A DNA stretch of 64,000 nucleotides from an uncultured Acidimicrobiaceae bacterium (lineage in GTDB: Bacteria > Actinomycetota > Acidimicrobiia > Spongiisociales > ZC4RG35): the NCBI GenBank assembly GCA_964571765.1, contig CAZNDH010000005.1, positions 10,427 through 74,426 of the forward strand, in the 5' to 3' direction. Position 1 is the first letter of the stretch, and every line of letters begins with the position of its first letter. The notes below the pieces were generated by a model, which worked only from the letters and a program-made list of their open reading frames with translations, had not been told where the DNA came from and searched no databases. Below, piece by piece: positions 1 through 64,000 of this stretch. A program made the translations under genes and the position numbers.

Positions 1-2
1 TG

Positions 3-1013
3 ATGCGAGCCCTCGAGGCAGGGAAGCCGGTGGTCACTGCCAACAAGGAGCTGGTCGCCACCCGAGGTGACCAACTGATCGAGCAGGCGGATTCCAAAGG
101 TGTCTCGCTGTTCTTCGAGGCGGCAGTGGGAGGAGCGATCCCGATCATCCGGCCCCTTTCGGAGTCGCTGGCCGGGGAGCGGCTCACCGAGGTGGTGGGG
201 ATCGTCAACGGCACCACCAACTTCATCCTCACCAGGATGTGCCAGGAGGGCGCCGACTACCGCGATGCCCTCGTCGAGGCTCAGGAGCTCGGTTACGCCG
301 AGGCCGACCCCACTGCCGATGTCTCCGGGGCGGATGCCGCAGCCAAGACGGCGATCCTCGCCTCGCTCGCCTTTGGCACCTGGGTAGGCAAGGACACCGT
401 TCACACCGAGGGGATCGACGGCCTCGATCGCGCCGATGTGGCATTCGCCGTCGATCTTGGTTACCTGCCCAAGCTGCTCGCCATCGCCAGCGACACGGGA
501 TCGGGGATCGTGGTCCGGGTTCACCCAACCCTGGTTCCCCTCGCTCACCCTCTCGCCGCGATCAACGGCTCACAAAACGCGATCTACCTGCGAGGGCCGG
601 GCGTCGGCCAGCTCCTCTTCGCTGGGCCGGGTGCGGGGGGCGGGCCCACCGCCACCGCGGTCTTGGGCGACATCCTCGAAGCCTCCCGCGAGTTGCTCAC
701 CGGAGTCCCCGCTCCACCCCGGATCCGGTTTGGGGAGACCCGGATCCGACCTTTCTCCGAGCTGGAATCGGGCTGGTACATCCGTCTCGAGGTGGCCGAT
801 CGGCCCGGGGTGTTGGCCAGCATCGCCGGCACCTTCGGCGACCTGGGGGTCTCCATCGAGTCGATGGTGCAACTCGGCCGGGGCGAGACCGCCACCCTGA
901 TCTTCGTCACCCACCCGGCGTCGGAGGCCTCCCACCGGGCCGCCCTCGACGCTCTCTCCGACCTGGACGTGGTCCGTCAGGTTGCCGCGGCGATCCGGGT
1001 CCTCGGCGCCTGA
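3..1013 (+). CDS. hom: homoserine dehydrogenase, C-terminal 336 aa (5' end cut by the window edge)
   Basis: The ORF is open from the window edge. Motifs 'KPVVTANKELVA', 'FEAAVGGAIPIIRPL' and 'GIVNGTTNFIL' are present, with a C-terminal ACT-like segment 'WYIRLEVADRPGVLASIAGTFGDLGVSIESMVQ'. Confidence 0.9.
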   Translation: MRALEAGKPVVTANKELVATRGDQLIEQADSKGVSLFFEAAVGGAIPIIRPLSESLAGERLTEVVGIVNGTTNFILTRMCQEGADYRDALVEAQELGYAEADPTADVSGADAAAKTAILASLAFGTWVGKDTVHTEGIDGLDRADVAFAVDLGYLPKLLAIASDTGSGIVVRVHPTLVPLAHPLAAINGSQNAIYLRGPGVGQLLFAGPGAGGGPTATAVLGDILEASRELLTGVPAPPRIRFGETRIRPFSELESGWYIRLEVADRPGVLASIAGTFGDLGVSIESMVQLGRGETATLIFVTHPASEASHRAALDALSDLDVVRQVAAAIRVLGA

Positions 1014-1015
1014 CC

Positions 1016-1654
1016 CTAACCCAGGCCAGGGTAGGCCAGGCCGGTGTTGGCGTGGCAGTCATATCCGTGGGGGTTCTTCCCCAGGTACTGCTGGTGGTAG
1101 TCCTCGGCGTAGAAGTAGTCGCCGAGAGGCCCGATCTCGGTGGTGATCTCGCCGAAACCCTCGGCGCCGACCACGGTCTGGTAGATGTCCCGGGACCTCT
1201 TCGCCTGGTCGAGCTGGTCGTCGGTCGTGGTGTAGATCGCCGACCGGTACTGGGTGCCGACGTCGTTGCCCTGCCGGTAACCCTGGGTGGGGTCGTGGGT
1301 CTCCCAGAACACCCGAAGCAACTCGTCGTAGGACACCTGGTCGGGGTGGTAGACCACCATCACCACCTCGGCGTGGCCGGTCCGCCCGGTGCACACCTCC
1401 TCGTAGCTGGGGTTTGGGGTGGAACCCCCGGCATAGCCCACCGAGGTGGTGTACACCCCGGGGAGGGACCAGAAACGTCTCTCGGCCCCCCAGAAGCAGC
1501 CCATACCGAAAACGGCCACCTCACTTCCCTCGGGGAAGGGACCGGTGAGCGGTCGACTGTTGACGAAGTGCGCCCGAGGCACCTCCACCGGCCGATCGCG
1601 ACCGGGGAGCGCCTTCGAGGGCGCCGGTATCTCCGACTTGGCTGTTCCGAACAT
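1016..1654 (-). CDS. msrA: peptide-methionine (S)-S-oxide reductase MsrA
   Basis: Active-site motif '[13 protein letters not shown]' in a 212-aa full-length ORF. It converges on hom with a 2-nt gap. Confidence 0.92.
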
Positions 1655-1681
1655 GTGGGCCTCCTGTCTGTCTACCCCATG

Positions 1682-2083
1682 TCAACCATCGAGGACCGCC
1701 TCGAGTTCCATCTCCACCAGCCAACGAGGGTCGAGCAGCGCGGCCACGACCACCATGGTCGCCGCCGGCCGGATATCCGAGAACACCTCACCATGGGCCT
1801 CGCCCACCGCGTCACCGTCGGAGGCCCTGGTGATGTACATCCTGGTGCGAACCACGTGCTGGGGACGGCCTCCGGCCTCGGCGAGGGCGCTGAGCATTAT
1901 CTCCAGACAGCGGCGAGCCTGGATTCCGGGATCAGGGTCCACGGTGCCGTTCGGCCAGATCGGTGCGGTGCCCGCCACCGTCACCCTCTGCCCAACCCGC
2001 ACTGCCCGGGAGAAGCCGTATCGGCCCTCATACGGGGATCCTGAGGAGACGTTGGCCCGGGTCACGGACCGAGCGTATCCCAT
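1682..2083 (-). CDS. RidA/YjgF/L-PSP family protein
   Basis: Family-like core 'GFSRAVRVGQRVTVAGT...QHVVRTRMYITR...AATMVVVAALLDPRWLVEMELEAV'. The ORF 1682..2209 was trimmed to the ATG at 2083 because the first 42 aa are Arg-rich filler. Confidence 0.78.
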   Translation of the reverse strand: MGYARSVTRANVSSGSPYEGRYGFSRAVRVGQRVTVAGTAPIWPNGTVDPDPGIQARRCLEIMLSALAEAGGRPQHVVRTRMYITRASDGDAVGEAHGEVFSDIRPAATMVVVAALLDPRWLVEMELEAVLDG

Positions 2084-2127
2084 CCGAGGTGTCACAGGCG
2101 CAGGTCGCTGGTTAGCCTTGGCTGTCG

Positions 2128-3288
2128 ATGCGTCTCCGCATGCCCCCTGTTCTCCTCGCTCTAGTCGTTGCGGTCGTCGCCGGGACCACCGGCCAGCCCG
2201 CGATCGCACTTGATCTGCAAAAGGCCGAGGACCAGCTCGAGGATGCCGGCCGCCAGGTGGAGGTGGCCGATGGCCTGGTTGACGATGCGGTGGCCAACCG
2301 CGCCGAGATCGAGGCCCAGCTCGCGGATAGCATCGCCCGGGCCAACGACCTGGCGGCGGCCCTCTCCGAGGTGGGGGCCAGCCTCGACAGGCTCGCCCAT
2401 CGGGTAGGGACCGCCGACGTCGAGCTAGCGGCCATCCAGACGCAGATCGAGCACCAAGCGGTCGACGCCTACATGACGGTCCTATCTTCGCCTTCGCTCT
2501 CCCTGGTGGGAACCAGTTCGGTAGAACACGCCATGGTGGTGTCCTCGGTGGTCGAGGACGTGGTGGGCAGTGGCCGGGCCAAGGCCGACGAGCTGTTCAT
2601 CAAGCGACGGAGCCTCGAGGAGCTCCAGCAGGTCTACCTGGCCCAGCAGGATGACTACGCCGTCCTCCAAGAGCAGGTCCACTCCGAGGTGGAGCGGCTG
2701 GCCCTTCTATACCAACAAGCCGATGCCCACGTCGCCGCAAGCGTCCGCCGCGCTGGTGCCGCCGACAGTGAGTACCGGGCCGCCCTCACTGCGGTCGAGC
2801 TGGCCAGGGCCAGAGCCGATGAGGATCAGCGTCAGCAGGCCCGAAGCCCGACCACGACCACCACCTCACCGGGGGCAAACTCACCTGGTGCCACCCCACC
2901 GGCTGCCACCACTCCGACCACCACAGCTACCACCAATCCGCCAACGCCGGGAGGGGGCGGTCCCTGGAACCACCCGCCGGCGGTGGAGAGGTGGCGGTCC
3001 CTCGTCGTCGAGTTCTTCCCCTCAGACCGTGTCGAGGAGGCATTGGCCATCATCAACTGCGAGAGCAACGGCGACCCCAACGCCTACAACCCCTATTCGG
3101 GCGCCGGTGGGCTTTTCCAGTTTCTCCCCTCCACCTGGGCGTCGACCGCACCCAAGGCGGGCTACCCCGACGCCAGCGTCTTCGAACCTGAGGCCAACAT
3201 CGCCTCGGCGGCTTGGCTGGCCAAGCGGTTTGAGGAGTTGGGCCAGTACTACTGGCAGGCGTGGAGCTGCCGTCGGGTGCTCAGCTAG
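2128..3288 (+). CDS. secreted coiled-coil protein with a Pro/Thr linker and a C-terminal lytic transglycosylase (SLT/Rpf-like) domain
   Basis: N-terminal signal-like 'MRLRMPPVLLALVVAVVAGTTG', a long helical Ala/Glu/Leu region, the linker 'SPTTTTTSPGANSPGATPPAATTPTTTATTNPPTPGGGG', and the catalytic-type motif 'INCESNGDPNAYNPYSGAGGLFQFLPSTW'. Confidence 0.72.
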   Translation: MRLRMPPVLLALVVAVVAGTTGQPAIALDLQKAEDQLEDAGRQVEVADGLVDDAVANRAEIEAQLADSIARANDLAAALSEVGASLDRLAHRVGTADVELAAIQTQIEHQAVDAYMTVLSSPSLSLVGTSSVEHAMVVSSVVEDVVGSGRAKADELFIKRRSLEELQQVYLAQQDDYAVLQEQVHSEVERLALLYQQADAHVAASVRRAGAADSEYRAALTAVELARARADEDQRQQARSPTTTTTSPGANSPGATPPAATTPTTTATTNPPTPGGGGPWNHPPAVERWRSLVVEFFPSDRVEEALAIINCESNGDPNAYNPYSGAGGLFQFLPSTWASTAPKAGYPDASVFEPEANIASAAWLAKRFEELGQYYWQAWSCRRVLS

Positions 3289-4285
3289 GAGGGCCCACCG
3301 ACTCGTCCAGCGAGGTCTCACGACGATCGGCGCGCAACGAAGCGACAATGGTCAGCGTCAGCACCAGGGTGATGAAGCCCAGGCTGACCACGATGGGGAA
3401 GTGATACCACTGGGCGAGGATCATCTTGATCCCAACGAACCCCAGGATCACCCCGAGTCCGAGGTTGAGGTAGCGGAAACGACCCGCCATCCCCGCCAGG
3501 AGGAAGTAGAGCGCCCTGAGCCCGAGGATGGCGAAGGCGTTGGACGAGAAGACGATGAACGGCTCCCGGCTGACGGCCAGGATCGCCGGTATCGAGTCGA
3601 CGGCGAACACGACATCGGTCGACTCGATGAGGATGAGCACGGCGAAAAGGGGTGTGGCCAGCAGTCGCCCCGCTTGCCTGGTGAACAGCTTCTGTCCGTC
3701 ATACTCGGTGGTCGAGGGGATCACCCGTCGTACCAGTCTGAGGACCGGGTTCTGCTCCGGGTGGACCTCCACCTCCCGATGGCGGGCGATCCTGACCGCG
3801 GTATAGAGCAGGAATGCCCCGAAGACGTAGAGGATCCAGTCGAACCGGTCGATCAAGGCGATGCCAGCGAAGATGAACACCGCCCTCAGGACCAGGGCAC
3901 CGAAGATCCCCCAGAAGAGGACCCTGAACTGGAACTGGGGCGGGACCGAGAAGTAACTGAGGATCACCGCCCAGACGAAGACGTTGTCGACCGAGAGGCT
4001 CTTCTCGATGAGATAGCCGGCCAGGTACTCCCCCGCGGCCTGGCCTCCCTGCCACGACAGGATGACCAGGGTGAATCCCAGCCCTATGGCGATCCACACC
4101 GACGACTCGATGGCAGCCTCACGCAGACTGATGACATGGGGCTTGCGATGGACGAGGAGCACGTCGACGAGGAGGAGGGCGCCGACGAAAGCGGCGAAGG
4201 CGAGCCAGACCCAGGGGGGGACGTCGAAGCTGGCAAAGGTGTGCCCGCTGCCCTCGGAGACGGCAAGAAGCGAAGGCGGGCTCAC
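3281..4285 (-). CDS. terC: TerC family integral membrane protein
   Basis: Multi-TM sequence with 'YLIEKSLSVDNVFVWAVI' and 'IESTDVVFAVDSIPAILAVS' TerC-type repeats. The ORF 3281..4714 was trimmed to the GTG at 4285, which forms a GTGA overlap with the stop of the upstream Usp gene. Confidence 0.85.
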   Translation of the reverse strand: MSPPSLLAVSEGSGHTFASFDVPPWVWLAFAAFVGALLLVDVLLVHRKPHVISLREAAIESSVWIAIGLGFTLVILSWQGGQAAGEYLAGYLIEKSLSVDNVFVWAVILSYFSVPPQFQFRVLFWGIFGALVLRAVFIFAGIALIDRFDWILYVFGAFLLYTAVRIARHREVEVHPEQNPVLRLVRRVIPSTTEYDGQKLFTRQAGRLLATPLFAVLILIESTDVVFAVDSIPAILAVSREPFIVFSSNAFAILGLRALYFLLAGMAGRFRYLNLGLGVILGFVGIKMILAQWYHFPIVVSLGFITLVLTLTIVASLRADRRETSLDESVGPPS

Positions 4286-5061
4286 GCCCCCCCCGCCGAG
4301 GCCACCATGGCGTTGCAGGCTGCTCCCCGGACCACGGCCCCTGCGGTCGAACCGAGACGGAGGCGCTTCCAACCCGTGAGGCCCTTGGTCCCCAGGACAA
4401 CCAGGTCGGGCCGGGTGGTGTCCAGGTGGCGCAAGATGGCCGCCGTGGGAAAGTCCTGGGTCACGACGGCGGTCACCGAGGCAACCTTGCCGGCCAGAAT
4501 CTCGGTCGCCTCGGCGGCGCTGGTGTCGGCTTGGGCGCGGCCATCGTCGACTGCTAGAACGGTGACCGCGGTCCGGGCTGCCATCGGCCAGGAGGTGAAA
4601 GCGGTCACCGCAGCCTTGGAGTGTTCGGAGCCGTCGGCGCAGATGGTGACCTCCTCCACCGGAGAACCGTCTCCGATCACCGCAGTCGGGGCAGGTGGGT
4701 GGTGGAGAAGCCACTCGGTGGTCCCTCCCAGAGCCCGACCCCTGGTCATCCGGCTGCTCCTGCCCACCACGATCAGGTCGGCGTCCCCTCGATCTCCGAG
4801 CATTGGCCGAGGGTCACCGGCAAACCTGGCATAACCCACCCCGACGGCCCCTTCAACAGACTTGGACCTGGCCCAGGGTGGTGACCAGGCTGTGACCATT
4901 GGGGGTTCACCCCAGACGATCTCCGATTCGTCGGCCGTCATCACCTCAACCCTCCACCCGGGCCAGGGATGGGCGGTGAGCCATTCCCAGACCGTGTCGG
5001 ACACGGCCGAGCCGTCGTCACCGACCACGACGAGGCAGGATCCATCGTCGGTTGGAGCCAT
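4282..5061 (-). CDS. universal stress protein, tandem Usp domains
   Basis: Two Usp-like halves, with the C-terminal ATP-binding-type motif 'VVLGTKGLTGWKRLRLGSTAGAVV'. The start is taken at the ATG at 5061 (Met12 of the ORF). It is translationally coupled to terC. Confidence 0.72.
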   Translation of the reverse strand: MAPTDDGSCLVVVGDDGSAVSDTVWEWLTAHPWPGWRVEVMTADESEIVWGEPPMVTAWSPPWARSKSVEGAVGVGYARFAGDPRPMLGDRGDADLIVVGRSSRMTRGRALGGTTEWLLHHPPAPTAVIGDGSPVEEVTICADGSEHSKAAVTAFTSWPMAARTAVTVLAVDDGRAQADTSAAEATEILAGKVASVTAVVTQDFPTAAILRHLDTTRPDLVVLGTKGLTGWKRLRLGSTAGAVVRGAACNAMVASAGGA

Positions 5062-5162
5062 GCCGCCATCGTAGTGGCGACCGTGTCCTCCCACTTCTGA
5101 GCTCTCAGGGCTTCACAACTGGCCGGAATCGCCTATTTTGTCAGGAGTCACAAGCAACGGGG

Positions 5163-5594
5163 GTGTTGCGCTTGCCCATATTCGACGGCGTCGTGACCCT
5201 GAACGACGATCAGGTGCCGGTGATCATCGGCCTGGAGGACGACGGCATACGCATGTCGACCAACGGGACCGAGATCGGCGAATGGTCGATCGGGGAGTTC
5301 ACCATCGCCCATCGCGGGGACGGGAAATACACAATCACAGCCGACAACGAGAGCCTGGTCTTCACCCCAAACCGGCCCGACCTGTTCGCGGTGGGTCTGG
5401 GTCAGCCGCTGGCGGCGAGGCCCTCGGCGACTGCGGCGACCCAGGCCCGGTCCGAGGGTGATGAGCTGGGTGAAGTGGTATCCGGGCCCGACGGAGCCCC
5501 TCAGGCCCGCCCGATCACAAGAGCCCTCTTCTACACCCTGGCGGGCACCACGGGCGCCCTCGGGGTGTGGGCGCTGTACCGGCTGATCTTCTAG
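5163..5594 (+). CDS. hypothetical tail-anchored protein (soluble beta-rich N-terminal domain plus one C-terminal TM helix)
   Basis: Non-biased composition from 'LRLPIFDGVVTLNDDQVPVIIGLEDDGIRMSTNGTEIGEWSIGEFTIAHRGDGKYTITADNESLVF'. C-terminal hydrophobic 'ALFYTLAGTTGALGVWALYRLIF'. The start (GTG 5163 or TTG 5166) is uncertain. Confidence 0.45.
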   Translation: MLRLPIFDGVVTLNDDQVPVIIGLEDDGIRMSTNGTEIGEWSIGEFTIAHRGDGKYTITADNESLVFTPNRPDLFAVGLGQPLAARPSATAATQARSEGDELGEVVSGPDGAPQARPITRALFYTLAGTTGALGVWALYRLIF

Positions 5595-5604
5595 CCGGTC
5601 CTCC

Positions 5605-6165
5605 TCAGACCTCCATCCACCCTTCGACCCGGTCGAGGAGGTACATGGATATCTCGCGCGAGCTGTCGAGCACATCGCACAGCTGTTCCCGTCCGAGCAC
5701 CACGTCGACCAGGCTGACCCTGGTCTTGCCCTGGACCATCAGCCTGCGCTCGGGGGCATCGGTGACTGCGGCGAACGAGTCGATGGCCGAGACCTCGATG
5801 GGGAGGACGGTGCCGGCGATGCCAGCGATATCGGTTGCCAGGACGAGAAGGTCCGGTGGCCTGTGCAATGGCGGAAGCGCCCAATTGAAATACAGGTCGA
5901 GGTAATAGTCGTCCTCCGGCTCCTCGAAGTCGTCGGTCATCTCGTCGAGACGGTCGCGTAGGGAAAGGATGACCTTGGGATCGCCGTCCAACGCCAGGTG
6001 GAGGTCGATGGGGCCTCCGCAGCCGGACTCGGGGTGCACGTCCACTTCCCAGGACTGACGGAGCGAGTAGGTCTCCATGAAATGCCGCTCGTCATGGACG
6101 TGGAAGCCATGCTCGGTGGCGTGCTCTTTGAGGTCGGCGAAGAAGCCGGCGATGTCGACAGACAT
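5605..6165 (-). CDS. hypothetical acidic protein, 186 aa
   Basis: Clean ATG-started ORF with protein-like composition ('FFADLKEHATEHGFHVHDERHFMETYSLRQSWEVDVHPESGCGGPIDLHLALDGDPK', acidic patch 'DEMTDDFEEPEDDYYLDLYF'). I recognise no family. Confidence 0.5.
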   Translation of the reverse strand: MSVDIAGFFADLKEHATEHGFHVHDERHFMETYSLRQSWEVDVHPESGCGGPIDLHLALDGDPKVILSLRDRLDEMTDDFEEPEDDYYLDLYFNWALPPLHRPPDLLVLATDIAGIAGTVLPIEVSAIDSFAAVTDAPERRLMVQGKTRVSLVDVVLGREQLCDVLDSSREISMYLLDRVEGWMEV

Positions 6166-6175
6166 GACAACCAGC

Positions 6176-7033
6176 CTATTTGCCCTGGAGACGATCGTCG
6201 TATGCCCGGATCACCTGTGCACCGAACAACATCACCGCGGAGAGAACGTAGGCGGATAGAAGCACGATGAAGAATGAGCCGGCGATCTGGGGGGCTGCGG
6301 TGTCGGCATCCCAGCTGAAGTACACCCCGACGCCAACGGCGGTGAGCAGGAAGACGACCGAGGTGAAGAGACTGCCGATGACCTTCGCCCGGCGGCGCAC
6401 CGCTGCCCGGGTCATCGTTCGGAACATCAGGTAGAAGAGCCCGGGGAGAACCAGCAGGGACAAGAGCCGGGCCACCCAACCCAAGAGCTGCTCGAAGTGG
6501 GCCAACCCATCTGGGAGCAGTGAGGCGATCCAATACCACGCCGAGTTGAACAGCCACAAGAACGCCAGGAGAAGCCCAAAGCTGAGCGACCAGGCGATGG
6601 CGATGGCTCTCCTCCTGACGAAGCCGAGGAACCCGGCGGTCTTCTCGGAGGGAACCCCGAACACGTCGTTGAGGCTGTTCTGCACTTCCATGAACAGCGT
6701 CGAGGAGGTCCAGACGAACAACACCACCCCGACCACCGTGGTGACGTCACCGGAGCGAACCGCCGAGACCACCAGCAGGTCGACTGCCCCGGCGACCTGT
6801 TGACCCGCCAACCGTGCGATATCGGACAGGATGGCGGCCCGAGCCTCTTCGGAGTCCCCGATCACCAGCCCGAACACCCCAACGGCGAGGAGGAGGAGCG
6901 GGGCCACGGCGAATATCGCCCGATAGGCGAGGGCGGCGGCCATCCGGCCGCCTCGATTGGAGGCGAATGACCTGGCCGCATCGATCACCGTTTCCAGTGC
7001 CACGCCGCCAACTGACCTGAGACGCTCCGGCAT
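6176..7033 (-). CDS. yihY: YihY/BrkB (ribonuclease BN-like) family membrane protein
   Basis: 'FASNRGGRMAAALAYRAIFAVAPLLLLAVGVFG' N-terminal signature followed by about 6 TM helices. The ORF 6176..7366 was trimmed to the ATG at 7033. Confidence 0.8.
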   Translation of the reverse strand: MPERLRSVGGVALETVIDAARSFASNRGGRMAAALAYRAIFAVAPLLLLAVGVFGLVIGDSEEARAAILSDIARLAGQQVAGAVDLLVVSAVRSGDVTTVVGVVLFVWTSSTLFMEVQNSLNDVFGVPSEKTAGFLGFVRRRAIAIAWSLSFGLLLAFLWLFNSAWYWIASLLPDGLAHFEQLLGWVARLLSLLVLPGLFYLMFRTMTRAAVRRRAKVIGSLFTSVVFLLTAVGVGVYFSWDADTAAPQIAGSFFIVLLSAYVLSAVMLFGAQVIRAYDDRLQGK

Positions 7034-7068
7034 CCGGGGCCCAGGGTATAGCCATACACTGACGGGAC

Positions 7069-8097
7069 GTGAGACACCCATTTGCGGCGCCGCTCGCCAC
7101 CATGGAGGCCAGGGTCTACGAGGGCTGGCCCAAGGGCGCATTCCTCTACGAGCCGAAATGGGACGGGTTTCGCTCGCTCTCCTGGTCGGAGCCGGCGATC
7201 CGCCTCGATTCCCGCAACGAGCGACCCCTGCTTCGCTACTTCCCGGAGCTGCGCCCGGCGCTCGAGCAGCTACCGCCGGGAACCGTGGTCGACGGGGAGA
7301 TAGTGGTGGTGATTGAAGGAGCCACCGACTTCGACGCCCTCCAGCAACGGATTCACCCGGCGACATCCCGGGTCGACATGCTCAGCAAGGCGACCCCGGC
7401 TCGTCTGGTCGCCTTCGACCTCCTCGCCCGAGAGGGCACCGACCTCCGCCCCGAGCCCTTCTCCGAACGGCGCCGCCAACTGGTCGACCTGGCAGCCGCG
7501 CTTGGGGATCCCTGGCACCTCACCCCGCAGACGAGTGAGGAGGAGGTGGCCCGGCGCTGGTTCGACGAGTTCGAGTCGGCAGGGTGCGACGGGATCATCG
7601 CCAAGCCAGCCGACTCCCCCTACCAGAGCGGAAAGCGGGCCATGATCAAGATCAAGCACCGGCGCACCATCGACGTGGTCGTCGGGGGCTTCCGCGAGCA
7701 CAAGGATGGGGGGAAAATCGGCTCGCTCCTCCTTGGCCTCCACAACGACCGAGGTGAGCTCCACTTCATCGGCCATTGCTCAGGTTTCCCCGACGTTGAC
7801 CGCACCGAGATCTTCCAAAGGTTCCAGGAGCTGGCCACCGACTCCAGCTTTGGAGAGTCGGCCCGGGCCCCCGGAGCCCAGAGCCGCTGGACCGGGGACA
7901 AGGACAAGTCGTGGACACCGGTGCAGCCAGGGGTGGTGATCGAGGTCAGCTACGACCAGCTCGAGGGGGACCGTTTCCGCCACGCCGCCCGGTTTCATCG
8001 CTGGCGGCCGGATAAGGACCCCGCCGACTGCACCATGGACCAGCTGGAGCGGCCAGAAGGGCCCGGCTTCGATCGGGTTGTGGGCCAACCCAACTGA
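7069..8097 (+). CDS. ATP-dependent DNA ligase, ligase-only LigC type (adenylation plus OB domains)
   Basis: Motif I 'YEPKWDGFR' (adenylated Lys), 'LVAFDLL', 'CDGIIAKPADSPYQSGKR', 'AMIKIKHRRT', and OB-domain tail 'HAARFHRWRPDK'. The start is the GTG at 7069, or alternatively the ATG at 7102. Confidence 0.88.
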   Translation: MRHPFAAPLATMEARVYEGWPKGAFLYEPKWDGFRSLSWSEPAIRLDSRNERPLLRYFPELRPALEQLPPGTVVDGEIVVVIEGATDFDALQQRIHPATSRVDMLSKATPARLVAFDLLAREGTDLRPEPFSERRRQLVDLAAALGDPWHLTPQTSEEEVARRWFDEFESAGCDGIIAKPADSPYQSGKRAMIKIKHRRTIDVVVGGFREHKDGGKIGSLLLGLHNDRGELHFIGHCSGFPDVDRTEIFQRFQELATDSSFGESARAPGAQSRWTGDKDKSWTPVQPGVVIEVSYDQLEGDRFRHAARFHRWRPDKDPADCTMDQLERPEGPGFDRVVGQPN

Positions 8098-8136
8098 TTC
8101 CCGGGAGGGATAGGCTCCCTGCCACACTTGCCGGCG

Positions 8137-9045
8137 ATGCGCCAGGCCAACGTGGTGGAGGTCACCGGACTCACCCATGATTACGGCGAGGTTGTGGCTC
8201 TCCGCCACCTCGACCTGGCCATCCCTTCCGGGGTCACCGGGCTGGTTGGAGCCAACGGGGCGGGAAAGACCACCATGCTCCGGCTCCTCCTCGGCCTGCT
8301 CCACCCCACCCATGGCCGGGTGACGGTGCTGGGCCACGATCCCGAGGTGGAGCCCCTCGAGGTGCGCGCCCGGGTCGGCTACATGCCTGAGGTCGACGCC
8401 CTTCCCAAGGACCAGACCGCGGCCGACTTCGTCGCCTACACCGCCCAACTCGCCGGCCTTCCCCCGCGCGAGGCGAAGCGACGCTCATCGGAGACCCTCT
8501 TCCTGGTCGGTCTGGCCGAGGAGAGGTTCCGCTTCCTCGGCGACTTCTCGACCGGAATGCAACAGAGGGTGAAGTTGGCCCAGGCAATCGTCCACGATCC
8601 AGACCTGGTGCTGCTCGACGAGCCTGCCTCGGGTCTCGACCCGGAAGGGCGGGCCCAGATGCTCCAGCTGATCCGGCGACTCGGCGAGTTCGACATCGAC
8701 GTCATCGTCAGCTCACACGTCCTCACCGACATCGAGCAGACCTGCGACTGGGTGGTGATGCTCGACGGCGGGGCCCTGGTGCGATCCGGGCCACTCCAGG
8801 GGTTCGAGAAGAACCCCACGGTGCTCGTCGAGGTATTGAAGCACGCCGAGGTGGTGGCCGCCGAGCTCCGCGGGCGTGGGGTTGAGGCCACCGTCGACGG
8901 GCTCAGCCTTGTGGTCGGCCCCGGCACCGACCTGGAGCAGGCGGTGGTGGAGGTGAGCGCTCTCACCGGCTCCGGTCTCGTCCGGATGACCCGCGGCTCG
9001 GCTTCGCTCGAGGACATCTTCCTCCATCCCGGTGAGGGCCGGTGA
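8137..9045 (+). CDS. ABC transporter ATP-binding protein (ABC-2/DrrA-like, with a C-terminal extension)
   Basis: Walker A 'GANGAGKTT', signature 'FSTGMQQRV', Walker B 'LVLLDEPASGLD'. The ATG at 8137 is preferred over the TTG at 8128. Confidence 0.85.
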   Translation: MRQANVVEVTGLTHDYGEVVALRHLDLAIPSGVTGLVGANGAGKTTMLRLLLGLLHPTHGRVTVLGHDPEVEPLEVRARVGYMPEVDALPKDQTAADFVAYTAQLAGLPPREAKRRSSETLFLVGLAEERFRFLGDFSTGMQQRVKLAQAIVHDPDLVLLDEPASGLDPEGRAQMLQLIRRLGEFDIDVIVSSHVLTDIEQTCDWVVMLDGGALVRSGPLQGFEKNPTVLVEVLKHAEVVAAELRGRGVEATVDGLSLVVGPGTDLEQAVVEVSALTGSGLVRMTRGSASLEDIFLHPGEGR

Positions 9046-9923
9046 GCGACCAGGTGATCTTCGACCGGGGGTATCGGACCTATGACGGTCCGAGAAGAGG
9101 GCCGTCGGGAGCGAGACGGGCGGTGTACAAGGAGGGCCTGCGCCGGGTATTCGGCCTGGGTCGGAAGGGCCGCTACAAGGTGTTCCCCTGGACACTGATA
9201 AGCATCGCCCTCGTCAGCGCGGCCATCTTCGTCGGCATCCACTGGGCGATCGGTGACATCGCCGAGAGCATCGGAGCGGGAGTGCCCAGCTATGGAGAGC
9301 TCTTCGACTTCTACTCATGGGTCTCCCTCTTGTTCATCGCCTTCGCCGGACCTGCGCTTCTCATCCCCGATCGGACCAAGGGGGTCCTCTCCATCTACTT
9401 CTCCCGACCCCTGACCGTCGACGGCTACCTGACCGCCAAGGTCGGTGCCTTCGCCACGGTGGTCGGAGCCATATATCTGGTCCCTCAGCTCGTGCTCCAC
9501 ACCGGCCTCTCCTTGATCTCCACCGACGGCTTCCTCGGATACATGGCCGACAACCTCGACGTACTGTGGAAGGTGCCGGCAACCGCGCTCGGCTTCGTCG
9601 CCCTCCACTGGGCCCTGATCTTCGCCCTGTCGGCGGTGATCGGCCGACCGGGAATCGCGGCCGCCGCCTATTTGGGGGTCATCATCGCCGGAGGGGGCAT
9701 CGCCGGACAGGTGGCCACCGCCTCGTTCCCGGGGGCGAGATGGGTTTCGCTGCTCGCCCTCGACCAGCACCCCCGGATCATCCGGGACCACCTGTTCAAC
9801 GACACCGTCGACTACCCGGCGGAGATCGCCGGATTCGAGGTGTGGGCTTCGGTGGTTGTGATCGCCGTGGTGGTTGCCCTCGCCGCGTGGTTCGTCCGCT
9901 CCCGATACCGGAGGCTGGCATGA
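9042..9923 (+). CDS. ABC-2-type membrane permease-like protein
   Basis: GTGA overlap with the upstream ATPase. N-terminus 'VIFDRGYRTYDGPRRG', then about 6 hydrophobic segments. Confidence 0.62.
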   Translation: MSDQVIFDRGYRTYDGPRRGPSGARRAVYKEGLRRVFGLGRKGRYKVFPWTLISIALVSAAIFVGIHWAIGDIAESIGAGVPSYGELFDFYSWVSLLFIAFAGPALLIPDRTKGVLSIYFSRPLTVDGYLTAKVGAFATVVGAIYLVPQLVLHTGLSLISTDGFLGYMADNLDVLWKVPATALGFVALHWALIFALSAVIGRPGIAAAAYLGVIIAGGGIAGQVATASFPGARWVSLLALDQHPRIIRDHLFNDTVDYPAEIAGFEVWASVVVIAVVVALAAWFVRSRYRRLA

Positions 9924-10837
9924 CCGACACCATCGTGGTCACCGATGTCTCCAAGTGGTTCGGGCTCAAGGTAGCGGTGAGCGAGGTGTCCGTCGGCTTC
10001 GGGCCGGGAGTCACCGGTCTGCTGGGTCCCAACGGGGCTGGCAAGACCACCTTGCTCCGCCTCATCGCCGGTCTGCAGAGACCTTCCCAAGGCCAGGTCC
10101 GGGTGCTCGGGGTGGATCCCCGTGCGGAGGTGGACGTCTACCGGAGGATGTCGCTTGTCCCCGAAGACGAGTCGATGTACGACCAGGAAACCGCCCTCCG
10201 CTTCGTGGAGACTTCGGCCCGCCTCGCCGGAGATGGGGACGCCAGGGCGACCGCCGAGCGGGCCTTGGCCACGGTGGAGCTGACCTCGGACGCACGACGT
10301 GAGCTGGGCAATTTCTCCAAGGGCATGCGGCAGCGGGCCAAGGTGGCCTCGGCCCTGGTCACCGACCCCGAGATCCTCCTGCTCGACGAGCCTCTCAATG
10401 GCGCCGACCCGGTGCAGAGGGCCCAGCTGATCCGCCTCTTCAAGGAGTTGGGGGATGCCGGGCGCACCGTGATCGTCTCCTCCCACGTTCTAGCCGAAGT
10501 GGAGCGCATGGCCGACCGTGTGGTCGCCATGGTCGACGGCCGGCTGGCCGCGGTGGGCAGCGTTGCCACCATCAGGGCAGCTATGACCGACCGGCCCCGC
10601 CAGGTCTTCATCGAGTGCAGCCATCCCCGGCTTCTCGCCGGGGAGTTGATGAGAGTCGAGGGCGTCGTCGGGGTCCACGTCTCGGGTGACAGCCTGCGGA
10701 TCGAGGCCTCCGACGCCCGCCAGGTAGCGCTGGCCATCCCCAGGATCGCCCTGGACAAGGGCATCACCCTCTCCAGCTTGAGCCCCTCCGACGAGTCCCT
10801 GGAGTCTGTGTTCCGCTACCTGGTCGAGAAGCGATGA
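9920..10837 (+). CDS. ABC transporter ATP-binding protein (second copy)
   Basis: ATGA overlap with the preceding permease. Walker A 'GPNGAGKTT', signature 'FSKGMRQRA', Walker B 'ILLLDEPLNGAD'. The ORF 9317..10837 was trimmed to the ATG at 9920. Confidence 0.85.
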   Translation: MTDTIVVTDVSKWFGLKVAVSEVSVGFGPGVTGLLGPNGAGKTTLLRLIAGLQRPSQGQVRVLGVDPRAEVDVYRRMSLVPEDESMYDQETALRFVETSARLAGDGDARATAERALATVELTSDARRELGNFSKGMRQRAKVASALVTDPEILLLDEPLNGADPVQRAQLIRLFKELGDAGRTVIVSSHVLAEVERMADRVVAMVDGRLAAVGSVATIRAAMTDRPRQVFIECSHPRLLAGELMRVEGVVGVHVSGDSLRIEASDARQVALAIPRIALDKGITLSSLSPSDESLESVFRYLVEKR

Positions 10838-11565
10838 CGCTGGTCTCACATCTCTACCGGAGGCTGATGCGCCGGGGACGGGTGATCGCCCTGCTTGCCC
10901 TGGCCTCGGTCCCTGCCGTGGTGTTCTGGCTGGTGTCGATCGACACCCCTCCCGATCGCCGGGGGTCAACCTACCCCGAGATCATTGCGTCGGGGGGATA
11001 CTCCTTCGCCATTGCCGTCCTCATCCTCACCGTGGCCACCCTGCGCGACGAGAGAGACGCGGGGACCCTCCCCTACATCTACATGAAGCCGATAGCTCGT
11101 CCCGCCTTCTCGATCTACTCGGTGGCCGCGGGTGCCCTGGCCGCTCTGGTCATCGCCGGGGGCGGCTGGCTGCTCAGCTTTCTCTCCGCGCTGTCCGTGG
11201 GTGTCGATCCCACATATGCAGTCACCGGGCTCAGCCTGTTCGCCGCGGCGGCCATCGGCTATTCGGGAGTGTTCGTGCCTCTCGGATACCTGGTGCCCCG
11301 AGCCCTGCTGGTCGGCCTGGGATACGTGGTTGTGGTGGAGCTGATCGTCGCTTCCGCAGTGGCTGGTCTCGCTCAGATCTCCATATGGCGGATCGCGGTC
11401 TCCATCTACGCCGACCTGGTGCCCGGGAGCCCGTCCCCCGCCGTCGGCGAGATCCTCGGGCCGGTGGAGCCGGGCCTTTGGGGGGGCATGGCCAAGCTGG
11501 GCGTAGTCCTACTTCTCGGCTGGGCGACCCTCACCTGGGCATTGCGTCGTCGCGACGCGGTCTGA
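10834..11565 (+). CDS. ABC-2-type membrane permease-like protein (second copy)
   Basis: ATGA overlap with the preceding ATPase. 243 aa with about 6 hydrophobic helices. Confidence 0.6.
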   Translation: MTLVSHLYRRLMRRGRVIALLALASVPAVVFWLVSIDTPPDRRGSTYPEIIASGGYSFAIAVLILTVATLRDERDAGTLPYIYMKPIARPAFSIYSVAAGALAALVIAGGGWLLSFLSALSVGVDPTYAVTGLSLFAAAAIGYSGVFVPLGYLVPRALLVGLGYVVVVELIVASAVAGLAQISIWRIAVSIYADLVPGSPSPAVGEILGPVEPGLWGGMAKLGVVLLLGWATLTWALRRRDAV

Positions 11566-11579
11566 GGTAGCTGGGTCGC

Positions 11580-12581
11580 TCAGTACTCGGCATCGGGCCG
11601 GCGCTGTCTGGAAGGCTGGACTCGGGGTGGCTCGCCGGGCATCTTCGGGTAGTGGGGCGGCCATGGGGCGTCACCGAGGCCTTTGGCCTCATCCCGTGCC
11701 ACCCACTCCATGAGCAAGTCGATCCGGCCCGCCGACAGATCGATCCCATCGGTGAGGTCACCCTTCTCCTCCCAGCGGGTGGCGAACCCGTCCAGGGGGA
11801 AGTCCTCGATCTCGACGTCCTCCAGCTCGTCCCAGGTGAATGGAGCGGAAACACATCCTGTGGGTCGCACGCCGTAGGCTGAGGACACCGTCTTGTCCCG
11901 GGCGTTCTGGTTGTAGTCGATGAACACCCCGTGGCGCTCCTCCTTCCACCAGGCGGTGGTCACCAGTCCCTCCATCCTCCTCTCCAGTTCCCGGGCGAAG
12001 GCGAGCACCGCCCGCCGGGTCTGGAAGAAGTCCCACAACGGCTCGATTCGCACATAGACATGGATGCCCCGGCTGCCACTCGTCTTCGGCCAGCCCACCA
12101 GTCCGACCTCGTCGAGCAGCTCCCCGGCGCCGGCCACCGCTTGTTTCACCTCGGCGAACCCCACTCCCGGTGTCGGGTCGAAGTCGAAACGAAGTTCGTC
12201 TGGGTGGTCGGTGTCCTCGGCCCGGACCGGCCAGGGATGGAAATCGAGACAGCCCAGCTGGGCCAGCCGGACTACGTCGGCTTCGGACCGGGGGACGTTC
12301 ATCCGGCCGGGCCGCTGGGATGGGAACCTGATCTGCACCGTGTCGAAAGGGGTATTGGCCGCGGCCCGCTTGTGGTAGATCGGCTCGACGGTGACGTCTG
12401 TCATGTACCGCTTCAGCATGGTGGGCCGACCGGCGATGCCTCGGAGCGCGCCCGGGACCACCCGGATGAAGTGATCGACTATGTCGAGCTTGGTCCATCC
12501 CTGGTCGGGGAACACCACCCTCCCCGGACTTGTGATCCGGATCTCCTCCCCGCCCACAACTACGTCGGTGTGATCAGACAT
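11580..12581 (-). CDS. LigD-type polymerase/primase domain protein (stand-alone Prim-Pol)
   Basis: 'RITSPGRVVFPDQGWTKLDIVDHF', 'GRPTMLKRY', 'DFHPWPVRAEDTDHPDELRFDFDP' and 'GSRGIHVYVRI' are archaeo-eukaryotic-primase-type motifs. Confidence 0.85.
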   Translation of the reverse strand: MSDHTDVVVGGEEIRITSPGRVVFPDQGWTKLDIVDHFIRVVPGALRGIAGRPTMLKRYMTDVTVEPIYHKRAAANTPFDTVQIRFPSQRPGRMNVPRSEADVVRLAQLGCLDFHPWPVRAEDTDHPDELRFDFDPTPGVGFAEVKQAVAGAGELLDEVGLVGWPKTSGSRGIHVYVRIEPLWDFFQTRRAVLAFARELERRMEGLVTTAWWKEERHGVFIDYNQNARDKTVSSAYGVRPTGCVSAPFTWDELEDVEIEDFPLDGFATRWEEKGDLTDGIDLSAGRIDLLMEWVARDEAKGLGDAPWPPHYPKMPGEPPRVQPSRQRRPDAEY

Positions 12582-12587
12582 GACTAT

Positions 12588-12625
12588 CTAAGGTGTGGGC
12601 CGGGTTCACAGAGCCCCCACCTTAG
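12588..12625. promoter_or_regulatory. 38-nt inverted repeat in the divergent region upstream of the Prim-Pol gene
   Basis: 'CTAAGGTGtGGGC -N12- GCCCcCACCTTAG', 12 of 13 positions pairing. It begins 7 nt upstream of the Prim-Pol ATG (12581). Confidence 0.35.
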
Positions 12626-12668
12626 AAAGTGGCGCGATGCCCCGGAAGATCAGTGTGAAAGTGTCGAT

Positions 12669-13148
12669 GTGACTGACCAGGCTCCTCACCCCGAGCCCGC
12701 TGAACTGGCCGATTGGCACCGTGCCCTGGCTCCGGTGGCCTTCAACCACACCTGGGAGCTTCTCGACCAGGATGGTCTCAGCCGGGAACAGGAGGAGGAG
12801 ATGCTCTCGGCAGCCTTCGCCCAGAGGTACCACTGGTATCAGGTTGGCGAGCCGAGAAGCTGGGCTATTGCCGATTGGCAGGTGTCACGGGTGGCCGCGG
12901 TGCTGGGCTACGCCGACCTTGCCTTCCGCTTCGGGCACCGATCACTCGAGATCTGCGTCGAGCATGGCCTCGACCCGTTCGTCACCGGCTTCGCCCATGA
13001 GGCGATCGCCCGGGCCGCCGCTGAGGTAGACGACCTCGACACTTTCACCGAGCACCTCGAGTCGGCCAAGTCCAAGCTGGCCGAGGTGGAGGACCCCGAG
13101 GAGCGGGAGACATTGGAGGCCGATCTCGCCGAGATGTCCGAACGATGA
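12669..13148 (+). CDS. hypothetical helical protein, about 159 aa
   Basis: The protein-like part of ORF 11931..13148 begins near 'VTDQAPHPEPAELADWHRALAPVAFNHTWELLD'. The GTG at 12669 is the first plausible start. ATGA coupling to the downstream GNAT gene. Confidence 0.5.
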   Translation: MTDQAPHPEPAELADWHRALAPVAFNHTWELLDQDGLSREQEEEMLSAAFAQRYHWYQVGEPRSWAIADWQVSRVAAVLGYADLAFRFGHRSLEICVEHGLDPFVTGFAHEAIARAAAEVDDLDTFTEHLESAKSKLAEVEDPEERETLEADLAEMSER

Positions 13149-13699
13149 GTCACCAAAGCGGGACGGTGGTCTCCATCGGCCCGGTGTCACGCTGGACCGA
13201 CGAGCAGACCACTCAGCTAAGGGTGCTCACCGAGGCCGTCTACCCCCCGGATGAAGCAGGGGCTTGGCCGGGAAGAGACCTCGAGTGGGCGCGAGCGGAC
13301 ATGGGCGTCAGGGTGGTCGACGCCTCCGGATGGCTGGTCTCCTACGTCGGGGTGCTCACCCGTGAGGGCACCCACGACAGCCGCGATGTGGTCATCGGGG
13401 GCATCGGCGGGGTCAAGACCCATCCCGACAAGCGGGGCATGGGCCTGGCGGCGTTGGGAATGGAGCGGGCCACCGAATGGCTCACCGAGGACGCCAAGGT
13501 GGACTTCGGGCTGCTGGTCTGCCAGGAGGAGCTCCTCGGCTACTACGAGAACATGGGGTGGAGGCATTTCCACGGAACCCTGCTCACCCGCCAGCACGGC
13601 GAGACGGTCGAGTTCACCTTCAATCAGGTGATGACCAGGGACATCGTCGGCGAGGGGCCAACCGAAGGGACTATCGATCTGCAGGGTCCGCCCTGGTGA
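13145..13699 (+). CDS. GNAT family N-acetyltransferase (resembles AAC(2')-type enzymes)
   Basis: Acetyl-CoA motif A 'IGGVKTHPDKRGMGLAALGMERATEWL'. The length (184 aa) and the C-terminal '...DLQGPPW' recall mycobacterial AAC(2'). Confidence 0.72.
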   Translation: MSHQSGTVVSIGPVSRWTDEQTTQLRVLTEAVYPPDEAGAWPGRDLEWARADMGVRVVDASGWLVSYVGVLTREGTHDSRDVVIGGIGGVKTHPDKRGMGLAALGMERATEWLTEDAKVDFGLLVCQEELLGYYENMGWRHFHGTLLTRQHGETVEFTFNQVMTRDIVGEGPTEGTIDLQGPPW

Positions 13700-13764
13700 C
13701 CCCGCCGCCTGGAGTCACCGGAGCGGGACAATTCGGGTGACGCGAGACGCAGGGCCCCATTAGC

Positions 13765-14247
13765 GTGCCGGCCGTGCCGGTGGTCCACCAGATCAGTGTC
13801 TCGGAGGGCGGGGTTCCCAAGCTGGCGGTGAGCCACGCCTTCATCGACTCTTCCGGTGTGGTGGGCGACCAACAGGCAGATCGGGTCCACCATGGCTCAC
13901 CCGACCAGGCGTTGTGCCTTTTCTCCTTGGAGGTCATCGAGCGCTTTCAGGAGGAGGGACATCCCATCGCCCCCGGCTATGCCGGGGAGAACCTGACCAT
14001 TGCCGGTCTCGACTGGGCCACCGTGCTGCCTGGCAACAGGTACCGAATCGGCGACGAGGTCGAGATCGAAATCACCCACTACACCACGCCCTGTGCCAAG
14101 AACGCCGGTTGGTTCGCCGATGGCCGGTTCTCCCGGATGTTGCACACTCGCCATCATGGGGAATCCCGGGTATACGCCAGGGTGCTGCAGAGCGGCGAGG
14201 TGGTCCAGGGCTCCGAGGTGGTTGAGCTGTCGACTGCAGGCCCCTGA
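13765..14247 (+). CDS. MOSC domain-containing protein
   Basis: 'GVVGDQQADRVHHGSPDQALCLFSLEVIERF', 'GYAGENLTIAGLDW', 'IGDEVEIEITHYTTPCAKNAGWF' with the conserved Cys. GTG start. Confidence 0.8.
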   Translation: MPAVPVVHQISVSEGGVPKLAVSHAFIDSSGVVGDQQADRVHHGSPDQALCLFSLEVIERFQEEGHPIAPGYAGENLTIAGLDWATVLPGNRYRIGDEVEIEITHYTTPCAKNAGWFADGRFSRMLHTRHHGESRVYARVLQSGEVVQGSEVVELSTAGP

Positions 14248-14263
14248 CCCTCCCTCACTACGG

Positions 14264-14280
14264 GCCGACCTGGAGTCGGC
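14264..14280. terminator. small hairpin between the convergent MOSC and dienelactone hydrolase genes
   Basis: 'GCCGAC ctgga GTCGGC', a 6-bp stem in the 110-nt convergent gap. Confidence 0.3.
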
Positions 14281-14357
14281 TGATTGGAGTCAAGCGCAGC
14301 TACGAGGCGACACCCTCCACAGGCGAACCAGGACGTCCCACCGGGCTGGGCCTCGGC

Positions 14358-15026
14358 TCAGGGCTCGAGCTTTTCGACAAGGAATTCGACGGTGCGACCC
14401 CAAGCCTCCTCGAAGGCGGTCGGATCGAAGCTGTCACCATCGGGCTCACAGAAGCCGTGGCGGGTCCCCGGGTACCGGATCACCTCGACGGGCAGTTCCT
14501 CGAGCCCCATGGTCGCCTCCATGAACACCGCCTCGTCGTCGGTGATGTACTCGTCGATCTCGGCGAGGTGGATCAGATAGGCAGAGCGGGAGCCGGCAAA
14601 GTCGATCTGCTGGGTCCCGTAGAAGGAGACTGCCGCCCCCACCATGCCGGCGAGTCTCACCGAGGCCCATAGTCCCATCGATCCGCCCATGCCGAAGCCG
14701 ACCACGCCGATGGGGCCTTCGGCCGATTTCTCGTAGAGGAGGCCAGCCGAGGACATCACCAGGGAGGCGAGTCGGTCGGGGCTGGCCGCGCCCAGGTGGT
14801 CGACCGCCTCCCTCTCGGTGGTGGGGAGCTCTCCAAAGTTGATGTCCGGGGCGAGTACGGTGAAGCCCCGATCGGCGAGACGGTCGGCGAGGCCTTTCAC
14901 CGATGAGGTGAGACCCCAGAAGGAGTGGAGGACGAGCACCCCGGGCCCGGTCCTGTCCTGGACGAAGTAGGCCGTCTCACGAACCACGGTGACAAAGCTA
15001 GGTGGCCGCCGGGGATTGTGTGACAC
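14358..15026 (-). CDS. dienelactone hydrolase family protein
   Basis: 'GPGVLVLHSFWGLTSSVKGLADRLADRGFTVLAPD' plus a nucleophile-elbow region 'VGFGMGGSMGLW' and the C-terminal 'YPGTRHGFCEPD'. Confidence 0.8.
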   Translation of the reverse strand: MSHNPRRPPSFVTVVRETAYFVQDRTGPGVLVLHSFWGLTSSVKGLADRLADRGFTVLAPDINFGELPTTEREAVDHLGAASPDRLASLVMSSAGLLYEKSAEGPIGVVGFGMGGSMGLWASVRLAGMVGAAVSFYGTQQIDFAGSRSAYLIHLAEIDEYITDDEAVFMEATMGLEELPVEVIRYPGTRHGFCEPDGDSFDPTAFEEAWGRTVEFLVEKLEP

Positions 15027-15159
15027 CGTCCCGTCGTAACATCGACGCCGATGGCCCCGGACCAGGACCGCCCTGTCATCGATTCAACGGCCACACCCGC
15101 GGTGTACCAGGCCACCGCTGCAGGTTCGAGGCGTTCGCCGTCACGGAGAGGGTGACCGG

Positions 15160-16845
15160 GTGAGCACCGCGGCCGCGCCGCTCCGCATCCCCCGGTTCCG
15201 CGCCATGTGGACCGCCACCGTCTTCTCTGCCACGGGGACCTTCATCCAGACAGTGGCCGGGTCATGGCTGATGTTCGAGTTGACCGGCTCCAGCACCTGG
15301 GTGGGCCTCATGGTTGCCTCGGCCACCCTCCCCCTTCTCTTCTTCTCCCTGACATCGGGAGCCCTGGCAGACATGTTCGATCGCACCCGAATCATGCTGA
15401 TCGCCCAGTCGGTGATGGGCCTCTCCGCTCTTGCCATGGCGGTGCTGAGCCACCTGGGCCGGATGACCCCCGGGCTGCTCCTCCTCCTCGGCCTTATGCT
15501 CGGCCTGGGGGGCGCCCTGAACTTGCCTGCCGCCCAGGCTCTCCTTCCCGACCTGGTCCCTCGGGGGATGATCGCCTCGGCGGTGGCCCTCCAGTCGGCG
15601 GCGTACAACGCCGCCCGAGCGGTGGGGCCTGCAGTCGGTGGCTTCCTGGTGTTCGCCTACGGCCCCGCCCTGGGGTTCGGGATAAACGCCCTCTCCTATT
15701 TGGCCCTGATCGCCGTCCTGGTGGCCATCGCCCCCAGCCTCACCGAACGGGCCAGAGAGACCGCCTCAGTGTCGAGCGCCACCACCATCGGGATCCGTTA
15801 CGCCCGTTTCACCCCCCCTTTCCGCAGGCTCCTCGCCCTGGTCGCCGTGTTCGGGGTCACCTCGGCGGTGTTGCAGGCCATCCTGCCGGTCCACACCGAC
15901 AACCTGGGAGGAGGCGCCGGCACCTTTGGTCTCCTCCTCGGGGCCATGGGTGCCGGCGCTCTCATGGCGGTGGTCATCCGGCCCCGACTGGTGGCAGCGG
16001 TCGATAGCCATATCGTTCCCTACACCATCTCCGCGTTCGGGCTGGCCGGGGTCCTGCTCGCGGTGGCACCCAACCTGTGGGTGGCCGGAGGGGCCATGTT
16101 GCTCTCCGGGGTCTTCTGGCTGCTCACCCTGTCGACCCTCAACACCACCGCGCAACTGATGGCCCCGGAGTGGATCAGGGGTAGGGCGATGTCGCTCTAC
16201 ACCCTGGCCTTCGCCGGCATCACCCCGCTGGGAGCGATCCTCTCCGGAGTCGTCGCCGATCAGGTGGGGACCGCCGGCACTCTGGTTGCCTTCTCCTTGG
16301 GGTCGATTGCCCTGGGGCTGGCTACCCCCCGCTTCGGGGTGCCGCGCCCCGAGGACGTCGAGTCCCCTGAGTTCACCAACGTCGATTCGACCACGGCTCA
16401 CCAGGGCACCCACATCGAGGGCGGCCCGGTGGTGGTGCTCAACACCTGGGTGATCGACGAGGAGGACTATCCCCGCTTCCTCATGGTGATGGGTCAGCTC
16501 CGGCTGGTCAGGCTGAGCACCGGCGCCTACCGGTGGCGGCTGATGCGCAACGTCTCCGACCCGACCCGGATCACCGAGCTGTTCGCCAACCACAGCTGGG
16601 AGGAGCACCTCGCCCAACACCGCCGGATCGACGACGCCTCGGCGAACGTGATTCGCCGGGCACGCCAGTTCGACCGTCGAGGGGGGCCGGTCACCCGCCA
16701 CCTCATCGCGGTCGACGTCGCTGAAGCGATCGACTCACTCGACTTCGAGGTCATGGTGGCCACTCACGAGGAGATGCATCGCACAGACGGCTCGATTCCC
16801 TTGACTACCGGAGATGACCCTAGGCCAGGGCCATCTCCCTCTTGA
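15160..16845 (+). CDS. MFS transporter (EntS/MFS_3-like, about 12 TM) with a C-terminal soluble extension of about 150 aa
   Basis: GTG start preceded by GGAGAGG. 'RFRAMWTATVFSATGTFIQTVAGSWLM' and 'GALADMFDRTRIM' are MFS_3-type motifs. The hydrophilic tail starts at 'EFTNVDSTTAHQG...VVVLNTWVIDEEDYPRFL'. Confidence 0.8.
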   Translation: MSTAAAPLRIPRFRAMWTATVFSATGTFIQTVAGSWLMFELTGSSTWVGLMVASATLPLLFFSLTSGALADMFDRTRIMLIAQSVMGLSALAMAVLSHLGRMTPGLLLLLGLMLGLGGALNLPAAQALLPDLVPRGMIASAVALQSAAYNAARAVGPAVGGFLVFAYGPALGFGINALSYLALIAVLVAIAPSLTERARETASVSSATTIGIRYARFTPPFRRLLALVAVFGVTSAVLQAILPVHTDNLGGGAGTFGLLLGAMGAGALMAVVIRPRLVAAVDSHIVPYTISAFGLAGVLLAVAPNLWVAGGAMLLSGVFWLLTLSTLNTTAQLMAPEWIRGRAMSLYTLAFAGITPLGAILSGVVADQVGTAGTLVAFSLGSIALGLATPRFGVPRPEDVESPEFTNVDSTTAHQGTHIEGGPVVVLNTWVIDEEDYPRFLMVMGQLRLVRLSTGAYRWRLMRNVSDPTRITELFANHSWEEHLAQHRRIDDASANVIRRARQFDRRGGPVTRHLIAVDVAEAIDSLDFEVMVATHEEMHRTDGSIPLTTGDDPRPGPSPS

Positions 16846-17491
16846 AACGCTTCCAGTCGGAGCTCTTCGTCGACCAGAAGATATCGAAAACCACGCTCAC
16901 CAGGAAGAACACCACTAGGCCCCAGACCGCCCATGAAGGCAACCCGGCGGCGATTGCTGCGCCCAGCAAAGCCAGCGGAAGGATCTTGGTGGTGATCGCC
17001 CCGGCGGCGTGCATCCAAGCCCTGTTGGTCGCCGGAGCCAGCAGGTAAGTCCGGTAATCCACCTTTATCCCCGGCTGAGGTCGTAGAACGCTTCCGACGA
17101 ACCAGCTGGTGAAGCGGATGCCAAGGAGGCGCCCCACCACGAGATGGGCCAGGCCGTGGGTGCTGGGGAGCATCGCCACCATGCCCAGATAGAAGACGAC
17201 CACCGCCGCCAACCCGTCGAGGTAGTAGGACAATCCAATAGCGACCAGCCCAGCGACCACCGCAACCGTGGCCAGGAACGTCCCCAAGCCGAAGGGGACG
17301 ACCATGAGGGCCCAATTGCGGTAGGCGGCGTCGTCGAGAGTGGCGATCCGGGCCCCGTACCGCTCGGCGAGCTCGCGATTCCCCTTGACCTGGCGCACTG
17401 CAGCCCAGAAGCCGGTGCCATCCAGCCCCTCACCCCGGGAGACATTCTCCTCCGCCCTTACCAGGGCCGCCTCGATCCCGGGCGTGTCCAT
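16820..17491 (-). CDS. hypothetical membrane protein, 223 aa
   Basis: ATG start. A soluble N-terminus of about 60 aa, then about 5 hydrophobic helices ('WALMVVPFGLGTFLATVAVVAGLVAIGL...'). I recognise no family. The 3' end overlaps the MFS 3' end by 26 nt (convergent). Confidence 0.55.
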   Translation of the reverse strand: MDTPGIEAALVRAEENVSRGEGLDGTGFWAAVRQVKGNRELAERYGARIATLDDAAYRNWALMVVPFGLGTFLATVAVVAGLVAIGLSYYLDGLAAVVVFYLGMVAMLPSTHGLAHLVVGRLLGIRFTSWFVGSVLRPQPGIKVDYRTYLLAPATNRAWMHAAGAITTKILPLALLGAAIAAGLPSWAVWGLVVFFLVSVVFDIFWSTKSSDWKRFKREMALA

Positions 17492-17670
17492 GGTGGAACA
17501 CTAGGGGGGTGCACGGAAAGGTGGCCCACTCCGCAGGGTCTTCCGGGACGGCCTGGCGATTCTCTCGGGCCGGGCAGGCATGGAGGCTTGTGTGACGCCG
17601 CACCACCAACACTCCACCCCGGGAGTCGGAAGGCCAGAAGGCGCAACCTCTGGGTACGTTCTCTCCGGTG

Positions 17671-17695
17671 CAACCGGACGGCGGTTTTCGGGGTT
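17671..17695 (+). promoter_or_regulatory. candidate ECF-type autoregulatory promoter (AACC-N17-GTT)
   Basis: 'gCAACC' (17671-75), 17 nt, then 'GTT' (17693-95). The sigma ATG at 17703 lies 8 nt downstream, so the transcript would be leaderless. The pattern resembles GGAAC-N16/17-GTT promoters but is degenerate. Confidence 0.22.
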
Positions 17696-17702
17696 CTATT
17701 CG

Positions 17703-18224
17703 ATGATGGATGGACTGAGCAAGTCCCTTGCCGGTGATCTCGATCGGGCCTTTCCCGGTGTGGTCGACGCCATGGGCGCCAGGTTGTACTGGGGCCTCCG
17801 TCGGATGTCGGGAAGTCACCATGAAGCCGAGGACCTCACCCAAGAGACCCTGATCCGTGCCTACCAGGCCCTCTCCGGGTACGACCCGGGGCGGATCTCC
17901 GATCTCAACCTGGAGCCCTGGCTGTGGACCATCGCCCTCAATCTGGGACGCAACCATCTCAGGGACCGGGCGAGACGGCCTACGCCGGTGGTCCTCGAGG
18001 ACACCGTGACGTTGTCCGACCCCGACCCGGTCGACACCCGGGCCTGGGACCGCCGGATGGCCGGGCTGAGCGGGCCGCAGCGGACCGCGGTGGTGCTCCG
18101 CCATGTGGTCGGCCTGGGAATCGACGAGATCTGTGAGGTCACCGGGCGCCCGGCGGGGACGGTGAAGGCCGACATCCATCGCGGACTGAGCCGACTCAAG
18201 AAGATCCTGGAGGACGAGAAATGA
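17703..18224 (+). CDS. ECF-type RNA polymerase sigma-70 family factor
   Basis: Region 2 'EAEDLTQETLIRAYQAL...PWLWTIALNLGRNHLRD'. Region 4 'LSGPQRTAVVLRHVVGLGIDEICEVTGRPAGTVKADIHRGLSRLKKIL'. The ORF 17580..18224 was trimmed to the ATG at 17703. Confidence 0.85.
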   Translation: MMDGLSKSLAGDLDRAFPGVVDAMGARLYWGLRRMSGSHHEAEDLTQETLIRAYQALSGYDPGRISDLNLEPWLWTIALNLGRNHLRDRARRPTPVVLEDTVTLSDPDPVDTRAWDRRMAGLSGPQRTAVVLRHVVGLGIDEICEVTGRPAGTVKADIHRGLSRLKKILEDEK

Positions 18225-18976
18225 GCATCGAGAGCCAACTCGCCGAGCTGATCGGCCCGCCACCCGATGGGCTGCACGAGGGGGTCGCCCTGGGCACCGG
18301 GGTGGCCGACGGTTACGACCTGTATCCATCTGCCGTGGGCACCGTGGTGGTTGCCTTCAACCCAAACGGGGTTTCGGCGATCGACCTGGCCGACGCCGAG
18401 TTCGTCGACCGGTTCACCAGCCGCACCGGGCGTACCCTGATCCGAGCCGAGGCCCCCCGGGCCTGGGCAAGGCACCTACCCGGTGCCATCGAAGCGGGCA
18501 CCCCGGGCAAGGTGCCGGTCGACCTCCGCGGAGTGACCCCCTTCCAGGCTGACGTGCTTCGGGTCACCGCCGCGATCCCCCGAGGCGAGGTCAGGCCCTA
18601 CGCCTGGCTGGCCAGGGAGGTCGCCCGCCCCTCGGCGGTGAGGGCAGCCGGCTCGGCGGTCGCCCGCAACCCGGTCCCGCTGATGATCCCCTGCCACCGG
18701 GTGGTCCGCTCCGACGGTCACATGGGGAACTACTCCTTGGGAGGGCCGGAGGTCAAGCTCCGGCTCCTGGAACACGAGGGCGCCGACCCCGTCCGGCTGG
18801 AGAGCCTCGCCGGGCGGCAGGTGAGGTTCCAGGGGAACACCACGACCGGCATCTTTTGCCATCCCACCTGTCGGGCCATCCGCCGCTCCCGGGAGGAAAA
18901 CGTGGTCGGCTTCGGGTCGGCGACACAGGCCGAGTCAGCCGGGTACCGGGCCTGCCTGCTCTGCCGTCCCCTCTGA
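18221..18976 (+). CDS. ogt: methylated-DNA--protein-cysteine methyltransferase (Ogt/MGMT) fused to a C-terminal Ada-type Cys4 zinc module
   Basis: ATGA overlap with the sigma gene. Acceptor motif 'NPVPLMIPCHRVVRSDG'. C-terminal 'GIFCHPTCRAIRRSREENVVGFGSATQAESAGYRACLLCRP' has the CX3C...CX2C spacing of the Ada N-terminal zinc domain. Confidence 0.85.
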   Translation: MSIESQLAELIGPPPDGLHEGVALGTGVADGYDLYPSAVGTVVVAFNPNGVSAIDLADAEFVDRFTSRTGRTLIRAEAPRAWARHLPGAIEAGTPGKVPVDLRGVTPFQADVLRVTAAIPRGEVRPYAWLAREVARPSAVRAAGSAVARNPVPLMIPCHRVVRSDGHMGNYSLGGPEVKLRLLEHEGADPVRLESLAGRQVRFQGNTTTGIFCHPTCRAIRRSREENVVGFGSATQAESAGYRACLLCRPL

Positions 18977-19027
18977 GCCGTTACCCTCGAATGGATGGGC
19001 AACGACACTTCGAGCGGGCGTGACACC

Positions 19028-20959
19028 ATGGAGCAGCTGGCGGTCAACACCATCAAAGGGCTGGCCATGGACGCCGTGGAGAGGGCCAACAGCGGACATC
19101 CCGGCATGCCGATGGGCATGGCCGACATCGCCGTCGTGCTGTGGTCCCGGTTCATCGAGGTCGACCCCGGCGACCCGACCTGGCCCGACCGGGACCGTTT
19201 CGTCCTCTCCAACGGTCACGGATCGATGCTGCTCTACTCACTGCTCCACCTCGCCGGCTTCCCCCTCGACCTCGACCAGCTGATCAACTTCAGGCAATGG
19301 GGCGGCCACACCGCGGGTCATCCCGAGATCCATCAGGAGCTGGGGATCGAGATGACCACCGGCCCTCTCGGTCAGGGGTTCGGGACAGGAGTGGGCATGG
19401 CCCTCGCCGAGGCCCACCTCAGGGCCAGGCTTGGGCCCGAGCTGGTCGACCATCGCACCTTCGGGTTCGTCTCCGACGGAGACCTCATGGAGGGCATCTC
19501 TTCTGAGGCGGCTTCATTGGCCGGTCATTTCGGCCTGGGCAAGCTGGTCTACGTCTACGACAGCAACCAGATCTCGATCGACGGATCCACCGACATCACC
19601 TTCAGCGAGGAGGTCGGTCGTCGATTTGCCGCGGTCAAGTGGCACACCCTGGAGGTGGACGGCCATGACCGGGAGGAGGTGGCCTCGGCGATCGATGCCG
19701 CCGTGGGCCAGGAGGATCGGCCCACCCTGATCATCGCCCACACCCGCATCGCCAAGGGAGCCCCCAACTTGGAGGGAACCGCCGAGGCCCACGGCCAGCC
19801 ACTGGGCGCCGACGAGGTGCGGGCGGTCAAGGAGGCGATGGGGTTCGACCCCGGCTCGGAGTTCCACGTTCCCGAGGAGGTGTACCGCTTTTTCGACCAT
19901 GCCATGGATCGGGGAAGACGGGCCCATGCCTCGTGGAAGCAGCGATTCGACTCCGTCGATGGCGAGGCGGCCGCATTGTGGAAGGCGCTCCACGATCCCC
20001 AGCCGGTGCGTCTCCAGGGCCCCGGCTTCGAGGTGGGCAAGAAAGTCGCCACCCGGTCCTCCTCAGGTGAGCTCTTCGCCGAGATCGCCGAGAAATCCCC
20101 GGGTTTCATCGGGGGCTCGGCCGACCTCGCCGGCTCGACCAAGACGGTGATCGAGAAGGGACGTCTCTTCTCCAGCGAGGATCTCATCGCCAGAGATATC
20201 CCCTTCGGGGTCCGTGAGCATGCCATGGGCACCGCGGTCAACGGGATGGCAGTCCACGGAGGGCTCAGGCCATACGGGGCCACCTTCTTCGTGTTCAGCG
20301 ACTACATGCGCCCGGCGGTGCGTCTCTCCGCACTGATGAGCGCTCCCTCCATCTGGGTTTGGACCCACGACTCGGTGTTCCTCGGCGAGGACGGCCCCAC
20401 CCACCAGCCGATCGAGCACCTCGCCTCGTTGCGGGCCATGCCAAACCTCTGGGTGATCCGGCCGGCCGACGCCAACGAGGTCCTCGAGGCATGGGAGATC
20501 GCCATCAACAGGAGCGACGGGCCGGTGGGCCTGGTACTGACCCGACAGGGCGTCCCCACCCTCGATCCGGTGCCGGGAGGGTTGTCCAAGGGTGGTTACC
20601 TGCGTCGGGATGGCGCCGACGTCACCCTGATCGCCACCGGGTCCGAGGTGGCGGTCGCCTTGGGCGCGGCGGAGCTGCTCGCCGGGGAGGGGATCGAGGC
20701 CAGGGTGGTATCACTCCCCTGTTGGGAACTTTTCTTCGAGCAGCCGGCGGAGTATCGGGAGGAGATCCTGGGCACCGCTCCCCGGGTGTCGGTGGAGGCG
20801 GCGGCCACCTTCGGGTGGGAGCGAATCGTCGGTGAGCATGGGCTGACCATAGGCATCGACCACTTCGGGGCTTCGGCGCCGGACACTGTGATCGCCGAGA
20901 AGCTCGGCTTCACCCCCGGGTCGGTGGCGGCCAAGGTCCGGGATCACCTGGGGGCCTGA
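19028..20959 (+). CDS. tkt: transketolase
   Basis: 'NSGHPGMPMGMADIA', 'DRDRFVLSNGHGSMLLYSLLHLAG', 'GPLGQGFGTGVGMA', 'DGDLMEGIS', 'GEDGPTHQPIEHLASLRAMPN'. The start is taken at the ATG at 19028. Confidence 0.94.
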   Translation: MEQLAVNTIKGLAMDAVERANSGHPGMPMGMADIAVVLWSRFIEVDPGDPTWPDRDRFVLSNGHGSMLLYSLLHLAGFPLDLDQLINFRQWGGHTAGHPEIHQELGIEMTTGPLGQGFGTGVGMALAEAHLRARLGPELVDHRTFGFVSDGDLMEGISSEAASLAGHFGLGKLVYVYDSNQISIDGSTDITFSEEVGRRFAAVKWHTLEVDGHDREEVASAIDAAVGQEDRPTLIIAHTRIAKGAPNLEGTAEAHGQPLGADEVRAVKEAMGFDPGSEFHVPEEVYRFFDHAMDRGRRAHASWKQRFDSVDGEAAALWKALHDPQPVRLQGPGFEVGKKVATRSSSGELFAEIAEKSPGFIGGSADLAGSTKTVIEKGRLFSSEDLIARDIPFGVREHAMGTAVNGMAVHGGLRPYGATFFVFSDYMRPAVRLSALMSAPSIWVWTHDSVFLGEDGPTHQPIEHLASLRAMPNLWVIRPADANEVLEAWEIAINRSDGPVGLVLTRQGVPTLDPVPGGLSKGGYLRRDGADVTLIATGSEVAVALGAAELLAGEGIEARVVSLPCWELFFEQPAEYREEILGTAPRVSVEAAATFGWERIVGEHGLTIGIDHFGASAPDTVIAEKLGFTPGSVAAKVRDHLGA

Positions 20960-22273
20960 GTGGCCGACGTGGTGGTGATCGGCGCCGGGATCGCTGGCGT
21001 CTCCACCGCCTTCCATCTGGCGGTGCGCCGCCACGTCGACCGGGTGGTGGTGGTCGATCCCCGGCCGCCGCTCACCCTGACCTCTGACAAGTCCACCGAG
21101 TGCTATCGCAACTGGTGGCCCGGCCGATCCATGGTCGGTCTGATGAACCGGTCGATCGATATCCTCGAGGAGCTTGCCGAGGAATCGGGCGACGTCTTCG
21201 GGCTGAGCAGGCGGGGGTACCTGTTCGTCACCGCCGACCCGGACCGGCTGGCGGCGATGGCTGCCCAGGCAGAAGTCACCTCCTCCTACGGCGCCGGACC
21301 GGTGCGGGCCCATCCCGGCCCGGAGCGTTATACCGACCGCCCCGACGGTGTCGACATCCTCTCACCCGGCGAGCTGGCCGAGCACTTCCCTTACATCACT
21401 CCCGAGGCGGTGGGCGCAGTCCATGTCCGCAGGGCGGGGTGGTTCAGCGCCCAACAACTCGGAGCCTGGATGCTGGAGCAGGCGAGGGAGCATGGGGCCG
21501 AGCTGATCGCCGACGAGGTGACGGGCATCGAGATCGGTGGCCGCGGAGTGGAAGGGGTGAGTCTGAAGGTTGGGGGCCGGATCCCTGCCGGGACAGTTGT
21601 GGCTGCTGCCGGTCCGCTGAGCGAGGCGGTTGCTGCCCTGGCCGGCGTCGACCTTCCCCTGATCTCAGAGCTCCACCTCAAGGTGGCCTTTCGGGATCAC
21701 CTCGAGGTGATCCCGCGTACCGCCCCGATGATCATCTGGTCCGATCCACAACGGGTGGAGTGGGAGGTCGAGGAGCGGGCCGGTCTCGAGGAACTGGGCC
21801 GAAACGACATCCTCGGGGAGATGCCGGTGTTCTGCCACGGGAGACCGGAGGGTGGCTCGGACTCCCCGTGGTTCCTTGCCCTCTGGGAGTACCACAAGGA
21901 GCTCCTCGAGCCGGTCTGGCCGATCGCCGTCGACCCGCTGTACCCCGAGGTGGTGATGCGGGGTCTGACCACCATGGTGCCCGGGCTGGCCCGTTACCTC
22001 GACCGGCTGCCCGAATCCCGGGTAGACGGTGGTTACTACACCAAGACCGTGGAGAACCGGCCGCTGATCGGCCCGGTCGGCCCCGATGGCTTCCACGTCG
22101 TCACCGGGATGTCCGGTTTCGGGGTGATGGTCGCCGCCGGGGCCGGTGACCTGGCCGCAGCCCACGTCACCGGTGGCGAGCTCCCCGACTATGCCCCGGA
22201 CTTCCTCGTCGACCGCTACCAGCGGCCGGATTACATGGAGGAGATCGCGGCCGCCGAGTCCGGCCAGCTCTGA
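20960..22273 (+). CDS. FAD-dependent oxidoreductase (DAO / glycine-D-amino-acid oxidase family)
   Basis: GTG start immediately after the tkt stop. Dinucleotide fold 'DVVVIGAGIAGVSTAFHLA'. C-terminal 'GMSGFGVMVAAGAGDLAA'. Confidence 0.8.
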   Translation: MADVVVIGAGIAGVSTAFHLAVRRHVDRVVVVDPRPPLTLTSDKSTECYRNWWPGRSMVGLMNRSIDILEELAEESGDVFGLSRRGYLFVTADPDRLAAMAAQAEVTSSYGAGPVRAHPGPERYTDRPDGVDILSPGELAEHFPYITPEAVGAVHVRRAGWFSAQQLGAWMLEQAREHGAELIADEVTGIEIGGRGVEGVSLKVGGRIPAGTVVAAAGPLSEAVAALAGVDLPLISELHLKVAFRDHLEVIPRTAPMIIWSDPQRVEWEVEERAGLEELGRNDILGEMPVFCHGRPEGGSDSPWFLALWEYHKELLEPVWPIAVDPLYPEVVMRGLTTMVPGLARYLDRLPESRVDGGYYTKTVENRPLIGPVGPDGFHVVTGMSGFGVMVAAGAGDLAAAHVTGGELPDYAPDFLVDRYQRPDYMEEIAAAESGQL

Positions 22274-22283
22274 GAGCGCCTCG

Positions 22284-22536
22284 TTAGCAGAGGTCGTCGA
22301 GGGCCAGGCCGGCGGCACCCCCCGAGGTAGGGTCGGCGATGAGGATCCGGACGTCCTCCCTGATCCGCTCCTCGTCGTAAGGTCCGGCCCGCCGAGGTCC
22401 CCGAGCTGTAGTCCCGGTTCACCGCCAGCACCCCGACCCGCTCCATGCTCACCGTGAGGCCGATGTCGATGAAGTCGACCAGCCAGTCCCGGGAGCTGTC
22501 GGTTGTCAGATGTCCGGAACTCGGTCGCGCCCACAC
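22284..22536 (-). pseudogene. possible decayed gene fragment (coding-like segments in two frames)
   Basis: On the minus strand, one frame reads 'SRDWLVDFIDIGLTVSMERVGVLAVN' and a second frame continues 'AGPYDEERIREDVRILIADPTSGGAAGLALDDLC*'. No single intact ORF with protein-like composition fills the 343-nt gap 22274..22616. Confidence 0.22.
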
Positions 22537-22616
22537 CAGACGAGTCCGTGGGAGGGGCCGGTGAGGCGGTCACATCTCCTTGTAGAGTGCCGCTCCGCCA
22601 TGCCACCGATTTCCCC

Positions 22617-23354
22617 ATGACATCCAGGGCAACTGACACGGGAACGATCGTCGTCGAAAACGTCACCAAGCGATTCGGGCGGGTCTCCGCCCTGGACGAC
22701 GTCTCCGTCAGTTTCGGCACCGGGGCCACAGCACTATTGGGGCGGAACGGAGCGGGCAAGACCACCCTGATCAACCTGCTCTCGGGGGTCGTCCTGCCCA
22801 GCGGGGGCTTGATCACGGTGGCGGGCCATCCGGCGGGGTCCCCCGAAGCTGTGCAAATGATCGCCCGTCAAATGGAGCTCCCCGGATCCGCCGGCTTCCT
22901 CACTCCGGGACGGTTACGCCGCATCTTCGGCCTCGACGACGAGGAGGCCTCGAAGCTCCGTCGGCTTCTCGAGGAGTTCACGGTCCCTCGGCGCGTCCTC
23001 GGCAAGATGTCAACCGGTAATCAGCTCAAGTTCGCCCTGTCGCTGGCTTTCGCCCGGTCCCGTCCCATCCTGCTTCTGGACGAACCGACGGCCGGCCTCG
23101 ACATATTCGGTGTCGAGATCCTGACCCGGCTCATCAAGGAGCGCTGCGACGCCGGTCTCGTCACCCTGGTGGCGACCCACCAGCCAACATTGACACCGGA
23201 GATCTTCGACAGGGCGGTGGTCATCGACCAGGGCAGGCTCCTCTACGAGGGCGACCTCAACGGACTGCTCACGATGGCACCGATCGACGGTGAAGCGGCC
23301 ACCACGCGCCTCGCCATCGCCATGACACGACTCATCGGGAATCTTCCTCGATGA
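22617..23354 (+). CDS. ABC transporter ATP-binding protein
   Basis: Walker A 'GRNGAGKTT', signature 'MSTGNQLKF', Walker B 'ILLLDEPTAGLD'. The ORF 22503..23354 was trimmed to the ATG at 22617. Confidence 0.8.
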   Translation: MTSRATDTGTIVVENVTKRFGRVSALDDVSVSFGTGATALLGRNGAGKTTLINLLSGVVLPSGGLITVAGHPAGSPEAVQMIARQMELPGSAGFLTPGRLRRIFGLDDEEASKLRRLLEEFTVPRRVLGKMSTGNQLKFALSLAFARSRPILLLDEPTAGLDIFGVEILTRLIKERCDAGLVTLVATHQPTLTPEIFDRAVVIDQGRLLYEGDLNGLLTMAPIDGEAATTRLAIAMTRLIGNLPR

Positions 23355-24247
23355 CCAGGTTGCGCGGAGTCGGCTCTGCGGTCTCACCGGCCGGGCTCCT
23401 GGTGCCCATCGTCCTCGCCGGTCTTCTGTCGTGGCAGGCAATGAGCGGCATCACCGGTGAGTTCGACCAGGCCCGCCGCTGTGCCATCGACTGGCAGCGG
23501 GCCATCGAGGCTCTCGAGGGAGGAGCCACCGACTACAACGGGGCATGCATCGGTTTGTCGATAGGGGACGGTCAAGGAGGCATCCCTGACGACTTCTACA
23601 GGGAGCGGGAGCGAGCCTGGGCGGACTACAACGCCGCAGCCGAGCGACTCACCGCCAACCCATGGCGCAGGGCGGCCAACCATATGGGCGGAGGTGCCCT
23701 GGTGTTCTTGGCCCTCTTCTCCGGTGCCATGGTGGCCGGGTCGCCTCTGGGCTCGGCGGTGGCGGCCTGGGGACTCTCCAATGGCTGGACCCGACCCAGC
23801 TGGGCGCGTTCCACTCTGATCCTCGTGTCTGTGGGAGTAGTCACCGCCTTCATGCTGGCTACCGGCATCGCCGTGGTCGTAACCCATCTCAAGGCGACCG
23901 GGGCAGGCGTCGCCGGCTCGTTTCCCCTGCCTGGCCTCGATGTCCTCACACCCATCCCCGCGTTGCTCTTCTACGGTCTGGTGGGGACCGTTGCCGGGTT
24001 GGTGACCGGTCGAGGGGAGATCGGTGGAATGACCGCGGTCGTCGTTGCCCTCGGCGACTTCATGGCGGCGTCTCGCTTTGGCCTCGCGCCAGTGTTCCCA
24101 TCCTCGTGGCACCAGACCGCGCTCGGAGCCGAGATCTCCCCGCTCACCGAGGCACAGGCTGTCCTGGCTGCGTCCGCAGCAGTTGTGCTGGTGACCGGAT
24201 TCGTCTACTGGTACATGACACGGCGCCGGGACGTGCCCGACCGCTGA
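23351..24247 (+). CDS. membrane protein coupled to the ABC ATPase (putative permease, unusual)
   Basis: ATGA overlap with the ATPase. One TM helix, then a soluble loop of about 100 aa ('FDQARRCAIDWQRAIEALEGGATDYNGACIGLS'), then about 5 TM helices. Confidence 0.55.
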   Translation: MTRLRGVGSAVSPAGLLVPIVLAGLLSWQAMSGITGEFDQARRCAIDWQRAIEALEGGATDYNGACIGLSIGDGQGGIPDDFYRERERAWADYNAAAERLTANPWRRAANHMGGGALVFLALFSGAMVAGSPLGSAVAAWGLSNGWTRPSWARSTLILVSVGVVTAFMLATGIAVVVTHLKATGAGVAGSFPLPGLDVLTPIPALLFYGLVGTVAGLVTGRGEIGGMTAVVVALGDFMAASRFGLAPVFPSSWHQTALGAEISPLTEAQAVLAASAAVVLVTGFVYWYMTRRRDVPDR

Positions 24248-24252
24248 AACGC

Positions 24253-24588
24253 CTACTCGACCCGGATGTCGACTCGGTGGTTGTAGAAGCAGATCCTGCC
24301 GGCGATCTCGACGGCTCCATCGAGCGGCTCCTCGTAACCCCAGGCAACGTCATGGTGAGTCCCGCCGTTGATCTCAGCCGACCAGTAGCGGGCCCTCCCT
24401 TTCCAGGGGCACCGCGACGTGGAGTCGGTCTCGCTGAGCAAGTCGAGCCGCACGTCCTCCTTGGGAAGGTAATACCTCACCGGGAGATCCCCCTCGTGGA
24501 GGGCTATGGCCCCGGTTGAGTCGGCAACGGTCACCCCGTCGATCTCGATGGTGACCCGTGACTCCAGAGGCTCAAAGGTATTGCCCAT
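24253..24588 (-). CDS. DUF427 domain-containing protein
   Basis: 'ALHEGDLPVRYYLPKEDV...TSRCPWKGRARYWSAEI...HDVAWGYEEPLDGAVEIAGRICFY' matches my recollection of the DUF427 pattern. Confidence 0.72.
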   Translation of the reverse strand: MGNTFEPLESRVTIEIDGVTVADSTGAIALHEGDLPVRYYLPKEDVRLDLLSETDSTSRCPWKGRARYWSAEINGGTHHDVAWGYEEPLDGAVEIAGRICFYNHRVDIRVE

Positions 24589-24762
24589 ACCGCGACCATT
24601 CTGTCACGCTTGCCGTCGAATCGACGCCGAGGCCGGGAAGGCCGATGAGAGTTCAATGCTGGATACCCCCAGCCTCATGGCGTAGGCATCCCTGAACGCA
24701 TTCGACACCCTCGGAGGCTGGCTCGGATTGGCACTGTGAAGACGTCTCCACGCCCGACCCCC

Positions 24763-25788
24763 TCAGTAGACCACCAGGGTGTCCAGCGGTGTGCCCAAGG
24801 CGAGGGCACGGCTCTCCCAGTACTCCTCGAAACGGGAGCGAAATGAACCCGGCTTCTCGGCGTACACCCTGCGGCCCAATACCTCGGAGGCCACCCTGAG
24901 CTCGGCGCGGCGCTGGGTGACCAGGGCAACGAACACCGAGCGCTCTCGGGGATGGGGGCACAGGTCAGGCCTGGCCCGGAGCAGGTCGAGCATTTCGGCA
25001 TGATCGTGGTCCTCCCCGAGGAGCAGCCCCAGGCGTTCGAGGGTGACCACCATCCCCCCGATCAGCTCGGGCCACAGCGGGACCAGGAACTCCAACTGGT
25101 TGCGTAACGTCTTCGCCTTCTTGCGCCAGTCGTGGAAGGTCTCTCCGCTGGGCCGGGTATAGGCCGCCACCATCCTCGCCCGGCCCCCGGCATAGGTAGC
25201 TCCCAAGCCGGGTCCGACCGCCTGGTAGCTGTCGCCGATTCCGATGCCGTACACCTCTCGGGCGTCGGAGTCGGTCGGCCACGACGAATAGCGTGCGTAG
25301 GCCCTCTCCAGGTTCTCGACGACCTTGACAACCAGGGTCGGGTCTTCCATCGCCTTCAGCAGGGCGAGGTCGCGTCTCCGCTCGACGCTGTGGATCAGCT
25401 CCTCGAATGTGCCCTCGGCCAGGAAGTCGCCGTAGAGGTCGCCGACCAGATGGGCCGCGTCGGCTACCGCAGTTGCCGACCGGGTCTCGGTGAGCAAGCG
25501 GGCGGTGTCCCGCATGATCGAGTCCTCAAAGCGGAAGATCTTCTCCCCCAAGTCCTCCCTGACCAGGGCGAGGAGCGCCCGCACCCTCTTCAGGGACTTT
25601 CGGGCCTCGTGCACCGCGGCAGGAAAGTGCTCCTCACCCTCGAAGAAGCCTGAGGCGGCGTTCTCGAACTGCTCCAGGGCAATGCGTTTCACCCCCGCGG
25701 GAAGCCTTTCGGAGATGCCCAACTGGCGGCTCGGGTCGAGGTCCGACGGTGGCGGCCCGGTGTGGGGATACGTTGCCAGGGCGAACAC
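24763..25788 (-). CDS. CHAD domain-containing protein (stand-alone)
   Basis: 'AAVHEARKSLKRVRALLALVRE', 'FHDWRKKAKTLRNQLEFLVPLWP' and 'LGEDHDHAEMLDLL' are CHAD helical His/Arg-rich motifs. The start is uncertain (GTG 25788 or TTG 25722). The upstream 113 aa of the ORF were rejected. Confidence 0.75.
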   Translation of the reverse strand: MFALATYPHTGPPPSDLDPSRQLGISERLPAGVKRIALEQFENAASGFFEGEEHFPAAVHEARKSLKRVRALLALVREDLGEKIFRFEDSIMRDTARLLTETRSATAVADAAHLVGDLYGDFLAEGTFEELIHSVERRRDLALLKAMEDPTLVVKVVENLERAYARYSSWPTDSDAREVYGIGIGDSYQAVGPGLGATYAGGRARMVAAYTRPSGETFHDWRKKAKTLRNQLEFLVPLWPELIGGMVVTLERLGLLLGEDHDHAEMLDLLRARPDLCPHPRERSVFVALVTQRRAELRVASEVLGRRVYAEKPGSFRSRFEEYWESRALALGTPLDTLVVY

Positions 25789-25812
25789 CCGGCCAGCGTA
25801 ATGTCGGGATCC

Positions 25813-26265
25813 ATGAGATCCGCGGGTCTTCTCCCTTACCGGCTCGACCGGACCTTGGAGGTCCTGATCGCCCATCCCGGTGGCCCCTATTTCACCCGAA
25901 AAGACGCTGGGTGGTGGTCGGTGGTGAAAGGCCAGGTCAGACCCGGAGAGTCGCCTGAGACGGCAGCGGCTCGGGAGTTCGAAGAGGAGACCGGGTGGCC
26001 TCCGCCGAACCGGCTCTGGGTCCCTCTGGGCGAGACCGTGCTCAAGTCGCGCAAGAAGGTGGTCGCCTGGGCGGTGGAACACGACTTCGACTTGTCCGGT
26101 TTCACACCGGGGACTTTCCTGCTCCACGGCAGAGAGTATCCCGAGATCGACCGTGTCGAGTGGATGGAACCCGATGAGGCCAGGACCAAGCTCAACCCGG
26201 CGCAGCGGGTGTTCATCGACCGTCTAGAGACCCACGTCGGGTTGAATGTATTCAGGAAGGAGTGA
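25813..26265 (+). CDS. NUDIX hydrolase
   Basis: Nudix box 'GQVRPGESPETAAAREFEEETGW'. The ORF 25762..26265 was trimmed to the ATG at 25813, which sits 8 nt after a TAATGT -10-like hexamer (possibly leaderless). Confidence 0.8.
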   Translation: MRSAGLLPYRLDRTLEVLIAHPGGPYFTRKDAGWWSVVKGQVRPGESPETAAAREFEEETGWPPPNRLWVPLGETVLKSRKKVVAWAVEHDFDLSGFTPGTFLLHGREYPEIDRVEWMEPDEARTKLNPAQRVFIDRLETHVGLNVFRKE

Positions 26266-26268
26266 GCG

Positions 26269-26673
26269 GTGGCTGACGAGATGCCCAAGACCGAGGCCGA
26301 GTGGAGGGTCAAGCTGACCCCCGAGCAATACCACGTGCTCCGCGAGGGTGGCACTGAGCGGGCCTTTACCGGAAGCTATTGGGATTCGAAGAAGCCAGGT
26401 GTCTACCACTGCGCCGGCTGCGGCGCCGAGTTGTTCTCCAGCGACACCAAGTATGAGTCTGGTTCGGGTTGGCCCAGCTTCTACCAGCCGCTGGACACGA
26501 ACATGATCGAGGAGCTGGAGGACCGTTCCTTCGGGATGGTCCGGACCGAGATCCGCTGCTCCAACTGCGGGGGCCATCTCGGCCACGTCTTCGACGATGG
26601 GCCCAACCCCACCGGCCTCCGCTATTGCGTCAACTCGGCTTCGCTGCAACTCGAACAGGACGAGGGGACCTAA
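26269..26673 (+). CDS. msrB: peptide-methionine (R)-S-oxide reductase MsrB
   Basis: '[29 protein letters not shown]', '[16 protein letters not shown]' and catalytic 'RYCVNS'. The GTG start is 3 nt after the NUDIX stop. Confidence 0.93.
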
Positions 26674-27248
26674 GCGCCGCGACGAAAGGACTCCATCACC
26701 TCGACCAGCTCCTCTTCATTTTCGCCCACGGCCGCCTGCTCGATCGCAAGCCGACCCTCGAGCAGCCCGTCCGCATCGACTACGCCGGCGCCGAGGAGCG
26801 TGAGCGCCCCGAGCACCCTGGTGTTCGAGGGGAGGACTTCGAAGCGGAGCTCGGCGATGCCGTCGGCACGGGCCACCGCCACCAGCGCCTCGAACAGGGC
26901 GGTTCCAACTCCGAGCCCCTGGTGTTCGTCGAGGACGGTTACCGCCACCTCGGCCGAGCTCTCGTCGACTCTGATGTAGCGGCCCACTCCTACCCCCAAA
27001 TCGTCGATCACCGCCGCCCAGGCGACATGATCCCGCTGGTCGACATCGCTGAGATAGTCCCACTCGCTCTCGGAGAGCCGGTCCCTACCCTGTCCGAACC
27101 GGGCGAAACGGCTGTCGATCGATAGCTCCTCCAGTCCTTCCACCAGGTAGTGGCGGTCGACTGGTGACAGCGGTGCGAGGACAACCGTCCCGCCGCGCGA
27201 CAGGGGGACCTCGGCCCGCGGCCGATCGGCTGGGATCTCGACACGCAT
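26670..27248 (-). CDS. GNAT family N-acetyltransferase
   Basis: Motif A '[28 protein letters not shown]'. The ATG at 27248 has GGAG 8 nt upstream; the alternative is the ATG at 27260. Confidence 0.7.
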
Positions 27249-27317
27249 GGCAGGCTCCATTGTCGTCGTCGGGCCACGTTGCCGGGCAGGTTACGGTGCG
27301 GGCGGTAACTTCAGGGC

Positions 27318-28241
27318 ATGGCAAGGCAACGTTCGGTCACCGTCACCTCCGACTTCGGGTCGGGACGGCGAGAGTCCCATGACGCCTCTCCGTTCTATGC
27401 CAGGTTCACACCACCCGAGATCACTGCCGACGACCACGTGGCCCCTCCGGCCAGCCTCGACGTCCTCTTCCACGGTGACGCCCGGGAGATGACCTCTGAC
27501 CAGGTAGCCGACCGTTCGGTGGCCCTGGTGGTCACCTCACCTCCCTACTTCGCCGGAAAGGAGTACGAGAGTGATGCCTCGGGCCCCGGTGTGCCCTCCA
27601 ACTACATGGAGTACCTGGTGATGCTGCGGGAGGTGCTCGGGGTCTGCCGCGACAAGCTGGAGCCGGGAGGACGGATGGCGGTCAACGTCGCCAACCTGGG
27701 CCGCAAGCCGTACCGGTCGTTGTCCGCCGACATCATCGGCATCCTCCAGGACGACCTGGGGATGCTCCTCCGTGGCGAGGTGATCTGGAGGAAGGCCAGA
27801 GCCGCCGGTGGCAGCTGTGCCTGGGGCTCGTACATGTCCCCGCAGAACCCGGTCCTCCGTGACGTCACCGAGCGGGTGGTCATCGCCTCGAAGGGTCGGT
27901 TCGACCGAGCCCGAAAACCGGCACAGCGCCGGGCCGAGGGCCTCCCCCACCAACCAACCATCGCCGCAGAGGAGTTCCTCGAGGCCACCGTGGATGTCTG
28001 GGAGATCCCCCCGGAGAGCGCCACCCGGGTTGGCCATCCCGCCCCCTTCCCGGTGACCCTGCCCCGCCGCCTCATCGAGCTGTACACCTACCGGTGGGAT
28101 CTGGTGCTCGACCCGTTCATCGGTTCGGGCTCGACTGCGGTGGCCGCGGTCGAGACCGAACGGCACTACGTCGGGTTCGACACCGATCGGGGCTACCTCG
28201 ACCTGGCGGAGGAGCGCCTCGCCCAGGTGGTGGTGGGATGA
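27318..28241 (+). CDS. site-specific DNA methyltransferase, beta-class N4/N6 family with an SPPY catalytic motif (m4C-like)
   Basis: Motif IV 'LVVTSPPYFAGKEY' is N-terminal and AdoMet motif I 'VLDPFIGSGSTAVAA' is C-terminal (the beta permutation). 'HPAPFPVTLPRRLIELYT' is also present. Confidence 0.85.
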   Translation: MARQRSVTVTSDFGSGRRESHDASPFYARFTPPEITADDHVAPPASLDVLFHGDAREMTSDQVADRSVALVVTSPPYFAGKEYESDASGPGVPSNYMEYLVMLREVLGVCRDKLEPGGRMAVNVANLGRKPYRSLSADIIGILQDDLGMLLRGEVIWRKARAAGGSCAWGSYMSPQNPVLRDVTERVVIASKGRFDRARKPAQRRAEGLPHQPTIAAEEFLEATVDVWEIPPESATRVGHPAPFPVTLPRRLIELYTYRWDLVLDPFIGSGSTAVAAVETERHYVGFDTDRGYLDLAEERLAQVVVG

Positions 28242-28705
28242 GGGCCCTCGTGGTCTGCGCCGGCAACATCTGTCGGTCACCGGCCGCCGAGGCTGCCATC
28301 GAAGAAGCCGCCCGACGTGCAGGCATCGTGTTGGACCTGGACTCGGCGGGCACTGGTTCGTGGCACGTCGGCGACCCGCCGCACCATCAGATGGTCGAGG
28401 CGGGACGTCGTGCCGGGCTGGAGATCACCGGTCGGGCGCGGAAGTTCACCGCCGCCGACTTCGACCGGTTCGACGCCATCCTGGTGATGGATCGATCCAA
28501 TCTCCGCCATGTCCTCGACCTGGCACCGTCACTCGAGGCCCGGGCCAAGGTGCGTCTCTTCCGCACCTACGACCCGGAAGCCGAAGAAGAGGAGGTCCCC
28601 GACCCGTACGGCGGGCCTGACCATGGCTACGACCGGACGGTGTCCATAGTCCGTGCCGCCGCCGCCGGCTTCGTCGACTCCCTGGTGTCAGCCGGTGTGG
28701 AGTGA
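28238..28705 (+). CDS. low-molecular-weight protein-tyrosine phosphatase
   Basis: ATGA overlap with the methyltransferase stop. P-loop 'VCAGNICRSPAAEA' (CX5R-S) and the Asp loop 'VPDPYGG'. Confidence 0.88.
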   Translation: MRALVVCAGNICRSPAAEAAIEEAARRAGIVLDLDSAGTGSWHVGDPPHHQMVEAGRRAGLEITGRARKFTAADFDRFDAILVMDRSNLRHVLDLAPSLEARAKVRLFRTYDPEAEEEEVPDPYGGPDHGYDRTVSIVRAAAAGFVDSLVSAGVE

Positions 28706-29395
28706 GCGGTATCCGGTGAGGAGGAAGTCGACGGCGGTCTCCACCGGATCCTCTGAACCCACCACGTCGGCGTAGGCCAGGCTGGCCCCCTTGAAGGCGG
28801 TGTCGTTCCAGAATCGGTCGGACCGGTCGATCTCCCCCCATGCCGACACGTAGAAGTAGGGCTCGGGATGGGCGTGGTCTCCCGGCGACACCCCATAGCT
28901 CGCCTTCCGGCCCGCTGCCTCGTCGCCGGCCTCGGTGGCCAGGTCGAAGTGCTCCGGCCACAGCCAGATCTCGGTGATGTCGGCTTGCCGGCCCAAACCC
29001 TGCAGGACCTGTTGGCCGAGGGCAAACACCTCTGCGATGAACCGGCTCGCCTCCCGGTCCACTCCCAAGGGGGCTTCGAGTGGCAGCGGCTCCAGCTCGT
29101 CACGGAAGCCCTCGAACCAATTGGGGTCGAAGACGCCGCCGAAGAAGTCGATGGCATCGCCGAGGGTGGTGATGGTTCGGGTGGCGACGGTGTCCTCACC
29201 CTCGTCGACGAGAAGGTCTCCATCGAGACGGAGCACCCGGCCGTCCATTGGAGGTGTGCCGAATCCACCGGGAGATACCACCAGTCCCATCCTCCCGGAG
29301 TGGCGGTAGCGGGCCGGGGCCAGGACGAAGTAGACCAGTTGATGCAATGCATGGCGAGTCTGCTCCAAACCCCCCGGGATAGCTGGCGAGGTCAT
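28688..29395 (-). CDS. conserved-looking hypothetical protein, 235 aa
   Basis: ATG-started ORF with normal composition ('EIWLWPEHFDLATE...ASYGVSPGDHAHPEPYFYVSAWG'). No family is recognised with confidence. The 3' end overlaps the PTP gene by 18 nt (convergent). Confidence 0.55.
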   Translation of the reverse strand: MTSPAIPGGLEQTRHALHQLVYFVLAPARYRHSGRMGLVVSPGGFGTPPMDGRVLRLDGDLLVDEGEDTVATRTITTLGDAIDFFGGVFDPNWFEGFRDELEPLPLEAPLGVDREASRFIAEVFALGQQVLQGLGRQADITEIWLWPEHFDLATEAGDEAAGRKASYGVSPGDHAHPEPYFYVSAWGEIDRSDRFWNDTAFKGASLAYADVVGSEDPVETAVDFLLTGYRSLHTG

Positions 29396-29469
29396 GGGCG
29401 CTCCATTCGGAAGGCCACGGTAGACCCGGAGTCCTTCTTGCGAGCACTGGCGCCACCCCTACACCACTG

Positions 29470-29946
29470 GTGCCCACGGAACGGCTGGCGGTGGTCTACG
29501 GTTCACCCGGCATGAGCAGGTGGAGCGAGGGGGTCCTCGCCGTGGTGATCGTCCTCGTCTTCGGGCTGGGGATGTACCTCTATGCAGCCGAGGGCTCCTC
29601 GGCGCCCGGGTCGGGATCGGGGACGACTGTCCCGGTCGAAGTCGACCCGGCGGCGGTGACCCGGGGTGAGGCCGCCGCCAACGGCGCCGGCTGCCTGATC
29701 TGCCACTCGGTCGATGGTTCGTCAGGTACCGGCCCCACCTTCAAGGGCCTCTACGGGTCGAGCCGTCCCCTGACCACCGGCGAGTTCGTCACCGCCGACG
29801 ATTCCTACCTGCTCACCTCGATCATCGACCCCGAGGCACAGGTCGTCGAAGGGTTCGACCCCGTGATGCCTGCCGAGTTCGAGAGCATGCTCACCACGGA
29901 GGAGATCGAGGACATCGTCGCCTTCATCAAGTCGCTGGCTTCTTAG
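29470..29946 (+). CDS. membrane-anchored class I c-type cytochrome
   Basis: N-terminal TM 'GVLAVVIVLVFGLGMYLYA', haem motif 'CLICHSVDG', 'GPTFKGLYG', distal Met region 'DPVMP'. The start may instead be the ATG at 29512. Confidence 0.75.
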   Translation: MPTERLAVVYGSPGMSRWSEGVLAVVIVLVFGLGMYLYAAEGSSAPGSGSGTTVPVEVDPAAVTRGEAAANGAGCLICHSVDGSSGTGPTFKGLYGSSRPLTTGEFVTADDSYLLTSIIDPEAQVVEGFDPVMPAEFESMLTTEEIEDIVAFIKSLAS

Positions 29947-30109
29947 CCTCGCTTCGGCCGGCTGTCCTCTGTACCGCACTGTCGCCCTCGTCTGAGGGAG
30001 ATCGGCGGCAACCGCCAAGTCGTCATCGGGGGACCTCGGTCGATGAGAGGTCGTGCCCCCCTCGCCTCCTTCGCGCGGTCCCCGCGGTTCGCGGGGGTGT
30101 CGGCGGAAT

Positions 30110-30138
30110 ATGACACGACCCGACTCAGGTTGTAGTAT
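30110..30138 (+). promoter_or_regulatory. candidate sigma-70-type promoter of the dnaK operon
   Basis: -35-like ATGACA (30110-15), a 17-nt spacer, and -10-like TAGTAT (30133-38), about 34 nt upstream of the dnaK ATG in a locally AT-richer stretch. ACTCAG/ACTCAA half-site-like motifs flank it. Confidence 0.35.
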
Positions 30139-30168
30139 CGGCGAACACTCAACTACTCGGAGGTTTGA

Positions 30169-32568
<2,400 letters not shown>

Positions 32569-32572
<4 letters not shown>

Positions 32573-33684
32573 ACCGCGACTGGATCGACAAGGACTTCTA
32601 CCAGACCCTCGGAGTCGACAAAGAGGCCAGTGCCGACGAGATCAAGAGGGCTTACCGCAAGTTGGCCCAGCAACATCACCCCGACGCCAACCCAGGCGAC
32701 TCCGCGGCAGAGGAGAGGTTCAAGGAGATCTCCGAGGCCTACGCCACCTTGTCCAACTCGGAACAGCGCAAGGAATACGACCAGGTGCGGAGGCTGGCGG
32801 GCACCGGGGGGTTCGCCGGCCCGGGCGGGTTTGGCGGGTTCGGCGGTCAGCAGGTCAGGGTGGAGGACCTCCAGGACCTGCTCGGCGGGCTTGGCGGCCT
32901 CGGCGACATCTTCGGCTTCGGCTCGGGGGCGGGCCGGGGAGGCCCGGTGCGGGGGGCCGACATCCAAACCGAGCTGAGCATCGGATTCGACGACGCCGCC
33001 CAGGGCCTGACCACCGCGGTGACAGTGCGAGGGGCGGCCACCTGTTCCCGCTGCGGTGGGAACGGTGCCGAGCCAGGGACCACGGTCCAGACCTGCCCTA
33101 CCTGCAACGGGCGGGGTACGGTGGCCCAGAACCAGGGCTTCTTCTCCTTCTCCCAGCCCTGCCCGCAGTGCCGGGGTGCCGGCCGGATCATCGAAACCCC
33201 TTGCCGCACCTGTCGGGGCGCCGGGACCGAGGAGAGGTCGCGCCGGGTCAGGCTGAAGGTCCCCGCCGGGGTGAGGGACGGCAGCGTGCTGCGACTCCCC
33301 GGCAAGGGTGGCGCCGGAATCAATGGTGGTCCTCCGGGAGACGTGCTGGTCAAGATCCGAGTGGCGTCCAGCCCTATCTTTGGCCGCCGGGGCAACGACC
33401 TGACCATCACCGTGCCGGTCACCTACAGCGAAGCCACCTTGGGGACGCGCATCGAGGTACCCACGCTCAACGGGAAGGTGAAGGTAAAGGTCCCCTCGGG
33501 CACTCCCAGCGGGAAGACGTTCCGGGTGCGGGGAAGAGGGATCGCTCCCGAGACCGGCCGACCCGGCGACCTCCTGGTCACCGTGCAGGTGGCGGTCCCC
33601 TCCAAGGTGTCCCGTGAGGAGAGAAAGCTCCTCGAGGAACTCGCTGCCCTCGAAACCGACGACCCCCGTGCCCATCTGGGATGA
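32569..33684 (+). CDS. dnaJ: molecular chaperone DnaJ
   Basis: ATGA overlap with grpE. J-domain 'KAYRKLAQQHHPDANPGD', a G-rich region, and four CxxCxGxG zinc repeats ('CSRCGGNG', 'CPTCNGRG', 'CPQCRGAG', 'CRTCRGAG'). Confidence 0.96.
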
Positions 33685-33696
33685 TTGGAGTGTCAT

Positions 33697-34092
33697 ATGA
33701 GTGAGCCGTCTCGAGCCGTCTTCGTGATCTCGGTGGCCGCTGAGCTCGCCGGGATGCACCCCCAGACATTGCGTATCTATGAGCGCAAAGGTCTCATCGA
33801 CCCCTTCCGCACCCCAGGGGGCACCCGTCGCTACTCCCAGGATGACATCGAACGCCTCCAGCTCATCCAGGAGCTGACCAGCGAGGGCCTCAACCTGGAA
33901 GGCGTACGACGGGTGCTCAACCTCCAAGAGGAGAACCGTCAGCTCAAGAGGAAGCTGAGCCGTCTGCGCGACAAACTGGACGACATGGAGGAGGAGGTGG
34001 AGCGGCGCATCGAAGACGTAGCCCGCTCCCACCGCCGGGAGATCGTGCTCCGCAGCCAGGTGGCCAACATCCTGGGACAGGTGAAGAGGTGA
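33697..34092 (+). CDS. hspR: MerR-family heat-shock repressor HspR
   Basis: '[40 protein letters not shown]' HTH, then a coiled-coil tail. Fourth gene of the dnaK operon. GGAG lies 6 nt upstream of the ATG at 33697. Confidence 0.88.
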
Positions 34093-34418
34093 GCACCGAG
34101 GCGCCATCCACCCGGAGATACCAGGGCCCGGTGCGGATCCTGGGGAGCGACGGCTACCTGCTCACCACCGGCTCCGCCGAGCTCGAGGCCGATGTGGAGA
34201 CGGGGAGCTGGAGGGGAATGTTGCAGACGCTGCGGGGTGACGCGGTGGCGGGCAAGGCCCTGGTCGTCGAGATCGAGACCACCGGTGGCGGACGGGGACG
34301 TTCCCAGCTCACCCCCGCCGGCGAGAGCGGCGAGCGTTCCTACTCCAAGATCACCGGGCTAGGACCCGGCTGGCCGTTCCAGCCGACAGCCGACCAGGGT
34401 CAGGCCAACGGACCCTGA
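34089..34418 (+). CDS. hypothetical small protein (109 aa) coupled to hspR
   Basis: The GTG at 34089 forms a GTGA overlap with the hspR stop. Beta-rich sequence '[38 protein letters not shown]'. No family is confidently recognised. Confidence 0.45.
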
Positions 34419-34482
34419 GTTTGCGTGCTCCGAGATGCCTACCCCGGTGAGTCGGCCTGACTCGAGAGCCTGACAGAATGGG

Positions 34483-35162
34483 GTGATGGAACTGCCCGTC
34501 GGCGACCTGGTCGAACCGGTGGATGGGGTGCCTGCACTGGGGCGACGTCCTCTCGTAGGGAGGTCGGTCCGGCTCCGAGAGCCCGACCCCCGAGCGGACA
34601 CCGCCACCACCTACCCGGCGACCCACGGCAGCCCCGAGACGGAGGCGGTGTGGGCCTATATGGGTTACGGACCGTTCCCCGACCCGGGGACCATGGCCGA
34701 CTGGATCGCCGAGACCGCCCGCAGCACCGACCCACTCTGGTTCACAGTCGCCGATGAGGATGACCGTGCCGTGGGGATGGCGGCCTTGTTGAACCACCAC
34801 GCAGAACATCGTCGGATCGAGTTGGGCCACATCTGGTACGTACCCGGGGTTCACCGCACCGGAGTGAACACCGAGGCGGCGTACCTGATGCTGGATGAGG
34901 CGTTCGAGCGTTACCGGTGCCGGCGGGTGGAGTGGAAGTGCGACAGCCTCAACCAGCCGTCACGTCATGCCGCCACCCGTCTCGGGCTCACCTATGAAGG
35001 CACCTTTCGCAACCACATGATTGTCAAGGGCCACAACCGGGACACCTCGTGGTACTCCCTGACCGACGACGCATGGCCTCGGGTCCGGTCACTCCTTCGG
35101 GAGTGGCTCGACCACCCCGATCCCAAGCCATCGTTGTCGGCGACGATGTCGCTCCTCCCCGA

Positions 35163-35166
<4 letters not shown>
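34483..35166 (+). CDS. GNAT family N-acetyltransferase (RimJ/RimL-like)
   Basis: '[72 protein letters not shown]'. The start is the GTG at 34483 or the ATG at 34486. Confidence 0.75.
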
Positions 35167-37730
<2,564 letters not shown>

Positions 37731-37834
37731 GAGCCATTGAGCCTAGCAAGAAATCTGAGTCCAATCATATCAATCTCAACACTCCGGGTCAGCTGTTTCT
37801 TTCCCATTATCCAGTCTTTGAATCAGTCACGGAC

Positions 37835-37864
37835 TTGACGGATTCTGGCGCCACCCGGTATCCT
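37835..37864 (+). promoter_or_regulatory. candidate padR promoter giving a leaderless or near-leaderless mRNA
   Basis: TTGACG (37835-40), an 18-nt spacer, and TATCCT (37859-64). The padR ATG is 8 nt after the -10 hexamer. GGTATC is repeated at 37857-62 and 37874-79. Confidence 0.35.
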
Positions 37865-37871
37865 GTAGGAC

Positions 37872-38225
37872 ATGGTATCTGGAGGCGCACGACAGGACCG
37901 GGGCACCCAGCTGCTCCATGGGGTCCTCGACATGTGCCTGCTGTCGATCATCGACGAAGAGAGCTCGTATGGATACGAGATGGCGCACAAGCTCACCGAG
38001 CGGGGGCTGAGTCTGGCCAGCGAGGGCTCGATCTATCCGATCCTCTCCCGTCTTCAAAAGCAAGGGATGATCGAGGGGTACCTGGTACAGAGCTCCGAAG
38101 GCCCGGCGCGCAAGTACTACCGGATGACCCCAAGGGGACGCAAAGCGCTGACCTCCTGGCTCGACGAGTGGCGGAGGTTCCGCAGCGCGGTCGACTCGGT
38201 GATCGGAGGTGGTGATGCTCGCTGA
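37872..38225 (+). CDS. PadR family transcriptional regulator
   Basis: 'LDMCLLSIIDEESSYGYEMAHKL...GSIYPILSRLQKQGMIEGYLVQSSEGPARKYYRMTPRGRKAL' winged-HTH signature. Confidence 0.88.
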   Translation: MVSGGARQDRGTQLLHGVLDMCLLSIIDEESSYGYEMAHKLTERGLSLASEGSIYPILSRLQKQGMIEGYLVQSSEGPARKYYRMTPRGRKALTSWLDEWRRFRSAVDSVIGGGDAR

Positions 38226-38994
38226 CCGGCAAAGAGTGATCGCCGACCTGACCCACTACTGGAAGGAGGCAGGACTGGGCCGGCGGGCCATCGAGGAGAT
38301 GCGCGCCGAACTGGAACAGCACCTCCTCGACGCCGAGGATCACGGGGAGACGGTCGACCTGGTGATCAGCGACCTCGCCGAGCTGGCCGAGGAGTGGGCC
38401 GCGGCCAGGGTGGGGCGTAGGGTGGCATCGTGGGAAGATGTCCACAGTGGAAGGACGAGAAGGGAAAGAGAGGCCCGACGGGAAGCCGGGCTTTACGGCT
38501 TCGCCGCCCTCGCCTTGGTGAGCGCGGCGGCAGTCGCCGGACAAGGAGGTAGCAGCTTGGACAATGAGACCTGGCGCTGGTTGTGGACGATCTTCGCGAT
38601 CGCCATGGGCATCGGCGAGATATTCACCGCGGGGTTCTTCCTCCTCCCCTTTGCCATCGGGGCGGCGGCGGCTGCCATCCTCGCCTGGCTCAACGTGACT
38701 GGCGTAGCCCAGTGGTTGGTCTTCTTCGGGGTGTCGGCGTTCTCCTTCGCCTACCTACGGCGCTACATCGGGCGTCAGGACCAGAGCGAGCAGCCCCGCG
38801 TTGGGGCCAACCGTTGGACCGGGGCCGAGGGTGTGGTCCTCGAGGCCATCGACCCGCTCAGCGGGACCGGCATGGTCCGCATACTCAACGAGGAGTGGCG
38901 GGCCACTGCCCTGGGGCGCATCGAGACCGGGACCAGGGTGATGGTCAGCGAGGTCAAGGGGACCAGGTTGGTGGTGGAGCCAATCGAGGGTTGA
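38209..38994 (+). CDS. membrane protein: DUF1700-like helical N-terminal module fused to NfeD (TM helices plus a C-terminal OB fold)
   Basis: Overlaps the padR 3' end by 17 nt. N-terminus '[40 protein letters not shown]'. TM region '[40 protein letters not shown]'. NfeD OB '[30 protein letters not shown]...[16 protein letters not shown]'. An internal start cannot be excluded. Confidence 0.68.
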
Positions 38995-39025
38995 GAATCG
39001 ATTCAATAGAGAGAGAAAGGGACAT

Positions 39026-39952
39026 ATGGATGCCGTAATCGTTCTGTTCGCCGTCCTGGCGTTGACGCTGATCGTCGTCGCCGCGGCCGGCTTCAAGGTG
39101 GTGAGGCCTTACCAGAAGGGTCTGATCGAGTTCCTCGGCCGGTATGAGAAGACCGTGGACTCCGGTTTGCGTTGGGTGATGCCGTTCATCAAGCGGATCA
39201 TCAAGGTCGACATGCGGGAACAGGTGGTCGACGTGCCGCCCCAGGACGTGATCACCAAGGACAACGTGGTGGTGACCGTGGACGCCGTGATCTACTTCGA
39301 GCCGACCGACCCGGTCAAACTCCAGTACAACGTGGCCAACTTCATCATGGCCGTCACCAAGCTTGCCCAGACCAACCTGAGGAACGTGGTCGGCGACCTC
39401 GACCTGGACTCGGCGCTGACCTCCCGTGAGGTGATCAACGCCAAGCTCCGGTCGATCCTCGACGACGCCACCGACAAGTGGGGCGTCCGGGTGGTCCGAG
39501 TTGAGATCCAAAGGATCGAGCCGCCGGTCGACGTCACCGAGGCGATGCACCGTCAGATGAAGGCGGAGCGCGAGCGTAGAGCCGCGGTCACCGAGGCCGA
39601 GGGCTCGAAGCGGGCCGCCATCCTCACCGCCGAAGGCGTCAAGGAGAGCCAGGTCCTCGAAGCCGAAGGCCAGGCTGAGGCTATCCGCCGGGTGGCCGAC
39701 GCCGAGAAGTACCAGAAGCTCACCGTGGCCGAGGGTGAGGGACAGGCAATCGAGCGGGTGTTCGCCGCCATCCACAACGGGGACCCCACCCCCGACCTGA
39801 TCGCCATCCGCTATCTGGAGACGCTACAAGAAGTAGCCGACGGCCGGGCGACCAAGATCTTCCTCCCCCTCGACACCTCCGGTGTCCTCGGGTCGGTTGC
39901 CGCCATCGGCGAGATGTTCAGAGAAGCGGGCTCCAACCAGGCCAGCCAGTAG
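39026..39952 (+). CDS. SPFH/band-7 (stomatin/HflKC-like) family protein
   Basis: N-terminal TM helix, then '[16 protein letters not shown]', '[21 protein letters not shown]', '[18 protein letters not shown]', and a coiled coil '[18 protein letters not shown]'. Confidence 0.9.
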
Positions 39953-39958
39953 GTGTGG

Positions 39959-40051
39959 CACGCCGGGGTGGTCGATCCACCATCCCGGCGTGTGCACCGA
40001 CCGCCCGCCACGCCAGGTCCATGCACACGCATGGACCTGGCGTGTGCACCA
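39959..40051 (+). repeat. two tandem hairpin units sharing CACGCC...GGCGTG-TGCACC with different internal arms
   Basis: Unit 1 (39959-39992) has a 14-bp stem with one G.T pair. Unit 2 (40009-40044) has a perfect 16-bp stem 'CACGCCAGGTCCATGC acac GCATGGACCTGGCGTG'. Each is followed by TGCACC. Confidence 0.6.
40009..40044 (+). terminator. strong stem-loop downstream of the SPFH gene (candidate factor-independent terminator without a U-tract)
   Basis: Perfect 16-bp inverted repeat with a 4-nt loop, 57 nt after the stop at 39952. Confidence 0.45.
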
Positions 40052-40181
40052 ACCACCCTCCGCGGGTCGTCCCTGCACACACTGGGTTCGTGCCGGCCAC
40101 ATCGGCCTGTACCCAGACCGGGATGTCCCACTAGCCTTGCCGGACCCGGCCACGCCGGGCTCACTCAAACGGAGGAAACCT

Positions 40182-40979
40182 ATGAAGAAGTCAATACGGC
40201 TGTTGGCGGTGTTCACCGTCATTGCCATGGTGCTCGCCGCCTGTGGTGATGGGGAAGGGGGCGATACCACCGTCCCCACCGCCGACCTGGAGTTGGTCAC
40301 CGCAGGCACCCTCACGGTGTGCACCGACACCCCCTATCCCCCAATGGAATTCGCCGACCCCAGCGCCCCCGGCGGCTATACCGGATTCGACATCGAATTG
40401 ATGCGTGCCATCGCCGAAGAGCTCGGCCTCGAGATGACTGTCAACGAGCCTGGCTGGGATGCCATCACCGGTGGTCTCGCCTTCGAGAGCGGCGAATGTG
40501 ACGTAGCCGCGGCCTCGATCACCATCCTGCCCGAGCGCGCCGAAGTGATCGACTTCAGCGATCCCTACTTCACATCCGACCAATCTCTGGTGATCACGGC
40601 CGATTCTGGCATAACCGGTCTCGCCGACACCTCTGGCAGGGAGATCGGGGTGCAGACCGGGACCACCGGTCACTTCTACGCCCGTGACCATGGCCCAGAC
40701 GGGATAGTCATCGTGGAGTTCCCTGACGCTGATGGGCCGCTACTCGCCATGGAGGCCGGGGACGTCGAGGGATTTCTGACCGACCTGGTGGCAGGTCAGG
40801 ACATAGCCGACTCCAGCGCGGGCAGATTGGTCGTGGTGGAGACGTTCCCCACCGATGAGGAATACGGATTGGCCACCAAGGACACCCCCAACCTGCTGGC
40901 GGCGATAAACGCCACCCTGTCCAAGTTCCGCGGCGACGGGACCTACGACCGGATCTACTCCGACTGGTTCGACGCCTAA
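40182..40979 (+). CDS. amino acid ABC transporter substrate-binding lipoprotein (polar amino acid family)
   Basis: GGAGGA lies 6 nt upstream of the ATG at 40182. Lipobox 'MVLAAC'. 'GTLTVCTDTPYPPMEF...GFDIELMRAIAEELG'. The ORF 39882..40979 was trimmed. Confidence 0.85.
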   Translation: MKKSIRLLAVFTVIAMVLAACGDGEGGDTTVPTADLELVTAGTLTVCTDTPYPPMEFADPSAPGGYTGFDIELMRAIAEELGLEMTVNEPGWDAITGGLAFESGECDVAAASITILPERAEVIDFSDPYFTSDQSLVITADSGITGLADTSGREIGVQTGTTGHFYARDHGPDGIVIVEFPDADGPLLAMEAGDVEGFLTDLVAGQDIADSSAGRLVVVETFPTDEEYGLATKDTPNLLAAINATLSKFRGDGTYDRIYSDWFDA

Positions 40980-41028
40980 ACGTCCGAACAAACGGAGGGA
41001 GGGCGGCCCACTAGGGTCGCCCTCCCTG

Positions 41029-41820
41029 ATGTCGATGACCCGGCGACGACGACAGAGGCTGATCCGATGGCTTCTCTACTTGGCGAGCGCTGGGATCGTC
41101 GTCCTGGCCATTGCCGCCGGCGACTGGGAACGGATCGCCCACGTTTTCTTCAACCTGCAGGTGATGCAGGAGATGCTTCCCCAGGTGCTGACCATCGCCG
41201 CACGGAACACCATCGTCTATGCGCTGCTCTCCTTTGGGTTCGGGTTGGTGATCGCTCTGGCGCTGGCCCTGATGCGGTTATCCAGCGTTGCCCCCTACAG
41301 GGCCTTTGCCATCGGGTACATCGAGTTGTTCAGAGGCCTGCCTGCCCTGGTCACCTTGATCCTCTTCGCCTTCGGGATCCCCATTGCCTTTGACTTCCGG
41401 GTCCCCGGGGGACGGGTCGGCGCTGCAGTCCTCGGGCTCTCCATCGTCGCCGGGGCCTACATGGCGGAGACGATCAGAGGTGGCATCGAAGCGGTCCCCC
41501 GAGGGCAGAGGGAGGCGGCGCGGTCGCTGGGCATGTCGGAGGGACGGACCATGTTCACCATCGTCCTCCCCCAGGCTTTCAGGATCATGATCCCCCCTTT
41601 GACCAATGAGATGGTGCTGCTGATCAAAGACACCTCGCTCTTCTTCGTCATCGGCTCAACCCCGGCCACCCGCGAATTGGTCAAGTTCGCCCGCGACTTC
41701 ATGACCATTCGTCGTAACTCGACCCCGCTGACGGTGATCGCCATCGTCTACCTGCTGATCACCCTGCCCCTCACCTATCTGGTGCGGCGGATGGAGAAGA
41801 GGGCAGGGCGGGGACGATGA
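41029..41820 (+). CDS. amino acid ABC transporter permease (His/Glu/Gln/Arg family)
   Basis: EAA loop '[35 protein letters not shown]' and '[12 protein letters not shown]'. Confidence 0.88.
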
Positions 41821-42557
41821 CGGTTCCGACTATCCAGGTGATCGACCTCCACAAGTACTTCGGCGAGCTCGAAGTGCTCAAGGGCATCGACCTGTCCATT
41901 GCCGACAGCGAGGTGGTCTGCGTCATCGGACCTTCGGGATCGGGCAAGTCCACCCTGCTCCGCTGTGTCAACCGTCTCGAGGAGCCCACCTCGGGGACCA
42001 TCCTCATCGAAGGCGAGGACATCACCGACCCCGACGCCGACGTCGACCGTCTCCGCACCCGGATCGGGATGGTCTTCCAGCAGTTCAACCTCTTCCCCCA
42101 CCTCGACGTCCTGGGCAACCTCACCGTGGCCCAGACCAGAGTGCTCAAGCGATCCCGGGCGGAGGCGGAACGAATCGCCAGGGAGATGCTGGAGAGGGTC
42201 GGTGTCCTCGACAAGATCGCCGAATACCCGATCCGGTGTTCGGGAGGCCAGCAACAGCGGGTGGCCATCGCTCGGGCCCTTTGCATGAAGCCGGACATGA
42301 TGCTCTTCGATGAGCCGACTTCGGCACTCGATCCCGAGCTGGTCGGCGAAGTGCTCGACGTGATGCGCAGCCTGGCCCGAGAGGGGATGACCATGATGGT
42401 GGTCACTCACGAGATGGGCTTCGCCCGGGAGGTGGCCGACCGGGTGGTGTTCATGGATGAGGGGGTGGTCGTCGAAGAGGGACCACCCCACCAGGTCCTG
42501 ACCGAACCCCGCACCGAGCGGGCCCGCCGATTCTTGCGCATGGTCGAGGAGAAGTGA
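41817..42557 (+). CDS. amino acid ABC transporter ATP-binding protein (GlnQ-like)
   Basis: ATGA overlap with the permease. 'GPSGSGKST', '[15 protein letters not shown]', '[14 protein letters not shown]'. Confidence 0.92.
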
Positions 42558-42559
42558 TC

Positions 42560-42576
42560 GCCGATCTTCGGTCGGC
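42560..42576 (+). terminator. short hairpin right after the amino-acid ABC ATPase stop
   Basis: 'GCCGATC ttc GGTCGGC' (7 pairs including one G.T) starts 3 nt after the TGA at 42555-57. It has no U-tract. Confidence 0.35.
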
Positions 42577-42677
42577 TCTGTACCCCGTACCGCCACATCG
42601 ACCGGAACACAAAGCACCAAGTACCAAGTACGCACTTACCGAGTGAAGGCCATTGGCTCTAGCCTGATGGGTCACCA

Positions 42678-43628
42678 ATGAGGGTCACCGAGCACTACGA
42701 CCGGGCCGAGAGGCCGCTGATCTCATACGAGATCATCCCTCCACGACGGGGCGGCTCCATCGACGACATCCTGGGCATGGTCGAGGCCCTGCTCCCCTTC
42801 GACCCACCGTTCATCGACGTCACCAGTCACGCCGCCGAGGCCTACTACGAGGAGCTGCCCGCCGGTGTGGTCCGTCGCCACGTCAAGCGGAAGCGGCCTG
42901 GGACCATCGGGCTCTGCGCCGCCATTCAGTACCGGTACGGGATCGACGCGGTGCCGCACATCCTCTGTAACGGTTTCACCCGTGAGGAGACAGAGGACGC
43001 CCTCATCGAGTTGCACTACTTGGGTATCCGCAACGTCCTCGCGGTGCGCGGCGACGACATCTCGGCGCCCAAACCTGAGCGACCCGACCGGTCGGCCAAC
43101 GTCTATGCCAGCGACCTGGTAGCCCAGATCACTGCGATGAACCAGGGCAGTTACCTGGAGGACCTGATCGACGCCAAGCCCACCGAATTCTGCATTGGAG
43201 TGGGTGGCTACCCGGAGAAGCACTTCGAGGCGCCCAACCTCGCCTGGGACGTGGCCAATCTGAAGAAGAAGGTCGACGCCGGGGCGGACTACGTGGTCAC
43301 CCAGATGTTCTTCGACAACGCGTATTACTTCCGCTTCGTCGAGCTGTGTCGGGAAACCGGGATCACGGTCCCCATCGTTCCCGGGTTGAAGATCCTCACC
43401 ACGATCAACCAGTTGCACAGCCTTCCCCGGAGCTTTGGAGCGGAGATCCCCGAGGCCCTGGCCGACCAGGTCCGGTCGGTGGGCACCAACCAGGAGGCCG
43501 CCGAGGTGGGCATCGCCTGGGCCGCTGACCAGACAGAGGAGCTGCTCAACGCCGGGGTCCCCGGGATCCACTTCTACATCATGAGCACCGCCAACCACGT
43601 CGTGCGGGTGCTCAAGTCGCTGGGCTGA
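42678..43628 (+). CDS. metF: 5,10-methylenetetrahydrofolate reductase
   Basis: 'ISYEIIPPRRG', 'FIDVTSHA', 'PHILCNGFTREE', 'LAVRGDD', 'IGVGGYPEKH', 'GADYVVTQMFFD', 'GIHFYIMS'. Confidence 0.88.
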   Translation: MRVTEHYDRAERPLISYEIIPPRRGGSIDDILGMVEALLPFDPPFIDVTSHAAEAYYEELPAGVVRRHVKRKRPGTIGLCAAIQYRYGIDAVPHILCNGFTREETEDALIELHYLGIRNVLAVRGDDISAPKPERPDRSANVYASDLVAQITAMNQGSYLEDLIDAKPTEFCIGVGGYPEKHFEAPNLAWDVANLKKKVDAGADYVVTQMFFDNAYYFRFVELCRETGITVPIVPGLKILTTINQLHSLPRSFGAEIPEALADQVRSVGTNQEAAEVGIAWAADQTEELLNAGVPGIHFYIMSTANHVVRVLKSLG

Positions 43629-43671
43629 CCCCGCCTTTCCCCACCCAAGGCCCACTCCTCCGGGGAGCCCC

Positions 43672-44205
43672 CTAACCGGGGATCCGGGTCATGCTGAGGA
43701 TGGCCTTCTCGACGTCATCGGGATTCCACGGCGGGTAGAAGACCATGGTGTACAGATCGCAGCGCTCCGCCGGCTCGACATACCAGCCCATCACCCAGGT
43801 CCCGTCGGGATGGGGACCGACGACGGCCGGGACCCCGTCCACGCTGGTCTCCCCCTTGGGCCCGGGCCATTCGACCGCGGGGAGGGTGCCCCGGATCAAG
43901 GCGATAGCCATCGTCCCATCGGTGAAGCCGAAGAAGGTGGTGTGGGTGCCGCCAACCGAGGTCCACACGTCGGGCTCGGCCTCGGAGGGGTCGAAATCGG
44001 AGCCGGACACGGTGACCGGCAGCACCCCCACCTCGTATGGTGCCGGGGGACAGGTCCGCAGGTCGGCCATGGTCGTGGTTATGGCCATGGTGGTCGTGGT
44101 GGTGTTGATCGCCTCTACGGTGGTCGAGGTGGTGTTGGCTCCACCGGGACCCGAACATGCCGCCATCACCAGGGCGATCAGCAAGACGAGGAGGGTGCGG
44201 CTCAT
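43672..44205 (-). CDS. hypothetical lipoprotein with a Thr-rich linker
   Basis: The ATG at 44205 gives 'MSRTLLVLLIALVMAACSG' (lipobox), then 'NTTSTTVEAINTTTTTMAITTT', then a globular domain of about 120 aa. The ORF 43672..44514 was trimmed. Confidence 0.5.
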   Translation of the reverse strand: MSRTLLVLLIALVMAACSGPGGANTTSTTVEAINTTTTTMAITTTMADLRTCPPAPYEVGVLPVTVSGSDFDPSEAEPDVWTSVGGTHTTFFGFTDGTMAIALIRGTLPAVEWPGPKGETSVDGVPAVVGPHPDGTWVMGWYVEPAERCDLYTMVFYPPWNPDDVEKAILSMTRIPG

Positions 44206-44239
44206 CGGCCAGGTGATGATATGGCCGGGTCCCCCGGTC

Positions 44240-45832
44240 TCAACGGAGGGCACGGAAGAACCCGTCACGGGAGCCGATATAGATGGTGCCGTTCCACACC
44301 GCGGGGGTCGCCTCCAAGCAGGACTCTCCGAGGCTGACCGACCACTGCAGCACCGGGCGAGCAGGATCGGCCAGCGAGTAGCTGCGGAGGTCGCCTCCGC
44401 ATGTGGCCAGGATGAGCGAGTCGTCGATGACCAGCGGTGAGGACCAAGAGTGCCACCCCACCTGGTCGGCCCAGGTGACGTCCCCGGTGGTGGCGTCGAC
44501 CACGAGCAGCTCACCGTGATGGGTGGGTGCGTAGAGATGCCCGGCGTGCAGGGCGGGCGTGGCCCAGATCCCGGTGTCGGCCGCTCCCTGGGTGAGGTCG
44601 ATGCCCCAGACCAGGGGGTCGCCGCCGGTGTAGGGGTCGAGCTTGATCAGCTGCCCCACCTCCCGGTTGCGGGCCAGGTTCACCGATCTTCCCAGGGATG
44701 GCTCGTACTCGATGGCCACGTAGAGGAAACCATGCTCGTCGACCACCGGGGTGGCGTCGATGTCACCGCCGGCGAAGTAGTCGAAAACGATCGGGGCGTT
44801 GCCGTTTCGGATGTCGGAGACGTCCAGCCCAACCACCCGGCCACCCGAGTTGGTGAAGTAGACCCGCTGCTCGTACGCCGCAGGCGAGGACTCTATGGAG
44901 ACGTTACGTCCCGACCGGGACAGGAGCAGGTCGTCGTAACCGGGCATGGCGAGGAGTCGCTGCGGGTCGACAATGACCCGGCCCTGGTCGTCATAGGAGC
45001 GGTTGAGGAGATAGGCGAAGAACCAGCTGTTCTCCCCGCCTTGGTACATGATGTCGTCGATGATCACCGGGTTTCCGTCCCAGTCGTTGTTCCATATCCC
45101 TGCCACCTCGTTGGCATCGAGAGACCACAGCTCCTCGGGCTGGTCACGGTCCAAGGCAACGACACGCAGCTTGTTGTCGCGGGACCCGAAGTAGATCAAC
45201 GGGTAGCCGTCGGGGTCGAGGGTGACGCTCCCCTTGATGAGGTCGCCGGTGACGAACCTGGGACGGAGAGGCTGTCCGGTGTCTCCGTCGATGAAATGCA
45301 CTGCCCGGTCGTAAGCGCCGAAGATCACTTCGGTGACCCCGTCAGAGCGCTGGTAGGCCACCGGCTGACCGGTCCAGCCCATCCCGCACCACACCCGTGA
45401 CTCCCCGGCCACCGACGAGGTAGAGCACATCGCCTGGTCGGGATACCTCCACAGCAATTCGGGAGGTGAGGACACCGGGCCGGTCCCGTAGAAGGTGCGG
45501 GTGGGATTGCCCCGGAACATGGTCACCCCCGGTACCGACCCCCAAGCCCGGCCCACGGTCCAACCGGGGACCTGGTCGGGAGCCCGCTTGGGGAGGGTGG
45601 TGTCGGTCGTGGTCGACCCCGGCGCCGTGGGCAGGGCCGAAGCCGCCGGGGTCGCCTGCCTCTCCGCTGTGGAAGTGGTGGTGGCCTGAGAAGCAGCAGG
45701 GGGGATCGACGTTTCGCCGCCCCCGAGCCGGTAGCCCAGCCCGAAGAAGGCGGCCATACCGAGAGCGGAGCCCAGGCCGACCACGGCGATCACCGGACCG
45801 ACCCGTTCGGCCATTTCAGCTACCCGGTCCAC
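44240..45832 (-). CDS. membrane-anchored PQQ-like (BamB-type) beta-propeller repeat protein
   Basis: N-terminal TM 'VGPVIAVVGLGSALGMAAFFGLGY', an S/T/P linker, then repeated 'G..Y....DG.l.alD..TG...W'-type blades (for example 'HGELLVVDATTGDVTWADQ', 'NKLRVVALDRDQPEELWS'). Confidence 0.7.
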   Translation of the reverse strand: MDRVAEMAERVGPVIAVVGLGSALGMAAFFGLGYRLGGGETSIPPAASQATTTSTAERQATPAASALPTAPGSTTTDTTLPKRAPDQVPGWTVGRAWGSVPGVTMFRGNPTRTFYGTGPVSSPPELLWRYPDQAMCSTSSVAGESRVWCGMGWTGQPVAYQRSDGVTEVIFGAYDRAVHFIDGDTGQPLRPRFVTGDLIKGSVTLDPDGYPLIYFGSRDNKLRVVALDRDQPEELWSLDANEVAGIWNNDWDGNPVIIDDIMYQGGENSWFFAYLLNRSYDDQGRVIVDPQRLLAMPGYDDLLLSRSGRNVSIESSPAAYEQRVYFTNSGGRVVGLDVSDIRNGNAPIVFDYFAGGDIDATPVVDEHGFLYVAIEYEPSLGRSVNLARNREVGQLIKLDPYTGGDPLVWGIDLTQGAADTGIWATPALHAGHLYAPTHHGELLVVDATTGDVTWADQVGWHSWSSPLVIDDSLILATCGGDLRSYSLADPARPVLQWSVSLGESCLEATPAVWNGTIYIGSRDGFFRALR

Positions 45833-46904
45833 AATCCGGCTCGCCGGTGAGCACCGGCTGGCCGTGGGTGGCGATGAAGGCCGGGATCATGCAGGCGCCG
45901 AGTGACCCGTCGGGCTCGACGACCACCCGGGCGACGGCAGTTGTGGCGCTGGCCACCGAGTTGTGCGGCCAGACGAAGTTGCCCAGACCCCAGAACACCG
46001 CGGCCCCGTCGATCATCTCCATCGGCCCGAGGCGGTGCTGGTGGTGCCCGAAGATGATGTCGGCCCCGGCCTCGATCATCGCCGTGGCGTTGGCGATGTC
46101 GTCGAGCCTGGGGCTGGTGTCGAGCTCTCTGCCCCAGTGGATGGTGACCACCACGATGTCCGCCTGCTCCTTGGCGGCACGCACTGCCTCGACCATGCCA
46201 GCGGTGTCCTTACCGTGACGCATCCCCGCCCGGTCTTCGGTGGCGATCCACGAGGTGCTTGGGATCACCCCGCCGAACCCGAGCACTGCCACCCGCCAGC
46301 CGTTCATCTCGAAGATCGCCGGCTCTCCCGCCTGGTCGTGGTCCTTGCCCACGCCTACCGGGGCTATCCCGTGGGCGATCAACTGTTCCCGACCGTCGAG
46401 CAGGGCATCCTTGCCGAAGTCGCCGGAGTGGTTGTTGGCCAGGTTGGCAACATCTATCCCGTTGGCCCTCATCGACGGAAGGGCCGCGGTGGGGCATCGG
46501 AAGGTGAATGCCTTGTCGAGCGGGCTGCCCCGGTCGGAGGGGACACACTCCAGGTTGATGACGGTCAGGTCGTCCCTGAGAAACAGCCCGTCGAGACCGG
46601 CCCAGGCATGATCCCAGCCATGGCGGGCCAGGGCGGGGATGTATGCCGGATCGACGGCGACGTCACCGGTGCCGTGGATCACCAGGCTTCCCTTTGGAGG
46701 GACGGTGGTGGTCGTCGTAGTAGGGATGATGGTCGTCGTGGTGGACGTGGTGGTCGTGGTTGTCGAGGTAGTCGTTGTGGTCTCGATCGCCTCCGGGAGG
46801 GTGGTCGACGTCGATCCCAGGGCGGTCCAGGCCCAGAAGAAGCCGGAGCCGACTACCACGCCACCAACCAATACCAACAGGGACTTGAAGAACCGGTTCG
46901 ACAC
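45816..46904 (-). CDS. capA: CapA family (PGA_cap metallophosphatase-like) protein, membrane-anchored, with a Thr-rich linker
   Basis: 'TVINLECVP', 'GIDVANLANNHSGDFG', 'VVVTIHWGRE' and 'GADIIFGHHQHRL' are CapA-type metal-ligand motifs. The 3' end overlaps the next gene by 17 nt. Confidence 0.8.
   Translation of the reverse strand: MSNRFFKSLLVLVGGVVVGSGFFWAWTALGSTSTTLPEAIETTTTTSTTTTTTSTTTTIIPTTTTTTVPPKGSLVIHGTGDVAVDPAYIPALARHGWDHAWAGLDGLFLRDDLTVINLECVPSDRGSPLDKAFTFRCPTAALPSMRANGIDVANLANNHSGDFGKDALLDGREQLIAHGIAPVGVGKDHDQAGEPAIFEMNGWRVAVLGFGGVIPSTSWIATEDRAGMRHGKDTAGMVEAVRAAKEQADIVVVTIHWGRELDTSPRLDDIANATAMIEAGADIIFGHHQHRLGPMEMIDGAAVFWGLGNFVWPHNSVASATTAVARVVVEPDGSLGACMIPAFIATHGQPVLTGEPDCGPGS
46703..46790 (-). 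repeat. low-complexity ACN-codon tract encoding the Thr-rich linker of CapA
   Basis: The plus-strand reads as degenerate GGTSGT repeats and translates (minus strand) to 'TTTTTSTTTTTTSTTTTIIPTTTTTT'. Confidence 0.6.
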
Positions 46905-46924
46905 GACCGAGGAGAGGCTATCTC

Positions 46925-46973
46925 GTGCCTCCGCTTACGGAGAGGCACCTGCGCCCCCGCGGGCAGAGCGGGG
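46925..46973 (-). terminator. two adjacent hairpins between aapP and capA
   Basis: 'GTGCCTC...GAGGCAC' (46925-46948) and 'CCCCGC gggcaga GCGGGG' (46955-46973) lie in the 89-nt gap after the aapP stop. Confidence 0.38.
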
Positions 46974-46993
46974 ACAGTCGGATGAGGAAGCGC

Positions 46994-47758
46994 CTACAGG
47001 ATCTGACTGAGAAACAGCTTGGTGCGGTCCTCCTGGGGGTCGGTGAAGAAGTGCTCCGGCGTGCCCACTTCGACGATCTGGCCCTCGGCCATGAACACCA
47101 CCCGGTCGGCCACCGCCCGGGCGAACCCCATCTCGTGGGTGACCACGATCATGGTCATGCCTCCTTTGGCCAACTCGACCATGACGTCGAGGACTTCTTT
47201 GATCATCTCCGGATCGAGGGCGGAGGTCACCTCGTCGAACAACATCACCTTGGGCTGCATCGCCAGGGCCCGGGCGATGGCAACCCGCTGCTGCTGACCC
47301 CCGGAGAGCTGACCCGGGTATTTGCGGGCTTGCTCGGGGATCTTGACCCGGGTCAGCATCTGCATGGCCAACTCCTCGGCCTCCTGCTTCGGCTTTCGGC
47401 GCACCTGCCGGGGGGCCAGGGTCACATTGGCGAGGACACTGAGATGGGGAAAGAGGTTGAACGACTGGAACACCATCCCGGTCTCCTTCCTCACCTCTTG
47501 AATCGCCTTCAGGTCGTCGGTCAACTCGATCCCGTCGACCACGATCCTCCCGGCATCGTGCTTTTCCAGGCGATTGATACACCGGATCAGGGTGGACTTC
47601 CCCGAGCCGGAAGGACCGATGACCACTACCACCTCTTGACGCCCCACGTTCATGTTGATGCCCTTGAGGGCCTGGAAACTGTCGAACAGCTTGTCGACAC
47701 CCTCCATCTCGATGATCGACTCACCGGTCGCTTTGGTTGCATCGGCGAACACGGTCAT
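46994..47758 (-). CDS. aapP: general L-amino acid ABC transporter ATP-binding protein
   Basis: The ATG at 47758 is preceded by GGAGGAG. 'GPSGSGKST', '[15 protein letters not shown]', '[14 protein letters not shown]'. The ORF was trimmed by 24 aa. Confidence 0.9.
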
Positions 47759-47771
47759 GGTGTCTCCTCCT

Positions 47772-49010
47772 TCACCTCTCTCCGACCCCCAGCCGCTTCT
47801 CGAGACGACGGGACTCGCGGGACATGACATAGCTGCCGATCCAGAACAGGACCCCGGCGAAGCCCAAGGTCAATACCTCCAAGCCCTGAGCCAGGAAGCG
47901 CTGCTGTGTGGTGGCTATCTGAGCGACCCGGAGAATCTCGAAGAGCCCGACGATCGAGACCAGGGAGGTGTCCTTGTACAGGCTGATGAACTGCCCGACC
48001 ATGGCAGGGATGGTGTTACGCAGGGCTTGTGGCAACACCACCTGGCGCATCGTCCTCCACGGAGAGAGCCCGAGCGCCTGCGCCGCTTCGACCTGGCCAC
48101 GGTGGACCGACTGGAGCCCGCCCCTCACCACCTCGGCGATGTAGGCCGCCTCGAACATGGTGATGGCGATCAAGATCCTGATCACCGGGCTTGGCCGCAG
48201 ACCGGCGGGCAGGAAGAAGCCGATGGCGAAGGCTCCCAGCAGCAGCAGGGTGATCAGGGGGACTCCCCTGATCAATTCGATGTAACCGACGGACAGCCAG
48301 CGCACCGCCGGCAGAGAAGAGCGGCGACCCATGGCCAGGATCAGCCCGAAGGGGAAAGCGAGGAGGATCCCGGCCACGGTGAGGAAGATGCTGAGGTGGA
48401 GCCCACCCCAGCCGTTCCAACCGACCCCTCCCGACACCAGCACCCAATAGATGGCGAAGAGCAGGAGGGCGAGGACCGGAACCGTGAAGCGGCGCACCGG
48501 GCGGGGAGCATTGCGACCCAGATAAAACACGCCGAAGCCGGCCCCAAGGGTGCCGGCCACCGTCAGGGTGGGCCCCAGTGTGGTGGTCAAGGCCAGCATC
48601 AACCCGACCACGACAAGGGCCGGCCAGAAGCGGCGGGCGAAAGAGCGCCACCCGGAGGGTCGAAATGGGAGACCGGCCTCGGCAGCCCTGGCTTGGGCCG
48701 ACGCCGAGGCCATTGCCCCCATGAAGCCGAAGAACAGTCCAACCAGGATCAGGGCCACCGCCGGCCTCCACATCTGGTCACGGGGGAACCGGCCCACCAT
48801 GAACAGGGCCAGGTTGACCCTCAAGATGGCGAAGTCGGCGCTGAGAAGGAACCGGATCAGGCCGGTGCCCGCCCATGCCACCACCAAGCCCACTACCAGG
48901 GTCAGAAGTGTGTCCCACCAGGTCCGGAAGAGGTTTCGTCGCACCCAATTGAGGGCCGGACGCGTCGGTGGAGGGTTCTCCGTGCGAGGTGGTGCGACGA
49001 CGTCGGTCAT
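47772..49010 (-). CDS. aapM: general L-amino acid ABC transporter permease (large, AapM-like)
   Basis: 412 aa. EAA region '[36 protein letters not shown]'. The start shares 1 nt with the stop of the upstream permease. Confidence 0.85.
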
Positions 49011-50185
49011 CAGCGGGTCACGTACTGGAGCCGTCGGTTGAGGATGTTGACCAGGAAGGAGATGGTCAACGAGAAGATCAGATAGGCGCCCATCAGGATG
49101 ACGATGATCTGCGGAGCTGGGAACCCGTTGCCGATCGCCTGGAAGCCGATCGTCGTCACCTCGGCGAAAGCCACGGCGATTGCCAACGAGGTGTTCTTGG
49201 TGTAATTGAGGTACTGGTTTATCACCGGTGGCAAAGCGATCCGCATCGCTTGGGGGAAGGTCACGAATCGAAGCCGCTGAAACGTGCTGAGAGCCAGGGC
49301 GTTGGCCGCCTCGGTCTGCCCCTTGTGCACCGCCTGGATCGACCCGCGGGTGATCTCGGCGACGTGGCTGGCGGTGTACAGGACCAGGGCCCCCACCACC
49401 GCGAAGTAGGCACCGAGCCCGCTGAACCCGCCGGTGACCGCCCTGCCCTCCAGTGTGGGCAGGGACAAGATGATGGGAGCGCCCAGTGCCAGGTAGCCGA
49501 CGGTGATCACCACCACCAGGACGCCCAACGACCAGAGCACCCGACGATGAGGATCACCGGTGAGCGTGCACACCCGGGTTCTCCACCACCACACCAGGCC
49601 CGCCAGCACTACCGCGCCCAATAGAACCAGTCGATAGATGCCTGCACTCGGGCCCGCCTCGAGAGCAGGGACCGTGATTCGGAGGTTGCTGACGACAAAC
49701 CAGCCAAAAAGCGACACCGGTTCCCGGGCCGGTGGCAGACGGAGAATCACGGCGAGGAACCCGAAGACGATGATGAGCAGGGGTGGCAGATTGCGGAACA
49801 CCTCCACATAGACCGCGGCCAACTTGGAAACCAGCCAGTTGGTAGAGAGACGCGCCACGCCGATCAAAACACCGAGGATGGTCAGCAGTGGCAGCCCCAC
49901 GACCACCAGGGCGAAGGTGTTCTGCAGGCCGCGGGTGAGGGCCCGGCGGACGGTGGCCCCGGATCCGATCGGGGAGTCGGCGATGGGAGTCCCTGCCGGC
50001 TGGCCGAGGAAGCCGAAGTCGGTGCGGATCCCCTGGGCTCGCAGGTTGTTGGTGACGTTGAACCAGAGCACGTAGACGACCAGAGCCACCACGGCCAGAG
50101 CGAGAACCTGGATCGCGAGTCGGAGCACCCTGAGGTCCCTCCAGATCGGAGGGCGGTAGCGCGTCTCGGCGGTGCGGTTCGTCAT
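49010..50185 (-). CDS. aapQ: general L-amino acid ABC transporter permease (large, AapQ-like)
   Basis: 391 aa. 'ITRGSIQAVHKGQTEAANALALSTFQRLRFVTFPQA'. Confidence 0.85.
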   Translation of the reverse strand: MTNRTAETRYRPPIWRDLRVLRLAIQVLALAVVALVVYVLWFNVTNNLRAQGIRTDFGFLGQPAGTPIADSPIGSGATVRRALTRGLQNTFALVVVGLPLLTILGVLIGVARLSTNWLVSKLAAVYVEVFRNLPPLLIIVFGFLAVILRLPPAREPVSLFGWFVVSNLRITVPALEAGPSAGIYRLVLLGAVVLAGLVWWWRTRVCTLTGDPHRRVLWSLGVLVVVITVGYLALGAPIILSLPTLEGRAVTGGFSGLGAYFAVVGALVLYTASHVAEITRGSIQAVHKGQTEAANALALSTFQRLRFVTFPQAMRIALPPVINQYLNYTKNTSLAIAVAFAEVTTIGFQAIGNGFPAPQIIVILMGAYLIFSLTISFLVNILNRRLQYVTR

Positions 50186-50243
50186 TCATCGACCAGTGGG
50201 GAGCGGCCAAGCCGCTCCCCACTGACATCATGTTTGGTTGTGC

Positions 50244-51329
50244 TCAATAAGGCGGTGCGTAGAGCAGGCCACCATCGGTCCACAACGAGTTCAGGCCTCG
50301 GGGGACCCCTAGTGGTGTCACGTTCCGGTCGTAGATCTCGCCGTAGTTGCCAACCGCAGCGATCACTTCCGCCGGCCAGCCGGGTTCGAGACCCAAGCCG
50401 GTGTCGACCACCGCGGTATTGCCGTCGGCGTCGGTTATCTCCAGCCCGAGCAGCCGCCTGATCGCGGTGTTCTCGGTGTCGTCGAAGGTGCCCACATTCG
50501 ACTGAGTGATCTCGAGCTCCTCGGCGATGATCGTCACCAGCACGGTCCAGTCGACGATCTGCGCCCACTGGCTGTCCCCATCACGGACCACGGGTCCCAA
50601 CGGCTCCTTGGAGAAGGTCTCGTCGAGGATCACCAGCGAATCGGGCCCACCGGCGTCAGCAGGGAACACGGCACGCCGCGCCGCCAACTGGCTCTTGTCC
50701 GAGGTCCAGCCGTCGCACTGACCGTCGATGAACGCCGCCTGGATCAGATCGTTGTCGGCGAAGGTCAACGGCGTGTAAGGGATGTCACCGAATCGGTTGG
50801 CCAGGTTCATCTCGGTCGTGGTACCGGTGAGGACACAAACCGCGACACCCGACATGTCCTCGATGCTCTCGAAGCCGCTGTCGGCCCTGACCATCATCCC
50901 CTGACCGTCGTAGAACGTGGTGGTGGCGAAGGTGGCACCCTCGGCCCCGTCCCGCGTGGCCGTGAACGTGGTGTTTCTGATCAGCACGTCGATCTCTCCG
51001 GACTGGAGAGCGGTGAATCGCTGACCTGCATCCAGCGGTATGAACTCCACTGCGTCGGGGTCACCAAAGACAGCCGCGGCCACCGCCCGGCAGTAATCGA
51101 TGTCGAATCCAGAGAAGTTGCCGTCCTCGTCGACAAACCCGAATCCGGGCACAAGGTTGTTTACCCCGCAGTTGAGGACTCCCCGTGACTGCACCTCGGC
51201 GAGGACACTCCCTGCTGGCGGGCCGCCGGTCCCTGGCCCGGCAGTGGTTGTGGTGCCGGTCGTGGTGGTACACCCAGCCACCACCATCCCCACGACCACG
51301 AGTACCGCGACCAAATTTCTCGATCTCAT
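50244..51329 (-). CDS. aapJ: general L-amino acid ABC transporter substrate-binding lipoprotein
   Basis: The ATG at 51329 is preceded by GGAGGAAA. 'LVAVLVVVGMVVAGCTTTTGTTTT' is a lipobox followed by a Thr linker. 'LNCGVNNLVPGFGFVDEDGNFSGFDIDYCRAVAAAVFGD'. Confidence 0.85.
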   Translation of the reverse strand: MRSRNLVAVLVVVGMVVAGCTTTTGTTTTAGPGTGGPPAGSVLAEVQSRGVLNCGVNNLVPGFGFVDEDGNFSGFDIDYCRAVAAAVFGDPDAVEFIPLDAGQRFTALQSGEIDVLIRNTTFTATRDGAEGATFATTTFYDGQGMMVRADSGFESIEDMSGVAVCVLTGTTTEMNLANRFGDIPYTPLTFADNDLIQAAFIDGQCDGWTSDKSQLAARRAVFPADAGGPDSLVILDETFSKEPLGPVVRDGDSQWAQIVDWTVLVTIIAEELEITQSNVGTFDDTENTAIRRLLGLEITDADGNTAVVDTGLGLEPGWPAEVIAAVGNYGEIYDRNVTPLGVPRGLNSLWTDGGLLYAPPY

Positions 51330-51347
51330 GTTTCCTCCATTTAGGCA

Positions 51348-51378
51348 GGCGCCCGGCCTCCCCGGGACGACGGGCGCC
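51348..51378 (-). terminator. 8-bp GC stem between dxs and aapJ
   Basis: 'GGCGCCCG-N15-CGGGCGCC' lies 61 nt after the dxs stop and 19 nt before the aapJ start. It could be a terminator or a 5'-UTR structure. Confidence 0.3.
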
Positions 51379-51438
51379 CAATCGACCCTAATCCGTTTGT
51401 TCGGGGCCGGGGTGGGGAAACCCAAGGGCAATGAGATA

Positions 51439-53289
51439 TCAGCGCTGCGTCAGCCTTCGGACCCGGTCGGCCACCGACCCGGGGTCCATGCCAACCGAGG
51501 CGAGGATGTCGCCTGGTGAGCCATAAGGGAGGAACCTGTCGGGCACCCCGACTGTGGTGACCCTGGCCGTGCGACCGGCCTCGGCGAGCAACTCCATGAC
51601 CGCCGAGCCCAGGCCCCCTGTGATCACCCCGTCCTCCAGGGTGACGACATGATCGACCGATGTGGCCCAGTCGGCGATCCTCGGGTCGAGAGGCTTGACC
51701 CAGCGAGCGTTGACCACACCGCAGGTGATCCCCTCGACGGAGAGGTCGGCGGCGGCCTTCTCGGCGACCTCGACCATTCGGCCCACGGCCACCATGAGGA
51801 CCTCGCCACCTTCAGAGACGAGGTCGGCAACCCCGATCTCGATCGGCTCCACCGGGACCGTGGGCACCGAGACAGCCCCACCCTTGGGGTACCTTATGGC
51901 GATCGGCCCGTCGTGGTCGACCGCGGTCTCGATCATGGCGCACAGCTCGGTGGCGTCGGCCGGAGCTCCGATCACCATGCCGGGGATCATCCTCAAGTAG
52001 GCCAGGTCGAACACACCATGGTGGGAGGGTCCGTCAGGGCCGGTGACGCCGGCGCGGTCGACGAGAAAGACCACCCCCAGGCCATGGAGGGCAACGTCGG
52101 AGACGATCTGATCGAAAGCGCGTTGGAGGAAGGAGGAGTAGATGGCCACCACCGGCTTCTTCCCCGCCATCGCCATGCCTGCTGCCAGGGTCACCGCATG
52201 CTGCTCTGCGATCCCGGTGTCGAATACCCGGTCGGGGAAACGCTGCGCCATCTGGCGAAGGCCGGCTGTCGAGACCATTGCAGCTGAGATACCCATCAGC
52301 TCCGGGCGTGACGCCGCCGCCTCGGCCAAGGCCCGCCCGGCAACCTCGGTCAGCTTGAGCTCGCTCTTCAGTTCCCGCCCGGTAGCGAGGTCGAAGGAGC
52401 CGACCCCGTGGAGCTTCTCCTCCTCGTCCTCGATGGCCGGCTGGTAGCCGCTCCCCTTCTGGGTCACTACGTGGACTACCACCGGCTCCTTGTAGGTCTT
52501 CGCCTGATGAAGGGTCTCTTCGAGGAGGCCAATGTCGTGACCGTCGAGAACCCCGGAGTATTTCAGGCCGAGGGCGTCGAAGACCGTAGCCGGCTCGAGG
52601 ATCTGCTTGACCGCGTCCTTGACCCGTCCCGCCATCTCGTCGGCAGTCTCCCCGACGAGGGGAATTCCACGGAGCATCCTCCCGATGGTCCGTTTGGCCT
52701 TCTCGTATCGGGGGTCGATGCGGTAGTGGGCCAGCTTGGCCAGCGACGCCAGACCCCCAACTGTCGGCGCATACGACCGCTCATTGTCGTTGAGCACGAT
52801 CACAAGACGCTCGGGTCGGGTCACCGCGATGTGGTTGAGCGCCTCATAGGCCATCCCTCCGGTGAACGAGCCGTCACCGATGATGGCCACCGTCCAGCCC
52901 GGGTACCCGGCCAGGGCGTGACCCAGGGCGTAACTGAGCGAGGTCGAGGCGTGGCTGTTCTCGACGAAGTCGTGAGATGACTCCTCCCGGCTCGGATATC
53001 CGGAGAGCCCCCCCGTTTGACGGAGCTTCTCGAACCCGCTGGCGCGCCCGGTCAGGAGCTTGTGCACGTACGCCTGATGTCCCACGTCCCAGATGAGGCG
53101 GTCGTTTGGGGAGTCGAACACCCGGTGCAGGGCCACGGTGAGCTCGACCACCCCGAGATTGGGTGAGAGGTGACCGCCGGTCCGAGAGACCCGGTCGAGG
53201 ATGAACGCCCTGATCTCCTCACATAGCGCGGTCAACTCATCGGGGGATAGGGCACCCAGGTCCGTCGGTTTGGTGATGTCTTCGAGCAT
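51439..53289 (-). CDS. dxs: 1-deoxy-D-xylulose-5-phosphate synthase
   Basis: 'GGHLSPNLGVVELTVALH', 'DVGHQAYVHKLLTGR', 'IIGDGSFTGGMAYEALN', 'GIAEQHAVTLAAGMA', 'GPDGPSHHG'. The ORF was trimmed to the ATG at 53289. Confidence 0.95.
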   Translation of the reverse strand: MLEDITKPTDLGALSPDELTALCEEIRAFILDRVSRTGGHLSPNLGVVELTVALHRVFDSPNDRLIWDVGHQAYVHKLLTGRASGFEKLRQTGGLSGYPSREESSHDFVENSHASTSLSYALGHALAGYPGWTVAIIGDGSFTGGMAYEALNHIAVTRPERLVIVLNDNERSYAPTVGGLASLAKLAHYRIDPRYEKAKRTIGRMLRGIPLVGETADEMAGRVKDAVKQILEPATVFDALGLKYSGVLDGHDIGLLEETLHQAKTYKEPVVVHVVTQKGSGYQPAIEDEEEKLHGVGSFDLATGRELKSELKLTEVAGRALAEAAASRPELMGISAAMVSTAGLRQMAQRFPDRVFDTGIAEQHAVTLAAGMAMAGKKPVVAIYSSFLQRAFDQIVSDVALHGLGVVFLVDRAGVTGPDGPSHHGVFDLAYLRMIPGMVIGAPADATELCAMIETAVDHDGPIAIRYPKGGAVSVPTVPVEPIEIGVADLVSEGGEVLMVAVGRMVEVAEKAAADLSVEGITCGVVNARWVKPLDPRIADWATSVDHVVTLEDGVITGGLGSAVMELLAEAGRTARVTTVGVPDRFLPYGSPGDILASVGMDPGSVADRVRRLTQR

Positions 53290-53320
53290 CCTCTGAAGCC
53301 AGGAACGGCCGTCCCGAAGG

Positions 53321-55069
53321 CTAGTGGTCTGTGGTTGGAATGCCCGGGCCGGCGCCGAGGACAGGGATCCTGGCGGTGAACGCCGACCCGGCTCCGAGAC
53401 GGCTCTCCACCGACACCGAGCCTCCGTGACTCTCGGCGACATGGCGCACGATGGCCAGCCCGAGACCGGTGCCGCCGGTGGCGCGGGCCCTCGCCGAGTC
53501 CACCCGGTAGAACCGCTCGAAGACCCGATCGAGGTCGCGGCTGGGGATTCCTTCGCCGGTGTCGGACACCCGGAGCACCGCCTCTCCGCCCTCCGACGAC
53601 AAGCTGACCACTATCCGGCCTTCTCTCAGGGTGTGCCGAATCGCGTTGTCGAGGAGGTTTCGCACTGCACTCCCCAGATCCCGTCGACTTCCCAGCACCC
53701 GGACCGCTGACACCTCCACCTCGAGAGACAGGTGATTGTCCTCGGCCCGATCCCTCACCCGCTCCACCTCCTCGGTCACGACCTCGTCCAGCTGCATCGG
53801 CACCAACTCGGGTGTCTCGCGCTCCAACCGGGAGAGATCGAGCAGATCGGAGACCAGCCGATCGAGTTGACGGGCCGAGCCCTCGATCTGGTTGGCGAAC
53901 GACTCAGCCGAAGGGTCTTGGCGGCTCAGGGCGATTTGCAGCGCCTCGGCGGCGGCGACGATGGTGGCCACCGGTGTCTTCAGCTCATGGGAGGCGTTGG
54001 CGACGAAGTCGCGGCGCATCGAGTCGATCCGGATTCGCTCGGTGATGTCCACGATCACCAGGAGCACTCGTCCCCCCGGGGCCAGTGCGGTGGCAGTCGC
54101 CCTCAGCTTCCGGGCGGGGACGCCATGATCCACCTCACGGCTCGCCACCTCACCGGTCTCCCTGGTCTCCCTGACCGCTTCCTGGAGCTGGAGCGGAGTC
54201 ATCGCGCCCAACCGGACCGGCACCTCGCCCAGGATCTCTTCGGCGGCAGGATTGACGTAGGCGACGTTGTCATCGGCCTCGACCAGGACCGTGCCCTGGG
54301 GAATCGCCCCCAGAACCACCTGCAGGGTGGCGGAAGACTGCTCCGCCTCGTCGATACGACCCCCGAGGTCTCTGACCATGGTCCCCAAGGCGACCCCGAG
54401 ACGATCGAACTCGGCGATCCGGGAACGTTGTGGCCTCACCCGGAGGTCGCCGTCGGCGATGGCCTGGGCCTGGTCGGCCAGGGAAGTGACCGGTCTGGCG
54501 ATCCGCCTCCCGAAGAGCCCGAGGAGGACTACCCCGATCACGCCTCCTGCCAGGGCGGCGGCGGCGATCGCCCGACGGGTCCGATCCAGCTCGGCCTCGA
54601 TGACGCTGGTGGCGGTGGCCAAACGGACGATCACCCCGTCGGATGCAGGAAGGGCCAGATATCTCTGGTCGAAGCCGGTACTGGCACTGACTCTGGTGTC
54701 GAACCCGATCGCCCCTGCCACCGCGGCGTCCACCTCTGGCCGGCCCAAATGGTTCTCCATCAGAGCGGGGTCTTGATGAGAGTCGGCAATGACTCCCCCG
54801 GATGTGTCGATGAAGGTGACCCTGATCCCACCCGCCTCGGCCATCACCGCCGCCCAGTCTCCCCACTCCCGTCGATCTGGAGGCAACCCCGCAGACACCG
54901 CCCGGGCCAGGGACTCGAGGTCGGAGTCGAGGTCGTCGAGCCAGATATCACGGATAGAGCGGTCGACCAAGCCGGTCACCAGGGTGACCAGAACCAGGGC
55001 GGCCACCGACCCGAGGAGGACCAGGCGGGCGGCAAGGGAAGTCCGACCCGCCCCCTGCCCGTCACTCAT
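53321..55069 (-). CDS. phoR: phosphate-regulon-type sensor histidine kinase (2 TM with a periplasmic domain, HAMP, PAS, HisKA, HATPase)
   Basis: H-box 'FVANASHELKTPVATI', N-box 'LLDNAIRHT', G-boxes 'SDTGEGIP' and 'GTGLGLAIV'. The assignment to Pho rests on adjacency to pstSCAB-phoU. Confidence 0.85.
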   Translation of the reverse strand: MSDGQGAGRTSLAARLVLLGSVAALVLVTLVTGLVDRSIRDIWLDDLDSDLESLARAVSAGLPPDRREWGDWAAVMAEAGGIRVTFIDTSGGVIADSHQDPALMENHLGRPEVDAAVAGAIGFDTRVSASTGFDQRYLALPASDGVIVRLATATSVIEAELDRTRRAIAAAALAGGVIGVVLLGLFGRRIARPVTSLADQAQAIADGDLRVRPQRSRIAEFDRLGVALGTMVRDLGGRIDEAEQSSATLQVVLGAIPQGTVLVEADDNVAYVNPAAEEILGEVPVRLGAMTPLQLQEAVRETRETGEVASREVDHGVPARKLRATATALAPGGRVLLVIVDITERIRIDSMRRDFVANASHELKTPVATIVAAAEALQIALSRQDPSAESFANQIEGSARQLDRLVSDLLDLSRLERETPELVPMQLDEVVTEEVERVRDRAEDNHLSLEVEVSAVRVLGSRRDLGSAVRNLLDNAIRHTLREGRIVVSLSSEGGEAVLRVSDTGEGIPSRDLDRVFERFYRVDSARARATGGTGLGLAIVRHVAESHGGSVSVESRLGAGSAFTARIPVLGAGPGIPTTDH

Positions 55070-55772
55070 CGACGAACTTGTACCCGAGCCCGCGTACCGT
55101 CACCAGATGGCGAGGCTGTGAGGGGTCTTCCTCGATCTTCTCCCGCAGCCGCTTGATGTGGACGTCGAGGGTCTTGGTGTCGCCGAAGTAGGAGGGCCCC
55201 CACACCTCGTCGATCAAGGTGTGCCGCTCGGCGAGACGATTCTTCCTCCGGATCAGCGATTCGAGAAGCTCGAACTCCTTGGGCCGGAGCTGGACGGGGG
55301 CACCGCCCACCCGGACAACGTGAGCGTCGATGTCCATCTCTACGGGGCCTCCCCGGATCACCTCATTGGTGTCGGCGAGGAGCCCGGTCCGTGAAACCCT
55401 GCGCAGCTGGGACCGGACCCTGGCCACCAGCTCTCGCATCGAGAACGGCTTGGTCATGTAGTCGTCGGCACCCAGCTCGAGACCGGCCACTTTGTCAGAC
55501 TCGGCATCCTTGGCGGTGAGCATGATGATCGGGGCGTCGGAGAACGAGCGCACCTGTCGGCACACATCGAGCCCAGACATGCCGGGGAGCATCAGATCGA
55601 GGAGCACGACGTCCGGACCGTGTACCCGCGCCGACTCGACACCGGCCAGCCCGGTCACCGCCACCAGCACCTCGAAGCCTTCGCTCTCCAACGAGTAGCG
55701 GATCGAATCGGCCAGGCCTTGCTCGTCTTCGACTACCAGGATTCGGTATGGCCTCCGATCGGCTGTCGTCAT
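55062..55772 (-). CDS. phoP: OmpR/PhoB-family response regulator
   Basis: Receiver 'ILVVEDE...DVVLLDLMLPGMSG...IIMLTAK'. Winged helix 'LDVHIKRLREKIE...VTVRGLGYKF'. 8-nt overlap with the kinase gene. Confidence 0.9.
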   Translation of the reverse strand: MTTADRRPYRILVVEDEQGLADSIRYSLESEGFEVLVAVTGLAGVESARVHGPDVVLLDLMLPGMSGLDVCRQVRSFSDAPIIMLTAKDAESDKVAGLELGADDYMTKPFSMRELVARVRSQLRRVSRTGLLADTNEVIRGGPVEMDIDAHVVRVGGAPVQLRPKEFELLESLIRRKNRLAERHTLIDEVWGPSYFGDTKTLDVHIKRLREKIEEDPSQPRHLVTVRGLGYKFVDE

Positions 55773-56461
55773 CAGGAGGTGATTATCCCGCCTTCATCGA
55801 ACTCGGCGCGCTCACCGGTGATCAAGTAGGCAGTCTGCTCACCGAAGTCGACTGCCTGATCACCGAGACGCTCCAAGGCGCGGGACACCATGAGCATCTT
55901 GGTGGCCCACTCGAGCAGCAGAGGGTCGGTCCCCACCGCCACCGCCTCCCGGTACATGTTGGCGTTGAGCCGGTCGACGGGCTCGTCCATCGAAGGGAGG
56001 AGTCGGGCCTCGTCGAGGTCCTGACGCAGATAGGCCTGGGTGGCGGTGCGAATCATCGGCCGCACCAGATCGCCCATCTCCCGGGCCATCTCGCAGATCT
56101 TCTCCACCCGGGGCAAGCCGTCGTTGAGTTTGGTGATCTTGGCGATGTTGACGCACTGGTCACCCATCCGCTCGAAGGTGGCGCTCAGCTGGAGCAGGGC
56201 GGTCATCCTCCGCAGATCGCTGCCGAGCGGCTGGTTGCGTGCCATCAGGGTGGTCCAATCGTGATGGGCCTCCAGATAGATCCGGTCTATGGCGTCGTCC
56301 ATGGCGATCACCCGGTCGGCGAGTTCGATGTCACCTTCGGTGACCGCATCCACCGCCATGCCCACCATGGTCTCGGCACGGTCGACCATCCCCAGGATCT
56401 TTCGCTCCAGCTCCTCGAGGCCTTGGTGAAAGTGGACGTTGGCGTCGTGAGCCGATGTCAT
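55772..56461 (-). CDS. phoU: phosphate signalling complex protein PhoU
   Basis: The ATG at 56461 forms an ATGA overlap with the pstB stop. Duplicated '[11 protein letters not shown]' / '[12 protein letters not shown]' PhoU repeats. The ORF 55772..56842 was trimmed. Confidence 0.9.
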
Positions 56462-57363
56462 CCGAACCTGCCAGTTATGTAGTCCTCGGTCTCTTTCTTG
56501 TGGGGTGCGGTAAAGATTTGATCGGTTGGGGAGTACTCCACCAGTCTGCCGGTCCTCGCTCCCCTGTCGGTGACGTCGACACTGAAGAATGCCGTCATGT
56601 CGGAGACCCGGGCAGCCTGTTGCATGTTGTGGGTGACGATGACGATGGTGTACTCGTTCTTCAGGTCGAGCATCAGCTCCTCGATGCGGTTGGTGGCGAT
56701 CGGGTCGAGGGCCGAGCACGGCTCGTCCATCAACACCACGTCCGGTCTGGTGGCGATGGCACGGGCGATGCACAGACGTTGCTGCTGCCCGCCCGAAAGG
56801 GTCAGACCGCTCTGATCGAGCTTGTCCTTGACCTCGTCCCATAGGGCGGCCTGCACCAGAGCTCCTTCAACTATGGGCGTCAGATCTCCCTTGCGGACCC
56901 CGTTGAGCTTGGGCCCGAACGCCACGTTGTCGAAGATCGTCTTGGGAAAAGGGTTGGGTTTCTGGAATACCATGCCGATCCGCCTCCGCACCTCGACCGG
57001 GTCGACCCCCTCGTCATAGATGTCCTCCCCGTTGTAGACCACCGTTCCCTCGACCGATGACCCGGGGATCAGGTCGTTCATCCGGTTGAGCGAGCGAAGG
57101 ATTGTCGACTTGCCGCATCCCGACGGGCCGATCAGTGCCGTGATCTGGTTCCGGGCGATGTCGAAGCTGACGTCCTCGACCGCCCGGAAGTCCCGGTAGT
57201 AGACGTTGAGACCGTCGACATCGAAGACAGGGGGGTCTTCGCCCATCCCGCTGGCAGTGGTCTCGGGGCTCACCATCCGGCCGAGCATGGGGGGTGGCGC
57301 CGTGGCTTGCCCGATGCTCAACTCGTCTCTCCCTTCCGCCTCGATTCCACCCATGCCGTTCAT
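56458..57363 (-). CDS. pstB: phosphate ABC transporter ATP-binding protein PstB
   Basis: 'GPSGCGKST', '[15 protein letters not shown]', '[13 protein letters not shown]'. The ATG at 57363 forms an ATGA overlap with the pstA stop; a shorter start at 57276 is possible. Confidence 0.92.
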
Positions 57364-58292
57364 CGGTGACCCGCCAACCTGGCTCTCGATCCGATCCAAC
57401 GCGCTACAACGGTGAAGACCAGGATGATGGCAAGCAGGCACAGGGCACCACCCCATGCTCGTTCGATCCCCGGTGCGAACGGTTGCCGGGCACCGTTGTA
57501 GATCTGCAGGGGGAGGGCGCCGATCGGCGTGTTGAACAGGGCGGTGATGATGTTGACGTTGCCAAAGGCCGTCAGGATCAAGGGAGCAGTCTCACCGGCA
57601 CCACGGGCGACGGCCAGCATCGAGCCGGTGCTGAGGCCGGGTGCTGCCGCCGGAAGGACCACCTTGAGGGTGGTCTGCCAACGACGAGATCCGAGTGCGT
57701 AGGCTCCCGCCCTCAGGTCATCGGGAACGGTTTTCAGGATCTCCTCCGAGGCTCGTACCACGATCGGGAGCATGATGACCGCAATGGCCACGGCAGCTGG
57801 AAACGCACCGAAGGTGAAGCGGCGGTTCGAGCCGATGATGACGATGGCGTAGACCGCCAGACCGACGAAGACAGAGGGAATCCCGGTCATGACGTCGGTG
57901 AAGAACCGAACCACCCTGGCCAGCCACCCACGGCCATACTCCACCAGGTAGACCGCGGCCATGATGCCAACCGGCACTGCCATCACCGTCGCCCAGGTGA
58001 CGATGATCGCGGTGCCGACGAAACCGGCGGCGTACCCTCCGCCTTGGCGCCGTGGCGGAGGCTCCGGCTGGGTGAAGAACTCCCAGCCAATGACCACCGC
58101 ACCTCTGCGGGCCACCTCGACGAGGATCAGCACCAACGGTATCGAGGCCAGGATCATCATCGAGGTGAGGACCACCTTTATCACCGAGTCGACCCTTTGC
58201 CGCCTGGTGGCATTGCCCTGCTTCACCCGGAGTGAGCGATGACCGGTTGGGGTGAGCTGCTGGGACTCGAGTTGGGAGGGAGGAGCTGTCAC
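57360..58292 (-). CDS. pstA: phosphate ABC transporter permease PstA
   Basis: '[28 protein letters not shown]' EAA region. The GTG at 58292 forms a GTGA overlap with the pstC stop. Confidence 0.88.
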
Positions 58293-59269
58293 AGTGAGCT
58301 CCCCCCGACCTGGCCAAACCTCCACACCACCAGGCGGGCCAACATGTTGACCACCATGGTGACGGTGAAGAGGACCACGCCGATGCCCATCAGGGCGAGA
58401 AGGGTCTCTCGTGAGGCATCCTGGAAGGTGGCGGCGATGTGGGCGGCGAGGGTGTCACCGGGAAAGAACAGTCTCCCACCGAGTCTCTGCGAGCCCCCCA
58501 CCAGCATCAGCACCGCGATGGTCTCACCGAGGGCGCGGCCCAGCCCGAGCATGGTTGCTCCCACGATCCCGCTGAACGACCGGGGCACCACCACCCGGCT
58601 CATCACCTCCCAGCGGGTGCTCCCCAATCCGTATGCGGCGTTGATCTCGTCGATCGGGGTAGTGGCCACCACCTCTCGAACGATTGCGGTGATGATCGGC
58701 AGGATCATGATCGCCAGGACCACGCCTGCGTGGAAGTAGTTGACGTTGGGCACCGGTGCCGCCAGCCAGGGGATGAAGCCGCCGAAGGACTCGGCTACCC
58801 AGTTGGTGAAGGGGTGGAGCAGGGTGGGGACGAACCAGAGGAGCCCCCAGAGCCCGAAGACGATCGAGGGTATGGCGGCAAGTACCTCGACCACGTAGGA
58901 CAGCATGGTGCGGACCTGGCGCGCCGCATAGAAGTTGATGTACACCGCCACCGCCAGGGCCATGGGGAGGGCCAGCCCCACCGCAATCGCCGAGGTATAG
59001 ACGGTGCCGAAGATGAAGGGCCAGGCTCCATAGGTCCCGGTGAACATCTGGTTGCTGGGACCTGCTCGCCATTCGGTACCGAAGAAGAACTCCAGCACCC
59101 CCTGGTACCGGAACACCGGAGTCGAGTCCACCACCGTCCTGAGGACCATCGCTGCCAGGACGAGGAGGACGCTGATACCACTGAGCCGCAGCGCCCAGCC
59201 GAACAGCCGATCGGAGTGCCGGCCGAACCCGGTCGCCTTGAGGCCGCCTCCAGGCCGCTTGGTATCCAT
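58289..59269 (-). CDS. pstC: phosphate ABC transporter permease PstC
   Basis: 'INAAYGLGSTRWEVMSRVVVPRSFSGIVGA'. The ATG at 59269 has AGGAGA upstream. The ORF 58289..59539 was trimmed. Confidence 0.88.
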   Translation of the reverse strand: MDTKRPGGGLKATGFGRHSDRLFGWALRLSGISVLLVLAAMVLRTVVDSTPVFRYQGVLEFFFGTEWRAGPSNQMFTGTYGAWPFIFGTVYTSAIAVGLALPMALAVAVYINFYAARQVRTMLSYVVEVLAAIPSIVFGLWGLLWFVPTLLHPFTNWVAESFGGFIPWLAAPVPNVNYFHAGVVLAIMILPIITAIVREVVATTPIDEINAAYGLGSTRWEVMSRVVVPRSFSGIVGATMLGLGRALGETIAVLMLVGGSQRLGGRLFFPGDTLAAHIAATFQDASRETLLALMGIGVVLFTVTMVVNMLARLVVWRFGQVGGSSL

Positions 59270-59315
59270 GGTCAATTCGTGATCTCCTGGTGGGTGCGGG
59301 CTCGACTTTCCTTGC

Positions 59316-60455
59316 TCAGTCCAAGGATCCGGTTCGGGCGATGGCCTCGAGGACCCTGGTTCGCAGGCCTTCACCGAGCGGGGCGTATCCCAGCTCCTCG
59401 GCGGCGAGGATGGCCGCCGGATCGGAGACCGCCCAGGCCCAGTAGTCCTTGAGGATGCCGGCTGTGTTGCCTTCGTATCCACACTCCCAGGTGAAGTTCC
59501 ACACCGCACCCACGATCGGATAGCCGTCGCCTCCGACACCGGTTATGTCGAACTGAAAGGTGTCTGGGATCTCCAAGACTTCCAGCGCCTCGCTGGTCGC
59601 CTCCAGTGTGGCCTTCACCGGGTTGCCGTCGGAGTTGATGATCTGAGCGGTAGGGAGCTGGTTGATGATGGCGTATGCCTGGTTGACGTAACCGATTCCG
59701 CCGGGGTTCTGCTGGATCCCAGCGGTCACGCCTTCGTTCCCCTGGCCACCGACGGTCTCTGCGGGCCACTGGACCTCGGTGCCGCTGCCCAGACTCCAGG
59801 TCGAGGTGTCGTTCTCCAGGTACGTGGTGAACACGCTGGTGGTTCCGGACCCATCAGAGCGATGGACCACGGTCATCTCCTGGTCGGGCAGGTCACGCCC
59901 CGGGTTGAGGGCTGCGATCGCTTGATCGCTGAAGTTTGTGATCCTGCGCTCGAAGATGTCGGCGACCACCTCTCCAGAGAGGATCAGGTCGTCGAACTGG
60001 GGGTCACCGAAGGCCACCTCGACCGCTCCGAACAGGACCGGCCACTGCAGGGCGTCACATCCACGGGCTCTCCGGGCCTCCTCCAGGTCGGCGTCCCGTA
60101 GGTAGCGCTCCGATGTCCCCCAGTCGACCGTTTGCTCCTTGAACTGGGTGATACCCCCGCCCGAGCCGATCGACTGGTAATTGATGGTGACCCCGGGCTG
60201 GACGAACCGGGTGTAGTCGAAGGCCCAGTCCTGGTAGACCGGATTGGGGAATGTCGCCCCGGCACCGTTGATGTCGCCTTCGAGGCGGACCGGGGCGGTG
60301 GTGGTCGGGCCACCCGGCGCCGTGGTTCCCGGTGCTGTGGTGACCGTCGTCTGCCCGGCGGCCGTGGTGTCGGTGAACCCGCCGCCCCCACAGGCAGCGA
60401 GGATCAGGGCAAATGTGGTGAGCCCCACCGGTCCGGCCCATCTCGTGTTCTTCAC
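59316..60455 (-). CDS. pstS: phosphate ABC transporter substrate-binding lipoprotein PstS
   Basis: The GTG at 60455 has AAGGAG 9 nt upstream. Lipobox 'FALILAAC', a T/P/G linker, then 'INGAGATFPNPVYQDW' and 'VVHRSDGSGTT'. Confidence 0.9.
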   Translation of the reverse strand: MKNTRWAGPVGLTTFALILAACGGGGFTDTTAAGQTTVTTAPGTTAPGGPTTTAPVRLEGDINGAGATFPNPVYQDWAFDYTRFVQPGVTINYQSIGSGGGITQFKEQTVDWGTSERYLRDADLEEARRARGCDALQWPVLFGAVEVAFGDPQFDDLILSGEVVADIFERRITNFSDQAIAALNPGRDLPDQEMTVVHRSDGSGTTSVFTTYLENDTSTWSLGSGTEVQWPAETVGGQGNEGVTAGIQQNPGGIGYVNQAYAIINQLPTAQIINSDGNPVKATLEATSEALEVLEIPDTFQFDITGVGGDGYPIVGAVWNFTWECGYEGNTAGILKDYWAWAVSDPAAILAAEELGYAPLGEGLRTRVLEAIARTGSLD

Positions 60456-60555
60456 GGATCAGTCTCCTTGTAGGGAGTTCCAGGCACGCCTGGGGTCGCG
60501 GGCGATCCCACGACCACCCGGCAAGGTATTGGGCCCGGTTTTCCGCTCAGCGAGG

Positions 60556-60577
60556 AGAGGGTGAACGAGAAGTGAAT
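60556..60577 (-). promoter_or_regulatory. candidate PHO box: two 11-nt direct repeats upstream of pstS
   Basis: In pstS orientation the sequence is 'aTTCACttctc gTTCACcctct' (GTGAAC at 60561-66 and GTGAAT at 60572-77 on the + strand, 11-nt phase). It matches the GTTCACC-type direct-repeat units described for actinobacterial PhoP and lies about 100 nt upstream of the pstS start. Confidence 0.5.
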
Positions 60578-60581
60578 TGTT

Positions 60582-60603
60582 GTCCCCCCGTTCACGGGGG
60601 GAC
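60582..60603 (-). terminator. perfect 9-bp GC hairpin immediately downstream of ppk
   Basis: 'GTCCCCCCG ttca CGGGGGGAC' lies 18 nt after the ppk stop. On the transcribed strand it is followed by 'AACAATTCAC' rather than a canonical U-tract. Confidence 0.6.
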
Positions 60604-60620
60604 AGAACCCAGACCGCGGC

Positions 60621-62672
60621 TCAGATGTGAGCGCTGGCGCGGGCCAGGGCGAGGTCCTGGAGGGCGACGTGGGTGTCGATGCCGGTGCGCGGAGGCACCC
60701 GGCGCCACGACCCGTCGTGTGCCATCTCCCAGGCGAGGTTGTCGTCGGCGAGGACCACGTCGAGGATCTCGTCGAGACGGAACTGGAGGTCGGGGTCGGT
60801 GACCGGTGCCAACGCCTCGACCCGACGGTCCAGGTTGCGGGGCATCATGTCTGCCGAGCCGATGTAGTAGTGCCGCTCCCGGCCCCTGTTCCCGAATCGG
60901 TAGATCCGGGAGTGCTCCAGGTAGCGTCCCACGATCGACCGCACCCCGATGTTCTCGGACAACCCGGGCACACCAGGGCGGAGGCAGCAGATCCCTCGGA
61001 TTATCAGCTCGACCCGGGCACCCGACTGCGAGGCGTGATACAGGGCCTCGATGATCCCCTCGTCGACCATCGAATTCATCTTCATGGTGATGTGCCCGTC
61101 GGGTCGCTCCGCTTCCGACATGATCAGCTCCACCATCCGGTTGCGCACCCCATCGGGCGAAACCGCGATCTTCCGGTAACTCCTCTGCCGGCTATACCCG
61201 GTCAGATAGTTGAAGAGGTCGGAGAGGTCGGCACCCAGGTCGGGGTCGGCCGAGAACACGCCGAGGTCCTCATAGGTCCGTGCCGTCTTCTCGTTGTAGT
61301 TGCCGGTGCCGATGTGGGCGTAGCGGACCACTCGGTCTCCCTCTCGTCGCATGACCAGCGCGATCTTGGTGTGGGTCTTCAGGCCGACCACCCCATACAT
61401 GACATGGACCCCGGATTCTTCGAGTCGCTGGGCCCACTCGATGTTGCGCTCCTCGTCGAAGCGGGCCTTGAGCTCGACCAGGGCGACCACCTGCTTGCCT
61501 TCCTGGGCAGCCTCGATCAGCGAGCGCATGATCATGCTGTCGGTGGTGGTGCGATACAGGGTGAGCTTGATGGCAAGGACGTCGGGATCCTTGGCCGCCC
61601 GGGCGATGAAGGCCTCGACGGTCGAGGGGAACGAGTCGTAGGGGTGGTGGACGATGAGGTCGCCCTGCCTGACCACCTCGAACATGTCGACGGTCTCAGA
61701 CAGCGGGACCGAGACCCTAGGTGGGACGACACCGGCGAACGAGTCGAACTTGAGCTCGGGACGGTCGAGGTCGAACAGGCTCCACAGCCCGGACAGGTCG
61801 AGTGGCCCTTCCACCCGAAACACATCCTCGTCGCCGGCCCCCATCTCCCGCATCAAGAGGTCGAGAATGTCTTCGGGGATGTCGGGGTGGACCTCGAGCC
61901 GCACCATCCGTCCGAACCTGCGCTGGGTGAGCTCCGACTCGATGGCCATCAACAAGTCGCCACCCTCGTCCTCCTCCACCTCGAAGTCGGCGTTGCGGGT
62001 GACCCGGAAGGCGTGATGGCGGAGCACCTCCATGCCGGGGAAGAGTGATTCGATGTGGGCGGCGATCACCTGCTCGAGGGGGACGAAGCGCTCCCCGTCG
62101 GGGAGAACCACGAATCGGGGGAGGATCGGCGGGATCTTCACCCTGGCGAACTTGGAGATCCCGGTCTCCGGGTTGCGCACCACGATGGCCAGGTTGAGCG
62201 ACAGGTTGGAAATGTAGGGAAAAGGGTGGGAGGGATCGACTGCCAGGGGCGTGACCACAGGGAAGACCAGCTCGCGGAACTGCGTGTCGAGGAACTCGCG
62301 GTCGTCGGCATCGAGGGTCGAGTAGTCGCTGAACACGATGCCCTCGGCCGACAGCGCCGGGGCGATCTCGGACATGAACCTCTTGGAGACCTCCTCGTAC
62401 TGATGCTCCACTTCCTGGCGGATCGCCGCCAGCTGTTGACTGGGGGTCATCCCGTCCGGGGTGGCCGCCCTGAACCCGTGGGCCAGTTGCTCCTTGAGAC
62501 CGGCCACCCTCACCTGGAAGAACTCGTCGAGGTTGTGCGCCCAGATGGCGAGGAACTTGGCCTTCTCCAGCACCGGGAAGTCCTCGCGGGCGGTCAGGGC
62601 GAGTACCCGCCGGCTGAAGGCCAGCCAGGAGATCTCCCGATTGATGAAATGCTCCGGCGAAGAGGTGAACAT
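60621..62672 (-). CDS. ppk: polyphosphate kinase 1
   Basis: 'INREISWLAFSRRVLAL', 'FLAIWAHNLDEFFQVRVAGLK', 'KTHTKIALVMRRE', 'HIGTGNYNEKTARTYEDLG'. 683 aa. Confidence 0.96.
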   Translation of the reverse strand: MFTSSPEHFINREISWLAFSRRVLALTAREDFPVLEKAKFLAIWAHNLDEFFQVRVAGLKEQLAHGFRAATPDGMTPSQQLAAIRQEVEHQYEEVSKRFMSEIAPALSAEGIVFSDYSTLDADDREFLDTQFRELVFPVVTPLAVDPSHPFPYISNLSLNLAIVVRNPETGISKFARVKIPPILPRFVVLPDGERFVPLEQVIAAHIESLFPGMEVLRHHAFRVTRNADFEVEEDEGGDLLMAIESELTQRRFGRMVRLEVHPDIPEDILDLLMREMGAGDEDVFRVEGPLDLSGLWSLFDLDRPELKFDSFAGVVPPRVSVPLSETVDMFEVVRQGDLIVHHPYDSFPSTVEAFIARAAKDPDVLAIKLTLYRTTTDSMIMRSLIEAAQEGKQVVALVELKARFDEERNIEWAQRLEESGVHVMYGVVGLKTHTKIALVMRREGDRVVRYAHIGTGNYNEKTARTYEDLGVFSADPDLGADLSDLFNYLTGYSRQRSYRKIAVSPDGVRNRMVELIMSEAERPDGHITMKMNSMVDEGIIEALYHASQSGARVELIIRGICCLRPGVPGLSENIGVRSIVGRYLEHSRIYRFGNRGRERHYYIGSADMMPRNLDRRVEALAPVTDPDLQFRLDEILDVVLADDNLAWEMAHDGSWRRVPPRTGIDTHVALQDLALARASAHI

Positions 62673-62699
62673 TTGGCACCGGTTCCTAGCAGGGACGGA

Positions 62700-63317
62700 T
62701 TACGTGTTGTTTAACGGCACGAAACCGAGCCCACCCAACAGGTAACGCCGCACATGGACGACCACCTCCTCGAGACCGGCGGTCCCGGAGATGAGCAGGC
62801 GGGCTCCTGACATCACCGTATCCTGGATGAGTCGCCCGGCGATCGTCGCCGGCATCGCCCGGAACACTCCGCCCTCGACCCCCAGACGGTAGAGCCCGGT
62901 CATCTCCTTGGAGAGCTGAGTGTGTGAAGCACGGATGCGGGCCTGCGCCTCGGGGCCCATCCGGCCCACCTCGCGGTGGAGGACCACCCCAAACACCCGA
63001 TCGGTGGCGACGAACTCGATGGTGGCCACCGCCAGGGCGGCGAGCCGCTCGGCGACGGGGAGGGTGGACGGAACCGACTCGATGAGCCGCTCGAGGACGA
63101 CCGGCAGCTCCTCCTCGACCAGGGAGGCAATCACATCCTCACGGTCGGTGAAGTAGTCATAGAACGTGGTCCTGCCCACCCCGGCGGCAAGGGCCACCTC
63201 GCCCAAGGAGATCTCGGCGGTCCCGTCGACCTCGATCAGATGCCGCGCCGCATCGAGCAGCGCCGACCTGGTGAGGGCCTTGTGCTCGTCGATACTGGCG
63301 GCGCGGATTCGGGGCAT
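62700..63317 (-). CDS. TetR/AcrR family transcriptional regulator
   Basis: HTH 'ISLGEVALAAGVGRTTFYDYFTDRE'. It stops 27 nt upstream of the ppk start on the same strand. Confidence 0.85.
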   Translation of the reverse strand: MPRIRAASIDEHKALTRSALLDAARHLIEVDGTAEISLGEVALAAGVGRTTFYDYFTDREDVIASLVEEELPVVLERLIESVPSTLPVAERLAALAVATIEFVATDRVFGVVLHREVGRMGPEAQARIRASHTQLSKEMTGLYRLGVEGGVFRAMPATIAGRLIQDTVMSGARLLISGTAGLEEVVVHVRRYLLGGLGFVPLNNT

Positions 63318-63437
63318 GGCTCAAGGCTATCCCGACAGCCGCCCAAGGTCGACCGCGATCGCCGATCTCAGGCCCGTGCTTCGGCAGCTCGCTCCGGCCG
63401 CTCGACTCCATCCCCTTCCAGGAGGAACTCGTTTTGT

Positions 63438-63451
63438 GTCACCGCGGTGAC
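63438..63451. promoter_or_regulatory. perfect 14-bp palindrome upstream of the whiB-family gene
   Basis: 'GTCACCGCGGTGAC' ends 18 nt before the GTG start at 63469. Confidence 0.3.
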
Positions 63452-63468
63452 CTCGCCAAACTTGCCGG

Positions 63469-63750
63469 GTGACTCACGGGCCCGACACCGCGACCACACT
63501 GGTCGCCAGTTGGAGGGACCGGGCCGCCTGTGCCGGGTACTCCAACAGCGCCTTCTTCCCGGGGAGCGACGCCAGCGCCGCCACCATCGAGAGGGCCAGA
63601 GCGGTGTGTGCGGTGTGCCCGGTCAGCGACGAGTGCCTCCAATACGCCTTCGAGACCAACCAGGTGGCCGGCATCTGGGGTGGGACCACTGAGGACGAGC
63701 GTCGTTCGCTTCGTCGCAAGTGGCTGACGGGCCGTCGTCGCACCGCATAG
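63469..63750 (+). CDS. WhiB-family transcriptional regulator (Fe-S Wbl protein)
   Basis: Four Cys ('AACAG...', 'CAVCPVSDEC'), 'GIWGGTTEDER' and a basic tail 'RRSLRRKW'. GTG start. Confidence 0.88.
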   Translation: MTHGPDTATTLVASWRDRAACAGYSNSAFFPGSDASAATIERARAVCAVCPVSDECLQYAFETNQVAGIWGGTTEDERRSLRRKWLTGRRRTA

Positions 63751-63761
63751 GAGGAGGCCGA

Positions 63762-64000
63762 TGAGCAAACAGGCCGAGTACGTGCTCAGGACCGTGGAGG
63801 AGAGGGGGATCAGGTTCATCAGGCTGTGGTTCACCGACGTCCAAGGATTCCTCAAGTCGGTGTCGATCAGCCCCGCCGAGCTGGAGGTCGCCTTCGACGA
63901 AGGGATGACCTTCGACGGCTCTGCCATCGACGGCTATGCCCGCATCCAGGAGGCCGACATGCTGGCCAAGCCGGACCCCTCGACCTTCGCCGTGCTCCCC
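63762..64000 (+). CDS. glnA: glutamine synthetase, N-terminal 79 aa (3' end cut by the window edge; GlnA2-like)
   Basis: My own translation from the ATG at 63762 (GGAGGAGG upstream) reads 'MSKQAEYVLRTVEERGIRFIRLWFTDVQGFLKSVSISPAELEVAFDEGMTFDGSAIDGYARIQEADMLAKPDPSTFAVLP'. It is absent from the ORF track because no stop falls inside the window. Confidence 0.85.

Follow-up and report, generated by a model that had tools for sequence, protein, structure and literature searches.

What does a DNA repair protein do in the place of an anti-sigma factor? In the 64-kb stretch of acidimicrobial DNA analysed here (hereafter the window), the gene of an ECF sigma factor runs directly into the gene of an O6-alkylguanine alkyltransferase (MGMT/Ogt) with an Ada-type zinc module at its C-terminus, referred to below as the partner (Table 1). 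The explanation that we favour, and that we hold to be right by a modest balance of probability, is that the locus forms an autoregulated two-gene switch, whose partner would serve both as a suicide alkylation repair protein and as a cytoplasmic anti-sigma factor.

Table 1. Position of the sigma-partner locus and its parts within the window.
Feature	Position	Strand	Description or basis
Putatively autoregulatory ECF-type promoter	17669..17697	+	position conserved among loci; PWM scan
-35 element TGCAACC	17669-17675	+
-10 element GGGGTTCT	17690-17697	+
ECF (group 4) sigma factor gene, 173 aa	17703..18224	+	Pfam, TIGR02937
ATGA stop/start overlap, sigma/partner	18221..18224	+	TGA of sigma over ATG of partner
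Partner gene, 251 aa	18221..18976	+	MGMT/Ogt domain and C-terminal Ada-type Zn(Cys)4 module
Partner N-terminal extension, residues 1-31	18221..18313	+	hhalign to zf-HC2-bearing relatives
MGMT/Ogt body	18314..18784	+	PF01035, TIGR00589, 1SFE match
Codon of acceptor Cys158	18692-18694	+	within IPCHRVV
Ada-type Zn(Cys)4 methylphosphotriester-acceptor module, residues 203-250	18827..18970	+	PF02805, N-Ada alignment
Codon of predicted zinc ligand Cys213	18857-18859	+
Codon of predicted zinc ligand Cys217	18869-18871	+
Codon of predicted zinc ligand Cys245	18953-18955	+
Codon of predicted zinc ligand Cys248	18962-18964	+

The gene pair and its promoter

The sigma protein matched the Pfam families of region 2 (Sigma70_r2, PF04542, 2.9e-15) and region 4 (Sigma70_r4_2, PF08281, 2.1e-11), passed the NCBIfam model TIGR02937 for sigma70-ECF (57.1 bits vs. 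a cut-off of 42.9) and gave no match to region 3 or region 1 families, in agreement with a preliminary description of the locus that had recognized regions 2 and 4. Its closest solved structures are SigW and Mycobacterium tuberculosis SigE (E ~8e-17). The start codon is the ATG at 17703, with 17706 as a possible alternative, and the alignment to sigma homologues at other loci begins at residue 1-2. The overlap of the sigma TGA with the partner ATG, likewise described before, was found as stated and implies, as read from the sequence, that translation of the two genes is coupled. Overlaps of 4, 8, 11, 17 or 20 nt, or else very short gaps, are present in nearly all of the natural sigma-partner pairs that are complete (n = 82).

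The adjacency first noted at this single locus is conserved in related genomes. A sigma gene lies directly upstream of the gene encoding MGMT and the Ada-type zinc module at 28 of 28 genome loci and, counting metagenome loci with enough upstream DNA, at 60 of 62, to which L079 was added by inspection (~61/62). The pairing persists at about ten genome loci that share no other synteny, and pairing, stop/start overlap and AACC-N17-GTT promoter are kept across ~110 loci, which confirms that the arrangement is more than chance. Clustering of neighbours over the loci found no third gene conserved with the pair. Neighbours specific to subgroups include an EamA-like transporter (by sequence inspection), a second sigma gene, and an uncharacterised protein of ~242 aa, which by eye is metallophosphatase-like. 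A divergently encoded 223-aa membrane protein upstream of the pair (16820..17491) was considered as the anti-sigma factor and set aside, its synteny being confined to close relatives.

The putative promoter of the operon, TGCAACC-N17-GTTC, carries 17 nt between AACC and GTTC, and its AAC-containing -35 and GTT-type -10 elements upstream of the sigma gene are of the kind taken to indicate ECF autoregulation. Because the -10 core ends 6 nt 5′ of the sigma ATG, the sigma-partner mRNA is probably leaderless. The motif AACC-N17-GTT had been put forward as a candidate promoter, and conservation bears it out: TGCAACC-N17-GTTC holds its position throughout the acidimicrobial loci, and of 55 divergent metagenome loci ~45 have it there too. 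In the window it occurs as a single exact match, and a PWM scan scored it at 32.4 bits with the second-best site at 12.3. The accompanying idea that the motif would also precede alkA/alkB-like genes gained no support, as no alkA- or alkB-type target was seen, whether in the window or at the loci scanned. Beyond the autoregulatory site, no promoter came up when the window and all loci were scanned for exact matches, for matches with one mismatch and with the PWM; one 1-mismatch match on the minus strand (26077-26103) was dropped as it lies within a coding region.

Domains of the partner protein

The MGMT body consists of an N-terminal subdomain (residues 32 to ~100) and a catalytic domain (residues 107-188), the latter matching PF01035 (E 1.6e-27), and TIGR00589 was also passed. 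Its best match in the PDB is the C-terminal domain of Escherichia coli Ada, 1SFE, both by sequence (E 1.4e-18) and by fold (Foldseek E 8e-12, TM 0.81 on the target). Y127, R141, N150, PCHR at 157-160, Y171 and E186 are invariant in the partner alignments and correspond to what we take to be the catalytic set of human MGMT. The C-terminal segment matches Ada_Zn_binding (PF02805) at 54.8 bits vs. a gathering threshold of 23, over profile positions 18-64 of 65; the first 17 positions are absent, and a helix at residues 190-198 stands in their place in the AlphaFold2 model. The segment aligns to residues 32-74 of E. coli N-Ada (1ADN, 1EYF, 1U8B, and 1ZGW; E ~1e-7), a stretch that holds all four zinc ligands, so that Cys213, Cys217, Cys245 and Cys248 fall on Ada Cys38, Cys42, Cys69 and Cys72, with Cys213 equivalent to the methyl acceptor Cys38. 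Foldseek returned 1U8B, 1WPK, 1ZGW and 1ADN, the module is modelled at pLDDT 96-97, and the four cysteines are invariant in a 17-sequence alignment and preserved, with few exceptions, throughout the 82 pairs.

These results uphold the original domain reading, which had seen an alkyl-acceptor motif IPCHRVV, a C-terminal Cys4 segment resembling the Ada zinc domain and no AraC-type HTH, and had expected Pfam matches to MGMT and Ada_Zn_binding. Neither AraC/HTH_18 nor any other HTH family matched the partner, except for the HTH inside the MGMT domain itself. With only 107 bits on the Ada equivalog model NF011964 (cut-off 345), the order MGMT then zinc module, and no such HTH, the partner is not an Ada orthologue.

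The N-terminal extension and its relatives

In front of the MGMT fold the partner carries only two helices, at residues 3-11 and 20-26, joined by a Pro-rich loop (AlphaFold2). Model confidence is pLDDT ~55 for residues 1-20 and >90 elsewhere, as expected for a partner-binding element in an otherwise well-modelled protein, and L7, G27 and G31 of the extension are invariant across sequences 51-84% identical. The Ogt proteins of E. coli and M. tuberculosis, like the sigma-less fusions, are without it: 11-14 residues precede the conserved Gly in proteins with no sigma link vs. 28-52 in sigma-linked members, every one of which has the extension, so that its length parts the two sets cleanly. Three fusions of MGMT and Ada-type zinc module (L128, L147, and L149) have neither extension nor sigma gene.

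The origin of this element is indicated by relatives of 297-319 aa, in which a zf-HC2 domain (PF13490) precedes the same MGMT and zinc body. PF13490 was matched by six of ten long members scanned (22-29 bits vs. a gathering threshold of 22.2), and the zf-HC2 signature H-x3-C-x2-C was found in P0371, P0375, P0380, P0394, P0432, and P0477. The N-terminal profile of the long members is of the ZAS type, covers RsiW residues 1-70, and matches RsiW (8e-7), RslA (8e-6) and ChrR (2e-4); the long relatives lie directly after an ECF sigma gene in three of three cases. Aligned with them, the window extension falls on the segment just after their CxxC (hhalign 92%, E 5e-7, 33 columns), whose counterpart in RsiW (5WUQ) is the 'APADFTANVMAK' stretch. 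The window partner itself has no H-x3-C-x2-C motif and no zf-HC2 match at E<=0.1. By homology, then, the extension is what remains of the C-terminal portion of an anti-sigma domain of class I (ZAS-type); we propose it as the candidate sigma-binding element of the partner. The suggestion that the partner occupies the anti-sigma slot thus gains substance from zf-HC2 relatives beside ECF sigma genes, from the homologous tail kept in the window protein, and from the fusions that lack both the N-terminal piece and the sigma gene.

When the zinc-thiolate site of a ZAS anti-sigma factor such as RsrA is modified, the sigma factor is set free, and the class responds to disulphide and electrophile stress. 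Since the long forms hold two zinc-thiolate sites, ZAS and Ada-type, the partner might be a sensor of thiol-reactive or oxidative stress, its Zn(Cys)4 site (with the ZAS site in long forms) being modified directly by electrophiles or oxidants, in the manner of RsrA, and its MGMT part being incidental. We consider this improbable, since all residues aligned with the MGMT catalytic set are invariant, which points to repair activity under selection, since an alkyl-repair protein is the only visible product of the operon besides sigma, and since no thioredoxin- or mycothiol-type targets were seen among the neighbours at the loci or in the promoter scans.

Sigma-coupled MGMTs are also found in Chloroflexota, where they have no zinc module and where the N-terminal extension differs from, and is not homologous to, that of the window family; no homology of the Chloroflexota extension to the anti-sigma domain was detected. 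The zinc module in its signalling role would therefore not be required for sigma coupling in general, and zinc-bearing MGMT fusions without a sigma gene exist as well. Among these sequences, coupling tracks the N-terminal extension and not the zinc module, and the earlier idea that the sigma factor replaces the HTH of Ada is not sustained. Separately, a high-GC sigma factor used as query to reach Cellulomonas led instead to the Chloroflexota (Limnocylindrales).

The same distribution bears on a model in which, with sigma standing in for the AraC HTH, the partner would act as an Ada-like co-activator, methylation of Cys213 giving the zinc module affinity for DNA, as it does in N-Ada, and thereby aiding the ECF holoenzyme at the promoter. 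Such a role would draw on the good match of the zinc module to N-Ada and on the conserved equivalent of Cys38, and methylated Ada contacts region 4 of sigma-70 at some promoters. We nevertheless give it little credence, because the relatives bear an inhibitory anti-sigma domain and no activator module, because sigma coupling follows the extension and persists in zinc-less proteins, and because, in the acidimicrobial loci compared, the DNA upstream of the -35 element holds no conserved candidate for an Ada-box-like operator.

A candidate alkylation-responsive sigma switch

We return to the partner as anti-sigma factor. In this scheme, the ECF sigma factor would transcribe its own leaderless operon from TGCAACC-N17-GTTC, and in the unstressed cell the un-alkylated partner would hold sigma through the N-terminal extension, where the last helices of the ZAS-type domain survive, probably aided by the MGMT body. 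Upon DNA damage, alkyl groups would be transferred irreversibly to Cys158 (from O6-alkylguanine) and/or to the zinc-bound Cys213 (from methylphosphotriesters), and the alkylated partner would be changed or destabilised; in many relatives, whose C-terminus reads -AA (as in -LAA or -VAA), alkylation may also trigger proteolysis. Freed sigma would then make more sigma and fresh repair protein, until un-alkylated partner builds up again and the switch closes. The scheme fits the conserved pairing, the gene overlaps, the one ECF promoter, the lack of a third gene, the invariant MGMT and zinc residues, the zf-HC2 relatives, and an extension that is homologous to their anti-sigma domain and strictly co-occurs with the sigma gene, and it accords with the switching of Ada by self-methylation and of ZAS factors by zinc-thiolate modification; we infer sigma binding, sigma inhibition, and alkylation as the releasing signal. 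More tentatively, and with somewhat less than even confidence, we suggest that it constitutes a second, independently wired adaptive alkylation response in which consumption of the partner is the signal, that the proteins form an evolutionary series from full ZAS-MGMT-AdaZn through minimal forms like the window protein to sigma-free enzymes, and that the Chloroflexota have a parallel, non-homologous coupling.

Part of this arrangement has a place in existing catalogues. ECF122, a group of the ECF Hub (Casas-Pastor et al., 2021) represented by WP_057211282.1 of Cellulomonas sp. Root930, is listed in a 2022 review (PMC8999054) with O6-methylguanine methyltransferases as its conserved neighbours and under the entries "no anti-sigma factor" and "unknown mechanism"; the main text of the ECF classification paper mentions neither ECF122 nor methyltransferases (Casas-Pastor et al., 2021). 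The window locus resembles ECF122 in its adjoining 6-O-methylguanine DNA methyltransferase gene, in having no classical anti-sigma gene and in its uncharacterised mechanism. The preliminary description had allowed for an already catalogued ECF group, and the sigma-MGMT association is indeed ECF122-type (PMC8999054), as judged by the neighbour gene; the identity of the window sigma factor as ECF122 is uncertain, because at least two MGMT-coupled sigma lineages with different promoters exist. The Ada zinc module, the extension derived from an anti-sigma domain, the ZAS-bearing relatives and the promoter of the window family find no mention in the ECF122 literature consulted, and a literature search returned nothing relevant on an alkyltransferase as anti-sigma factor or on an alkylation-responsive ECF. 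While the pairing is already catalogued, the anti-sigma reading appears to be new.

The classification under "no anti-sigma factor" (PMC8999054) also speaks against that reading and for a simpler one, where the partner is mere cargo: sigma would drive a bifunctional repair enzyme, the extension would be an anti-sigma leftover, and sigma would be controlled elsewhere, e.g., by transcription, proteolysis or an unlinked factor. In the window clade the ZAS zinc site is gone, and of the four helices numbers 1-2 are missing, so that the ~30-residue remnant may be too small to inhibit sigma; the extension is modelled at low confidence, and free-standing fusions of MGMT and Ada-type zinc module do without a sigma gene. 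It also counts against the anti-sigma reading that, apart from the partner, no gene for alkylation repair was seen downstream of the promoter at any locus. Even so, cargo alone seems to us rather unlikely, as an autoregulated ECF sigma factor without a brake would run away and no other conserved candidate regulator is present, as neutral decay would not predict an extension that is conserved, with L7, G27, and G31 invariant in the alignment, and retained in every sigma-linked member, and as translational coupling is conserved. Were the partner nothing but cargo, the locus would be an ordinary ECF-driven repair operon of catalogued type.

If the partner is indeed an anti-sigma factor, it would represent a new type of anti-sigma sensor, in which a DNA repair protein perceives the signal by modifying itself enzymatically and irreversibly, and would offer an explanation for groups of the ECF122 type listed with an "unknown mechanism". 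The logic of Ada, where the self-alkylated repair protein turns into the inducer, would then have arisen at least one further time, on an entirely different platform for transcription, in abundant and mostly uncultured Acidimicrobiia and Chloroflexota. With its defined parts, a single promoter, a pair of proteins and two cysteines, the system could also supply synthetic biology with an ECF switch that is orthogonal and inducible by alkylation.

Self-methylation of Cys38 is a regulatory switch in Ada. The partner shares with E. coli Ada both acceptor modules, the Zn(Cys)4 site for methylphosphotriesters and the PCHR site for O6-alkylguanine, and likely also irreversible self-alkylation of the repair protein as the inducing signal. 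The two differ in domain order, Ada having zinc module, HTH and MGMT whereas the partner has MGMT followed by the zinc module with no AraC HTH, and in output, which is direct promoter binding in Ada and, by prediction, release of an ECF sigma factor in the partner. With the ZAS anti-sigma pairs (RsrA/SigR, RsiW/SigW, RslA/SigL, and ChrR/RpoE) it has in common the position downstream of a coupled, autoregulated ECF sigma gene; the zf-HC2 of its relatives matches RsiW, RslA and ChrR, and the window protein retains the homologous distal segment, yet it lacks H-x3-C-x2-C and of the four helices keeps only about two. Where ZAS factors have a membrane anchor, a cupin domain or no further part at all as sensor or output, the partner has a DNA repair enzyme. 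Ogt of E. coli and of M. tuberculosis shares with the partner the catalytic residues and the complete alkyltransferase fold of two subdomains, to which the partner adds the 31-residue N-terminal extension, the C-terminal zinc module and the coupling to a sigma gene.

A repair enzyme beside an ECF sigma factor

The preliminary description had recognized, from the DNA alone, an ECF sigma gene whose TGA overlaps the ATG of a same-strand gene (ATGA) for an MGMT fused to an Ada-type zinc module without AraC-type HTH, and Pfam and structure matches bear this out throughout. The partner protein matches PF01035 (MGMT) at residues 107-188 (E 1.6e-27) and PF02805 (Ada_Zn_binding) at residues 203-250 (54.8 bits, gathering score 23), and no AraC-type HTH was found in it. 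Residues 27-188 align with 1SFE, the C-terminal domain of E. coli Ada (E 1.4e-18), and residues 207-250 with N-Ada residues 32-74, the span of the zinc ligands Cys38, 42, 69 and 72. An AlphaFold2 model built from 71 sequences (pLDDT 91, pTM 0.84) gives the zinc module a pLDDT of 96-97 and is uncertain only at residues 1-20 (about 55), the N-terminus running as a helix (3-11), a loop and a second helix (20-26). Foldseek with this model returned 1SFE as the top match, and N-Ada structures for the C-terminal module. C158 is kept within PCHR, Y127, R141, N150, Y171 and E186 are invariant in the alignments, and the Ada-type zinc-site cysteines C213, C217, C245 and C248 are all retained. As judged from sequence, the partner keeps all checkable hallmarks of an active alkyltransferase and of an Ada-type methyl-accepting zinc site. 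A role as thiol or redox sensor is disfavoured, because the repair active site is strictly conserved.

The sigma factor passes the ECF superfamily model TIGR02937 and reaches no equivalog cut-off (best SigE-fam_strep, 82 bits against 141.6); among solved structures it comes closest to B. subtilis SigW and to M. tuberculosis SigE. Elsewhere in the window, five ORFs with gene-like third-position GC gave no Pfam match at E<=0.001.

Coordinates of the features discussed (window positions unless a locus is named)
Feature	Position	Strand	Remarks
Promoter	17669-17697	+	TGCAACC-N17-GTTC; GTTC ends 6 nt before ATG 17703
Sigma gene	17703-18224	+	173 aa; Sigma70_r2 E 2.9e-15, Sigma70_r4_2 E 2.1e-11
Partner gene	18221-18976	+	251 aa; MGMT + Ada_Zn_binding
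Divergent gene	16820-17491	-	223 aa
Transketolase gene	18995-20959
Pfam-less ORF	5052-5591	+	third-position GC
Pfam-less ORF	5605-6165	-	third-position GC
Pfam-less ORF	9812-10486	-	third-position GC
Pfam-less ORF	10834-11562	+	third-position GC
Pfam-less ORF	11931-13145	+	third-position GC
MGMT + Ada-Zn fusion without extension	L128:1228-1941		no sigma gene
MGMT + Ada-Zn fusion without extension	L147:3001-3681		no sigma gene
MGMT + Ada-Zn fusion without extension	L149:3001-3690		no sigma gene
Chloroflexota sigma + zinc-less MGMT pair	L032:3165-4534
Chloroflexota sigma + zinc-less MGMT pair	L060:3393-4717
Chloroflexota sigma + zinc-less MGMT pair	L061:3417-4765
Chloroflexota sigma + zinc-less MGMT pair	L062:3399-4720

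The adjacency of the two genes is conserved in relatives. Scanning a single genome per species gave 28 loci with a full-length partner homologue (52-71% identity), labelled mainly as Acidimicrobiia or Actinomycetota MAGs, and all 28 have a sigma homologue (44-74% identity) directly upstream, with the stop/start overlap conserved. The pair is retained in ten of these loci (L018-L024, L026, L028 and, largely, L025) where the flanking synteny is gone, that is, the dienelactone hydrolase, the MFS_3 transporter, the 223-aa membrane protein, the transketolase and the FAD oxidoreductase. A metagenome scan with the family alignment added 80 further fusions (43-65% identity); a sigma ORF ends at the partner start in 60 of the 62 loci with enough upstream DNA, and inspection found an upstream sigma at L079 also, leaving L128 as the sole exception. 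Of the representatives at 50% clustering, 158 match the partner over its full length at E<1e-30. Clustering of all neighbours revealed neither a third gene travelling with the pair nor a recurrent DNA-repair gene near it.

The divergent 223-aa protein, which has the look of a multi-pass membrane protein and no Pfam family beyond a sub-threshold DUF6713 match, adjoins sigma in 16 syntenic loci and is absent there in more distant ones. Eleven metagenome loci (L090, L097, L098, L100, L116, L122, L129, L134, L135, L140 and L142) carry a second divergent ECF sigma gene (77-97 bits, family HMM) on the minus strand, some 600-1200 nt ahead of the pair. Next after this gene come two conserved proteins, of about 268 aa and about 338 aa. 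The set would form an additional ECF unit, arranged back to back with the pair.

Anti-sigma ancestry of the N-terminal extension

Sigma-linked members carry 28-52 residues (median 40) before the first conserved glycine of the MGMT fold, a stretch of 13 residues in E. coli Ogt, 11 in M. tuberculosis Ogt and 14 in the sigma-less fusion L128. The extension (residues 1-31 in the window protein) follows the conserved pattern h..L..L....(A)P..h...Vh..G..D.Y, with L7, G27 and G31 invariant among sequences 51-84% identical. An exhaustive search of representatives found long family members of 297-319 aa, in which 45-65 additional N-terminal residues with C...H-x3-C-x2-C precede the same MGMT + Ada_Zn body. 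Of ten such long proteins scanned, six pass the gathering score of zf-HC2 (PF13490), the zinc-binding anti-sigma (ZAS) motif. A profile of the long N-termini matches the solved anti-sigma factors RsiW (5WUQ) across RsiW residues 1-70 (E 8e-7), and also RslA (3HUG, 8e-6), ChrR (2e-4) and DdvA. In all three readable contigs (L144, L146 and the fragment L145), an ECF sigma gene lies directly before the long form and overlaps it. In a joint alignment, the window extension falls directly behind the long-form CxxC (profile-profile probability 92%, E 5e-7, 33 columns), and its RsiW counterpart is the '...VEAPADFTANVMAK' stretch, the distal helix of the anti-sigma domain. We therefore read the window extension as the tail of a ZAS domain, a remnant, and the partner as either a descendant or a forerunner of genuine ZAS anti-sigma fusions.

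Three fusions lack the extension: L128 is preceded by a 374-aa ORF not matching the sigma profile, L147 is immediately downstream of a dinB-like (IMS) polymerase gene and has no sigma gene, and no sigma gene was found at L149. Sigma coupling thus tracks the anti-sigma-derived N-terminal piece, and the fusion of O6-alkylguanine and methylphosphotriester acceptors exists also as a free repair enzyme. At L146, a canonical 169-aa Ogt (940-1449) is encoded 1.5 kb upstream of the sigma/ZAS-MGMT-AdaZn pair (2472-3924), so that the anti-sigma-type protein is not necessarily the cell's only alkyltransferase.

Chloroflexota (Limnocylindria-like) MGMTs of 230-254 aa have a longer N-terminal extension and no Ada zinc module, and all four loci read show a 4-nt overlap with an ECF sigma gene; a short 210-aa relative has no such overlap. 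Their stretch before the conserved glycine spans 58-79 residues with the motif LLRAGDPLP...TR.A, with no detectable homology to the anti-sigma domain or the window extension. Their promoter differs (...CGTCACA just before the start), and their sigma is barely closer to the window sigma than M. tuberculosis SigE is. The zinc-bearing type is present also in some Limnocylindrales; the closest named relatives of the L109 sigma, which is of this type, are Limnocylindrales and other Chloroflexota. MGMT-ECF sigma coupling therefore arose more than once, or is very old. Coupling of the partner to sigma is not due to the zinc module, an added part that could broaden the set of lesions sensed.

The preliminary description had proposed an alkylation switch in which sigma replaces the HTH of Ada. 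Its placing of the partner in the anti-sigma slot is upheld by the ZAS-bearing relatives and the extension homology, but replacement of the HTH through the zinc module is not supported, since coupling tracks the extension and zinc-less pairs exist.

Promoter and autoregulation

The guessed AACC-N17-GTT promoter is a real, conserved element. TGCAACC-N17-GTTC(T) precedes every acidimicrobial sigma gene, its end 5-10 nt short of the start codon, and of 55 divergent metagenome loci about 45 carry AAC(C/G)-N17-GTT(C) roughly 31-36 nt before the start of sigma. The motif occurs once per locus, with a single exact match in the 64-kb window, where a PWM scan scored the sigma promoter at 32.4 bits and the next best site at 12.3 bits; no alkA- or alkB-like target was visible in the window and loci scanned. 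Its distance from the window's sigma ATG implies an mRNA with little or no leader. The two-gene module is predicted to be autoregulated. Three points speak against an Ada-like co-activator role of the partner: the ancestral domain is inhibitory, zinc-less sigma-coupled variants exist, and there is no conserved operator upstream of the -35 element.

The transketolase gene begins 18 nt past the partner stop; this gap (18977-18994) is too short to hold a terminator, so that in this genome transcription from the ECF promoter may continue into tkt. Relatives have either a wider gap or some 1.3 kb of additional DNA between both genes (L005, L006 and L008).

A proposed alkylation switch

As the preliminary description suspected, the sigma-MGMT pairing is already catalogued: a 2022 review (PMC8999054), citing the ECF Hub classification, lists ECF122 with a representative from Cellulomonas sp., conserved neighbouring "6-O-methylguanine DNA methyltransferases" and a mechanism given as "unknown". 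Among the literature searched, ECF122 is mentioned in this review only, being absent from the main text of the ECF classification paper. In a 2023 review on the alkyltransferase family, EndoV and histone-like (AGT-2) fusions are listed and Ada is treated as one of the members; the text mentions no sigma factor and has no passage on a C-terminal Ada-zinc fusion. Literature searches found nothing on an alkyltransferase acting as anti-sigma factor; as far as they show, the anti-sigma-derived reading of the partner, the Ada zinc module, the ZAS-bearing relatives and the promoter are new.

The pair would thus be an ECF/anti-sigma system with a suicide repair enzyme as its sensor, inside or next to a catalogued, uncharacterised ECF group. 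Un-alkylated partner would sequester sigma via residues 1-31, alone or together with the MGMT body, and irreversible alkyl transfer to C158 and/or C213 would free it. The freed sigma would renew both itself and the partner, until free, unreacted partner closes the loop. In Ada, self-methylation is the signal; in RsrA/SigR, zinc-thiolate modification releases an autoregulated ECF sigma. The proposed switch would share its logic with the former and its platform with the latter.

The least certain step is continued binding of sigma by the 31-residue remnant. It is plausible that the partner is mere cargo and the extension a fossil, given that the ZAS zinc site and two helices are no longer present in the window protein; yet the extension is conserved, and an autoregulated ECF sigma without a brake or other conserved regulator is unlikely.

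The proposed switch may have a proteolytic layer in some relatives. A C-terminal -AA (LAA, VAA or AAA) straight after CxxCRP ends 34 of 82 partners, against about 1.6% expected from composition (L077, L082, L095 and L109 are examples among the L020-L143 partners); the window clade ends in CRP(L/V/A) without this tail (window protein, 18962-18976). The -AA tails resemble ssrA/ClpXP-type degrons and possibly hint at such control.
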